Shown: piece by piece, positions 1-64,000 of the stretch | How the letters are laid out: the number at the start of each line of letters is the position of its first letter | How positions within the stretch are numbered: position 1 is the first letter of the stretch | Assembly: GCA_964522525.1 (NCBI GenBank) | Contig: CAZFWG010000015.1 | Location: 1,861-65,860, forward strand | Source: an uncultured Alphaproteobacteria bacterium | GTDB taxonomy: Bacteria; Pseudomonadota; Alphaproteobacteria; JAJFIK01 | Direction of reading: 5' to 3' | DNA length: 64,000 nt | Made by a program: the position numbers and the translations under genes | Notes under the pieces: model-generated | Seen by the model: only the letters and a program-made list of their open reading frames with translations | What the model was told of the DNA's origin: nothing | The model's database searches: none

Positions 1-8854: not shown

Positions 8855-11119
8855 ATGGCCGGCCAGGAAGAACTGTCTCGACCATCCATCGGAGAGGGGC
8901 GTGCCACATCCGATGTGCCGTCCATGAGCCCCCTTGCCCAATACTCCGAGCGGATGGGGGCAACGGCGGTTCACTTGACCCTCAGTCTGGCGTTCACCGC
9001 CTCGATCCTTGCCTTCCTGTCCTCGATCCTTGTCGGCATCGCCTGGTTTGCCTTCAACCTGGCGACCGGTCTTTTGCTGACGGCGACCGCGAAGAAGGCG
9101 GCCGCCATCGAGGGCCGGGAGGCACCGTCCCTGATTTGGCTCTATGTCTTGCTGACGGCCGTGGCCATTGGCACGAGCATCCCTCCGTATGTTTTCTTTT
9201 GGAACGGTGGTGACTACGGGCCCATGGTGGCCCTGACCTATATGTGCTGCGCGCTGATGTATATCGCGGTCAACTATGCGGTTTCGCTGCGCTTTCTGGT
9301 CCTCGTGTCCACGCCCCACATCATTGCGTTGGTCCTGCTTGCGGTGGTCAGTTTCACGGAGCCGGAACAGGTCATCATGGGTGGGGAAATCTTCACCATC
9401 TCCTGTACCGGTCTTCTCCTTGGTTTCCTGATCACCGCTCAATCGAGCCTGAAATTCAATCAGATGCTGACCAATGCCCTGGAGATTGCCCAAACCGAGC
9501 GCCGGGCAGCGGACGATGCCAGCATCCGCCTTTCCCAGATGCTCGATCAGACCGGGATCGGCCTCTTTGACTGGGATGTGACGACGCGGCGGGTCTATAC
9601 CTCCGATTTCATCAAGGAGCTGGTGGCCGGCGACGAGAACACGGCCCTGCAAATGCTCCAGGATCCGACCGCCCCTGTCCATCCCGATGATGTTCCGAAA
9701 GTTCAGTATGCGGCTGAACGCTTCATCGCCAAGGAAACGGATGTCTTCGATCTCACCTACCGCAGCCGCAATCCCGTCGAGGAGAAGAATGGCGACGATT
9801 ACCGGTGGGTCCGGTCGCGGGGTGTCGGGCGGTTCGACGACAAGGGCAAGATGATCCGCTATATCGGCTGCATCACCGATGTGACGGCCGATATTCATAT
9901 GAGAGAACGGTTGGAGGAGGCGCGAAAGGCGGCAGAAGCGGCAAGTGAGAGCAAATCCGCTTTTCTCGCCACCATGAGCCATGAAATCAGAACACCGATG
10001 AATGGCGTACTCGGCATGGCGCAGGCGCTGTCAAGCAGTGATCTCGATCCGGATCAGCGTGAACAGGTCGATGTTATTCTCGAATGCGGCAAGTCTCTGC
10101 TCGGAATCCTGAACGATGTTCTTGACCTCTCGAAAATCGAATCGGGCAAGCTCGTCATCTCTCCGATCGAGGCTGATCTGGGCGAAGTGGTGAAAGGGGT
10201 CGTCGTTCTCTGGAAGCCGAGTGCGGAGGAAAAAGGCCTGACCATCGATCTGGACATGCCACAGAACCAGGATCTGACCTGCCATTTCGATCCGGTCCGG
10301 GTCCGGGAATGTCTGTCCAATCTGCTGTCGAATGCCATCAAATTCACGGACTCCGGCGGAGTGCGGATCGCCGTCAATGTGACGGCGGCCAAGGACGGCC
10401 ACTGGGACGTGGAAATCCAGGTTGCCGATACGGGCATCGGCATTGCCCACGAAATCGAGGCCAAGCTGTTCGAGCCCTTCACGCAGGCTGATGACTCGAC
10501 GGCCCGTCGTTTCGGGGGCACTGGGCTTGGGCTCTCCATCTCGCGCCATTTGGCGCGGCTCATGGGGGGCGATCTGACCCTGGATCGAACGGACGCCGCC
10601 GGCGCCCTGTTCACCCTCAAATTCCAGGCCGTCCCGGTGGAACCCAAATCCAACCTGTTGGAAGATGGTGCGGTACACGGATCATCTGACGCCGATCCTT
10701 GCGCCTTGAAATTCGCGCCCAAGGTGCTGATCGTCGATGACAATGACACCAATCGGCAAATTGCCCGCCTTTTCCTGGAGCCCAGCGGCGCGATCATGGT
10801 GGATGCGGCGGATGGGAAGGAGGCTCTGGAAGCCCTGGGGCGCGAATCCTTCGATCTCGTTCTCTTGGACATGCATATGCCCGTCATGGATGGTCCGGAG
10901 ACCCTGCAATGCATCCGTGATGCGCAGCAGCCTTGGCGGGACGTTCCCGTCATTGCCGTGACCGCCGATGCCATGCGGGGGGACCGCGAAAAATATCTGG
11001 GGCTCGGCGCAAATGGGTATGTCTCGAAACCCATCGATCTCAAGGAATTGAGGACGGAAGTCGCCCGCCTCGTGCCCCGCCGACGCGCCAGAGAACGCAA
11101 AGTCGCTGAAGTTCACTAG
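8855..11119 (+). CDS. Hybrid sensor histidine kinase/response regulator (N-terminal membrane domain, PAS, HisKA, HATPase, REC)
   Basis: About 754 aa from MAGQEEL. Multi-TM N-terminus. PAS region LFDWDVTTRRVYTSDF. H-box [24 protein letters not shown]-boxes DTGIGI and GGTGLGLSI. C-terminal receiver KVLIVDDNDTNRQIA...DLVLLDMHMPVMDG...VTADAMRGDREKYLGLGANGYVSKP. Confidence 0.8.
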   Translation: MAGQEELSRPSIGEGRATSDVPSMSPLAQYSERMGATAVHLTLSLAFTASILAFLSSILVGIAWFAFNLATGLLLTATAKKAAAIEGREAPSLIWLYVLLTAVAIGTSIPPYVFFWNGGDYGPMVALTYMCCALMYIAVNYAVSLRFLVLVSTPHIIALVLLAVVSFTEPEQVIMGGEIFTISCTGLLLGFLITAQSSLKFNQMLTNALEIAQTERRAADDASIRLSQMLDQTGIGLFDWDVTTRRVYTSDFIKELVAGDENTALQMLQDPTAPVHPDDVPKVQYAAERFIAKETDVFDLTYRSRNPVEEKNGDDYRWVRSRGVGRFDDKGKMIRYIGCITDVTADIHMRERLEEARKAAEAASESKSAFLATMSHEIRTPMNGVLGMAQALSSSDLDPDQREQVDVILECGKSLLGILNDVLDLSKIESGKLVISPIEADLGEVVKGVVVLWKPSAEEKGLTIDLDMPQNQDLTCHFDPVRVRECLSNLLSNAIKFTDSGGVRIAVNVTAAKDGHWDVEIQVADTGIGIAHEIEAKLFEPFTQADDSTARRFGGTGLGLSISRHLARLMGGDLTLDRTDAAGALFTLKFQAVPVEPKSNLLEDGAVHGSSDADPCALKFAPKVLIVDDNDTNRQIARLFLEPSGAIMVDAADGKEALEALGRESFDLVLLDMHMPVMDGPETLQCIRDAQQPWRDVPVIAVTADAMRGDREKYLGLGANGYVSKPIDLKELRTEVARLVPRRRARERKVAEVH

Positions 11120-11233
11120 AGTTGCTTCAATTTATTCCGAATCGTGAAGATTCTCCAATCGCTGCGGGTCACCTTTTCGAGCCGCAAATGCGATGACGCC
11201 AAACGCTCACACTTTTGATGAAAATGCTGCCGA

Positions 11234-12166
11234 TCACGGGTCTTGTGAGGGTTGTTCCAGCCATGCCTGCGAAGGGTCCGGCTCGGCGTTGATCGCGCCG
11301 ATGACGGCGTTCAGGGCCTCGGCCGTCAGATCTGGTTGCCGGATCGGTAGCATGTGGCTTGCGCCCTCGATAATGCGTACAAAGACAAAATCCGCTTCCG
11401 TCATGCGGTCCCGCATGAAATCCGTGTTTCCCACCGGCACCAAGGTATCGCCTGCGGAATGAAGAATGGCGACCGGCACGGCGACGTCGCTGAGCAACGG
11501 TACCATCGCTTCCAGTTCCGCTTTGTGGGGCAGGATCTCCCGGTTCGAATTGCGCCAATCGGTCTGGATAAAGGGTCGAACGATCCACCAGGAGGCAATC
11601 TCATTGTACCATTCCCGCGGTTCCAAGTCCGGATCCAGATTGGATGATCCAAGAACGAGACCCGCGACACGGTCGGGATAGTCGATGGCGGTGCGAATGG
11701 CGATCGGTCCGCCCAGGGAAAATCCAACCAGCACCACCGGCCGCCCATCCCCCGTTTCGAGAAGGGGGGCGAGTGCGGCGGACTGATCTTTCAGTTTCGG
11801 ACGTGCCTTGCGGGGTCTGGAAAAGCCGTATCCGGGCCGGTCGACGGCGATATAGTCCCGTCCCGGCGGCACCGTGGCGAGCTGGGTGCGCCAGTCTCCG
11901 GCATAGCCCGGGGAGCCATGGATGAAGATGACCCGCAAGCCCGCCGGATCGCCGGCGCGAACATAACTCAGACTGCCGTCTTTCACCTGGGCAAGCGGGA
12001 TTTCGGCCCGTTCGAATTTCCCTTTCGCCCAGTCCCCTTTGGGCCCGTCATCGGTCAGCGGAAATTTCAGGAACTGACCGGCCGCCGTACAATTGGCCAG
12101 CCCGCCGGCGAGGGCGACCAACAGTATAAGGATGGTAAGGAGTCTGAGGAAGGCTCCCACGCCCAT
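11234..12166 (-). CDS. Alpha/beta hydrolase (esterase/lipase fold), secreted or membrane-anchored
   Basis: 310 aa with an N-terminal hydrophobic signal/anchor. HGSPG oxyanion region, nucleophile elbow GFSLGG, downstream Asp/His. Confidence 0.75.
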   Translation of the reverse strand: MGVGAFLRLLTILILLVALAGGLANCTAAGQFLKFPLTDDGPKGDWAKGKFERAEIPLAQVKDGSLSYVRAGDPAGLRVIFIHGSPGYAGDWRTQLATVPPGRDYIAVDRPGYGFSRPRKARPKLKDQSAALAPLLETGDGRPVVLVGFSLGGPIAIRTAIDYPDRVAGLVLGSSNLDPDLEPREWYNEIASWWIVRPFIQTDWRNSNREILPHKAELEAMVPLLSDVAVPVAILHSAGDTLVPVGNTDFMRDRMTEADFVFVRIIEGASHMLPIRQPDLTAEALNAVIGAINAEPDPSQAWLEQPSQDP

Positions 12167-12213
12167 GGTCAGGGGTCTCCGGTTTTAGAAAAGGTCCAGA
12201 AGGGAGCGGGCCA

Positions 12214-13704
12214 TCAGGCGCCCGCCTGGCCCAGCTCTTCCTTTTTTGTCACGCGGAACTCATCGAGATGCACGTCCGACAATTCCCGGATGAAGCGCGT
12301 CCCCGAATAGGGCCAGAGCGTGAAGTTATAGTCGTTATCATCCGTATACCATGCGCCGCAGCCGCCGCTGAAGACCATGTCCTTCATGTCCCTTTGCAGC
12401 CGATCATTATAGGTCTTCGTGAAGCCGGGCTTGGGGTCGAGAAGCGCGATGCTATGGCGGTTCATGGTCTTGATGCATTTCAGGACGTAGTCGGCCTGAC
12501 TTTCGATCATGATCAGTGCCGAGGTGTGCCCCGTTCCGCTATTGGGCCCAAGCAGCATGAAGAAATTGGGAAAATGCGGCACCATGACGGTCCGGAAGCT
12601 TTCCACCTGGTGGGCCCAGACATCGGCAAGCGTGAGCCCGTCCCGGCCGGTAATCGTGACATATTCGGAGACGTCGAACGGCTTGAAGCCCGTTGCCTCG
12701 ATCAGAGTATCCACTTCATGGAGCGTGCCGTCCTGGTCGCGAATGCCCGTCGGCTCAATGCGTGTGATGGGCGTCGTCACCAGATGGACGTTTTCGCGAT
12801 TGAAGGTCCTGAGATAGTCGTCGGAGATACAGCGGCGCTTGCAGCCTGGTTCATAGTCGGGTGTCAGTTTGGCCCGGATTTCCGGATCCTTGACCTCCTC
12901 CTCGAGGAAGCGCAGGGCAATCTTCCGGAAACGCTCCTTAAGCCAACCATCCCGCCGCAAGGCCATGATCCCGGTGACGTCCAACAGTCCCCAGAGATAG
13001 GTCCGGTAGAGGCGCATCAGCCATGGGGCGCCGGCAAAGAGTTTGCGTCGCCACTCCGGGATGTCCCGGGTCAGGCGGGGGAAAACCCAGGCCGCCGATC
13101 GCTGGAAGATGGTGACTTGATCAACGATGGGGGCGATGCTCGGAAGCACTTGGACGGCACTCGCGCCGGTGCCGATGATCGCGACCTTTTTGCCGGTGAG
13201 GTCATGGTCATGATTCCACTCCGCCGTATGGAAACGGGTGCCCTCGAAACTCTCAAGGCCGTCGATGGCCGCGTGTTTGGGAATATGCAGACCGCCAAGA
13301 CCGCTCACCACGATGTCGGCCGTCACCTGGTGGCCGTCCTTGGCCTTCACGCTCCAGCGGCGCCCGTCGAAGGTGACGTCCGTAACCTCCGTGCCAAAAC
13401 GGATATGGCGCATGAGACCGAATTTTTCGGCGCTGGCGCGGCAATAGTCCCAGATCTCCCGGCCTTCGCCATAGGAGTGGCTCCAATTGGGATTGAGTTC
13501 GAAGGAGAAGGAATAGAGATGGGAAGGCACGTCACAGGCGACACCGGGATAGGTGTTCTCACGCCAGGTGCCGCCCACGTCATCGGCTTTTTCCAGAATG
13601 ACGAAACTGTCGAGGCCGGCTTTGCGGAGTTTGGCGCCCATACAGATCCCGGACATGCCAGCGCCCAATATGGCAATTCGCACGGAGCGTGAGCCTGAAG
13701 CCAT
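12214..13704 (-). CDS. FAD/NADPH-dependent flavin-containing monooxygenase, Baeyer-Villiger (type I) like
   Basis: 496 aa. N-terminal Rossmann GAGMSG. Fingerprint FEGTRFHTAEW matches FxGxxxHxxxW. Second dinucleotide site GTGASA. Confidence 0.8.
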   Translation of the reverse strand: MASGSRSVRIAILGAGMSGICMGAKLRKAGLDSFVILEKADDVGGTWRENTYPGVACDVPSHLYSFSFELNPNWSHSYGEGREIWDYCRASAEKFGLMRHIRFGTEVTDVTFDGRRWSVKAKDGHQVTADIVVSGLGGLHIPKHAAIDGLESFEGTRFHTAEWNHDHDLTGKKVAIIGTGASAVQVLPSIAPIVDQVTIFQRSAAWVFPRLTRDIPEWRRKLFAGAPWLMRLYRTYLWGLLDVTGIMALRRDGWLKERFRKIALRFLEEEVKDPEIRAKLTPDYEPGCKRRCISDDYLRTFNRENVHLVTTPITRIEPTGIRDQDGTLHEVDTLIEATGFKPFDVSEYVTITGRDGLTLADVWAHQVESFRTVMVPHFPNFFMLLGPNSGTGHTSALIMIESQADYVLKCIKTMNRHSIALLDPKPGFTKTYNDRLQRDMKDMVFSGGCGAWYTDDNDYNFTLWPYSGTRFIRELSDVHLDEFRVTKKEELGQAGA

Positions 13705-13812
13705 GGGGATTCCCTTTGTTCCTGCTGTCCTGATCTCTTGACCATGGTCACGCGGCGGAGTTTGGCACAGGAGCGCGGCGGCCTCCAGATACCTGACCGA
13801 GGTTCAGGTCCG

Positions 13813-14892
13813 TTACGCCCTTGTGAATAAGGGGCCATGGTCGAGCCGGGGCAGCACATGCCGGGCGAAATGATCGCATTCATTCAGATGGGGATAGCCG
13901 GAAAGGATGAAGGCTTCGATGCCCAGATCCCGATAGGCGTTGAGCTTTGCCAGGACCTGGTCCGGGTCGCCGACGATCGCCGCGCCGCAGCCTGAACGGG
14001 CCCGTCCGATACCCGTCCACAGGTTGTCCTCCACGAAGCCATCATCGCCTGCCGCATCGCGCATTTCGGCTTGGCGCCTTACGCCATGGGAGGCGCTGTC
14101 GAGGGAGCGGGAGCGGATGGCATCCCCGGTCTCCGCATCGAGCCGGCTCATGATGTCCCGGGCGTGGTCCCGGGCCTTGGCTTCGGTTTCGCGCACAATG
14201 ACATGAACCCGATAGCCGAAGCGCAGACGCCGACCATAGCTTTCGGCCCGGGCGCGCATGTCGTCGAGAATGGTCCGGACATTCTCCATGGTGTCCGGCC
14301 ACATGAGAAAGACATCGGCCGCCCGCGCCGCCACGTCCCGGGCGTGATCGGAGAGACCGCCGAAATAGAACGGGGGAGCTTCCCGGGGCGAGTCGAGGAT
14401 TCGGGGCGGATCGAGCTTGAGCTGATAGTGGGTTCCCTGATGATCGAGGGATTGACCGCTCATCAGCACCCGCAGAATCTCCATGACCTCAAGGGTGCGG
14501 GCATAACGTTCCGGCGAGGACAGCGTTTCCCCGGGGCGATCACTGGAGATGATGTTGATGGTCAGCCTCTGTTCAAGCATGTCGTCCAGGGTGGCGAGCT
14601 GGCGGGCCAGTTGGGGCGGCCACATCTCGCCACACCGTACGGCCAGGAGAAGCTGTATTTGGTTGAGCATGGGGGCCATGCCGCCGGCGAAGGCGGTGCC
14701 GTCGATGCCGAGCTGATAACCCGAAGGCAACAGGACATTGTCGAAACCGTGGTCGTCCGCGCGCCGCACAATGGCACCGCAATGCTTGAAACTTGAACGC
14801 AGGCCCGGCTCCGGCACGCCCAGATATCGATAGTCGTCGTCACACAGGGCGGAAAACCAGGAGACTTCGACGGGGCTTGAGGCGTCAGTCAT
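13813..14892 (-). CDS. LLM-class (luciferase-like) flavin-dependent oxidoreductase
   Basis: 359 aa with TIM-barrel luciferase-like features (FDNVLLP, RLRFGYRVHVIVRETEAKA). Start ATG overlaps the upstream AKR stop (ATGA at 14889-14892). Confidence 0.75.
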   Translation of the reverse strand: MTDASSPVEVSWFSALCDDDYRYLGVPEPGLRSSFKHCGAIVRRADDHGFDNVLLPSGYQLGIDGTAFAGGMAPMLNQIQLLLAVRCGEMWPPQLARQLATLDDMLEQRLTINIISSDRPGETLSSPERYARTLEVMEILRVLMSGQSLDHQGTHYQLKLDPPRILDSPREAPPFYFGGLSDHARDVAARAADVFLMWPDTMENVRTILDDMRARAESYGRRLRFGYRVHVIVRETEAKARDHARDIMSRLDAETGDAIRSRSLDSASHGVRRQAEMRDAAGDDGFVEDNLWTGIGRARSGCGAAIVGDPDQVLAKLNAYRDLGIEAFILSGYPHLNECDHFARHVLPRLDHGPLFTRA

Positions 14893-15857
14893 GGCAGTTT
14901 CTTCCCTTCCGAGGCTTCGACCATGGCAAACCAGTCGGCCCGTGTCAGGCTGACCTTGAAAGCCTCCCTGGTCGCGCGCAGATTGTCGATGTTCTGTGTT
15001 CCGATGATCGGGATGATGCGGGCCGGATGGGCCAGCACGAAGGCGAGGGCAACGGCCGTTCGAGCGACATTCAGGGCTTTGGCCAGGTCATCGATCCGCG
15101 CCAGGAGCGCCTGAAACCGGGCCTGACTCCCGGGGCTGGTGTCGGGCATCTCGCCCGTGGCCAGGGCACCGCCCGCAAGGGGCGACCAGGCCAGAACGCC
15201 AAGACCCCGGGCCATGCATTGGTCCAGGATCCCGTCCCGCATCGGGTCGAGCGTCCAGGCCGAAAACTCCGGTTGGTGGCTCAGGATCGGAAAATCCAGA
15301 TGGGCCTGGAGGGCCTCGAACTGGGACGGCGTGTAGTTCGACACGCCCACATGGGTGATCTTGCCCGCGTCCCGCAGCCGGGTCAGAGCCTCGGCGGCAT
15401 CCGCCGGATGGGCCAGAAGATCGGGACGGTGAATTTGATAGAGATCGAGGCGTTCCACCCGCAACCGTTTCAGGGACGCTTCGCAGGCCTCGATCAGATA
15501 ATCCGTGGAAGAATTGTAAGGAACACCCGGAATGATCCCCCCCTTGCTGGCCAGCACCATGGCGTCCCGCAAGGACGGGGCATCGGCGAAGACGGCGCCC
15601 ATCAATGTCTCGGCATCCCCGAAGCCCTTTTCACCGTCAAAGCCATAGATGTCGGCGGTGTCGAACAGGGTGATGCCCATCTCGAGCGCGGCGTCCAGCT
15701 TGGCTCGCGCGGATGTGACATCCGTTCCGGCAAAGCGCCAGCAGCCATAGGCGAGGGGGAAGACCGACGGTCCGTTCGGGCCCAGGGCGCGGGGCGCGTC
15801 GGTTATGGGAAGGGGGTGCACGTCGATAAGCCCTCCGTCAAAAGAAGATGCGTTCAC
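14889..15857 (-). CDS. Aldo/keto reductase
   Basis: 322 aa. GITLFDTADIYG, LDLYQIHRPD, NYTP and IPIIGTQN motifs characteristic of the AKR superfamily. Confidence 0.8.
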   Translation of the reverse strand: MNASSFDGGLIDVHPLPITDAPRALGPNGPSVFPLAYGCWRFAGTDVTSARAKLDAALEMGITLFDTADIYGFDGEKGFGDAETLMGAVFADAPSLRDAMVLASKGGIIPGVPYNSSTDYLIEACEASLKRLRVERLDLYQIHRPDLLAHPADAAEALTRLRDAGKITHVGVSNYTPSQFEALQAHLDFPILSHQPEFSAWTLDPMRDGILDQCMARGLGVLAWSPLAGGALATGEMPDTSPGSQARFQALLARIDDLAKALNVARTAVALAFVLAHPARIIPIIGTQNIDNLRATREAFKVSLTRADWFAMVEASEGKKLP

Positions 15858-16058
15858 ACGGTGCCCCGTCCGGATGCTGGAGCGACATCGAATTAAGTGG
15901 CATCCAATCCGGCTATGGGCTTTCCTTTTTACGTTTGATCGGCCGGCATGTCGCGATGCCGAAGGAGGTGCCGATCATGTTCTCGTTGACTCTTATCCCA
16001 GTTGACTGCGGATCGACCGATCCGTCCAGTCCCTCGGAATGTTATGGAAAATAGGATC

Positions 16059-17159
16059 ATGGCGGACATTCGATACGGCATCATCGGCACCGGTATGATG
16101 GGGCTTGAGCATATCCGGAACATCGAATTGATCGAGGGCGCGCGTGTCGTCGCGGTCGCTGATCCGACACCGTCATCCTTGGACTGGGCGCGCGAAACCC
16201 TGAGCCATCACTGGGCAGCGCGGCCGGAGATCGAGGTCGGCTATTACGAGGAATACCGCGCCATGTTGGCGGCCGGCGGTCTCGACGCCGTCGTGATTGC
16301 CACTCCGAACTACACCCATCGTTCCATCCTGGAGGATGTGCTGGCCCATGACGTGGCGGTCATGGTCGAAAAGCCTTTGTGCACCACATGGGACGACTGC
16401 CTTGCGGTGCGGGATCTGGCGCGCAGACGAAGTGCGCTCACCTGGGTCGGTCTCGAATACCGCTATATGCCGCCGATGACTCATTTCATCCATCAGGTCC
16501 ATGAGGGCGCGGCCGGGGCGCCGCAGATGATTTCCATTCGGGAACACCGCTTTCCGTTCCTCGAAAAGGTCGGCGCCTGGAACCGGTTCAACCGCAATAC
16601 GGGCGGCACTTTCGTCGAGAAATGCTGTCACTTCTTCGATCTGATGATCCTGATCCTGCGCCAGCAGCCGGTTCGCGTGTTCGCCTCCGGCGCGCAGAAC
16701 ACCAATCACCGGGACGAGCGGGTGGATGGTTTCCAGCCCGACATTTTCGACAATGGCTTCGTCATTGTGGATTTTGACGGCGGCGCGCGGGGCCTTTTGG
16801 ACCTGTGCATGTTCGCCGAAGGAGCGGCGTTCCGGAATGCCGTCAGTGTGGTAGGCGATCTGGCGAAGATCGACGTGGCCCTGCCCCAGGGCCGCGTTCG
16901 CATCGGGCGGCGCGATGGTCATGTGGAAGAGCATGTGGTCGCGATCGACCCCCATATCCTGGACGCCGGGTCTCACTACGGAGCCACCTATTATCAGCAT
17001 GCAGCGTTCCTGTCCGCCTTGCGGGGCGGGACGGCGCCCGAGGTCGATATCGAGGACGGCTGTCTGTCGGTGGCCATGGGGCTCGCGGCCCACCGTTCCA
17101 TTGAGGAGAACCGGCCCGTGATGATGCGGGAGTTCGCGGATTATCCCTTGGTCAGGTGA
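16059..17159 (+). CDS. Gfo/Idh/MocA family NAD(P)-dependent oxidoreductase
   Basis: From MADIRYGIIGTGMMGLEHIRNI (Rossmann GxGxxG); VMVEKPL consensus. Divergently arranged to the AKR operon. Confidence 0.8.
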   Translation: MADIRYGIIGTGMMGLEHIRNIELIEGARVVAVADPTPSSLDWARETLSHHWAARPEIEVGYYEEYRAMLAAGGLDAVVIATPNYTHRSILEDVLAHDVAVMVEKPLCTTWDDCLAVRDLARRRSALTWVGLEYRYMPPMTHFIHQVHEGAAGAPQMISIREHRFPFLEKVGAWNRFNRNTGGTFVEKCCHFFDLMILILRQQPVRVFASGAQNTNHRDERVDGFQPDIFDNGFVIVDFDGGARGLLDLCMFAEGAAFRNAVSVVGDLAKIDVALPQGRVRIGRRDGHVEEHVVAIDPHILDAGSHYGATYYQHAAFLSALRGGTAPEVDIEDGCLSVAMGLAAHRSIEENRPVMMREFADYPLVR

Positions 17160-18493
17160 CGAAACCGCCAGGTCAGAAGGACAGCGGCAAAAAGCAGTCC
17201 GACGCCGAAACCCGCCCAGACGCCCTGGGCCTCAAACCCGAAGCGGACACCAAAGATGTAGCTCGCGGGCAGGGCCGCTCCCCAATAGGCGATCAGGGTC
17301 ACCACCGTGGGCCAGCGATTGTCCATCAGTCCCCGGAGCGCCCCGAGGCTTGTGGACTGGATGCCGTCCACGACCTGCATGACGGCGAAGACGGAAAAGA
17401 TGGCGCCCGCCGCTACGATCACGGCTGGATCGTCCACGAGCAAAGCCGCGATGTTGTCTCCGAAATTGCTGATGAAGAGGGCGAAGCACCCCATCCACAA
17501 CACGACAACCCCCATGGCGGCCCAGCCGATGGCTGCCGCGCGTTCCCGGCCACCCCGCCCCAAGGCCTGGGCAATGCGGATCGACACGGCGGCGGACATG
17601 CCGAGTGGCCCCATATAGATGATCGTGGTCACGGCGCTGACGATCTGGTTGGCCGCGAGAGCGGTCGCGCCGAACCAGCCCACCATGAGGCCCGCCAGGG
17701 CAAAGGCGCTGCCTTCCATGAGATATTGTGCCGCCATGGGCAGGCCTTCGCGCAGGTGGCTGCGGAACCCCTCGACGCTGAGCGGCACCTGCGTCCGGAA
17801 CGGGGCCAGCAAGGGGGCCCAACGCCAATGGGCGGCGATGACGGCAAGTCCGAACAGGCTGGACAGCAGGCTCGCGAGCCCGGCGCCGAAAACCCCCAAA
17901 GGGGGAAAGCCCAGATGACCGAAGATCAGGATGTAGTTCAAAGGCACATTGACCGCAACACCGCTCAGTACCAGGAGGACCGAGAGCCAGGGGCGGTCAA
18001 TGGCGTCATAGGCCTGCTTGTAGGTCAGTTGCAAGGTGAAGGGCGCCATGGCGGCCGCCATGCAGATCCAATAAGGGGGCAGGGCTGCCAGAACTTCAGG
18101 AGGCTGCCCAAGATGAGGCAGGAGAGGAAGCACGGCCAGCATCGCGACACCGCCGAACAGTCCGGCGAGCAGGCTTCCCAGAAGCCCGTGATTGAGGGCA
18201 TCCGTCACCCGCTTGCCGTCATCCGCGCCATAGGCATTGCCGACCAGGATTCCGACGGGCCCGGTGAAACCGTAAAGAGCCGCATACAGAATGGAGAGGG
18301 CGCTTGTGGAGAGGGACACGACGGCCAACGGGATTGCCCCCACCCGGCCCAACATGATCGTGTCGACCACGCCCATCATGGTGGCCACCGTGAGCCCCGC
18401 GATCAGCGGCAGGGCAAGACTGATGAGCCGGCGCACTTCGCGCAAGGGGCGAATGGGCGCGCGCTGGGCGGGCGACTCTCCGGCGGCGGACAT
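17141..18493 (-). CDS. MATE family efflux transporter (second copy)
   Basis: 451 aa from ATG at 18493 (MSAAGESPAQ...). 12 TM. ALPLIAGLTVATMMGVVDTIMLGRVG is a typical MATE start. Confidence 0.8.
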   Translation of the reverse strand: MSAAGESPAQRAPIRPLREVRRLISLALPLIAGLTVATMMGVVDTIMLGRVGAIPLAVVSLSTSALSILYAALYGFTGPVGILVGNAYGADDGKRVTDALNHGLLGSLLAGLFGGVAMLAVLPLLPHLGQPPEVLAALPPYWICMAAAMAPFTLQLTYKQAYDAIDRPWLSVLLVLSGVAVNVPLNYILIFGHLGFPPLGVFGAGLASLLSSLFGLAVIAAHWRWAPLLAPFRTQVPLSVEGFRSHLREGLPMAAQYLMEGSAFALAGLMVGWFGATALAANQIVSAVTTIIYMGPLGMSAAVSIRIAQALGRGGRERAAAIGWAAMGVVVLWMGCFALFISNFGDNIAALLVDDPAVIVAAGAIFSVFAVMQVVDGIQSTSLGALRGLMDNRWPTVVTLIAYWGAALPASYIFGVRFGFEAQGVWAGFGVGLLFAAVLLTWRFRHLTKG

Positions 18494-18612
18494 GGCGTTC
18501 CTTGATGGCGTTTTTTGCGGAACTGTCAGGTCTGGGCCGACACCATAGCGGATTGATCGCGCCATGATAGGTTTATTCCAGGAAACCAGAACAAGGATCA
18601 TGAAGCGGGAGC

Positions 18613-20211
18613 GTGGGCATGACAGGGCAATGGATGGACGGTTCAAATCGGCGGCAACCCGCCAGGGGGACAGGGCTTGGGCGGACGGCCCTTTTGGCCG
18701 GCGTGGTTTTGGCCAGTGTGTCGGGAACACCGGCGCTCGCCCGGGAAGGCGGCGATACGGACGCCATGGAAACCGCCCTTGCCGCCGGCTACAAGGCGAC
18801 CTTTACCTGCTCGGCCCTGTTCAATGCCGGCCGTGATCTCGACACGGTGAGTGCCAATGAACTCACCCGGATCTACCCGACCTATCGGGAACGTCTTGCC
18901 GGTTTGCCCGATGCGGAAGTGGATCGCGGGCGCAAGATCGTCACGGTCGCCTGGAGCGAGGATTTGCCGCCACGGGTCGCGGCCTGGCGTCCGGTTTTCG
19001 GTTGTTCCCAATTGCCCATCGCCGCGCGGGTCGGCATGGCCGCGCGTTTGCCGCGCTATCGCGGCACCATCCCGGAAGACCCCGGTCCCGAAAGCGGCAC
19101 GGCCCTCTCGCCGAGTGCCGCGCCGGTCGCTGTCGCCGATCAGAAGCGCCTTGATGCCGTGGTGGCCGATGCCTTCTTGCCCGCCAAATACAGTGATGAG
19201 GTCAAGACCAGTGACCTGGTGATCGTCCGCAAAGGAACGGCCGTCACGGGCCGCTATGTAACCGATCCGGCCCGACCCGATGCCGTCGTGTCCGAGGCTT
19301 CTGCGGTCGATCCTTTTCGCGATGGCATCAAGACCAGCGGTGTGGTGATTGTCCGTAACGGCACCATTGTCGCCGAACGCTATGCCCATGGCATCACGGC
19401 TGAAACTTCCCAGAGGACCTGGTCCGTCGCCAAGAGCATTTCAGCGAGCGTTATCGGCGCGGCTGTCCATCAGGGCCTGATCGTGCCTGAGGATCCGGCC
19501 GCGCTCACCCAATGGTCGAGCCCAGGTGATCCTCGGGGCAATATCACTCTGACCCATCTTCTTCATATGGCGAGCGGGCTTGATTCCGGGACACGGGGCT
19601 CCCGGACCGACCGTCTCTATTTCGGGGGCGGACGGGTCATCGATCTTGCGGCCACGAAGTCCCTCGAAGTCGCGCCGGGCACGCGGTTCAAATATTCGAA
19701 CAATGATACGGTGCTGGCGATGCGGGCTCTTCGCGAGCGCATGGCTGATGACACGGCCTATCACGCCTTTCCGTATCAATCCCTCCTTTGGAAGATTGGC
19801 GCCAGGCGGACGGTTCTGGAAACGGACTGGAACGCTGATCTATTATCCTCGAGTCAGATCTGGACCATCGCGCGGGATCTGGCGCGGCTCGGCCAGCTCT
19901 ATCTCCAGGACGGTGTGTGGGATGGGGAGCGCCTCCTGGCCGAAGGCTGGGCAAGCTTCGTCGCGACGCCCGCACCGGCCCAGCCGGCCGACGGGTGGGG
20001 TTACGGCGCCCAGTTCTGGCTTCCCAACGGGGACGATGGTCTGCCCTCGGATGCTTATATGGCGGTGGGACACCGGGGCCAGTATATCGTGATCATTCCC
20101 AGCCGGAACACGGTCATAATCCGCCGGGGCTTTGATGCCAGCAGCGGTCCGCGTTTCAAGATCACGCGCTTTGCGGCCGATGTCCTGGCGGCCCTCGGTC
20201 CGGCCAAATAG
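18613..20211 (+). CDS. Serine hydrolase, beta-lactamase/transpeptidase fold, with a long N-terminal extension
   Basis: 532 aa with signal peptide RTALLAGVVLASVSGTPALA. S-x-x-K active site SVAKS, YSN motif (KYSNND), HRG-like late motif. Confidence 0.7.
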   Translation: MGMTGQWMDGSNRRQPARGTGLGRTALLAGVVLASVSGTPALAREGGDTDAMETALAAGYKATFTCSALFNAGRDLDTVSANELTRIYPTYRERLAGLPDAEVDRGRKIVTVAWSEDLPPRVAAWRPVFGCSQLPIAARVGMAARLPRYRGTIPEDPGPESGTALSPSAAPVAVADQKRLDAVVADAFLPAKYSDEVKTSDLVIVRKGTAVTGRYVTDPARPDAVVSEASAVDPFRDGIKTSGVVIVRNGTIVAERYAHGITAETSQRTWSVAKSISASVIGAAVHQGLIVPEDPAALTQWSSPGDPRGNITLTHLLHMASGLDSGTRGSRTDRLYFGGGRVIDLAATKSLEVAPGTRFKYSNNDTVLAMRALRERMADDTAYHAFPYQSLLWKIGARRTVLETDWNADLLSSSQIWTIARDLARLGQLYLQDGVWDGERLLAEGWASFVATPAPAQPADGWGYGAQFWLPNGDDGLPSDAYMAVGHRGQYIVIIPSRNTVIIRRGFDASSGPRFKITRFAADVLAALGPAK

Positions 20212-20276
20212 CGCCGTCATTCGACGCGGATCATTCAGCGCGGGTGAAGAGGTTCACCCGCGCTCCGCCCTTTGAG

Positions 20277-21545
20277 TTAGAGCGCTTCCAGCGAATTGTA
20301 GATCGCGGACAGCAGGGGATTCGTGCGCCGGCGGACATTCTCGTCGCCAAACGCCATCTTGTTCATGACATAGGAATAGGTCATGCGCTTGTCGAAATCG
20401 ACCACGATGGATGATCCGCCGAAACCGCCCCAGAAGATCGTGTTCGGATTGGGGAATGGGGTTGTCTCATTGGGCAGGCCGTAGCCCATGCCGAAACGGG
20501 CGGGCGTGCCGAAGACAAGATCGATCCCGCTGATCTGTTCCTGCAAGGCGGTGCGCGTGCCCTGTTCGGAGAGGATGCGTGTGCCGAAGGCCGAGCCCCC
20601 ATTGGCCATGACGGCCTGGACCCGCGCCACGGAGCGCGCATTGCCGATACCGTTCGCTGCCGGAATTTCCGCCCGCTGCCACTCTTTGGTACGCGTATAG
20701 AGGCTCCCTTGGAGAGGGACGCTGCCATATACGCGGGCGGGGATGGAATCGGGTTCGGGCCGGGGCGCCTCCTCGAACACTTCCGCCGGGATCGGGATCA
20801 GCTCGCCGACACGGGCATCCACGTCCGGCGTCGTGCCGATGTGGAAGTCGGCGCCCAGCGGTCCGGCGATTTCCTCGCGGAAGACCGTACCAAGAGTTTT
20901 GCCCGTGATCCGGCGCACCACTTCGCCGACCAGGAAACCCTGGGTCACGGCGTGATAGCCCGAGGCCGTGCCCGGTTCCCACCAGGGGGCCTGGGCGGCA
21001 AGGAGGCCGGTCACCCGGTCCCAATCATAGAGTGTTTCGATCTCGAGTTCTTCGTCCCACCCGGGAAGACCGGCCGTGTGGCTCATGCAATGGGAAACCA
21101 GAACGCCTTCCTTGCCGTTCTGCGCGAATTCCGGCCAGTAGCGTGAGACGGGTGCGGAGAAATCAAGTTCACCCCGATCGGCCAACATCAAGGCGACGAG
21201 GGCCATCATGGTCTTGGTCGTGGAGTAGGTGGTGACCACCGTGTTCTCGGCCCAGGGCGTGGTCCTTGCCTCATCGGCATGGCCGCCCCACAGGTCCACC
21301 ACGACCTGCCCCTCGAGGGTGACACAGACGGAGGCGCCGACTTCAAGCCCATCGGCGAAGTTCTGGACGAAGGCGTCGCGCACGGCCGAAAACCGTTCGT
21401 CGAAATGTCCTTCGATCATACCCATCTTTTGATCTTCGTCCCGCGCATGGAGACGGGTGATGCCCGCCATGGGGGCAAGGAACAGGGCGGATCCTCCCAA
21501 GAGGAGCTGGCGACGATCAATGGACAGGCTCATGGCGTTCGACAT
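20277..21545 (-). CDS. Serine hydrolase, beta-lactamase family (class C-like esterase), Tat-type signal
   Basis: 422 aa. Twin-arginine-like N-terminus DRRQLLLGGSALFLAP. S-x-x-K motif STTK. Y-x-N and WGG motifs. Confidence 0.75.
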   Translation of the reverse strand: MSNAMSLSIDRRQLLLGGSALFLAPMAGITRLHARDEDQKMGMIEGHFDERFSAVRDAFVQNFADGLEVGASVCVTLEGQVVVDLWGGHADEARTTPWAENTVVTTYSTTKTMMALVALMLADRGELDFSAPVSRYWPEFAQNGKEGVLVSHCMSHTAGLPGWDEELEIETLYDWDRVTGLLAAQAPWWEPGTASGYHAVTQGFLVGEVVRRITGKTLGTVFREEIAGPLGADFHIGTTPDVDARVGELIPIPAEVFEEAPRPEPDSIPARVYGSVPLQGSLYTRTKEWQRAEIPAANGIGNARSVARVQAVMANGGSAFGTRILSEQGTRTALQEQISGIDLVFGTPARFGMGYGLPNETTPFPNPNTIFWGGFGGSSIVVDFDKRMTYSYVMNKMAFGDENVRRRTNPLLSAIYNSLEAL

Positions 21546-21701
21546 CCCTGATTGGTTTCTGAATGAGGATTGTGGGCAAAACCTAGCCTATCGACGAAGC
21601 CCGCGCAAAGCGGGCGCGTCCTAGATCTGTCAGGGGTAATGACCCGTGGACAGAGCAATTTGCGACACCTTGGGCTCTTCCCACTGGCGCGCGCTGCCCT
21701 C

Positions 21702-22655
21702 TCATGATGACTCGGTGATCAGGGGTGGCAGTGGCGCCCGATTGACGCGCAGTTCAAAAATGTCGGGCCGTGAATAGTGACCCGCGATGTCCGTCGCGGA
21801 CTTGGCCCGGCGGACGGTGTCGAGGTCACCTTCCGCGATCAGAATGCCTTCGCCCTCCACGCTGCCGTCCATGGGTCCGGCGATGATCTCTCCCCTCGGA
21901 TCGATGATGCAGGCACCGCCATTGTGTTCCCATTCGCCCAAGGGGCGGTATTTGTCCGGGATATCCTTCGACAACCGCATACCGGCCGCACAGATCACAT
22001 AGGCCGAGGCCTGGGCCGCATAGGCGCGGGACAGGAAGACCTGACGGGTCCAGCAATATTCACCGGGCGGGGCGTCTCCCATGCGGCCTGGCCAGGCGGC
22101 GACATGGATCTGCGTGCCTTGCGCGACCAGGGCATAGCCCGGCAGCATCATCTGGTGTTCCCAGCAATTGAGGCCGCTGATCCGGCCATAGGGACGTTGA
22201 TGGGCCACGAGACCCACCGCGTCCCCGTCGCCCCAGACGAGGCGTTCCGCATGGGTCGGTTTCAGCTTGCGGTGACGGCCGAGAATTTTCCCTTCCCGTC
22301 CGATAAAGAGCAGCGTGCAATAGGCTGTGCCCGCCGTATAGGGATCAAGCTCGGCCACGCCGATCGCCACGTCGATGCCGTGTTCCCGTGCGGTGGCGCA
22401 AAGGCGGTCGGTTTCCGGCCCGGGAATGGGGATCGCGTTGGCGAGATACTCCGCGCTCGCCTCCCACAGGAGCTGGTTTGTCGGACCGTCGACGAAAAAG
22501 GGATAGCCCGGCAGCCAGGTTTCCCCGAAACCGGCCAGGTCGGCTCCCCGCGCGGCCGCCTGGGCGATCAGGGAACAGGCTTTCTCAAGGCTGGCGGTCT
22601 TGTCGAAAAGGACCGGCGCGGCCTGGATGGCCGCGAGTTTGAAACGCTCGCTCAT
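21702..22655 (-). CDS. Carbon-nitrogen hydrolase family protein (nitrilase/amidase-like)
   Basis: 317 aa. KLAAIQAAP...GETWLPGYP (catalytic Glu), HRKLKPT (Lys), CWEH (catalytic Cys) is the classic nitrilase E-K-C triad context. Confidence 0.8.
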   Translation of the reverse strand: MSERFKLAAIQAAPVLFDKTASLEKACSLIAQAAARGADLAGFGETWLPGYPFFVDGPTNQLLWEASAEYLANAIPIPGPETDRLCATAREHGIDVAIGVAELDPYTAGTAYCTLLFIGREGKILGRHRKLKPTHAERLVWGDGDAVGLVAHQRPYGRISGLNCWEHQMMLPGYALVAQGTQIHVAAWPGRMGDAPPGEYCWTRQVFLSRAYAAQASAYVICAAGMRLSKDIPDKYRPLGEWEHNGGACIIDPRGEIIAGPMDGSVEGEGILIAEGDLDTVRRAKSATDIAGHYSRPDIFELRVNRAPLPPLITESS

Positions 22656-22749
22656 GGGGCTCCCCTGCTGCGCATCGTGGGTGCAGTCGACGGTTCTTGC
22701 GATCTATCTTCCGCGCAGTGTAGAGCGAGAAACGGAAGCGAGGCGAGAC

Positions 22750-23439
22750 TCACGCCCAGCCGGCGAGCCAGGCATTGATCGCCGCCGTCGCAGGCGCCGC
22801 GAGGGCCGGTCCGTGCCGCGCGGTCTCCTCCCGGAGCTGTGGCACGGAGACGCCCGGTGTCTGGCTGATCTCCAAAGTGTGACCGATGAACCAGGGTTCG
22901 AGCCCCTGGATGCCGGCCTCCAGGTGGAATTGCAGGCCCAGGCCGAAATCGCCGACGGCAAAGGCCTGGTGGGGACAATCCAGCGTGTGTGCCAGGGACA
23001 AAGCCTCTTCCGGCAGCGCGACATTCTCCCCATGCCAGTGGAGCACCGGCACATCCGCAAGATGGCGCAGCGGGCTCGTCTGCCCCGCCTCGGTGAGCGT
23101 GACGGGCATCCAGCCGATCTCCGGTCGGGGCGCCGGTGCCACGGAGGCGCCAAGGGCGCGGGCCATGACTTGCGCGCCAAGGCACAGGCCGAGGGTCGGT
23201 CGCCCGGCGGCCAGGCGAGTTTCGGCAATGCGGATCTCCTCGACGAGGAAGGGATAGTCGACCGTGTCATTGGCGCTGATTGGTCCGCCCAGCAGGATGG
23301 TCAGGTCTGCGCTTTGTGCCGGTGCCAAATCGTCGAGGCTCGCCTCCAGATAGCGGATACGCGCGCCGTGCGTTCGGAGCAGGGGCTCGAACAGGCCCAG
23401 ATCCTCGAAATGCACATGGCGAATGGCGATCACGTCCAT
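22750..23439 (-). CDS. Class I (type 1) glutamine amidotransferase-like protein
   Basis: About 230 aa from MDVIAIRHV. GLCLGAQ nucleophile elbow; downstream His/Glu. Confidence 0.7.
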   Translation of the reverse strand: MDVIAIRHVHFEDLGLFEPLLRTHGARIRYLEASLDDLAPAQSADLTILLGGPISANDTVDYPFLVEEIRIAETRLAAGRPTLGLCLGAQVMARALGASVAPAPRPEIGWMPVTLTEAGQTSPLRHLADVPVLHWHGENVALPEEALSLAHTLDCPHQAFAVGDFGLGLQFHLEAGIQGLEPWFIGHTLEISQTPGVSVPQLREETARHGPALAAPATAAINAWLAGWA

Positions 23440-23560
23440 GAATGGCCTTTCTGTTTTGAAATTCATCATCCCTACCGCGGGATCGTCGGATCAGCTATCC
23501 CGAAGGAAACATCCGCACCGACACCCGGCCGGGTGGCCATATGGAAGGGGAACAGGAACG

Positions 23561-24670
23561 ATGAAAACAAGGGCCGCCATTGCCTTCGAAGCCGGCAAAC
23601 CCCTGGAAGTCACGGAGGTCGACCTGGAGGGCCCGCGCGAGGGTGAGGTCCTGGTGGAGATCAAGGCCACGGGCATCTGCCATACGGACGCCTATACCCT
23701 GTCGGGCAAGGACCCGGAAGGCGTGTTTCCCGCCATTCTCGGCCATGAAGGGGCGGGCGTCGTGTTGGAGGTCGGCCCCGGCGTAACCTCGGTCGCGCCC
23801 GGCGATCACGTGATCCCTCTTTACACGCCGGAATGTCGGGAATGCGACTACTGCCTTCATCCGCGTACCAATCTGTGCCAGAAGATCCGGGTGACCCAGG
23901 GCCAGGGCGTGATGCCCGACGGCACCTCCCGCTTTTCCTACAAGGGCAAGCCCATCCTCCACTATATGGGCACCTCCACCTTCGCCAATCACACGGTTCT
24001 GCCGGAGATCGCCGTGGCGAAAGTGCGCAAAGACGCTCCCTTCGACAAGATCTGTTATATCGGTTGCGGCGTCACCACCGGCATCGGCGCGGTGATGTTC
24101 ACCGCCAAGGTGGAGCCCGGCAGTCGATGCGTCGTGTTCGGTCTGGGCGGCATCGGGCTCAATGTCATTCAAGGGCTGAAGCTCATCGGTGCGCGTCAGA
24201 TCATTGGTGTCGATATCAATGGTGACCGGGAAGCGCTCGCCCGCGACTTCGGTATGACGGATTTCGTCAATCCCCGGACGGTCGAGGGCGACCTGGTGGC
24301 CCATCTGGTGGAGCTGACCGGTGGCGGCGCCGACTACAGTTTTGAATGCATCGGCAATGTGGAGGTGATGCGCCAGGCGCTCGAATGCTGCCACAAGGGG
24401 TGGGGCGAGAGCATCGTGATCGGTGTCGCGCCGGCGGGGGCGGAGATCGCCACAAGGCCTTTCCAGCTTGTCACGGGACGGGTCTGGCGGGGCTCCGCTT
24501 TCGGGGGCGCGCGGGGCCGAACGGACGTGCCCCGCATCGTGGATCTCTATATGGAGGGGCAGATCCGGATCGATGATCTGATCACCCACACCATGCCCCT
24601 TGAGGAGATCAACACGGCCTTCGACCTGATGCATGAAGGCAAGAGCATCCGGAGCGTGGTGGTGTATTGA
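23561..24670 (+). CDS. frmA: S-(hydroxymethyl)glutathione dehydrogenase / class III alcohol dehydrogenase
   Basis: 369 aa. MKTRAAIAFEAGKPLEVTEVDLEGPREGEVLVEIKATGICHTDAYTLSGKDPEGVFPAILGHEGAGVV and GLGGIGL cofactor site, with high similarity to FrmA/AdhC. Confidence 0.9.
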   Translation: MKTRAAIAFEAGKPLEVTEVDLEGPREGEVLVEIKATGICHTDAYTLSGKDPEGVFPAILGHEGAGVVLEVGPGVTSVAPGDHVIPLYTPECRECDYCLHPRTNLCQKIRVTQGQGVMPDGTSRFSYKGKPILHYMGTSTFANHTVLPEIAVAKVRKDAPFDKICYIGCGVTTGIGAVMFTAKVEPGSRCVVFGLGGIGLNVIQGLKLIGARQIIGVDINGDREALARDFGMTDFVNPRTVEGDLVAHLVELTGGGADYSFECIGNVEVMRQALECCHKGWGESIVIGVAPAGAEIATRPFQLVTGRVWRGSAFGGARGRTDVPRIVDLYMEGQIRIDDLITHTMPLEEINTAFDLMHEGKSIRSVVVY

Positions 24671-24810
24671 GCAAAACGCCGTTTTGTTCAAAGGCCGCTG
24701 TCGGTTTTGACGCGGGGTGGTGATATGCGGCAGCATACGGGCGCGCCATACATGCCGAAATGATGACATCCTTCGACAACAAACCAATCACCAAGGCCCT
24801 GGAGGTTCTC

Positions 24811-26745
24811 ATGATACGAGCCCGTTTCCTTCCGCCACTATCGTCCGTCTCTGGCCTATCCCGGCTGCTGTTTGGCGGGGCCGTCCTGGCGCTTGTTCAC
24901 GGGGCCGCTCCTGTGGCGCAGGCCCAGGAGACGGCACCGGATGATCGTTATGTCTGGAACCTGACGGATCTGTACGAGACGCCGGATGCGTGGCAGGCCG
25001 AATATGACCGCATCAAAGGCGAGATGGATGGGCTCGCCGCCTATAAAGGAACCCTGGGCAAGAACGCCCCGTCTCTCCTCAAAGCCTCAGACAGCATCAG
25101 CGGGATCTATAAGGAGGCCGTCCGGCTTCTGGTCTATGCCACGCTCAAGGCCGACGAGGACACGCGCATTCCGACCAATGAGGAACGGCGTCAGCTCGCC
25201 CAGGCTCTGCTCGCGGATCTGGGCGAGGCGGTGAGCTGGTTCAATCCGGAAATCCTCAAAGTCGGCGACAAGCGCATCAAGCGGTTCCTCGATCGGGAAG
25301 AAGGGCTCGCCAAACACCGCTTCTCCCTGGAGGACGTGTTGCGCCGCGGCCCCCACACCTTGGGTGATGAGGCCGAGCAGGTCATGGCCGCGACGGCCGT
25401 CGTCACCAACGCGCCGAGCGGGATCTACAATATTTTCGCCAATGCCGATATGCCGTGGCCGGAGCTTAAACTCTCCAGCGAGACGGTTCCCGGTGGGGAA
25501 CCCATCCGCCTCAGCCAGTCGGCCTATACCCGCTATCGCTCGGCTGCCAATCGCGCCGATCGCAAGGCCGTGTTCGACGCCTTCTGGGGCACCTGGGCCG
25601 ACTACGAGAACACTTTGGGCACCGTGCTCAACGCCCATATCCGCAGTCTGAATTTCGCGACCAAGGCGCGCAAACATGAAACGTCCCTGGGGCGGTCCCT
25701 GTTCGACGACAACATGCCCGAAAGCGTCTACCGGACCCTTGTGGACGAGGTGAACGAGGCCCTGCCGACGCTCCATCGCTATTTCCGCCTGCGGACACGG
25801 ATGCTGAAGATCGAGGATGGCCTGCGCTACTACGACATCTATCCGCCGCTCGTTCAGCTCGACAAGACCTTCACCATCGAGGATTCCATCGCCCTGACCC
25901 GGGAGGCTCTCCGTCCTCTGGGTGAGGAATATCTCGCGGACTACAATGGGGCCATCGAAGGGGGGTGGATGCATGTCTATCCCCAGGAAGGCAAGCGCGC
26001 CGGCGCTTACATGTTCGGCAGCGCCTATGACGTCCATCCCTATGTGCTGCTCAATCACAATGATGATTATGAGAGCATGTCGACCTTCGCCCATGAATAT
26101 GGGCATGCGGTGCATTCGGTGCTTGCCAATAAGGTCCAGCCCTTCGAGACGGCGAATTATTCGACCTTTGTCGCCGAAACCGCGGCGATCATGAACGAAA
26201 TGCTGCTCCAGGATTACATGGTCGCCAATGCGGAAGATCCGAAGGAGAAGCTCTATTATCTGGGCAATGGCCTGGAGAGTCTGCGCGGGACGTTCTTCCG
26301 GCAGACCATGTTCGCGGAGTTCGAACTGGCCATCAACGAGATGGTGGAACGGGGCGAGGTCCTGACCGGATCGAAACTCACGACCCTCTATCTCGGCCTC
26401 CTCAAGAAATATCACGGCCATGATCAAGGCGTGATGACCATTGATGACGCCTATGCCATCGAATGGGCCTATATCCCCCATTTCTACTATGACTTCTATG
26501 TCTACCAATATGCGACGTCGATCGCGGCGGCCGCGGATCTGGCCACCCAGATCGGTGCCGGCAGCGCGGAGAGCCGGGACGCTTTCATCACCATGCTGAA
26601 AGCCGGGGGCTCCGACTTTCCTTATACCCTCATGAAGGCGACCGGCGTCGATCTTGCGACCGAGGCTCCCTATGAGGCGTTGGAAGCGCGCATGAATGCG
26701 ATCATGGACGAGATGGAAAAGCTGCTCGACCAGATCGAGGAGTAA
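24811..26745 (+). CDS. M3 family oligoendopeptidase (oligoendopeptidase F-like), secreted
   Basis: GGAGG RBS at 24801. Signal peptide LLFGGAVLALVHGAAPVAQA. Zinc site HEYGHAVH (HExxH) plus downstream E. ORF may start at 24760. Confidence 0.8.
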   Translation: MIRARFLPPLSSVSGLSRLLFGGAVLALVHGAAPVAQAQETAPDDRYVWNLTDLYETPDAWQAEYDRIKGEMDGLAAYKGTLGKNAPSLLKASDSISGIYKEAVRLLVYATLKADEDTRIPTNEERRQLAQALLADLGEAVSWFNPEILKVGDKRIKRFLDREEGLAKHRFSLEDVLRRGPHTLGDEAEQVMAATAVVTNAPSGIYNIFANADMPWPELKLSSETVPGGEPIRLSQSAYTRYRSAANRADRKAVFDAFWGTWADYENTLGTVLNAHIRSLNFATKARKHETSLGRSLFDDNMPESVYRTLVDEVNEALPTLHRYFRLRTRMLKIEDGLRYYDIYPPLVQLDKTFTIEDSIALTREALRPLGEEYLADYNGAIEGGWMHVYPQEGKRAGAYMFGSAYDVHPYVLLNHNDDYESMSTFAHEYGHAVHSVLANKVQPFETANYSTFVAETAAIMNEMLLQDYMVANAEDPKEKLYYLGNGLESLRGTFFRQTMFAEFELAINEMVERGEVLTGSKLTTLYLGLLKKYHGHDQGVMTIDDAYAIEWAYIPHFYYDFYVYQYATSIAAAADLATQIGAGSAESRDAFITMLKAGGSDFPYTLMKATGVDLATEAPYEALEARMNAIMDEMEKLLDQIEE

Positions 26746-26785
26746 GCTTGTCGGGATCCGGGTCTGGGGGCTTGTGCCCCCAGGC

Positions 26786-29644
26786 TCAACCCAGTGACGC
26801 GATCAAATCCGTCAGGGCCTCATCATGGGGCGAGGATGTTTCCGTGAGACTTGCCGGCGGTTTGGGCTGGGCGGGGCCGTTTGAGGCCTGCGCCCCGATC
26901 CGGGGCAGTGTCTCGTCGTCCGTCGACGGGGCCCAGTTTGTCTGTTCAAAGACAGACACGATGGCCGTGTGCAGGGAATCGATGTCGATCGGTTTGGGAA
27001 GATAGGCCGTGAAGCCTGAAGCCATGTAGGTTTCCCGGTCCCCCTGCATGGCATTGGCGGTGAGCGCGATCACGGGGGTCAGGCACAGGGGATGGGGCAG
27101 GACCCGGATCACCTTTGTCGCCGTGACGCCGTCCATGACCGGCATTTGGACGTCCATCAAGACTAGGTGATAGCATCCCTTGCGCAGTCTTTCGACGGCC
27201 TCCTTGCCGTTCGGCGCGATGTCCCAGCTGTGACCCAGCGATTCGAGAATGGTGCCGATCACCTCCTGATTGGTGGTGTTGTCCTCCGCCACCAGAATAT
27301 TGAGGCTGGGGCCCGGCGCCGTGACGTCGGCCTCTCTCGTCCCGGCTAGGCTCTCGGCCGTGCGGGACGACCTTTCCAGGGGCAGTTCGAACCAGAACGT
27401 GCTGCCCTCGCCGGGCGTGCTGTCGACGCCGATCTCGCCACCCATCAGCTCACAGAGCTGTTTGGAAATGGCGAGCCCCAGGCCCGTCCCGCCGAAGCGC
27501 CGGCGGATCGAATTGTCGGCTTGCACGAACTGGGAAAAGAGGCGATCGCATGTGGCCTCATCAAGGCCGATGCCCGTATCGGTCACTTCCGTCAAGATCC
27601 GGACAATGCCGTCACTCTTGGTGCGCACCATGGCGGTGATCTCGACGCTGCCCCGGTCGGTGAACTTGATGGCATTCGACAAAAGGTTCAGGAGCACCTG
27701 ACGGAAGCGGCCTTGATCGCCCCGCACCATTTCGGGGATGCCCGGATCGATCATGCTCCTGATCGTCAGGTTCTTCTCTTCCGCCTTGGTCCGCAGGACG
27801 GCCACGACGCCGCCGATGACCTGGCGCAGATCGAAATCGCTCGTGTCGATTTCCATGCGCCCGGCGTCAAGCTTGGAGAAATCAAGGATGTCATTGAGAA
27901 TGGTCAGAAGGGCGTTCGCGGACTCCCGGGCAAGGCCCACCTGGCCACGCTGCTGATCGTCGAGGGAGCTGCGGCGCAACAGGTCGAGCATGCCCAGCAC
28001 CGCATTCATGGGTGTGCGGATCTCGTGGCTCATCATGGCCAGAAAATCGGACTTGGCCTTGTTCGCCGCCTGGGCCGCGTTCTTGGTTTCGATCAGTTCC
28101 TGCTCGGCCTGTTTGGCCTGAGTGTGATCCACCGCGCATCCGATGATTTCCTTCGCACCGGTCGCCGGATTGATGGCGAGGCGCATATCGTCCCGGAACC
28201 ATCGGTGACCGCCGTCCCGGTGGGCCAACCGATATTGAATGGCCTCGCGCTCTTTCACCATCAGGGACTGCAGGGCCCGCCGATAGGGCGCCCGGTCATC
28301 GGGATGGAGAAGATCGTTGAGGCAAAGGGCCTCCTGCTCACCTTCATCCGGCGCGTAGCCGAGAATGTGCTGTATGCTGCCGGATACATAGGACAGCAAC
28401 AAGGTCGGTTCTTCGTCGCCCTGTGGCGCCGGTGTGGTGTAGAGAATGGCTGCGCAGGAATCGACACTATGCATCAGCTTGGCATGGGTCGTTTCAAAGG
28501 CGATCTGTCCGATCTTCGCCGGGGTGATGTCGAGAAGGGATCCGGACATCTGACGCGGGCGACCCGATGGGTCCGGGCTCATCTCCGCCATGGCGCGGAC
28601 CCAGATTGTCTCGTCACCGCCGCACCGCAGACGGAACTCCTGTCTCAGAGCCTCGCCGGTCTCGAGACTGGCTTCAAAGGCCCGCAAGACGCCGTGGCGA
28701 TCCTGCTCATGAATATGGGCCGTGAAGTGTTCGAAATCGATCTGGCCGTCTCGCGCCTCGTGACCGAGAAGGGCCATGAAGCTGGCCGAGGCCTCGATTT
28801 TCTGGGAGCGGATGTTCCAATCCCACAGGCCGATGCCTGAGCCTTGGACCGTCCGGCCATACCGTTCCTCGCTCGACCGGAGAGCGTAAAGGGCTTCGAC
28901 TTCTTCGTGGATGTCGCGGATGATGCCGCACACACAAATCACATTGCCCCGTTCGTCCCGCTCCGGATTGCCTCGGATCCGCACAAAGCGCGTGTCGCCA
29001 TTGGCCCGTTTGAGGCGGACGTCACAGTCGAACGGCTCACCGGTTTCCATGGCCCGCGTTCTGAAGGCCTCGAGGCGGGCCGCGTCGGCCGGTTCGTAGA
29101 GACGGTCGATATGGTCCCGGGGCGGCATGCCGGGGCCGGGCGTCAGATCATGGATGCGATAGCTGCCGTCGGACCATTGCAGCGCATCGCTCTCGGGATA
29201 CCACCACCACAGACCCGTCCGGCCGATCTCTTCCAGCCGATTCAAGATGTCGCCGGTCGTTGCAATGGCGTCGAGGGATGCGACTTCCAATGTGGCGTCG
29301 CGCAGGTGGCCCAGAAATGTTCCGGGGGTCTCGGAAAGGGCCGAGAGTTCAAGGGCGAGCCAGCGCCACTCGTCCTGCGTGCTGCCTCCGAGGCGCCAAC
29401 TCACGGTCAGCTTGATGCTGTGGTCCGGACGCGGTGTTTCCTGAAGGGCCCGGCGCAGGCCGGCCGCGTCTTCGGCCTGAAGATGGTCGAAGACGACCCC
29501 GGTTTCATCGCCGTCAAGGCCGATGCCGGTCAGGGCCCGTGCCGCGCCGTTCATCCACAGCACCCGACCATCGCGGTCAATGCGCAACAGGGCCATCGCC
29601 AATGTGGCCAAATCCGAATTCGCGACGCCGTCCGAAGACTTCAT
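26786..29644 (-). CDS. PAS/PAC-containing hybrid sensor histidine kinase/response regulator (cytoplasmic)
   Basis: About 952 aa from ATG 29644 (MKSSDG...); alternative GTG at 29707. Multiple PAS/PAC repeats. H-box [22 protein letters not shown]-boxes DTGIGL and GGTGLGLAI. Receiver [15 protein letters not shown]...[14 protein letters not shown]. Confidence 0.8.
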
Positions 29645-29778
29645 GGCGGGTTGCCCTTCACACCGGGAGCCGGGACCGAGACGGTCCGGGTCATGCTCGA
29701 CGAGCACCCGTTTTAATAGTAATTCTGTCTAAAGAAACCCTTTTGAGGAGGGTGATCGCATGGTTAATGACTTGACGC

Positions 29779-30492
29779 TCATCCCCCTGCCGCAGTTGTG
29801 GCTGATTCGCCGCCAAAGCGCTCGCCTGTGAAGTCAAGAACCGAACAGGCCCAATTTTCCGCAATAAGTGTCACGCAGACGGCATCGGCGGCCCGCCGTG
29901 TGGCGAAGGGGCCTGCCTTAAGGCGGTAGAAGGTTCCCTTGCCGGGCAACTCGACCCGCGCCAGCACCGGCGTCAGTTCCCCCAACAGCCGCGGCTGCTT
30001 CTGGACAAGGTCGCGCCAGCTAATTTTCGCCAGGTTTCGATCCCGATAGGAGGCCAGGTGCACGGCGAACACGCGGCCGGGCAGCAATTTTTCGGCCGTG
30101 CCGGCTGGCTCCGGGGCTTTCACGTTGGGTTGCTGCGGGGATGCCGTGGTCTCGACGGCGGGCCGGGCCGTTTGCGCGGGTTTGGCTGCGCTGGCTGTGT
30201 CTGTCTTCGTCGCTGTTGCCAGGAGCCCCTGAAGCGCCGGTTCGATCCGGGAGAGGGCGATGCGGAGGCCCGCCACGTCCTCTTCCAACTGATCAAGCCG
30301 CGTCTCCAGCGCCGGCCCGGTCTCGGATTGCCCGCCCTCATCCGGAACGATTGTTTCCGTTTCGGGAGCGGGCGCCGCCAGCTCGGGCGGCGCGATGATT
30401 TCTGGCGGCGCGGACGTCCCCAGGCGCCAGGGGATCGTCGAACAGGCGCCGAGAAACAGACACGACAGGACAAGCCACGGCAGGGGCCTCAT
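29779..30492 (-). CDS. SPOR domain-containing lipoprotein
   Basis: From MRPLPWLVLSCLFLGAC (lipobox). Pro/Ala/Thr-rich linker. C-terminal SPOR-like VFAVHLASYRDRNLAKISWRDL...GTFYRLKAGPFATRRAADAVC. Confidence 0.65.
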   Translation of the reverse strand: MRPLPWLVLSCLFLGACSTIPWRLGTSAPPEIIAPPELAAPAPETETIVPDEGGQSETGPALETRLDQLEEDVAGLRIALSRIEPALQGLLATATKTDTASAAKPAQTARPAVETTASPQQPNVKAPEPAGTAEKLLPGRVFAVHLASYRDRNLAKISWRDLVQKQPRLLGELTPVLARVELPGKGTFYRLKAGPFATRRAADAVCVTLIAENWACSVLDFTGERFGGESATTAAGG

Positions 30493-30683
30493 GGCGTCAC
30501 GGGGGCGACAAGGCCCAGGCGCGCGGGACGTCGGAGCGCTGAATATGTAAGCGGGGGACACAGGCGGCGACCTCGAGAGCAACCAGGGGTCAGGGGCGGG
30601 AGAGTGCGCATCAGCCCACTCCCCAATCCCTGCCGGCTATCTGAATTGTCTCAACAAAGTCTTGCCAAAGGGCAAAGGCGCGG

Positions 30684-31310
30684 TCAGCCCTCGGCCGGCC
30701 AATCCCTTCCGAATTTCGGCTTCGGGGTCAAAAAAGGCGAGGCCAACCCCCGATCCATGAAATGCCGGGCAGCGGTCCGGATGGAGCGGCAGTCGTAAAG
30801 GGCGTCATGGGCCCGGCCGGCAACGGGCGGGGCGAGGCCCAGATGATCAATCAAGAGACCGCAATTGACGTTCTGCACGGGCACACCGGCATCGGCGAAG
30901 AAATGGTGGAGATTGGTGGTCATCAGCCGGTCGAACCGGTCGTTCAGATCATAAAGGCCAACATTCTCCGCGATCACCACTTCGTCCCAGCCATAGCAGA
31001 ACAGAGGGCGATCACCGGCAAAGGCGAGGAAGTCCCCATGGGCCTCCTCGAAAGGGAGGCCGTCACGCTCCAGCTCCTGTTGGCTGATGCCCGTCAGCCC
31101 GATGATGAAGTCCGACAGAATGGGGTTGATCCGGGGGCAGACCAGGCGACTGAAGCTGTCGAGTTCGGTGGCGGTTGCGGCGTCGATCCTGAGCGCGCCG
31201 ATCTGAATGATCTCGCGGTGTTCACCGGGCGCGCTCCAGCGACGGGCCTGGGAGCCCTCCCAGGCGGTGAACTCCAGATCGAAAATGATGGCTTCTTGGC
31301 TGAGTGACAT
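30684..31310 (-). CDS. 3'-5' exonuclease, DEDD (DnaQ-like) family, stand-alone
   Basis: From MSLSQEAIIFDLEFT (Exo I D-x-E), IIQIGALRID, HDALYDCRS (Exo III H/D). About 208 aa. Confidence 0.65.
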   Translation of the reverse strand: MSLSQEAIIFDLEFTAWEGSQARRWSAPGEHREIIQIGALRIDAATATELDSFSRLVCPRINPILSDFIIGLTGISQQELERDGLPFEEAHGDFLAFAGDRPLFCYGWDEVVIAENVGLYDLNDRFDRLMTTNLHHFFADAGVPVQNVNCGLLIDHLGLAPPVAGRAHDALYDCRSIRTAARHFMDRGLASPFLTPKPKFGRDWPAEG

Positions 31311-31418
31311 GTGAAGGGTCCGGGCCGGTCGGTTTAAGGTTCTGTTAACCCTTGGCGGGCGTCCTGTCGAGCATGGGCGTGGCTTTCCCGTGCACCGGAC
31401 AGGATCCCGCCTGACTCG

Positions 31419-32120
31419 GTGCCGGGAGGCAAAGCTCAATGTTCGCACAGGGGTCTCATGGCAAGCGTGGAGCACGGTAACCCGTCAACGGGTGACGCAG
31501 GCACCGAGACGGGCGTCGGTCCCGCGTGGCGTGGGCCGGTGCCGGCCATGGCCTATGCGCCGTTGATCATGAGTGCGCGTTTTTCCTCCGGCATCCTGAT
31601 TGTCGGGCTCTGTGGTTGGGCGGCCGCCGTGTGGTTGGGCGTCACCATTGGACCCGCCTGGAGTCTTGGTTGGGCTGGGATCATTGCCCTGATCTTCATG
31701 GCCATGATGGTTCTGGGGCGCCGCTCCACCGAGGACGGCGGGTCGATCCTCGCCATCCTGTGGACATGGCGGGCGCGCCATCGTTGGCTCACGCTCCTGT
31801 TGGGCCTTGGCTGGGGGGCCGGGGCCGTGCTGGTGGCGCCGGCTTTGGCGCCGGGAGACGCCACGGTCTTTCTCCTTGTCTTGACGATCACGGCAGGCGC
31901 CATGACCTTGTTCGCGGTCGGCGACCGGGCACAGATCGCGGCGCTTTCGGCGCCCACGCTCGTCGCCGCGAGCCTCGTTCAACTCTTCGGCAAGGAGGGC
32001 CTCGCGCCGGTCTTCCTGATCCTGGTTTTGGGGCTCGCCCCTTTGACCTTGGCCTTGGGCGCGACGCTCCTTTGCGAGACGGCGGCGCGGGAAAGCCTCA
32101 AGCGGAACCGCCCGGCCTAG
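31419..32120 (+). CDS. Hypothetical integral membrane protein; start uncertain, alternatives at 31458 and 31548
   Basis: ORF with 5-6 hydrophobic helices rich in Gly/Ala/Leu/Trp. No recognisable family. Codon usage consistent with the genome. Confidence 0.4.
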   Translation: MPGGKAQCSHRGLMASVEHGNPSTGDAGTETGVGPAWRGPVPAMAYAPLIMSARFSSGILIVGLCGWAAAVWLGVTIGPAWSLGWAGIIALIFMAMMVLGRRSTEDGGSILAILWTWRARHRWLTLLLGLGWGAGAVLVAPALAPGDATVFLLVLTITAGAMTLFAVGDRAQIAALSAPTLVAASLVQLFGKEGLAPVFLILVLGLAPLTLALGATLLCETAARESLKRNRPA

Positions 32121-32301
32121 ACAACGTGCTCTGCCTGGGATCCAGGGCCCCGGCGCCTCGGGGCGGGCGGCCGTTTTCCCGTTCACAAATCGGACAGCGC
32201 TGTGTGTTAACGATAAGCTGTGCAAAACCCGAAGGGAGGGTTGCTGGCGGGCCGACCATGCCAAGATCATGGCCCCGCAAGGCGTGGAAGGGGTGGCCGA
32301 T

Positions 32302-35300
32302 ATGGCGACAGAGGACAGCGGTTTCAGCGAAATCCGGTCGGGCGTCACACAGGCAAGTGCCGACCAACCGCCGGGCAATGATCTTGCGTCCCGGACGGAA
32401 ATGCTCTCGGCACAGCTTGCCAGCCAGCAGACTTCCCATGATTTCGCGAAATTCGTCCGGATCCTCTATGAGCGCGCCGATGGCGATGACCTCGCGGCCT
32501 ATGACACGGACACCTTGCTGGGCATCGCCCGCTCGATCTTCGATCTGATGGAGCGTCGCCGCCCGACGGAGCGCATCGTTCGCGTGTTCAATCCCGATCG
32601 GGCGCGCGATCATTTCAACGGGGTGTGCACCGTGATGCAGGTCATCACGGATGATATGCCCTTCATCATCGATTCCGTGCTCGGCGAATTGAGCGCCCTC
32701 GATCTGCCGATCCGGCGGATCCTCCATCCCATCTTGGAAACGAGACGCACGACCGACGGCCAGCGTCTCCATGTCGAAGGCGCCGCCATGGTGCAGCCGG
32801 GCAGCCCCGCCGAGAGGCTCGCCCGGGATCAGGGCTTCACGCGGGAATCCGTCCTCCATGTGGAGTTCGACCGCCAGGCCGATCCGCTGATGCACCGGCA
32901 GATCGAGCGGGAGATCAACGCGGTTTTGGGTGAGGTCTCCGTCGTCGTTCACGATTGGCGCCAGATGCTCGACGGTCTGGAACAGGCGATCCACGATCTG
33001 CGGACCCATGCGCCGTTCCAGTCCGGCCAATTGGAAAAGGGGGAGTTCGAGGAAACCCTCGGCTTTCTCAAATGGCTGCTCGACGAGAATTTCGCCTTTC
33101 TCGGCATGCGCGATTACGAAATCGTCGGCGATCTGGAAGAAGGGGAACTGGTGCCCCGCCAGGACACGGGCCTCGGCCTGTTGCGCGATCCCAATGCCCG
33201 GGTGCTGCGTCGGCGCGGCCAACTCGTGGTCATGACACCGGAAGTGCGGGACTTCCTGCGCCAGCCCGTGCCGATCATCGTCTCCAAGGCCAATGTGCGC
33301 TCCCGCGTCCACCGGCGCGTCTACATGGACTATATCGGCATCAAACGCTATGGGCCGGGCGGTCAGGTGATCGGCGAACGGCGCCTCGTCGGTCTGTTCA
33401 CCGCCGTGGCCTATAACCGCTCGACGCGTGAGATTCCGCTCCTGTCGCGCAAAGTGGCCCTGGTCCTTGAAAAGGCCCGGTTGCCCATGAACGCCCATGA
33501 CGAGCGGGCCCTGATCAATATCCTTGAGACCTTCCCCCGGGACGAGCTGTTCCAGGCCTCGGTCGAGGAAATTCTCGACTCGGCAATCGGCGTCCTGCGC
33601 CTTCAAAAAAGGCCCCACACGAAGATTTTCGTGCGCCATGACCGGTTCGACCGCTTCGTGGCCGCCCTCGTCTATGTGCTCCGCGACAAATATGACACGA
33701 ACCTGCGTGTGCGGATCGGCGAACTCCTGGCCCGCCGCTTCGAGGGTCAGGTTCAGTCTTTCTATCCCTCCTTCGGTGACGGCCCCATGGCCCGGGTCTA
33801 TTTCATCATTTCCCGGAATGTTGGGGAAATGCCGGATGTGGATTTGAAGGAAATCGAGGCTCGGATCGATGCCTTCACGCGGGACTGGGCTGAGGATCTG
33901 CGCGTTGCCTTGACCAAGGTGAACGGGCCCGTGCGTGGCCGCGAGCTGGGTGCACGCTATTCCAATGGTTTTTCCGCCGGGTACCGGGATCATTTCGGCT
34001 GCGCGGACGCGACGAATGACATCGACGTTATCGAGCGGCTGGGCGCCTATCCGGAAATCGGCCTGCGGACCTATCGCACCAAACTCGACTCCGATGCCGG
34101 TCTGCATCTGAAAATCTATCATTGGGATACGCCCATTCCGTTGAGCGATTGCATGCCCATTTTCGAGAATATGGGTTTGCGGGTCATCGAAGAAGTGCCG
34201 TATGCGGTCGAAGCGGCCCAGGACACGGGCCTGACCGAGGCCGGGGAGGACGCGGGCGGGCGCACGGTCTGGCTCCACGACTTCATCACGACCCACGCGT
34301 CCGAGGTGCCCATCGATCTTGAGGCCACGCGGGAAGTCTTTGAGGAAGCCTTCCGCGCGGTCTGGTTCGGCCATGCGGAGAATGACGGCTTCAATCGTCT
34401 TGTTGTCGAGCAGGCCATGCCCTGGCGCAGCGTCGTTGTCCTGCGCGCCCTGGCCCGGTTCCGCAAACAGACGGGTGTCGCGTTCAGCGAAAGCTATATC
34501 GTCACGGCCCTGAGTTCCCAGGGCGCGATTGCGCGCCTTCTTGTCGATCTCTTTTTGTGCCGCTTCGACCCGGATTTTGCCGGAACGCAGGAGGCGCGGG
34601 AAGGAAGACAGCTCGAGATCGAAGCGGCCATCGAAGAGGCGCTGGACAGCGTATCCTCCCTCGATGTCGACCGGATCATCCGATATTTCCTGAATCTGAT
34701 CAAATCGGCGCTGCGCACGAATTTCTTCCAAACGGAGAATGACCGTGCCAAGACCTATCTCTCGATCAAGTTTTCCAGCCGCGAGATCACGGATCTCCCG
34801 GAGCCGCGGCCCCGTTTCGAGATTTTTGTCTATTCTCCGCGCCTTGAAGGCGTCCATCTGCGTGGCGGGCCCGTGGCGCGGGGCGGTATCCGCTGGTCGG
34901 ACCGGCCGGAAGATTTCCGGGCGGAAATTCTGGGACTGGTCAAGGCCCAGCAGGTCAAGAATGCGGTCATCGTCCCGGTGGGGGCGAAGGGCGGGTTCGT
35001 GCCCAAGAACCTGCCAGCCGCAGGCGCTTCCCGCGATGCGATCATGGAAGAGGCGATCGCGTGCTATCGTCTGTTCATTTCAGGTCTCCTCGATCTCACG
35101 GACAATCTGGGCGATGCGGGGGTGATCCCGGCCCAGAGGGTCATCGCCTATGACGGCCACGATCCTTATCTGGTGGTGGCTGCCGACAAGGGCACGGCGA
35201 CATTCTCCGACATTGCCAATGACATGGCGGAAGGGCTGGGCTTCTGGCTCGGCGATGCCTTCGCTTCCGGGGGACGGACCGGCTACGACCACAAGAAGAT

Positions 35301-37338
35301 GGGCATCACCGCCAAGGGGGCCTGGGAAGCCGTCAAGCGCCATTTCCGTGAACTGGGAACGGATATTCAGTCAACGCCCTTTACTGTTGTCGGTATCGGC
35401 GACATGTCCGGCGATGTCTTCGGCAATGGCATGTTGCTGTCGCGTCAGATCCGGCTCGTCGCGGCGTTCGATCACCGGGACATCTTCATCGACCCCGATC
35501 CGGATCCGGAAACATCCTATGGGGAACGCAAGCGGCTTTTCGATCTGCCGCGTTCGAGTTGGGACGACTACGACAAGACCCTCATTTCAAAGGGTGGGGG
35601 TGTCTTCAGCCGGCAGCGGAAATCCGTGCCCATTTCACCGGAAATCCAGGCGGCGCTGGGCATCACGGAGCGGGCCTTGACGCCCACGGATCTTATCCGG
35701 GCGATCTTACAGGCTTCGGTCGACCTGCTCTGGTTCGGCGGGATCGGCACCTATGTAAAGGCGGAAGGCGAAGCAAATTTCGAAGTCAGCGACCGGACCA
35801 ATGACGGCTTGCGGGTCGATGCCGCCACAGTGCGCGCCCGGGTCGTGGGCGAAGGCGCCAATCTCGGTTTCACTCAGAGGGGCCGCATCGAATACTGCCG
35901 TAAGGGCGGGCGGATCAACATGGATTCGGTGGATAATGCGGCCGGTGTTGATTGTTCTGACCACGAAGTGAATATCAAGGTTGCCCTGAACGCTGTGGTG
36001 GAGGCGGGAAATCTTGACCAGGAAAAGCGGAACCAGCTTCTCGAGGACATGACCGATGATGTGGCGCGTCTCGTCTTGCGCAACAACTATGACCAGACCC
36101 TGGCGCTGACCGTGGCCGAGGGCTGCAATCTGGAGGATTTCGATTCCCATGGACGCTTGATGCGGGTTCTCGAACAAGAGGCCGGTCTGGACCGGGAGGT
36201 TGAATTTCTTCCGCAGGAAGAGGCCGTGGATGAGATGAAGGAACAGGGCAAGGGGCTGACCCGTCCGGAGCTTGCCGTTCTCATGGCCTACACCAAGACC
36301 AATCTGTTCGACACGCTGCTGGCCAGTGATACACCGGATGATCCGTTCCTGGAACGTGATCTGATCGGGTATTTCCCCAAGGTTCTGGGCGAACGCTTCG
36401 CGCCGGCCCTGTGCGGCCATCGGCTGCGCCGGGAAATCATCGCGACCGTGCTGGCCAACGATATCGTCAATAAGGGCGGCCTTACACTGATCAACCGGGT
36501 CGAGGAGAGTATGGGGCTCGCCACGCCCGTGATTGCCAAGGCCTATGTCATCAGCCGGGAGGTCTTCGGTCTCGCGTCCCTCCAGGACCGGATCAACAGT
36601 CTGGATCTGCAGGTGCCGGCTCAAGTGCAGTTGCGCAGCCACCGTCTGGTGATGAATTTTCTCCGGCGCCAGGTTCCCTGGTTCCTGCGTTATCGGCCCA
36701 TGGAGCTACGGATCGGCGAGGCCGTGGAGGCCTATCGCGGTCCGATCCTCCGGCTGTCGAACAGCCTGGAGGCCATGTTGTCACCCTTCGAGATCGAGCA
36801 ACTGGAATATCGTCTTGATGCGGATCGGCGTGACGGTGTGGAAGATACGCTCGGACGCTCCCTGGCGCTTCTCGAGCCGCTTTCCTCCGCGACGGACATC
36901 ATCGATGTCGCCCGCTATTGGAATTGGACTCCGGAATCAACGGCCGTGGCCTATTTCGCCATCGGCGCCGCGCTTGATCTCGACCGGTTGCGGTTTGCTG
37001 CAAAAAATCTGTCATCGGATGAGCATTGGGAGCGTTTGGCCACCAAGCGCGCCGTCGAGGACCTGTTCCGCCAGCAGCGCTTCCTGACGGAAGCTGCGAT
37101 CGGCGAGGCCCTGGAGACAGGTCTGCGGGACGCCGATGGTCAAGCGGCGGTCGATATCTGGCTGCAGCGCAACGAGCGTGAGATCGGACGGATCAACGCC
37201 CTGATCAACGACATGGTTGCGGCGGGTCCGCTGACCGGGGCCAAGCTATCCCTCGCGGGCAGTCAGATCCGTGATTTGATGGCGGCCTTTTCAGGCAACC
37301 GGCGGGGCCTGGGCGAGACTGGCCTTCAAACCATTTAG
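32302..37338 (+). CDS. gdhB: NAD-specific glutamate dehydrogenase (large ~180 kDa GdhB type)
   Basis: Uninterrupted ORF of about 1,680 aa. Catalytic core resembles Bac_GDH (GGIRWSDRPEDFRAEILGLVKAQQVKNAVIVPVGAKGGF; GTATFSDIAN; YDHKKMGITAKGAWE). Ends at TAG 37336-37338. Confidence 0.9.
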   Translation: MATEDSGFSEIRSGVTQASADQPPGNDLASRTEMLSAQLASQQTSHDFAKFVRILYERADGDDLAAYDTDTLLGIARSIFDLMERRRPTERIVRVFNPDRARDHFNGVCTVMQVITDDMPFIIDSVLGELSALDLPIRRILHPILETRRTTDGQRLHVEGAAMVQPGSPAERLARDQGFTRESVLHVEFDRQADPLMHRQIEREINAVLGEVSVVVHDWRQMLDGLEQAIHDLRTHAPFQSGQLEKGEFEETLGFLKWLLDENFAFLGMRDYEIVGDLEEGELVPRQDTGLGLLRDPNARVLRRRGQLVVMTPEVRDFLRQPVPIIVSKANVRSRVHRRVYMDYIGIKRYGPGGQVIGERRLVGLFTAVAYNRSTREIPLLSRKVALVLEKARLPMNAHDERALINILETFPRDELFQASVEEILDSAIGVLRLQKRPHTKIFVRHDRFDRFVAALVYVLRDKYDTNLRVRIGELLARRFEGQVQSFYPSFGDGPMARVYFIISRNVGEMPDVDLKEIEARIDAFTRDWAEDLRVALTKVNGPVRGRELGARYSNGFSAGYRDHFGCADATNDIDVIERLGAYPEIGLRTYRTKLDSDAGLHLKIYHWDTPIPLSDCMPIFENMGLRVIEEVPYAVEAAQDTGLTEAGEDAGGRTVWLHDFITTHASEVPIDLEATREVFEEAFRAVWFGHAENDGFNRLVVEQAMPWRSVVVLRALARFRKQTGVAFSESYIVTALSSQGAIARLLVDLFLCRFDPDFAGTQEAREGRQLEIEAAIEEALDSVSSLDVDRIIRYFLNLIKSALRTNFFQTENDRAKTYLSIKFSSREITDLPEPRPRFEIFVYSPRLEGVHLRGGPVARGGIRWSDRPEDFRAEILGLVKAQQVKNAVIVPVGAKGGFVPKNLPAAGASRDAIMEEAIACYRLFISGLLDLTDNLGDAGVIPAQRVIAYDGHDPYLVVAADKGTATFSDIANDMAEGLGFWLGDAFASGGRTGYDHKKMGITAKGAWEAVKRHFRELGTDIQSTPFTVVGIGDMSGDVFGNGMLLSRQIRLVAAFDHRDIFIDPDPDPETSYGERKRLFDLPRSSWDDYDKTLISKGGGVFSRQRKSVPISPEIQAALGITERALTPTDLIRAILQASVDLLWFGGIGTYVKAEGEANFEVSDRTNDGLRVDAATVRARVVGEGANLGFTQRGRIEYCRKGGRINMDSVDNAAGVDCSDHEVNIKVALNAVVEAGNLDQEKRNQLLEDMTDDVARLVLRNNYDQTLALTVAEGCNLEDFDSHGRLMRVLEQEAGLDREVEFLPQEEAVDEMKEQGKGLTRPELAVLMAYTKTNLFDTLLASDTPDDPFLERDLIGYFPKVLGERFAPALCGHRLRREIIATVLANDIVNKGGLTLINRVEESMGLATPVIAKAYVISREVFGLASLQDRINSLDLQVPAQVQLRSHRLVMNFLRRQVPWFLRYRPMELRIGEAVEAYRGPILRLSNSLEAMLSPFEIEQLEYRLDADRRDGVEDTLGRSLALLEPLSSATDIIDVARYWNWTPESTAVAYFAIGAALDLDRLRFAAKNLSSDEHWERLATKRAVEDLFRQQRFLTEAAIGEALETGLRDADGQAAVDIWLQRNEREIGRINALINDMVAAGPLTGAKLSLAGSQIRDLMAAFSGNRRGLGETGLQTI

Positions 37339-38240
37339 GCTGGTGCTTCCAGCTCGTCCAAGGGCCAGGGCAGGCCGGTCTTCAGTGCACGAAGAAAGAG
37401 CCGCGTTTCGTCGATCGCCTGGGCCGTGAGATCCGGCCGGTAGTCGAACTCAAAGCCGGGCTCGAACTTGGTTTGGTCGAAGGCGTGATCGCCGTCGGGA
37501 AAGAGCTCGGCCTTGATGATCATGCCGCTGGCTTCCAGCCATTCCGCCGCCTGTTGGCAGGCCAGGGCCGAAACGACCCGATCTTTCTGGGGAATGAACA
37601 TGAGGGTTGCCGGCTGGTGGGTCCAGCCTTCCGCCCCGGTCAGGCTAAACGCCCCGCAATAGGGATAAAACAGGATCGTGCCGATGACGCCGTCGCGGAC
37701 CGTTGAGGACGCGGGAGGACGCAGACCCGTCGGTCCTTTCCGCTCCAGATCCATGGCCATCAAATCCATGATGGCCCAGGCGCCGTGCGATTGCCCAAAT
37801 AATACGACGCGCGATGGATCCGCATCGGGAATGTTCTCGATGAGATTGAGCGCGGCCACTACATCGCCGGCGCGTTCCCGGCCCCATAGTCGGCTGCCGG
37901 AACAAATCTCCCGCAAGGCGCGCTGGCGGCTGATGTTGCGGGCGGCAAAACCGTCAACGACGGCGCCGATGAAGCCTTCCTCCGCCGCGACTTGGGCCCA
38001 CGATGTGTGGTGTTCCCGGACCCCGCCACAGCCCGAAAAGATCGCCACGACAGGAAAAGGGCCAGTGCCTTCCGGCCGCATGACGCTGACATGGGGTTCG
38101 AGCGCCTCGACCCACGTCGTGACCGAACGCTTGGTGACGATCCATCCTGTGGCATGGCCATGGAGGACAAGGGCGGTGCCCGTCACCATGAGGGCGATGA
38201 CCGCCAGGCCCGCAATCATGAACCAGCGAAGGATGCGCAT
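37335..38240 (-). CDS. Dienelactone hydrolase family alpha/beta hydrolase, membrane-anchored
   Basis: 301 aa with N-terminal TM anchor. GQSHGAW nucleophile elbow. PDGDHAFD His region. Its stop overlaps the gdhB stop by 4 nt (convergent). Confidence 0.7.
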
Positions 38241-38267
38241 CCCCGTTTTCCCTCCCGTGCCGCGCGG

Positions 38268-39851
38268 TCAGTGGCGGAAATGGCGCAGGCCCGTGAAGAC
38301 CATGGCCACGCCCGCCTCGTTTGCCGCCGCGATGACCTCATCGTCCCGCATGGAGCCGCCCGGCTGAATGACCGCCGTCGCACCCGCCTCGACCGCGGCT
38401 AGCATACCATCGGGAAAGGGAAAAAACGCATCGGATGCCACGACGGAGCCCTTGGTGAGCGGTGCCGGAAGACCGGCGGCCTCGGCCGCGTCCTGGGCCT
38501 TGCGCGCCGCGATCCGCGAGGAATCGAGCCGGCTCATCTGGCCGGCGCCGATGCCGACGGTCGCGCCCGCCTTGGCATAGACGATGGCGTTGGACTTGAC
38601 GTGTTTGGCGACCCGGAAGGCGAACACCATGTCGATCGCCTCCTGGGCGCTGGGCGTGCGTTCTGTGACCACGTTCCAGTCCTGGGCCGTGACCCGGCCC
38701 GTATCGCGGGACTGGACCAGAAAGCCGCCCGCCAGGGTCTTGATCTGATGTCCGGCCGCAACGGGGTCGGGAAGTCCGCCCGTCAGAAGAACGCGCAGGT
38801 TCTTTTTGGCGCCCAGAACGGCGAGGGCTTCTTCATCCGCTTCCGGTGCAATGATCACTTCCGTGAAGATGCTGGAGATCGCCTCCGCCGTCTCCCGGTC
38901 AAGGCGCGTGTTGAGCGCAATGATGCCGCCGAAGGCGCTCACCGGATCACACGCCAGGGCCCGTTCATAAGCGACGCGCGCGGAGGATGCCGTGGCGACG
39001 CCGCAAGGATTCGCGTGCTTGATGATGGCCACGGCCGGCCCCTCGGAGGGATCGAACTCCGCCACGAGTTCAAAGGCCGCATCCGTGTCGTTGAGATTGT
39101 TGTAGCTCAGCGCCTTGCCTTGGATCTGGCGTGCCGTGGCGATGCCCGGACGATGCTCCCCCGTCGTGTAGAACGCGGCCGTTTGATGGGGATTTTCGCC
39201 ATAGCGCAGGGTCTGGGCCAGGCGTCCGGCCAGGGAGCGATGGGCGGGGGCGGCTTCGCCGATCTGCCCGGCGAACCAGGTGCCAATGGCACTGTCATAG
39301 CTGGCCGTGCGGGCGAACGCCTTGGCCGCCAGGGCGCGGCGCAGATCCGCCGTCAGCCCCCCGTCCTTTTCAAGGGCGTCAAGGACACGGTCATAATCAT
39401 CCGGATCCACCACGACCCCGACATGGGCATGGTTCTTGGCCGCCGAGCGGATCATGGCCGGGCCGCCGATGTCGATATTCTCGATCACGGTGTCGAAATC
39501 ACCGCCACCCGCCACCGTTTCCTCGAACGGATAGAGGTTCACGACCAGAAGATCGATGCCGCCGATCCCATGGGTTTCCATGGCCGTTTGGTGGTCGGGC
39601 TTGTCGCGCACCGCCAGCAGGCCCCCGTGGATCATCGGGTGCAGGGTCTTGACCCGGCCGTCCATAATTTACGGAAAACCCGTCACGTCCGACCCCACGC
39701 GCACCGCGAGCCCGGCCTAGGCCAGGGTCCGTGCCGACCCGCCGGTCGAGACCAACTCGACGCCGGCGGCGCTCAGTCTCTGGCAAAGCTCGACCAGGCC
39801 CGTCTTGTCCGACACGGACAAAAGAGCCCGTTTGATCCGTATGGTGGACAT
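38268..39851 (-). pseudogene. purH: purH, interrupted by two in-frame stop codons near the 5' end
   Basis: Minus-strand frame reads [44 protein letters not shown][TAG]AGLAVRVGSDVTGFP[TAA][16 protein letters not shown]... and then 465 aa of intact AICAR transformylase domain to TGA at 38268. The TAG is at plus-strand 39717-39719 and the TAA at 39669-39671, each where PurH proteins as I recall them have Glu (..LAEAG.., ..GFPEMMDGR..). Elsewhere in the window TAG and TAA act as ordinary stops (TAG in gdhB and the first histidine kinase; TAA for the dienelactone hydrolase). Confidence 0.7.
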
Positions 39852-39929
39852 TGCTGTCTCTCCTCGTCTCGCGTGATGGCACCGACTGGCCTTGGCGGCG
39901 GTTCATAGGCTGCGCTCAAGAAGCCCTTG

Positions 39930-41909
39930 TCAATGGACCCGTTCCGGCCGCCTCGCCGTGAGGGCGCGGTGCCGTTTTTTGGAGGACCGGACCGCCGAAA
40001 GGGGCGGCTCGGTCCTTTGGGGGCGGTGTGGGGGGTCGACTGCCGGGCGTTGTATCTGCTTGGCGAGAAAGGAGGGCGCCAGCGCGTCATGGGGATGGAT
40101 CACGTCCGGATCGGGCCGCGCCCAGACCGGGGTCGGGTCGTGGATCGGCGGCATCTCATCCTCCAAGTCCTCCGTTATCGGATGGACCAGCGGGTCGTCA
40201 CCTTGGACCACCCATCGAATGACCGTGGTGTGTCCCTCGACCCGGGCATGAACGACCATCTGGCGGGAAACGCGCAGCCGGTCCTGTTCATCGAAATAGG
40301 GGCTTTCCTCGAGCGCCAGGGCGCCACCCGCTGCCCTGAAGCGCCAGCCGCGACCGCTGGGCAGGGCCAAATGGATCGACTTGCCGTCCGCCGACAGATG
40401 GGGGTCCACGTCGGGATGGAGATGAAAGCGCACCGCAAAGGACAGGCCCTTTCGGCGAAAGCGTCGGGGCATGTCCTGAATGCGCGCGAGCATGTCTTCG
40501 CCCCGGAGATCGGTGCCCCCTTCGGAAACATAGATCCGTCGCCGGTGGATCAGACCGAAACGCCGCCCATAACCGTCATGGGAGGCTTCCAGCAGGGTGC
40601 CCGGCTCCCGATCGCTGCGCTCCGTCGGGACGTCGCTCGGCCCGATGATCACGCGGCCGTCGCCCCATTTTCCGCTCGCGTCGAGCGCCAGGAAGGAGCA
40701 GCTCGACGTATCGCCGACCGTCACCGTCGAATGGGCCGCCGTCGCCCGCAACACATGGCGCCATCCTGGCCCATGGCGGTCCGTGGCGCCGCAATTGACG
40801 ATGATCCGTTCGGGGCCGGCGCTCATTTCAAAGGACAGACATCCGGCATGGGCCTCGACGGCGGGGTTGCCGATATTGGGCGTGCCGGTGTCCATGATCA
40901 CGACCACATCGCCGCGCTTGATGCGCTGATAGCCGGATTGGACCGCCCGCCACAAGGGCTGGCCTTCGCCTTCGTTCATGGCCAGGGCCGCGTCCATTTC
41001 GCGGCGAACGAGCCGGTGGCCGCCATTGAAGGCCGCCGGGCATCCGTCGCCATGGCGGAAGAAGCGCACCATCGGCCCCATGCGGTCGAGCGCGCGCTGC
41101 AGGGCTTCCGGCCGGTCCGTGTGGAAATGATCAAGCGCGCGGGTCAGGGTCATGAGGTCCAGGAAAAGGCGCGCGAGCACGGCCGGATTGCGGCTGATAT
41201 GGCCACCATCGGGCAGGATCTGTTGGTCCAGGGCATCAAGCGTGAGGGCGAGACCACTTTCCAGGCGCCGTCGGCCATGGGGCAGGCACAAACCGGTCAA
41301 AGCCAGACCCATGGCCCCGACGAGTTTCGGTTCACCGTCCGCTGCAAGGGATACCGCCTGGTGGAGATGGTGGGACTGGCGGGCGATCGACCGAAAAAAC
41401 GCCGAACGCCAGATCAGGTCAGATCCTTTAAGAACCATGCGGTGATGGCACAGCCAGGACGACAGACGCCGGGCAATAACCTGGGGCGCCCAGGCGACCG
41501 GATCCCAGTCATTGCATTCATAAATCCAGGAACTGATCAGCCAGCGGGCATGTTCACCGGCCAGGTCCGGGCCCAGGGTGGAGAGATGGCGCATCCAGGT
41601 GAAACCGTTCAGGCATTCGCGCCAGCGGGCATTGCCCGGGGCGGCATGCCAGGGCGCCACTCCGGGTGGCACCCGAACAAGGCCGCCGCTGTCGAGGGCA
41701 TAGGTGCCGCCATGGAGATCTTCGGCGGTGCGGGTGTCGATGGGGCGGGGGTCGGACGGTGCGTAGAGCACTCGGTCGGGTATTGGACCGGTCCACCCGG
41801 TCACATCGCTCGTGGCCAGAAGGGTCCGTGCCCCCAAATGCGCACCGGCCCTTGTTGCTCTTGTTCCTGCAATGGTCGCCCAACCCTGCGCCCAGGCTGC
41901 AATCGTCAT
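39930..41909 (-). CDS. Heparinase II/III family protein
   Basis: About 660 aa from MTIAAWAQGW (ORF extends to 42104 with no upstream stop). N-terminal alginate-lyase-like domain plus C-terminal heparinase II/III-like domain (HGHADALSFE-like region NCGATDRHGPGWRHV...). Confidence 0.7.
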   Translation of the reverse strand: MTIAAWAQGWATIAGTRATRAGAHLGARTLLATSDVTGWTGPIPDRVLYAPSDPRPIDTRTAEDLHGGTYALDSGGLVRVPPGVAPWHAAPGNARWRECLNGFTWMRHLSTLGPDLAGEHARWLISSWIYECNDWDPVAWAPQVIARRLSSWLCHHRMVLKGSDLIWRSAFFRSIARQSHHLHQAVSLAADGEPKLVGAMGLALTGLCLPHGRRRLESGLALTLDALDQQILPDGGHISRNPAVLARLFLDLMTLTRALDHFHTDRPEALQRALDRMGPMVRFFRHGDGCPAAFNGGHRLVRREMDAALAMNEGEGQPLWRAVQSGYQRIKRGDVVVIMDTGTPNIGNPAVEAHAGCLSFEMSAGPERIIVNCGATDRHGPGWRHVLRATAAHSTVTVGDTSSCSFLALDASGKWGDGRVIIGPSDVPTERSDREPGTLLEASHDGYGRRFGLIHRRRIYVSEGGTDLRGEDMLARIQDMPRRFRRKGLSFAVRFHLHPDVDPHLSADGKSIHLALPSGRGWRFRAAGGALALEESPYFDEQDRLRVSRQMVVHARVEGHTTVIRWVVQGDDPLVHPITEDLEDEMPPIHDPTPVWARPDPDVIHPHDALAPSFLAKQIQRPAVDPPHRPQRTEPPLSAVRSSKKRHRALTARRPERVH

Positions 41910-41931
41910 CGGCTCCTCCGACGCCGCGGGA

Positions 41932-42597
41932 TCACGCCGTCCCGCGAAGCCGTTTGATGTTGTCCGCGTAAGCGCCGGCGCCGCCCTTGAAGGTGGCCGT
42001 GCCAGCGACCAGAACGCGGGCGCCCGCCTCGATGGCGCGCGGGGCCGTCTCGAAATTGATGCCGCCATCGACTTCCAGGGCGATCGGCCGACCGGTCTGG
42101 TCAATCCGTTCCCGCAAGGAGCGGATCTTGTCGAGTTGGCCGTCGATGAAGGCTTGGCCGCCGAAACCGGGATTGACGCTCATGACCAGGATCAGATCGA
42201 GATCGGGCAGCACATAGTCGATGGCCTCGATCGGCGTTGCCGGATTGAGGGCGACGCCCGCTTTCGCACCGGCCGCCTTGATACGTTGAATGGTGCGATG
42301 GAGATGGGCGCCCGCTTCCGGATGGACGGTGATGATGTTGGCGCCGGCTTCGATGAAGGCGTCGATATAGGGATCGACCGGCGCGATCATCAGATGGACG
42401 TCGAAGGGGACATCTGTGTGCGGACGCAACGCCTTCACCACACCCGGTCCGATGGTGAGGTTGGGCACGAAATGACCGTCCATCACATCGATATGAATAT
42501 AGTCCGCGCCCGCCTGCGCTACGGCCGTAACTTCTTCTCCGAGCCTTGCGAAGTCCGCAGAGAGAATCGAAGGGGCAATTTGTACATCACTAGACAT
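41932..42597 (-). CDS. rpe: Ribulose-phosphate 3-epimerase
   Basis: 221 aa. [17 protein letters not shown]...[16 protein letters not shown]...DVHLMI...[14 protein letters not shown]...EVDGGI is essentially the canonical Rpe sequence. Confidence 0.9.
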
Positions 42598-42794
42598 GGC
42601 TGAGGCTTACCACTCTGTCCCATAATAGAGCAAGATATACTGTCCGATTTTGAGCCACCCACATCATGTTGTGGGCGTTCCGGGCGGTATTGTCGAAGAA
42701 TTCGGATCGAAATCGGTCCGTTCAAGAAGCTTCCGGTGGGGTAATCAACCCAGAGCTGTCGATTCGGTTCTTCTTTGGGGAGGCCCGCACCCTT

Positions 42795-44090
42795 CTAGAG
42801 CCTGGTGATTCGCGCGGCATAGAAGCCGTCGAGGCCGCCCAGATCCGACCACAAACAGGGCAGCGTGCGCAGGTCCCCTTCCGGGGTGACCGCTTCCGCA
42901 AAATCGTTGATTTCACTCGGATCCACGGGCATCCGACGGGCGGCCGGTTGGTCCGCCAGGAGGTGCTCCACCCGCTCCGGGCCCTCTTCCGGTTGGAGGG
43001 AACATGTGCAATAGATCAGTGTGCCGCCTGTCTTGAGGTGGCGGAACGCGGTGTCGAGCAGGCGGTCCTGCGCCGCCGCCAGGGCCGTCACATCCTGGGG
43101 ATGCTTGAGATGGGCAATGTCCGGATGGCGCCGGATGGTGCCCGTCGCACTGCACGGGGCATCGAGGAGAATGGCCTCGGCCGGCTGTTCCGGCGCCCAT
43201 TGCGTGGCATCCATCTCGATAAGCTCCGCCTGCAGATGGAGACGGTCAAGGTTCTCGTGGACCCGCGCCAGCCGGTTCCTGGAGCGGTCCATGGCAAAGA
43301 CATGGGCGCCGAGACTGGCGAGCTGCGCGGTCTTGCCGCCAGGGGCCGCGCAGAGATCATAGATCGTCTGCCCTGAAATTTTCCGGAACAGCCGGATCGG
43401 CAGGGCGGCGGCGGCGTCCTGAACCCACCAGGCCCCCTCATCGAACCCCTCAAGGGTTCGTACATCCGCAAGCCCCCGCCTTAAGGTGCCTGTGGGCAGG
43501 ACCCTCGCCTCCAGCCTCCCGGACCAGTCCTCCGGGTTTGCCCGGACCCACAGATCCAGGGACGGTTCCTCAAGATGATGCGCGGCGATCGCCCGCGCGG
43601 TGTCCTCGCCATAGGCGGCCGCCCAGCTGTCCCAAAGCCAGTCGGGCGTGTTCAAGCGTGGGGCATCCTGACCTTGGGCGATCTCCTGGCCCCGTTCCGC
43701 CACCTTGCGCAAAACCGCATTGACGAGGCCCCGATAGCGCTGATCGGGCACGAGCGCCACGGTTTCACCCACGCCAGCATGGGGCGCCACGTCCAGGAAC
43801 ACGAGCTGGGCCGCGCCGATGCGCAACAGGTCATTGACCTTTGCCGCATTGGCCGGAAGCGGACGGTCCAGAAATGTTTCCAGAATGGCGTCGATCTGGC
43901 CAAGCCGTCTCAGACTTGTGGCAATCAAGGCGCGCGCAAAGCCCCGGTCACGGGGGGCCAGCGTTCCGAGACCACGGTTGTGCAAGGCATCCGCCCAGAC
44001 ATCGTCAAGGGGGCGGTGTTTGCGCAAGACCTGTCCTAGACAGAAAAGAGCGGCGCTTCGGGCGTCGCCTTGGGGGCTCTTTGTGGTCAT
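42795..44090 (-). CDS. rsmB: 16S rRNA (cytosine967-C5)-methyltransferase RsmB/Sun family
   Basis: About 432 aa from MTTKSPQGD. NusB-like N-terminal domain. SAM site DLCAAPGGKT. Catalytic DAPCSATG and TLIYCTCS (conserved Cys pair). Confidence 0.8.
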   Translation of the reverse strand: MTTKSPQGDARSAALFCLGQVLRKHRPLDDVWADALHNRGLGTLAPRDRGFARALIATSLRRLGQIDAILETFLDRPLPANAAKVNDLLRIGAAQLVFLDVAPHAGVGETVALVPDQRYRGLVNAVLRKVAERGQEIAQGQDAPRLNTPDWLWDSWAAAYGEDTARAIAAHHLEEPSLDLWVRANPEDWSGRLEARVLPTGTLRRGLADVRTLEGFDEGAWWVQDAAAALPIRLFRKISGQTIYDLCAAPGGKTAQLASLGAHVFAMDRSRNRLARVHENLDRLHLQAELIEMDATQWAPEQPAEAILLDAPCSATGTIRRHPDIAHLKHPQDVTALAAAQDRLLDTAFRHLKTGGTLIYCTCSLQPEEGPERVEHLLADQPAARRMPVDPSEINDFAEAVTPEGDLRTLPCLWSDLGGLDGFYAARITRL

Positions 44091-44097
44091 GCCTCGG

Positions 44098-44970
44098 TCA
44101 TGACCACGGACTGGTGCCGCGATCACCGCCCTGGGCCATGCGCTCCAGCGCCGCAATGCGATTGGCGGTGTTCGGATGGGTCGAGAAAAGCTTGTCCATG
44201 GCCTGTTCATGGAGTGGATTGATGATGAACATATGGGCGGTGGCGGGATTCCGCTCCGCCGAGACATTGGTGATGCCCTTCGCGGCCTGTTCGATTTTCG
44301 CCAGGGCCGAGGCCAGCCAAAGGGGCCGTCCGCAGATCTCGGCGCCGCCACGATCCGCTTCATATTCCCGGGACCGGCTGATCGCCATCTGCACGAGCGC
44401 GGCCGCGATGGGCGCCAGGATCATCAGCGCCAAGAGGCCGACAATCCCCAGCGGACTGTTGCGGTTGTTGCCGAAGAACAGGGCGAAATTGGCCAGCATG
44501 GAAATCGCGCCGGCCAAGGTCGCCGTGATCGTCATGATCAGCGTGTCCCGGTTCTTGATATGCGCCAGTTCATGGGCCATGACGCCCGCGACTTCTTCCT
44601 CGCTCAACATGCGCAGGAGGCCTGTCGTCGCGGCGACCGCCGCATGGTTCGGGTCCCGTCCCGTGGCGAAGGCATTGGGCTGATCGTTTTGGATGATGTA
44701 GACCTTGGGCAGGGGCAGATCGGCATTGCGGGCCAATTGGTGCACCATGCGGACGAGTTGCGGCGCCGTCGATTCATTCACCTCCTGGGCGCCATACATG
44801 CCCAGGACCATCTTGTCGGAATTCCAATAGGCGAAAAGATTGGTGCCGGCCGCAAACAGGAAAGCCAGAACCATGCCCATCTCACCGCCGATCAGAAACC
44901 CGATCCCGAGAAACAAGGCGGTCATCGCCGCCATCAGCATGCCGGTGCGCAGATAGTTCATAGTCGCCAA
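44098..44970 (-). CDS. htpX: Zinc metalloprotease HtpX (M48 family)
   Basis: 290 aa. N-terminal TM helices. [10 protein letters not shown] zinc site (HExxH). EYEAD downstream. Highly conserved HtpX N-terminus [16 protein letters not shown]. Confidence 0.9.
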
Positions 44971-45098
44971 TCCTTTGGAGCGGTTGAAGCGTAAAACCCT
45001 GCAGAATCCTCGCTTCTACAATGTCCACATAAGAAGTGGGGCCGCTGCGATCAAGCGGATCGGCGCGTGTCTCAGGTATCGACAAGAAAGGCCAGACC

Positions 45099-45320
45099 AT
45101 GAGCGACGAAAAATCGACCCCATCGGGGGCGGCGCCCGACAAGGTGCTGTCGCCGGCCGCCATCCGTGCGCTCGAGGAGGCGGCGGCGCGCCGCAAGGCG
45201 GAGGAAGAAAAGAAGAAAGATGAAAAAAAGAAGAAACCCAAAGAGGTGGATGGGCGTGACGGTCTTGAGCCGACGCGTTACGGGGACTGGGAAATCAAGG
45301 GAACGGCCTGTGACTTTTGA
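45099..45320 (+). CDS. DUF1674 family small protein (SDHAF4-like)
   Basis: 73 aa from MSDEKSTP. Lys/Glu-rich middle. Conserved C-terminus EPTRYGDWEIKGTACDF. Confidence 0.65.
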   Translation: MSDEKSTPSGAAPDKVLSPAAIRALEEAAARRKAEEEKKKDEKKKKPKEVDGRDGLEPTRYGDWEIKGTACDF

Positions 45321-45540
45321 TCATGCTCCGTGGTCAAACGGACCATGGAGACGTCTCTTGAAAGGGCCACGCGGAACGGTATGGGTTGCGGCGCCGCCAC
45401 AACTGGCACCGCCGGCTCCCGAAGACAAGGTCGTCGCAGGTATAGCGGGCTTTGTCGCCGGCGGGCTCATGGCTGCAGGACGGAGCAAAGCATCTTTCTC
45501 AGATCGTCGACAAGAAGATGGCTGGGTTCAAAAACCAAAG

Positions 45541-45573
45541 CCCCTGGCATTTGCCAGGGGCTTTTTTCATGAA
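45541..45573. terminator. Bidirectional rho-independent terminator between convergent genes
   Basis: GCCCCTGGCA-TTT-GCCAGGGGC perfect 10-bp stem flanked by an A-tract upstream and TTTTTT downstream, placed between the DUF1674 gene (+) and the 45613-46290 gene (-). Confidence 0.6.
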
Positions 45574-45612
45574 CACGGGAAGCGCGTTAAAGGAAGAAAA
45601 GAGCGGCGTGGC

Positions 45613-46290
45613 CTACTCGATCCAGAAGCCGCGTTCCTCGAGATAGCCGAGCATGGAGGGATGCAAGGCCACGCCTGCATCGCCGCTTTCCGTCACGAGG
45701 GAAGTCAGCTTCAGACTGTCCTGACGGGTCGTATTCTGGGAGAAGCCGCTCTGAATGGTCTGGCGGGCCATGTCGTAGTCGATGCCGAAGATCCGCAGTT
45801 TCTCGGCCAGATTGCCGGGTCCGATACCGCCCTGGAACGACATGCCGTCGGAGAGAATGGTCAGCTTGCCATCGGGGGTGCGGTCGAAGAAGGCGCTGAA
45901 GCTGCGATTGTGGAAACGCAGATAGATGTCGCCGCCCACCGGGCCGTTCGCCACCTGGGACAGGATTTTGTAGCCGAAACACGGGGCCTGCGTATCGTTG
46001 CAGATGGGGATCATCAGCATTTCGACATTTTTGTCGTTGCGGACCTGCACGGCTTCGCGTCCGTTCTCGAAACGCAGAACCTGAGCCTGCAATCCGGCCT
46101 GGCTCACGACCTGTACCATTTGGGCAGGCGTCAGGGCCTGAATGATCGAGGCTTGCTGTTGTGGTTGTTGGGGCTGAGGTTGGGCGGGCTGGTCGCCGAA
46201 AAGCGGATCCCCGCTTTGGGCCCAAGCCAAGGAAACAGAAGCGCAGAGTGCCAAAGCGGTTCCGGCGAGTATCGTAGACGATCGAGTCAT
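45613..46290 (-). CDS. Secreted hypothetical protein (signal peptide, Gln/Pro-rich linker; possibly YbjN-like fold)
   Basis: 225 aa. Signal peptide ILAGTALALCASVSLAWA. PAQPQPQQPQQQ linker. No enzymatic motif recognised. Confidence 0.5.
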   Translation of the reverse strand: MTRSSTILAGTALALCASVSLAWAQSGDPLFGDQPAQPQPQQPQQQASIIQALTPAQMVQVVSQAGLQAQVLRFENGREAVQVRNDKNVEMLMIPICNDTQAPCFGYKILSQVANGPVGGDIYLRFHNRSFSAFFDRTPDGKLTILSDGMSFQGGIGPGNLAEKLRIFGIDYDMARQTIQSGFSQNTTRQDSLKLTSLVTESGDAGVALHPSMLGYLEERGFWIE

Positions 46291-46626
46291 TGCTTACCCC
46301 TTGGTGCCCCCGTCCGTGATTCCCGTATTGGCCTGGAAGCGCCTATATCTGTGATCCCGGCGCTTTCAGATCTGTCGCGGGAAGCAAGCCATTGCTGCCT
46401 GTCCCACCCACCGAAAACGCCGATCCGTCCGAGCCAGGCGAGGGTCCCCCTGGCCAGCCGTTCGGCGTTTCCAAACCACACCACGGATTACCACCCTTGC
46501 CCCACCGGCGTTCTCACTGCCTTTGCGGCCCGCCGCCAATGTGGCAAGGGTTCCGATCGCTCTACCCGTTCGGTGGAGCGAAAGGGCTAACCCTTCGGTC
46601 CTTCAAAGCTCCGTGAAACAGGCGCC

Positions 46627-47973
46627 TTAGTCAATGGGTATGGCAACCAGTTCCGGTCGTTCCAGGCCGGTTGCACGCCGCACCCGGGCAAGAACATGGC
46701 TCCGGTTTCCGACCTGCTTCAGCAACTGGCCAAGCCGACGGGCATCCGTGACCGGCGTGCCGTCGACCTCCAACAGGACATCGCCGGGCAGGAGCCGCCC
46801 GAACAGCGGGCTTTCCGGTTCGACCCGGGTGACGAGGATGCCCGGCGTACCGCTTTTGCCGCCGGTGCGGGATGGCATGCCTGTCCTGTGGAGGTCGGCT
46901 TCGTTGCCCGCGCCTCGTGCGGTTTCCAGGACCGCCATGGTTTGATTGAGGCGGCCCATGGTGATCACGACATTGCGGGCGCCGACGCCGCGCCGCCAGA
47001 TTTCGGCGGAAACCTGCGCCCCGGACTGCGTCTCCGCCACGAGCCTTTGGAACTGGCGCACATCCACGACCGCCTGCCCGTTGAAGGATAGGATCACGTC
47101 GCCGCGCCGGATGCCGGCCACGGCCGCCGGTCCCCCGGGCGTGAGGTCATTGACCAGGACGCCGCGCACCGTTGGCAGACCGACCGCCTCGGCCAGTTCC
47201 GGTGTCATGGATTGGGGAATGACCCCGATCCAGCCCCGTCGCGACTGACCAAATTGGCGGATCTGATCGGTCACGGGTTCGGCGATGGCCGAAGGACGGG
47301 AGAAGTTGATCCCCTGGAAGATGCGGTCCTGGACCCGCTCCAGGGCGGCGGTGTTCACGCCGATGACTTCGCCCTTCAGATTGAAGAGCGGTCCGCCGGA
47401 GTTGCCCGCGTTGATGGCCGCGTCCGTCTGGAGATATTCGTCAAAGGGGCCGCCGGCCCGCGTGGCCCGGTCGGTGGCGGAAATGATACCCACCGTCACC
47501 GTGCCGCCGAGGCCCGCCGGGTTGCCGATGGCCAGCACCCAGTCACCGGGTTCGAGGGCATCGGAATCGCCCCAGGGCACCGCCGGCAGACCGCTTACCT
47601 CGTCGATCTTGAGCACCGCCAGATCCGTCAGCCGGTCGCGCCCCCGGACCCGGACCTCATAGACGCGCCCGTCGGTCAGTCGCACGGCGATCTGTCGCGC
47701 CCCTCGGATGACATGTTCATTGGTGACGACCCAGCCCGACGGATCCACGATGAACCCGGAGCCCCTGGAGACTCCCCGATTGTTCAAGGCGAAAATCTGA
47801 ACGACGGCCGGGCGCAGCCGCGCCGCCAAGGGCGCAAAACTTTGGGGCAGGGGCCTTGCGCCTTGGGCCTGGGCGGTGTCGGGCCGCGCGATCACCCCAA
47901 GGGGCGCGGCCAACAGCGCAAGGATCAATGCCTTGAGCGCCACAATTGTCAGACTGGCGCGGATGGTTTCCAT
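46627..47973 (-). CDS. Periplasmic serine endoprotease, DegP/HtrA family (trypsin domain + 2 PDZ)
   Basis: About 448 aa from METIRASL. Signal peptide. Catalytic His in VVTNEHVI, Asp in TDLAVLKID, Ser in GNSGGPLFN. Two PDZ-like regions. Confidence 0.85.
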   Translation of the reverse strand: METIRASLTIVALKALILALLAAPLGVIARPDTAQAQGARPLPQSFAPLAARLRPAVVQIFALNNRGVSRGSGFIVDPSGWVVTNEHVIRGARQIAVRLTDGRVYEVRVRGRDRLTDLAVLKIDEVSGLPAVPWGDSDALEPGDWVLAIGNPAGLGGTVTVGIISATDRATRAGGPFDEYLQTDAAINAGNSGGPLFNLKGEVIGVNTAALERVQDRIFQGINFSRPSAIAEPVTDQIRQFGQSRRGWIGVIPQSMTPELAEAVGLPTVRGVLVNDLTPGGPAAVAGIRRGDVILSFNGQAVVDVRQFQRLVAETQSGAQVSAEIWRRGVGARNVVITMGRLNQTMAVLETARGAGNEADLHRTGMPSRTGGKSGTPGILVTRVEPESPLFGRLLPGDVLLEVDGTPVTDARRLGQLLKQVGNRSHVLARVRRATGLERPELVAIPID

Positions 47974-48102
47974 CGGTCGACGCGTAGTTCTCTGGAACAT
48001 TTCCTTACCCCCGAGCGGTCAATCGGTGCGTGAGTATAGCCGCAAGGCGCTGCACTGATAAGCCATTGGGGACGCCTGCGCCTCGCTTTTGTTGCCCCGT
48101 TC

Positions 48103-50091
48103 TCAAGGCTTCCGCCTGGCCGCCAGGGGATTGGGGACCTGCCGAAAAACAGCGTTCTGGCTCTGTCGTAATCGCATGGTCAGCAGGCACTTGACCTCCA
48201 TATGAGGCCCTCGGACGATTTGGCGAATGCTCCCGGCCGCCTGCGCCATCAGGCCCGATGCGGCGGCTTCTGTCTGGTGCGCCTTATCCGCATCATGAAG
48301 GGTTTCATCGATCAACGCCTCGGTGGCGGCGACAAGAACCTCGAAGAGACGCGGCAGTTCAGTGCCGAACCCGGCATTGATGACATGGGCGAGGGGGATG
48401 AGGTGGCTCATGAAAGTGGTGTGGGCGAGCTGCCGGACCGGCATGTCCAGATCCCCATGGAGACCGCGACGTATGGGATGGATCTGTCTGCTGACGTCAT
48501 AACCGCGCGCACGCAGCAGCGGTTCAAAGATCTCGAGACCGCCATTGATGTCCCGGTAGACCATGGCCCGCGGGTGGCCGTCGGCTCCGAAAACCATGTC
48601 GATATTCTGCTGGTGGGATTCGAGGCTGACCCCATAGCGCAGCAACATGCCGATATCGCACTGAAGGACGAGGCGGACATAGGCGGCATAATAGGTTGCT
48701 GCCGTTCGCTCATCATGGACGCTTGCGGCGCGCATGACGTCGATGAACAGTCGTTCGGTCGAAAGGGGCGAAACCGCGAAAAGCGCGTTCAGGGGAAGGC
48801 GTCTTTCATCTTGACCCACCATGCGGGCCGGATTGGCCTTGAAAACGGCGGCAAGCTGATAGCCCGCGTCATAGTCAGCGCCTTCTTGGTCCTGGCCCCA
48901 ATAGATCGCTGCCGGTTCCGGCACGACTCTCAGATATGCCGCCAGACCTTTCTCCTTTGACAGAATATCGGTCAGCAGATCGGAATAGACCGGCGCGTTG
49001 AACGCGCGGGCGGGCGCCAGGGTGCGCACCACGCTTGTCATCTGAATGTTCAAGGTGGTCTTGATCGAAGGTTGGGTGACGGATCGCGGCGGCACAAGCG
49101 TCCGATAGGACAGGGTCGGAATCTGGGGGATGGTCACATCGGGCGCCATCACAATGTCGCCGGCACGAAGTTCGGGCGCGAAACGGCTCTCGATTTCCGG
49201 GACCTGAAGGGGGTGCACGGGCAAGGGGAGATAGGCGGCTGCCGCGCCGGGTTCTCTTGCCTGTTCAATGTGGTCCTTCCAGTGCTGGTGGGCGTCCGGA
49301 AAAGCGGTCTCAAAGAAATCCCGAAAGTCCCTTGGCGCCGTGTTTCCGCTCCAGCTCTGTATGCTGAGTTTCGTGGTCACCCGATCCGCTTTGACGGCCA
49401 GGACCACCAAAGGAACCAGGGGGCCGAACTCAGGCGCGCTGCCCTCAATTTCCGCAACGGACAAGGGACGGCGCGCGCTGGCCTGCGTGGGGCATCGCAA
49501 TCTTGTCTTTGCGGTCGGATGGGTCCTGTGTCCACTGAAACTGGCCAGGCGCAACAGAAAGCCGTCGATGCCCGCCGCACTTTGGCCGAAGGCATCGAAG
49601 GCCTCGGGCGAGGCAAACAGCGGTGTGAACAGATTGTCCCTATCGGCATGGGTGGCGCGAAGGTCCCGGTGGAGGGCGTGGCGCGCTTCGGCGGCAAGGG
49701 TTTCATTCCTGTGGGAATCACCGACTTCCACCAGAAAGGACTCCCAATCCCATGCCGGTTCCTGCCCTGGCGCGGCTTTGTCCGACAGTTTGCGGGCCAG
49801 CCCCTCAAGCCAGGTCAGAGGTTGCCAAAGGGGCCACGGCGTTGCGTCCATATGCAGGATCGCTCCATGGACCCGCCCCGGATCCATCGTATAGAGCGCA
49901 TTGAACAGGTCGTCCGCATTGTGAAGGAGGCGCGATTCCGGCGGATCACCCACGGTCAGTTCGACGTGGGAGCCGGGGCTGAGCAGTCCTTCGCCCATGA
50001 AGCCATGGACGAGGCGCAGGCCTAGGCGAAGGCCCGCAAAAAACGCCGGATCCGGACCGGTTTGCGCGACCGGTGTCGTCGATAGCGCCAT
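48103..50091 (-). CDS. IucA/IucC family (NRPS-independent siderophore synthetase-like) protein with C-terminal FhuF-like domain
   Basis: 662 aa. GHRTHPTAKTRLR resembles the H-P-x-x-K-x-R motif. ESHQQNIDMVF resembles the E-x-H-x-QN motif. The general architecture fits NIS synthetases. Confidence 0.7.
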   Translation of the reverse strand: MALSTTPVAQTGPDPAFFAGLRLGLRLVHGFMGEGLLSPGSHVELTVGDPPESRLLHNADDLFNALYTMDPGRVHGAILHMDATPWPLWQPLTWLEGLARKLSDKAAPGQEPAWDWESFLVEVGDSHRNETLAAEARHALHRDLRATHADRDNLFTPLFASPEAFDAFGQSAAGIDGFLLRLASFSGHRTHPTAKTRLRCPTQASARRPLSVAEIEGSAPEFGPLVPLVVLAVKADRVTTKLSIQSWSGNTAPRDFRDFFETAFPDAHQHWKDHIEQAREPGAAAAYLPLPVHPLQVPEIESRFAPELRAGDIVMAPDVTIPQIPTLSYRTLVPPRSVTQPSIKTTLNIQMTSVVRTLAPARAFNAPVYSDLLTDILSKEKGLAAYLRVVPEPAAIYWGQDQEGADYDAGYQLAAVFKANPARMVGQDERRLPLNALFAVSPLSTERLFIDVMRAASVHDERTAATYYAAYVRLVLQCDIGMLLRYGVSLESHQQNIDMVFGADGHPRAMVYRDINGGLEIFEPLLRARGYDVSRQIHPIRRGLHGDLDMPVRQLAHTTFMSHLIPLAHVINAGFGTELPRLFEVLVAATEALIDETLHDADKAHQTEAAASGLMAQAAGSIRQIVRGPHMEVKCLLTMRLRQSQNAVFRQVPNPLAARRKP

Positions 50092-50181
50092 GTCCGCCCC
50101 TCCTGCTCACAACACAGAGGACGCCACCTTAGACCGGGTTGGGCACCCACAGGAGGAGGGGCGACAGGCAGCGCCCATTTG

Positions 50182-50874
50182 TCACTGCATTTTGGATGAT
50201 TCCGGTCGGCCCGCCGCCAGGGCGTAAATCAGCGGCCCGCCGCGATCGACCCGGTCGAGCGGCAGGCGCACGCGCCCTAGCAGACGAAAACTGTCAGGCC
50301 GGATCGTGTCCTGTTCGCCCTCGGCCACCGGCCCGCCCTCCAGAAGTTGACTGCCGATCAGAACATGGCTTACAGGGCGACCCGGCTCGTTCAAGGGCAG
50401 GCACAGATCCTCCATATAGGCGCGGCCGCCGGCTCTCGTTTCATAGGCCACCTTGAGAAGGGCGATCGCGCGGGAGGACAGGGTGGGGACCATCGCCTTG
50501 CATTGAGCGATGCCACCAAGGGATTTGAGATTCACATTGGTTGGGTCCTGCCCCAACCAGGAAACGATCTGCAGGCCCGCAAAGCGGCAGATCAACTGAT
50601 CCCCGGGCGTCCATTCCAGGAGCATGACATTGGGCAGATAGCCGGTGATTTCGAGGAGGTCGAAATCCGACCAGGCAGCGATCCCCGCCGTGCCACGGAC
50701 CAGATGCCAATATTGCAGGAGCGCGGCATTGGCCGGATGCATCAGGACCGGCGCCACAGTGTTCCGGTTCTGTCCGTCTTGCGCATTTGCGCGATCGCGC
50801 TTCGCCCCGTCTCGTCCGAACACACCAAGTCGCTCCAAGCCACTTGGGTACGGGATCCCCCCATTTTTCGTCAT
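50182..50874 (-). CDS. Hypothetical protein, possible PAS-like fold; start uncertain
   Basis: ORF 50182-50970. Internal ATG at 50874 (MTKNGG..) or further downstream (MHPANAALLQYW...). No strong motif. Confidence 0.4.
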   Translation of the reverse strand: MTKNGGIPYPSGLERLGVFGRDGAKRDRANAQDGQNRNTVAPVLMHPANAALLQYWHLVRGTAGIAAWSDFDLLEITGYLPNVMLLEWTPGDQLICRFAGLQIVSWLGQDPTNVNLKSLGGIAQCKAMVPTLSSRAIALLKVAYETRAGGRAYMEDLCLPLNEPGRPVSHVLIGSQLLEGGPVAEGEQDTIRPDSFRLLGRVRLPLDRVDRGGPLIYALAAGRPESSKMQ

Positions 50875-51006
50875 CCGCCAACAACCCCTGGGGTACAGGA
50901 CGGGCAAAGGCCGGACCCATATTCGAGCCGGCCTTACCGTCCGTATCCCGCTTGATCTGCCAAGAACCACGCCTGAAACGGCAGATCACAGCCGCCGAAT
51001 CAGTCC

Positions 51007-52965
51007 CTAGTTCCGATTCTGGCGGTTCTCGATCAGATCGTCCACCACGGATGGATCGGCCAGGGTCGAGGTGTCGCCGAGATTGTCGAAACTGTCCTCG
51101 GCAATTTTGCGCAAAATCCGCCGCATGATCTTGCCCGACCGGGTCTTGGGCAGGCCTGGCGAGAACTGGATCAGGTCCGGTGAGGCGATGGGGCCGATCT
51201 CCGTGCGCACCCATTTGACGAGTTCCTTGCGCAACTCCTCCGTGGGCTGTTCACCGACCGCCAGCGTGACATAGGCATAGATGCCCTGTCCCTTGATGTC
51301 GTGGGGATAACCGACGACCGCCGCCTCGGCGACCTTGGGATGGGCCACAAGAGCGCTTTCGACTTCGGCCGTTCCCATGCGGTGGCCGGAGACATTGATT
51401 ACGTCATCGACGCGGCCCGTGATCCAGTAATAGCCGTCCGCGTCCCGGCGGCAGCCGTCGCCGGTGAAATATTTGCCCGGATAGGCCGAGAAATAGGTCT
51501 GCACGAACCGTTCGTGGTCCCCATAGACGGTGCGCATCTGCCCCGGCCAGCTTTCCGCCAGGACCAGATTGCCTTCCGTGGGGCCGTCCAGGACCTGACC
51601 GGTCGCATCGACGATCTCCGGTACGATGCCGAAAAAGGGCTTGGTGGCCGACCCGGGCTTGAGGTCCGTGGCGCCGGGCAGGGGCGTGATCAGGATGCCG
51701 CCGGGCTCCGTCTGCCACCAGGTATCGACAATGGGGCATCGCCCATCGCCCACGACCCGGTGATACCAGTTCCAGGCTTCCGGATTGATCGGCTCACCGA
51801 CGCTGCCCAGGAGGCGAAGGCTTTCGCGCGACGTGGCCGTCACGGGCCCGTCGCCTTCGCGCATCAGGGCACGGATCGCCGTGGGTGCCGTGTAGAAGAT
51901 GTTGACCTTGTGTTTGTCGACCACTTCCCAGAAGCGTGAGGAGGTCGGATAGTTGGGCACGCCCTCGAACATCAAGGTGGTGGCGCCGTTGGCGAGCGGG
52001 CCATAGACAATATAGCTGTGGCCTGTGACCCAGCCCACATCCGCCGTACACCAATAGACATCACCCGGATGGTAGTCGAAAATCGTCTCATGGGTGAAGG
52101 CGGCGTAGGTGAGATAGCCGCCCGAGGTGTGGAGGACGCCCTTGGGCTTGCCGGTGGACCCTGACGTATAGAGAATAAAAAGCGGGTCTTCCGCGCTCAT
52201 CTCTTCCGGCGGACAGCCGGCCGGCATGGTCTCCATCGCCTCGTGGTACCAGACGTCCCGGTCCGGCTCCATGTTCACCTCGCCGCCCGTGCGCCACACC
52301 ACGATGACGCTGTCGACATTGGGGCAGTCCTTGAGGGCCTCGTCGGTATTGCGCTTCAAGGGCACGGTGCGCCCGCCGCGTACGCCTTCATCGGCGGTGA
52401 TCACACAGGTGCTGTCGCAATCCTGGATCCGGTTCGCGAGGCTGTCGGGGGAAAATCCGCCGAACACGACGGAATGGATGGCGCCGATCCGGGCACAGGC
52501 CAGCATGGCATAGGCCGCTTCCGGGATCATGGGCAGATAGATCGTCACCCGATCGCCCTTCTTTACGCCCCGCGACTTGAGCACATTGGCGAGGCGGCAG
52601 ACCCGGTCATAAAGCTGGTGATAAGTGATGTGTTGTTGATGCTCCGGGTCGTCGCCTTCCCAGATGATGGCGACCTGATCGCCCCGCGCGGCCAAGTGGC
52701 GGTCGACGCAATTGGCGGAGACGTTCAGGGTGCCGTCCTCGTACCATTTGATCGAGACATTATGCGGGTCATAGGAGACGTTGCGCACGGTCGAATAAGG
52801 CTTGATCCAGTCGATCCGTTTGCCGATCTCGCCCCAGAAACCCTCCGGGTCCTGGATGCTGCGGTCGTACATCTCCTTATAGCGGGCGGCGTCGACATGG
52901 GCGCGGCTTTGCCACGCGGCAGGAACGGGATGAAGAGCGGCGTCTTGGTCTTGGCTCGGCGACAT
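51007..52965 (-). CDS. acs: Acetyl-coenzyme A synthetase
   Basis: 652 aa from MSPSQDQD with a [23 protein letters not shown]-binding motif. [16 protein letters not shown]-terminal SGKIMRR. Near-canonical Acs. Confidence 0.9.
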
Positions 52966-53078
52966 GGTGTTTCCTCCAGGCGAATTCCCAACCCCAGTGT
53001 TGCTGACCCCGTTTGCGATCGGGCGGATACGGGCAACCCGGGCCAACCCCTGATTGGACTGGCCCGGTATCGGATCGC

Positions 53079-54893
53079 TTAATGACCCATGGCGGGTCCG
53101 GAGCCGTCGGCCTCCATGGTACCACCGGGCACCCGGATATTGTCGACCAGTTCCTGGACTTCGGCCGGGGGCGGCGCAGTGACGGCTGATACCACGAAGG
53201 CGACGATGAAATTGATCACCATGCCGACGGAGCCGATCCCTTCCGGCGAGATCCCGAACAGCCAATTGTCAGGCGTGTTCGGGACCCACTCGAAGATCTT
53301 GAAGGCCGAGATGTAGGTTGCCGTGAAGGCAAGGCCGACAAGCATCCCGGCGATCACCCCTTCTCGGTTCATGCGCCGGGAAAAGATCCCGAGGAAGATG
53401 GCCGGGAACAGGGACGAGGCCGCCAGACCGAACGCGAAGGCCACGACGGCCGCCACGAAATCCGGGGGATAGATCCCGGCGAGGCCTGCGACGATGATCG
53501 CCACCACGGCGGCAAAGCGGGCCCAGGCCAATTCCTCCCCGTCACTCATATCGGGACGGAACATCTTCTTCATGATGTCGTGGGACACGGCCGAGGAAAT
53601 CACCAGCAGAAGCCCCGCCGCTGTCGACAGCGCGGCCGCGATGCCGCCCGCCGCCACGAGCGCGATGACCCAGCCCGGCAGACCCGCAATTTCCGGATTG
53701 GCCAGCACGATGATGTCCCGGTCGATATAGACTTCGTTGTCGTTGGCCGTGGGTTCGTTTTCCACGAGGCGCTGGCCATATTGGCCCCGTGCGAGGGAGG
53801 AGTCTGAGGGCGCGGAGAAGACCGGCTTCACCGGAGTCATGGCATTGCCCGGTCCGTATTGAATGCGGCCGTCATCGTTCTTGTCGGTCCAGGCAAGCAG
53901 ACCTGAGTTTTCCCATGTCTTGAACCAGCCCGGCACTTCCTCCGCATAGGCCTTTTCGTGGACCGTATCGATGAAATTGAGCCGCGCGAAAGCCGCGACG
54001 GCGGGGGCGGTGGTGTAAAGAATGGCGATGAAGACGAGCGCCCAGCCGGCCGAGATCCGCGCATCAGACGCCTTGGGCACCGTGAAGAACCGGACGATCA
54101 CATGGGGCAGGCCCGCTGTGCCCACCATCAAGGCCAGGGCGATGGCGAAGACATCGATGGTCGCTTTCTGGCCTTGGGTATAGGCGGGAAAGCCCAGTTC
54201 CACAAGCGTCCGATCGAGCTTGGCCAGGACGGACACGCCCTCCCCGCCCAGAACATCGGCGCCAAGGCCGAGTTGGGGCAGGGGGACGCCGGTGATGAGC
54301 AGGGAGATGAAGATCGCCGGCACCGTATAGGCGAAAATCAGCACGCAATATTGGGCCACCTGGGTGTAGGTGATGCCGCGCATGCCGCCCAGCACGGCGT
54401 AAAAGAACACAATGAACATGCCGATGATCACGCCGACATTGATGTCGACCTGGAGGAAGTTGGAGAAAACGATCCCCACACCCCGCATCTGTCCGGCCAC
54501 ATAGGTGAAGGAAACGAAGATCAGGCAGAGCACCGCGACCGCGCGGGCGGCCTGGGAATAGTACCGGGAGCCGATGAAGTCCGGCACCGTGAACTGCCCG
54601 AACTTGCGCAAATAGGGCGCCAGCAAGAGGGCGAGGAGCACATAGCCGCCCGTCCAGCCCAAGAGATAGACCGCGCCGTCCCGGCCGATAAAGGCGATGA
54701 TGCCGGCCATGGAGAGGAAGGAGGCAGCACTCATCCAGTCGGCGGCCGTCGCCATGCCGTTGAGGACGGGATGCACATGACCGCCCGCGACGTAGAATTC
54801 GCTCGTCGAGGCCACCCTCGACCACCAGGCAATGCCGATATAAAGGGCAAATGATGCGCCCACGAATATATAAGTGAGTGTTTGTGTGTCCAT
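53079..54893 (-). CDS. actP: Cation/acetate symporter ActP (sodium:solute symporter family)
   Basis: 604 aa, 13-14 TM. Conserved ActP N-terminus [34 protein letters not shown]. Sits immediately upstream of acs and downstream of DUF4212. Confidence 0.9.
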
Positions 54894-54914
54894 GACCCTG
54901 TTTCCCCCTTTTTA

Positions 54915-55196
54915 TCAGTCGTCGGAGACGCCGTATTTGCGGTCAATCCGGTGCATCACCGCGGCATAAACGAAGATCAGGACCACGAAGACATAGATCG
55001 AACCCTGCTGGGCGAACCAGAAGCCGAGCTTGAACCCGAAAAACGGAATCTGGTCGAGCAGGTCGACGGCGAGGATGGAAAGGCCGAACCCGACAATCCC
55101 CCATATCGCCAGGAGAACTGTCAAAAGCCGGAGATTCTCGTGCCAATATTTGGAATGATGTTCGTCATCGGATGACTTCTGGACGTCGTCCGCCAT
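54915..55196 (-). CDS. DUF4212 small membrane protein (ActP-associated, YjcH-like)
   Basis: About 93 aa from MADDVQKSS, two TM helices. Precedes actP by 22 nt, the canonical arrangement. Confidence 0.8.
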   Translation of the reverse strand: MADDVQKSSDDEHHSKYWHENLRLLTVLLAIWGIVGFGLSILAVDLLDQIPFFGFKLGFWFAQQGSIYVFVVLIFVYAAVMHRIDRKYGVSDD

Positions 55197-55617
55197 GGGT
55201 TGCCTCCCTATGCAAATTTCGCCTGTGATCGGTCCGAAGCCCTCGGCCCGCATCCTGTTTCCGGATCAAATTGTGCTGTCGTTTTTTGTTCTCGACCCGC
55301 CCCTCTGGATCTTCCATTGCCCCCTCAACACAGCCTCAGGTTCTAGTCCCGGCGCTGCATGTGACCTGCTTCCTACTGAATAGAGCAGGTATAGATCCTT
55401 TGATTGAAACCGTGGGATGCCAAAGCGGCCTTGATACAAATCAAGGCGGGTCCTTACGGCTTATGGCGGTCCGATCACGCGCGTCGTTTGGGCGCAGTCT
55501 GGCGATCATGCAGCCCGAGAATGAGCGGGTACCGGGCCGTGGCTTGAGAATGGGCGTGGAGAAGGGCAGGCTGATCCGCTGTGGCTGTTTCATGACATGA
55601 GAAGCGAGGTCGTATCG

Positions 55618-56361
55618 ATGCGTCTGTCCCTGATGACCTGGATGGAAGTGGAAGCTCATCTGCAGCAGTCGAAAGGCATCGTCATTCCGATCGGGTCGAC
55701 GGAGCAACACGGTCCCAATGGGTTATTGGGCACCGATGCCATCTGTCCGGAGGTCATCGCGGTGGAGGCGGCCCGTCAGGCGGGCTTCCTGGTGGGGCCG
55801 ACATTCTCGGTGGGCATGGCCCAACACCATCTGGCCTTTCCAGGGACCATTTCCCTCCGGCCCACAACCATGATCGCGGCCCTCAAGGACTGGATCACCT
55901 CGCTCCACCGCCACGGTTTCGAGCGGCTTTATTTCCTCAACGGACATGGTGGGAATGTTGCGACCATCGAGGCGGCGTTCTCGGAGATCTATGCCGAGAC
56001 CAGTTTTGGCGACGGGGACGGCGCCCCTGCTTTGGCCCTGCGACGGCAGAACTGGTGGGATCTGCCGGGCATCATGGCGCTTTCGCAAAAAATGTATCCG
56101 GCGGGGCTGGGGTCCCATGCGACGCCGGCCGAGGTGGCGGTGACCTACTACGCCCATCCGGAGGCTCAGAAATCGGTGGCCATGATCCCCAAGATCGCCC
56201 CCCATGGGCCGATCCGGGATGCCCTGGACTATCGCCGCCGCTTCCCTGACGGGCGGATCGGGTCCGATCCGTCCCAGGCGGATGTGGCCGGGGGCAAACG
56301 TCTGGTGGAGGCCTCGGCCGAGGCCCTGATTGCGGACTACCGGGCGTTCCTGAACTCCTGA
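55618..56361 (+). CDS. Creatininase family protein (creatinine amidohydrolase-like)
   Basis: From MRLSLMTWMEVEAHL, preceded by a GAGGT RBS. PIGSTEQHGP metal-binding motif. FLNGHGGN motif. Confidence 0.75.
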   Translation: MRLSLMTWMEVEAHLQQSKGIVIPIGSTEQHGPNGLLGTDAICPEVIAVEAARQAGFLVGPTFSVGMAQHHLAFPGTISLRPTTMIAALKDWITSLHRHGFERLYFLNGHGGNVATIEAAFSEIYAETSFGDGDGAPALALRRQNWWDLPGIMALSQKMYPAGLGSHATPAEVAVTYYAHPEAQKSVAMIPKIAPHGPIRDALDYRRRFPDGRIGSDPSQADVAGGKRLVEASAEALIADYRAFLNS

Positions 56362-56418
56362 TAGACTTCGGCGTGGATCTTGCGGTCACGCGGACTTACG
56401 CAAGTGGGGCGCCTGCCA

Positions 56419-57804
56419 ATGGGTGACATCGGAAGCTGGTTATTGGATCGATGGCGAGGCCTGCGCCGCGGTTTCGCGGCGCTGTGGGGCACCGGTGCGC
56501 ATCCTGCCCTCGATGACGGGCGCACCATCCCGCCCGATCCGATCGCTCAGAAACCCGGCGCGCGGGCTCATGACCATGACCGCTGCATGAACTGTCAGAC
56601 CAAGCTGTTGGGCCCGTTCTGCCATGTCTGCGGTCAGCGGGATGACGACTATCGCCGGCCTTTCGTGGCGTTGAGCAATGAGTTGTTGAGCGACGTCTTC
56701 CAGTGGGACAGCCGCATTCTCCGCTCCGTCGGTCCGTTTCTCGCGATGCCCGGCACCTTGACCCGCGCCTTCATGCAGGGGCGCCGGGGCGTGTTCGTTT
56801 CGCCCTTGCGGCTTTATTTCGTCGTCAGCCTGCTGTTCTTCCTCACCCTGGCCTTGGCCAATGTGGCGATCCTCAAATTTGAGGTCCACGGATTAACCAG
56901 CGCCATCGACCAGGCCGTCGACAACGGTACCGTCTCGTTCGATGGCGATGATGTCGATCTTGACGAGGATGATGCGGAAGACGTCGTGGAAGCCCTGGAT
57001 GCGCTGGAGGGCGTGGTTCCGCCCGAAGCGCAGGGGGAAATTCGTGCGGCCCGGGAGCGCGTGGCGGATCGCGTCGCGGAGCGCCTGGACGCAGAGGAGG
57101 AGCCGGAACCGAAACCCCAGATCAAACGTCCCTTCAAGGCGACGGTGCTTGAGGGCGTGATTCTGGGACCCAATCCGGGCCCTGAAGCCGCCATCAACCA
57201 GCCGAAGTTCAATTCGGACGACATCAACTTCCGCGTCAAGATGTTCACGCCGCTTTCGGAAGATGATGAGCCTAATGATCAGTTGTCAGACTCGACGATT
57301 GCCAGGCTTCTGGAGGACGCGGACGGGGAGGGTGCGGTCTATGGCGAACGCGCCTTGCGTCTCGTCAATGCCATCCTTGCCGACCCCCGGATCTTCAATG
57401 ACCTGCTGAACGAATGGTTGCCCCGCACGATGGTGTTTCTGGTGCCGCTTTTTGCATTCGTCATGAGCATTCTGTATGGGCGCAAACGAGGTTTGAAACG
57501 CCGGGTCTATTTCATCGACCACCTCGTTTTCTCACTGCATTTCCACGCCTTCATATTTGCGCTGATGATCGCTCTGGTGCTCAAGGGGCGTTATATCGGC
57601 GAGGTAATCGACGGCACGGCCACGGCGGCGTTCTTCTTCCTGGCCACGTCGCTCTATCTCTATGTGGGCATGAAGCGCATTTACGAGCAGGGTTATTTCA
57701 AGACCACGGTCAAATTCATCTTCATGATGCTGTTCCTGTACATCACCTATCTGACAAGTCTGACCGGCATCACCATCTATGGCCTGTGGAACATGGTGGT
57801 CTGA
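56419..57804 (+). CDS. DUF3667 domain-containing membrane protein (N-terminal zinc-ribbon)
   Basis: CMNC...CHVCGQ zinc ribbon then ...GRRGVFVSPLRLYFVVSLLFFL, typical of DUF3667. Long acidic insert DGDDVDLDEDDAEDV...EEEPEPKP. C-terminal TM helices. Start could be 56380. Confidence 0.6.
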   Translation: MGDIGSWLLDRWRGLRRGFAALWGTGAHPALDDGRTIPPDPIAQKPGARAHDHDRCMNCQTKLLGPFCHVCGQRDDDYRRPFVALSNELLSDVFQWDSRILRSVGPFLAMPGTLTRAFMQGRRGVFVSPLRLYFVVSLLFFLTLALANVAILKFEVHGLTSAIDQAVDNGTVSFDGDDVDLDEDDAEDVVEALDALEGVVPPEAQGEIRAARERVADRVAERLDAEEEPEPKPQIKRPFKATVLEGVILGPNPGPEAAINQPKFNSDDINFRVKMFTPLSEDDEPNDQLSDSTIARLLEDADGEGAVYGERALRLVNAILADPRIFNDLLNEWLPRTMVFLVPLFAFVMSILYGRKRGLKRRVYFIDHLVFSLHFHAFIFALMIALVLKGRYIGEVIDGTATAAFFFLATSLYLYVGMKRIYEQGYFKTTVKFIFMMLFLYITYLTSLTGITIYGLWNMVV

Positions 57805-57831
57805 CGTGGGGTTCGTGGGGTCGCCCGCGGA

Positions 57832-58374
57832 TCAGGGTGCCGGATGAAGCCCGCCCATATCGCAAATCATGGCCCAGGCCTGACGGTCGATCGGCATGAT
57901 CGACAGGCGCGGCTGGCGCACCAGGGCCAAGCCTGAAAGGGCGGGTTCCCTCTTGATCTGGGCCAGAGAGACCGGGTTGGGCATGGGCAGATAGGCCCGC
58001 ACCGTGACAAGCCCGAACTTGCCTTTTTCGTCCTCGGGGTCGGGTTCGAATTCCCGGACGATCTGCAACACGCCCACGATCTTCTTGTCGCTGACGGAGT
58101 GATAGAAGAAGCCCAGTTCCCCAGGCTTCATGCGCTTCATGTTGTTCGTTGCCTGATGGTTCCGGATGCCCTTCCAGGCGTCACCCTTCATGCCCGAGGA
58201 CACCTGATTGTCCCAGGACCATGAATGGGGGGCGGATTTGAACAGCCAGTAGCCCTGGGGGGCGGGGACCTCGACCGGTGCCGGCTTCAGGACCGGTGGT
58301 TCCGGCTCCGCCTGGCGATCATTTGCGGATTTCGGTCCGAGGGCGAATGAGAATGCAGCCTTGAGCTTTTGCAT
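57832..58374 (-). CDS. EVE (PUA-like) domain-containing protein
   Basis: YWLFKSAPHSWSWDNQ...WKGIRNHQATNNMKRMKPGELGFFYHS is the EVE domain consensus. Pro-rich 40-aa N-terminal extension. Confidence 0.7.
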   Translation of the reverse strand: MQKLKAAFSFALGPKSANDRQAEPEPPVLKPAPVEVPAPQGYWLFKSAPHSWSWDNQVSSGMKGDAWKGIRNHQATNNMKRMKPGELGFFYHSVSDKKIVGVLQIVREFEPDPEDEKGKFGLVTVRAYLPMPNPVSLAQIKREPALSGLALVRQPRLSIMPIDRQAWAMICDMGGLHPAP

Positions 58375-58395
58375 GGCGAGACCCGGCGTTTCCCG

Positions 58396-58713
58396 TTACC
58401 CGTTGTCTTCCGGCGGATTGATCAGCCAGCGCCAGGCGCGGACCTCCACATCCTCGAAAAGACCGGCGCGGGCATAGGGGTCAAGGGCCGCCCAGGCTTC
58501 CGCGTCGGCCCGGGACTCCGCCTCGATCACCAGCATACTGCCGATCATTTTCGATCCGTCATCGGAGGTAAAAGGGCCGGCCGCCTTCACGCGCTCGCCG
58601 CTCGCCGCGACGAATTCCAGATGGGCCTCGCGGGTCGCCTGGCGGATGCCTTCGGATCCCGGCCGATCGAAACACAGAACCACAAAGAGCATGGGATGCT
58701 TCTCCTCATTCAT
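58396..58713 (-). CDS. YciI family protein
   Basis: 105 aa. MLFVVLCFDRPG...HLEFVAASGERVKAAGPF...DPYARAGLFEDVEVRAW. Start ATG (58711-58713) overlaps the gpsA stop (TGA 58710-58712). Confidence 0.7.
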   Translation of the reverse strand: MNEEKHPMLFVVLCFDRPGSEGIRQATREAHLEFVAASGERVKAAGPFTSDDGSKMIGSMLVIEAESRADAEAWAALDPYARAGLFEDVEVRAWRWLINPPEDNG

Positions 58714-59705
58714 CGGGTTTCTGAACGGAAGGGACGATTGAGCAATGTCTCGATGGCGCTGGGCACGGACAGGGTGCCCTCGATGATCTCGGACACGGCC
58801 CTCGAGATCGGCATGTCGACGCCATGGCGTTCGCTCAAGACCCGGACGGCCCGCGCGCTGTGCACGCCTTCGGCGATGCCACGGCTGCGGGCCAGGGCGT
58901 CGGACAGGCTCACGCCCTCGCCCAAGGCCACGCCCAAGGTCATGTTGCGCGACATGATCGACGTACAGGTCAACACAAGATCCCCCAGACCAGAGAGCCC
59001 TGCCAGGGTCTCCGACCGCGCCCCAAGCGCGACACCCAGCCGATTCATCTCCGCAAATCCTCGGGAGATCAAGGCCGCCCTCGCGCTCATACCCAGGCCA
59101 CAACCTTCAACGATCCCGCAGGCGATGGCCAGAACGTTTTTCACGGCGCCGCCGATCTGGGCCCCGATCAAGTCCTGGGAGGAATAGGGGCGAAAGGTGG
59201 GAATGCCGATCCGGTCCACCATCCGGTTGGCCAGGTCTTCGTCCTCGGCGGCAAGGGTGATGGCGGTCGGCAGGCCGCGCGCCACATCGGCCGCGAAGCT
59301 CGGCCCGGAGAGGACGGCCGGTCGGGCAGTGGGCAAGGTTTCCGACACGATTTCGCTGAGCAGGGCGCCCGTGTCCCGCTCAAGTCCCTTGGCGCACAGG
59401 ACCAAGGGCGTGTCAGGCGCGAGATGGGGCGCGAGCACGCTCAAGGTAGCCCGGATGATCTGGGCGGGCAGGGCATAGAGCACGAAACGCGCTGGAGCCA
59501 GGTCCGCGAGCCGGGTCGTGGCGCTGATTGTCGGATCGAGGGCGACCTCCGGCAGGGCCTTGGGATTGGCATGGGTCTGGTTGATGGCGGCCACCACGGC
59601 CGGATCCCGCGCCCAGAGGGTCGGGGCGTGGCCCCGGCGTGCCAGCACGCTGGCAAGCGCTGTACCCCAGGCGCCGGCCCCGAGAACGGCCACGGGCTCG
59701 CTCAT
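58710..59705 (-). CDS. gpsA: NAD(P)H-dependent glycerol-3-phosphate dehydrogenase
   Basis: 331 aa. [14 protein letters not shown] Rossmann motif. [13 protein letters not shown]. Conserved throughout. Confidence 0.9.
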
Positions 59706-60829
59706 GCCCGCGCCCCTTTCGCGCCGGACCGGGGCTCGCGGGCGGGCGCCGCGTCATCCAGGGGCCAGCGGGGACGTGCCGCGACGGTGAGATCATCCGT
59801 GTGTCCCTGACAGAAGCGTTCGATGCCCGCCCAGGCGATCATGGCGCCGTTATCCGTGCACAGTCGCGGCGGCGGGGCCACGAGGCGATAGCCGTGGCAC
59901 GCCGCGCGGGCGTCCAGTTCGGTCCGGATGGCCTGGTTGGCGGCGACACCGCCAGCAACCACGAGTGTCCGTTCCCCGATATCGGGCGTCTGTGCCTCGA
60001 ACAGGGCGATGGCATTGGCGGTCCGTTCGCTGAGGGTCTCGGCGACGACCGCCTGGAAGGAGGCGCAAAGATCGGCGATGTCCTGCTCGGTGGGTGTGCC
60101 AAGCCGCAAGACGGCGTGGCGAACGGCGGTCTTCAGCCCCGAGAAGGACATGTCCGCTCCCGGACGCCCCCGCATGGGGCGGGGCAGATCGACGGCACCG
60201 GGTTTTCCCTGGCGCGCGGCCCGCTCCACGGCGGGGCCGCCTGGATAGCCAAGCCCGAGCAGCTTTGCGACCTTGTCGAAGGCCTCGCCCACCGCGTCGT
60301 CGATCGTGGTGCCGAGCCGCCGATAGCGCCCCGGCCCCAGGACCGAAAGGAGCTGGCAGTGCCCGCCTGAGATCAAGAGCAGCAGATAGGGAAAGGGCAC
60401 GGGCTCCACGAGACGCGGCGAGAGGGCATGGCCTTCCAGATGATTGACCGCCACAAGGGGAAGATCGCGGGCGAGCGCGATGCCCTTCGCAGTGGTGAGC
60501 CCGACAAGAACCCCGCCGATCAGTCCCGGTCCTGCCGTGGCGGCGACGGCATCGAGGTCGTCAAAGCCGATCTCGGCGGCGGCCATCGCTTTACCAATGA
60601 TGGCGTCAATGGCTTCCACATGGGCGCGCGCGGCGATTTCCGGCACGACACCACCATAGGGCGCATGGGCATCGAGCTGGCTCAAGACCACATTCGACAG
60701 GATCGCCGGAACGCCGCCCGGCTGTCCGCGGACCACGGCGGCGGCCGTCTCATCGCAGCTCGATTCAATGCCCAGAATGGTCACCGGGCCTGACGGATTG
60801 GGGGTTTGGGCATGAGCCAAGGGCTTCAA
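59702..60829 (-). CDS. tsaD: tRNA N6-adenosine threonylcarbamoyltransferase TsaD
   Basis: [15 protein letters not shown]; HLEGHALS metal site; [10 protein letters not shown]. The true start may be the GTG 45 nt inside the ORF (VTILGIESS). Confidence 0.85.
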
Positions 60830-61044
60830 ACTCTACTGAACTGGAATAATGTCGCCGCGCGCCTTCGGACGGTCTCTGTCCGCTGGGGCTTCGGGGCCTG
60901 TGTCCCGGCGCAACGCTACACTTATGTCATGATAAGCACGAGGTAAGGATACACCATGGGGTTTAGTCCGCGGACACGCAGGACGGCGGGCGGGGTCAGG
61001 CCGTTCCGTATACCGTGGGCCCCAAACCGGATAGGCCAAGGCGC

Positions 61045-61776
61045 ATGACACGACAAAACGGAGCCCGACAGGTCATTGTCACCCGGCCGGACCCGGATGC
61101 GGCGTCCTTGGCCTCGGCCCTTCGGCATACCGGTTTCGATCCCGTTGTCGCGCCGCTCATGACCATCGACCTAAGCGAAGGGCCGGCCCCTGACCTGAGC
61201 GGCTTTCAAGCGGTCGCTTTCACCAGCGCGAATGGCGTGCGTGCGTTCCAGGCGCGGGGCGGCGCCACGGAAAAGCCGGCCTTCACTGTGGGTCCGGCCT
61301 CCGCTGCCGCCTGCCGGGACGCCGGCTTCGCGGTGGTCCATCCGGCCGCCGGGTCGGTCGAGAGCTTGGCCGATCTTATCCGTGAACACTGCAGGGCCGA
61401 TCAAGGTGCGATTTATCATGGGGCCGGCGAGACCCTGGCCGGGGATCTGGTGGCGCTCCTGAAAGAGGCTGGCCTTGAGGCCCGGCGCGACGTGCTCTAC
61501 ACGGCGCGGGCCGCGACGCATCTGCCTGAACCCTTTGCCCGCGTTCTGCGGGGGCCGGACCCGGGTTTTGTCACTCTGTTTTCCCCCCGGACGGCCCGGC
61601 TTGCCGCCGCCCTGATGGCCGATGCCGGTCTGACGGACGCGGCACATCGGATGACGGCTCTGTGCCTCAGTCCGGCCGTCGCGGACGCGTCCGCCGCGCT
61701 GCCCTGGGCCGCGCTTCGTGTTGCCGAAGAACCGACGACGGAAGCGTTGCTCGCCTGCCTCAATGCCGATGACTGA
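61045..61776 (+). CDS. hemD: Uroporphyrinogen-III synthase
   Basis: About 243 aa from MTRQNGARQVIVTRP. HemD-like two-lobe pattern (VAFTSANGVRAF ... VTLFSPRTA). Sits downstream of and divergent from tsaD and is followed by COG4223-like and hemY-like genes, the order I would expect from alphaproteobacterial genomes as I recall them. Confidence 0.7.
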   Translation: MTRQNGARQVIVTRPDPDAASLASALRHTGFDPVVAPLMTIDLSEGPAPDLSGFQAVAFTSANGVRAFQARGGATEKPAFTVGPASAAACRDAGFAVVHPAAGSVESLADLIREHCRADQGAIYHGAGETLAGDLVALLKEAGLEARRDVLYTARAATHLPEPFARVLRGPDPGFVTLFSPRTARLAAALMADAGLTDAAHRMTALCLSPAVADASAALPWAALRVAEEPTTEALLACLNADD

Positions 61777-61942
61777 TCCCTTTCGCTTCCCCCGGCAGGA
61801 GTCTGGAAAGAAATCTTAGGCATTCATGACCTGTCCCGGCGCGGAGCCCGCCTCCGTGTCCATCGCTTTGCCAAGCCGTTCGGGTCCTTTGCCCATGCGC
61901 CATGGGCGGATCTGTGCGGATCAGCCCGTGAAAGATGCCGCC

Positions 61943-63499
61943 ATGACCGTATCCAAATCCAGATCCGCCAAATCCGCGAAGAACAAAACAAACCCGCCCC
62001 TGGCCAACGGGGCCCATGGACCAAACGGTGCTGTACCGGCCATAATGGTGGCCAAGCCGAAAACATCCGGCGCGGGTGTGCCGGAACCCGAGGGGCCCAC
62101 AAAGGTGAAGATCGACAGGACGAAATCACCCGAAAACCGCGACGATGCCGCGCCGTCGATCGGCGCGCCCGACGATGGGGTCCAGGTGGATGCCGCCGCC
62201 GGCGTGGGCGATGGGACCCCGCCGCAAGGGGACATGCCGCAAGAAGATCGGGGTGCGGTCACGGCGGACGACGCTGCTATTGCTGAAAACACCGCACCGC
62301 AGAGCGCCCCGCGTGGGGTGGCGAGTGGCCTGGCCAGGGCGGTGGGCACCAGTTTCCAGCTTGCCGTTTCGGCGATTGTCGGCGCGTTTCTGGGCGTGCT
62401 CCTGATGGACAGCCTTCAGTTTGACGGCGTGCCGGCTCCGGTCGACACCCGCTTGCGGGATGTGGAAGCCCGTCTCGAGGCCGCCGGTCTTGCAAATGGC
62501 GATCCCCAATTGGCTTCGACCATCCGCACCGAACTTGCCGAAATCCGTGACCGGATGAACGCCCTTGAGGGACTGCGTCGGGATCTCGATCAGCTGGTCC
62601 GGGCCGGCGCGCCGGGGCCGGAACTGGGTGCCGTCGAAAGCGCGATCACGGACCTCAATGCATCCCTGGGACAGATCGAGACCCGCCTCGCACAGCTCTC
62701 CGGCGAGGTTACGCGGGGCCAGGCGCGGCTGCAGGACCGGGTCAGCAGTCTTGAAGGTGCGGTGCCTCCCAATCTGGCCCGCGACTTGGCCGCCAAAGCG
62801 GACAGCCGCCTTGTCGGTGATTTGGAAACGCGGGTCGGAGCCCTGGAGCGCAACGATGCCGGCCAGAATGCCCGGCGCTCCGCGCTGGCCGTCGCCCTGG
62901 CCAATCTGACCCGGGCCGCTTACACGGGCCAGTCCTTCGCGACAGAGCTCGAGGCCGTTGAAAGTCTGGTGGCGGATGATCCATCGATGCCGAGCCTGAA
63001 GGCCTATGCCGAGAACGGCATCCTGTCCCTTGAAACCCTTCAGGCGCAATTCGGTGATGTGGCCCGCGATGTGGTCCGGGCCTGGCACATGGCGGGCCAT
63101 GAGGGTGTATTGGGTCGCCTCTGGGCCAATCTCCTGGCCACGGTCACGGTGCGACCCGTGGGCGATGTGGAGGGTGATACGCCGCCCGCCGTCGTGGCCC
63201 GCGCGGAGATGCGCCTTGCGGAAGACAATCTGGCGGCCGCCATGGAAGAGCTGACGGTCCTGACCGGTGAGCCCGCCGCGGCGGTGGCCCCCTGGCTTGC
63301 CCAGGCGCAGGCCCGCCTCAATCTCGATGGGCTGATCCGGGAGCTGAATACCCAGGTCATTGTCGGGATCGCGGCGCAGACGGCACCGGTCGGGCAAAGG
63401 GCGCAGACACAGGCGCCGGTTTCCGAAACCACGGCTCCGATCCTGTTCCCGGTCCTGGATGAGCTGCCGACGGGCGGCTTGTTCCCGTTCGAGCCCTAA
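61943..63499 (+). CDS. Mitofilin/COG4223-like coiled-coil membrane protein (heme-cluster associated); start uncertain, alternatives at 61826 and 61895
   Basis: Lys/Ala/Pro-rich N-terminus, one TM (FQLAVSAIVGAFLGVLLM), long coiled-coil with repeated LExRL segments. Located between the hemD-like and hemY-like genes. Confidence 0.5.
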   Translation: MTVSKSRSAKSAKNKTNPPLANGAHGPNGAVPAIMVAKPKTSGAGVPEPEGPTKVKIDRTKSPENRDDAAPSIGAPDDGVQVDAAAGVGDGTPPQGDMPQEDRGAVTADDAAIAENTAPQSAPRGVASGLARAVGTSFQLAVSAIVGAFLGVLLMDSLQFDGVPAPVDTRLRDVEARLEAAGLANGDPQLASTIRTELAEIRDRMNALEGLRRDLDQLVRAGAPGPELGAVESAITDLNASLGQIETRLAQLSGEVTRGQARLQDRVSSLEGAVPPNLARDLAAKADSRLVGDLETRVGALERNDAGQNARRSALAVALANLTRAAYTGQSFATELEAVESLVADDPSMPSLKAYAENGILSLETLQAQFGDVARDVVRAWHMAGHEGVLGRLWANLLATVTVRPVGDVEGDTPPAVVARAEMRLAEDNLAAAMEELTVLTGEPAAAVAPWLAQAQARLNLDGLIRELNTQVIVGIAAQTAPVGQRAQTQAPVSETTAPILFPVLDELPTGGLFPFEP

Positions 63500-63534
63500 G
63501 CCAAGGACGGCCTGATGATCCGCATTCTGACCCT

Positions 63535-64000
63535 GTTCGTGATCGTCTTTCTGCTGGCGCTCGGCGGGGTGTGGCTTGCGGATCATCCCGGCAGTATCCG
63601 CGTCGAGTGGCTGGGCACGGAAATCGAGGCGTCCCTGGCGCTGGGCCTCGCCTTCATGGCCCTCATTGTCGGGATTGCGCTTTTCCTCAATCACCTCGCC
63701 AGCATCGCGGCGAAAAGCGCGCGGGGCATCGCCCGCTATCGGGCGGCCCGTCAGGAAAGCCGGTCCCGCAATGCCCTCGCCAACGGTCTCCTGGCCCTGG
63801 CGGCGGGCGACGCGGAGGGCGCGCGGCGGGTCATGCGGATGATCGGCGATCGCCGGGAAGACCGCGCGCTGACCCGTTTTCTCCAGGCCCAATCCGCCGA
63901 TCTCCTCGGCGTGCGTGGCGAAGCGCGGGCCGCTTTCGAGGCCATGCTGGAAGATCCCGAGACGGAGCTTCTGGCCCTTCTGGGTCTCAGCGATCTCGCG
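63535..64000 (+). CDS. hemY: Heme biosynthesis-associated protein HemY (N-terminal domain), 3'-truncated by the window edge
   Basis: Not in the ORF track because there is no stop before the window end. Translation from ATG 63535 gives MIRILTLFVIVFLLALGGVWLADHPGSIRVEWLGTEIEASLALGLAFMALIVGIALFL...RYRAARQESRSRNALANGLLALAAGDAEGARR, a HemY_N pattern. Confidence 0.6.

Follow-up and report, generated by a model that had tools for sequence, protein, structure and literature searches.

The purH gene in the window, by which we mean the whole 64-kb stretch of DNA analysed, carries two in-frame stop codons that form part of a 54-nt patch of five base changes. This patch is private to the window record and differs in mutational and conservation signature from the natural variation surrounding it. 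Judging from comparison with near-identical assemblies and with the protein family, the stops probably belong to a local sequencing or assembly error in the public contig, a technical cause that we infer, and the patch most likely represents no real biological feature.

The purH locus in the window and in near-identical assemblies

The features discussed are collected in Table 1. In agreement with a preliminary description of this DNA, both the layout of the frame and its translation place an in-frame TAG and an in-frame TAA at Glu codons of purH, and the frame following TAA runs uninterrupted for 465 codons, from +39665 to the TGA at 38270-38268 that also closes the frame opened at the native ATG (+39851). 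The TAG of codon 45 lies 48 nt upstream of the TAA. Both stops are present in the public record, where the 465-aa product (P0002) was called on a 67,350-bp NCBI contig; seven other window proteins are recorded on the same contig, six of which also occur in Logan assemblies. Exact look-ups of the 465-aa product and of the 44-aa product encoded upstream of the TAG found no other assembly carrying either.

Table 1. Positions of the purH features, the five patch changes and other genes in the window
Feature	Position	Strand	Remarks
purH full reading frame, 528 codons including the TGA stop	38268..39851	-	interrupted at codons 45 and 61 (translation)
Shine-Dalgarno-like GAGGAGAG	39858..39865	-	6 nt upstream of the native purH ATG; read directly from the sequence
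In-frame TAG, purH codon 45	39717..39719	-	relatives: GAG (Glu)
In-frame TAA, purH codon 61	39669..39671	-	relatives: GAA (Glu)
N-terminal remnant ORF, 44 codons, native purH start to TAG	39717..39851	-	
465-codon ORF from Met63	38268..39665	-	AICARFT_IMPCHas domain complete; MGS domain reduced to its second half
Patch of five window-private transversions (E45*, E52V, V53G, E61*, M62I)	39666..39719	-	from comparison with L081 and L082
E45*, GAG>TAG	39719 (plus strand)		plus-strand base A
E52V, GAG>GTG	39697 (plus strand)		plus-strand base A
V53G, GTG>GGG	39694 (plus strand)		plus-strand base C
E61*, GAA>TAA	39671 (plus strand)		plus-strand base A
M62I, ATG>ATT	39666 (plus strand)		plus-strand base A
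Naturally polymorphic purH tract	38673..38964	-	19 differences from both Logan contigs in ~300 nt, mostly synonymous
Upstream neighbour, heparinase II/III-like, 659 aa	39930..41909	-	Pfam PF07940
Downstream neighbour, dienelactone-hydrolase-like, 301 aa	37335..38240	-	ends in TAA; exact protein also in Logan SRR6462993
NAD-specific glutamate dehydrogenase (NAD-GDH), very large, 1689 aa	32269-37338	+	full set of ACT and helical-motif domains
557-aa protein with C-terminal Mitofilin (Mic60-like) domain	61826-63499	+	between HEM4 (hemD-like) and HemY_N genes
Cluster of acetyl-CoA synthetase, sodium:solute symporter and DUF4212 small membrane protein	51007-55253	-	
GDSL-family lipase fused to RTX calcium-binding repeats	5463-7085	+	

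Two independent assemblies of the same species were available for comparison with purH, namely a 10,902-bp Logan contig from SRR6462985 (L081), aligned to window positions 49104..38203 with 99.68% identity over 10,902 nt, and a 7,001-bp Logan contig from SRR6462995 (L082), aligned to positions 42397..35397 with 99.43% identity over 7,001 nt, both alignments being gap-free. Both contigs encode an intact 527-aa PurH, with GAG at codon 45, GAA at codon 61, and E52, V53 and M62 between and beside them. The comparison with close relatives that the preliminary description had proposed thus returned an intact gene in two assemblies 99.4-99.7% identical to the window, and it bore out the proposal that each stop equals a first-position G>T change, since these nearest relatives read GAG and GAA at the two sites. 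In the collections searched, the organism was otherwise seen in three runs only (SRR6462985, SRR6462993 and SRR6462995), and the Logan contig of SRR6462993, the run closest to the window strain, breaks inside purH at 38602. The window is a third haplotype, whose purH departs from both Logan contigs in its 3' part, and no intact copy of its exact purH haplotype was found in the collections searched. Exact look-up likewise found no contig encoding the window's heparinase-like allele. JGI metagenomes gave no match to either of two exact DNA patterns, the first with the five variable sites set to N and the second drawn from the sequence just upstream of the patch. Relatives of purH elsewhere in genome contigs had at most 70% identity among the matches listed, and a protein search with the N-terminal 246 aa returned proteins of 243-431 aa, again with at most 70% identity among the matches listed.

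With Glu at both stops, the 527-aa conceptual product scored 759.7 bits against NF002049 (cutoff 402, profile positions 4-510) and 675.4 bits against TIGR00355 (cutoff 528, profile positions 1-511); the product predicted in this way is a bifunctional PurH, matched at full length by both equivalog models. The closest solved structure is PurH of M. tuberculosis (3ZZM, E 3e-143), and the window product shares with such bifunctional enzymes the architecture of an MGS-like and an AICARFT_IMPCHas domain and aligns end to end with 3ZZM. In the intact relative P0001, the MGS domain (PF02142) occupies residues 18-131 and AICARFT_IMPCHas (PF01808) residues 137-451, and reading the stops as Glu yields both domains from the window DNA as well. 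The frame as deposited differs from bifunctional PurH, however, in being broken by TAG at codon 45 and TAA at codon 61 and in placing V52 and G53 at family sites that hold D/E and V/I, respectively. As written, the deposited window purH is a disrupted member of the PurH family. The truncation had been expected to strike the MGS-like/IMP cyclohydrolase domain, and Pfam analysis confirmed that the first half of this domain is removed: the 465-aa ORF alone covers only positions 50-93 of the MGS profile, with 23.7 bits against a cutoff of 24.1.

The 465-aa ORF could be taken as the remaining product of a real and partly functional allele, in which translation terminates at TAG and TAA and re-initiates at the ATG at +39665 to give an AICAR-transformylase-only protein, IMP cyclohydrolase being supplied from elsewhere. 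This ATG lies 3 nt past the TAA, the ORF contains the whole AICARFT_IMPCHas domain, and stand-alone AICAR transformylases (NF005492/PRK07106), found in organisms with a separate IMP cyclohydrolase, do exist and hold the same transformylase domain. We nevertheless regard this reading as very improbable. The ORF scored only 166.7 bits against NF005492, whose cutoff is 415, and it differs from stand-alone enzymes in that half of the MGS domain is present and the bifunctional model is matched from position 62 onward, so that the predicted 465-aa product is a truncated bifunctional PurH and no member of the stand-alone AICARFT family. Direct reading of the sequence before the ATG at +39665 revealed no Shine-Dalgarno-like sequence, whereas the native start has one; ribosomes would in addition have to cope with the earlier termination at the upstream TAG; the 99.4-99.7% identical relatives retain the full gene; and a Pfam survey found no PurO-like gene in the window.

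A patch of five private transversions

Over the first 887 nt of purH, the window and L081 differ at the five patch sites only. L082 has the same bases as L081 at all five sites and shows two singleton changes of its own within these 887 nt. If five substitutions were placed uniformly in 887 nt, the probability of their falling within ≤54 nt would be ~4.5e-5. All five patch changes are transversions, compared with 11 of the 30 other differences between the window and L081 (Fisher p = 0.013), and four of the five belong to the G<->T / A<->C class, compared with 3 of those 30 (p = 0.003). This class is typical of oxidative-damage and base-calling artefacts and probably also dominates four-colour base-calling errors. 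Read on the coding strand, three patch changes are G>T, one is T>G and one is A>T. None of the five is synonymous, and all alter the protein. The preliminary description had regarded everything apart from the two stops as intact, a view that the comparison overturned, for three further nonsynonymous transversions (E52V, V53G and M62I) lie in the same 54 nt; that three additional damaging transversions accompany the stops points to an error patch rather than to two independent hits.

Across 118 PurH homologues, position 61 is Glu in all 118 (the GFPE motif), position 53 is V/I in all 118 against Gly in the window, position 52 is D/E in 117 against Val in the window, and position 45 is D/E in 95; the window states at positions 45, 52, 53 and 61 were seen in none of the 118. 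M62I is the sole patch change that is a normal variant among PurH homologues. The stop at codon 45 also runs against a compositional preference of the region: CTAG occurs 16 times in the 64-kb window compared with ~218 occurrences expected from base composition, a ~14-fold avoidance, and the TAG change creates one of these 16 tetranucleotides.

As a side observation, the hexamer CCTAGG is present in the window only at 39716 and 50021, and the site at 39716, made by the TAG stop, forms the perfect palindrome GGCCTAGGCC.

Origin of the patch

The remainder of the window allele provided an internal control. Beyond the patch, purH differs from the Logan contigs in the polymorphic tract listed in Table 1 and at one further 3' site (+38318, window E512). 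Of the 18 codons changed in the 3' part, 11 carry synonymous and 7 nonsynonymous changes, and each of the seven residues in the window recurs in other PurH proteins, Ala312 (118/118 homologues) and Thr330 (114/118) among them. Since every one of these residues is known in PurH and most changes are synonymous, the allele appears to have been under purifying selection until essentially now, and on this comparison only the 54-nt patch departs from the apparently selected pattern. At codon 312 (L081:10186-10191, and L082), it is both Logan assemblies that have Gly, whereas the window and the 118 other homologues have Ala; Gly312 is apparently an unusual but real substitution in otherwise intact alleles.

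The tract itself is set in sequence that is otherwise ~99.9% identical; in the window it carries the family-consensus residues, and it looks like a strain-level recombination tract or a mosaic allele. Two further window-private micro-clusters, each of three changes in 6 nt, lie in the heparinase II/III-like gene at 40809-40814 and 40290-40295; each amounts to one amino-acid change (A366P and I539F, respectively) plus one synonymous change, both window residues are known in homologues, and the micro-clusters look like natural multi-nucleotide polymorphisms.

The same control bears on the proposal that purH is an established pseudogene of a lineage that salvages purines and is reducing its genome. 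Apart from the stops themselves, nothing agrees with this proposal. Relatives 99.4-99.7% identical have the intact gene, the rest of the window gene keeps the family-invariant residues with mainly synonymous differences, and the window shows ordinary gene density with no other gene visibly broken. Shared disruptions and a gene-wide relaxation of constraint, by which an evolved pseudogene is recognised, were not seen, the stops being private to the window record. We therefore give long-standing pseudogenisation hardly any credence.

A comparably slight chance attaches to readthrough or suppression, in which TAG and TAA would be decoded as an amino acid and full-length PurH would be made. Both stops are one base away from a Glu codon, and a Glu-inserting suppressor is formally conceivable. 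It would, however, have to act on two different stop codons, both of which are ordinary terminators in the window: TAG and TAA each end ~8 of ~40 confident ORFs. The preliminary description had argued from the NAD-GDH gene, ending in TAG, and the dienelactone hydrolase gene, ending in TAA, that neither codon is reassigned, and both endings were verified, the NAD-GDH TAG standing 21 codons past a complete C-terminal domain. It had also proposed a search for suppressor tRNA genes, which we carried out for the 64-kb window; no tRNA gene was present there, and Rfam families, searched for a riboswitch or suppressor tRNA, gave no match. The site has no unusual secondary structure (z = -0.42), the stops are absent even from the 99.4-99.7% identical relatives, and even with full suppression V52 and G53 would remain at invariant sites. 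None of the marks of programmed recoding or suppression was thus found, whether a conserved stop, a tRNA or signal in the window, or a codon spared as terminator.

A genuine, very recent loss-of-function purH allele, arising from one clustered mutation event in one strain, has more in its favour, yet we still consider it unlikely. A short single-stranded patch might, for example, have suffered oxidative damage or been repaired in an error-prone way, and the assembler would have captured the resulting haplotype. The stops are in the deposited record, the window haplotype is distinct from the intact Logan alleles, and 8-oxoG lesions leave G>T and T>G changes in vivo as well. The number of stops, two in five changes, also exceeds what random error predicts: a random substitution at this locus makes a stop in about 2% of cases, which gives P ~0.003 for at least two in five, or ~0.02 if only G>T substitutions are considered, although the choice of the site for its stops introduces an ascertainment bias that exaggerates the excess at P ~0.003. 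On the other side, five substitutions would have to fall within 54 nt while the remaining 833 of the first 887 nt stayed identical to L081; the window shows no further pseudogene; and no other assembly has the 465-aa or 44-aa products. Multi-hit clusters as dense as this arise naturally far less often than assemblies acquire local errors.

We therefore return to a local error as the probable origin of the patch. Five wrong bases (+39719, 39697, 39694, 39671 and 39666) would have been introduced during sequencing or assembly of the source contig, which is apparently an unannotated metagenome-derived assembly, and the likely cause would be that reads with poor support were drawn into the consensus at a locus differing between several strains. 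In the organism itself the codons at these places are most probably GAG, GAG-GTG, GAA and ATG, and the gene product a normal 527-aa PurH. Nowhere in the compared sequence do strains vary more than in the stretch that contains the patch. In total, 31.2 kb of the window is covered by eleven Logan contigs, with identities of 99.0-100% (at least 99.4% save for one contig with a divergent end), and no second comparable patch was found in these 31.2 kb; Pfam scans of ~40 further window ORFs found no other gene split by a stop. As the rest of the assembly looks clean, a general explanation by low quality does not apply.

Local errors that not a single read supports are documented in metagenome assemblies (Chen et al. 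2020, PMC7111523), and many internal-stop 'pseudogenes' in public genomes are assembly artefacts (Cooley & Wright 2024, PMC11017572). Like such errors, the window patch differs from every close assembly, damages a conserved gene and lies at a strain-variable locus of an unannotated contig. Such errors are defined by missing read support, and the patch, which is likened to them from sequence comparison, differs in being isolated within a contig that otherwise looks accurate. G>T / C>A changes constitute the oxidative-damage (8-oxoG) class of sequencing artefact (Costello et al. 2013, PMC3616734), into which the three G>T changes and the one T>G change on the coding strand fit, whereas the A>T change falls outside it. 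Artefacts of this class are normally scattered, low in frequency and removed by consensus, and a cluster of five would require very low local support.

Three further points count against an error: the patch is internal to a 67-kb contig and not at one of its ends; the window is a distinct haplotype of which no intact exact copy was found; and two stops among five random changes are unusual at the probabilities given above, an improbability much of which is explained by the choice of the site for its stops. The preliminary description had listed error, pseudogenisation, readthrough and re-initiation without ranking them. Error is the one we favour, pseudogenisation fails on the intact relatives and the conserved remainder of the allele, and readthrough and re-initiation gained no positive support.

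Several other mechanisms were considered and rejected. For a templated mutation no donor was found, the search for an ectopic or quasi-palindromic source of the patch having matched only chance 9-12-mers, and the region folds no better than shuffled sequence. Palindrome-driven change would show a consistent pattern, yet the TAG perfects GGCCTAGGCC while the TAA destroys TTTCCGGAAA. The changed bases (G, A, T, G and G) are not adenine-specific as in a diversity-generating retroelement, and deaminase editing is contradicted by the fact that all five changes are transversions. Compensating frameshifts are incompatible with the gap-free alignments, and cross-mapping of reads from another species would have brought in the Glu codons of a foreign purH, not stops.

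Consequences and neighbouring genes

If the patch is an artefact, the public contig carries a false purH 'pseudogene', and the truncated 465-aa P0002 in the protein collection could mislead metabolic reconstruction into predicting purine auxotrophy. The contrast between a dense cluster of private nonsynonymous transversions at family-invariant residues and naturally patterned variation in the same gene would then offer a way of recognising such errors that does not depend on reads. In the less likely event that the patch is real, a single clustered event with an oxidative-type G>T / T>G spectrum would have inactivated purH in one member strain of a free-living alphaproteobacterial population. 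Such a strain, a natural purine auxotroph, would survive on purines obtained by cross-feeding, might accumulate AICAR (ZMP) and would perhaps make an AICARFT-only fragment by re-initiation at Met63; on a small scale the case would illustrate how clustered mutagenesis can give rise to an auxotroph in the wild, and it would be no new kind of system.

A heparinase II/III-like homologue was found in 65 of the 82 purH-centred loci that we fetched (L001-L082, mostly Alphaproteobacteria), a conserved synteny, and the window shares this upstream neighbour with these bifunctional PurH loci. On the other side, the NAD-GDH and dienelactone-hydrolase-like genes are convergent, with a 4-nt overlap of their 3' ends.

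Some additional observations concern other parts of the window. One Logan contig with a divergent end (L090:1-150, window 23929-24072) shows 38 mismatches and 2 gaps in ~140 nt; a second contig, L091, ends just before this stretch, which only L090 covers, and the divergent end looks like a contig-end chimera in the Logan assembly rather than a fault in the window sequence. Beyond the HEM4 gene, counting from the gene with the Mitofilin domain, lie tsaD and gpsA, neighbours that were seen in L087. The cluster at 51007-55253 resembles known acetate-uptake gene clusters. Finally, the fusion of a GDSL lipase to RTX repeats suggests a secreted enzyme, and a 642-aa antisense ORF (5340-7268) that overlaps the lipase gene is probably spurious.
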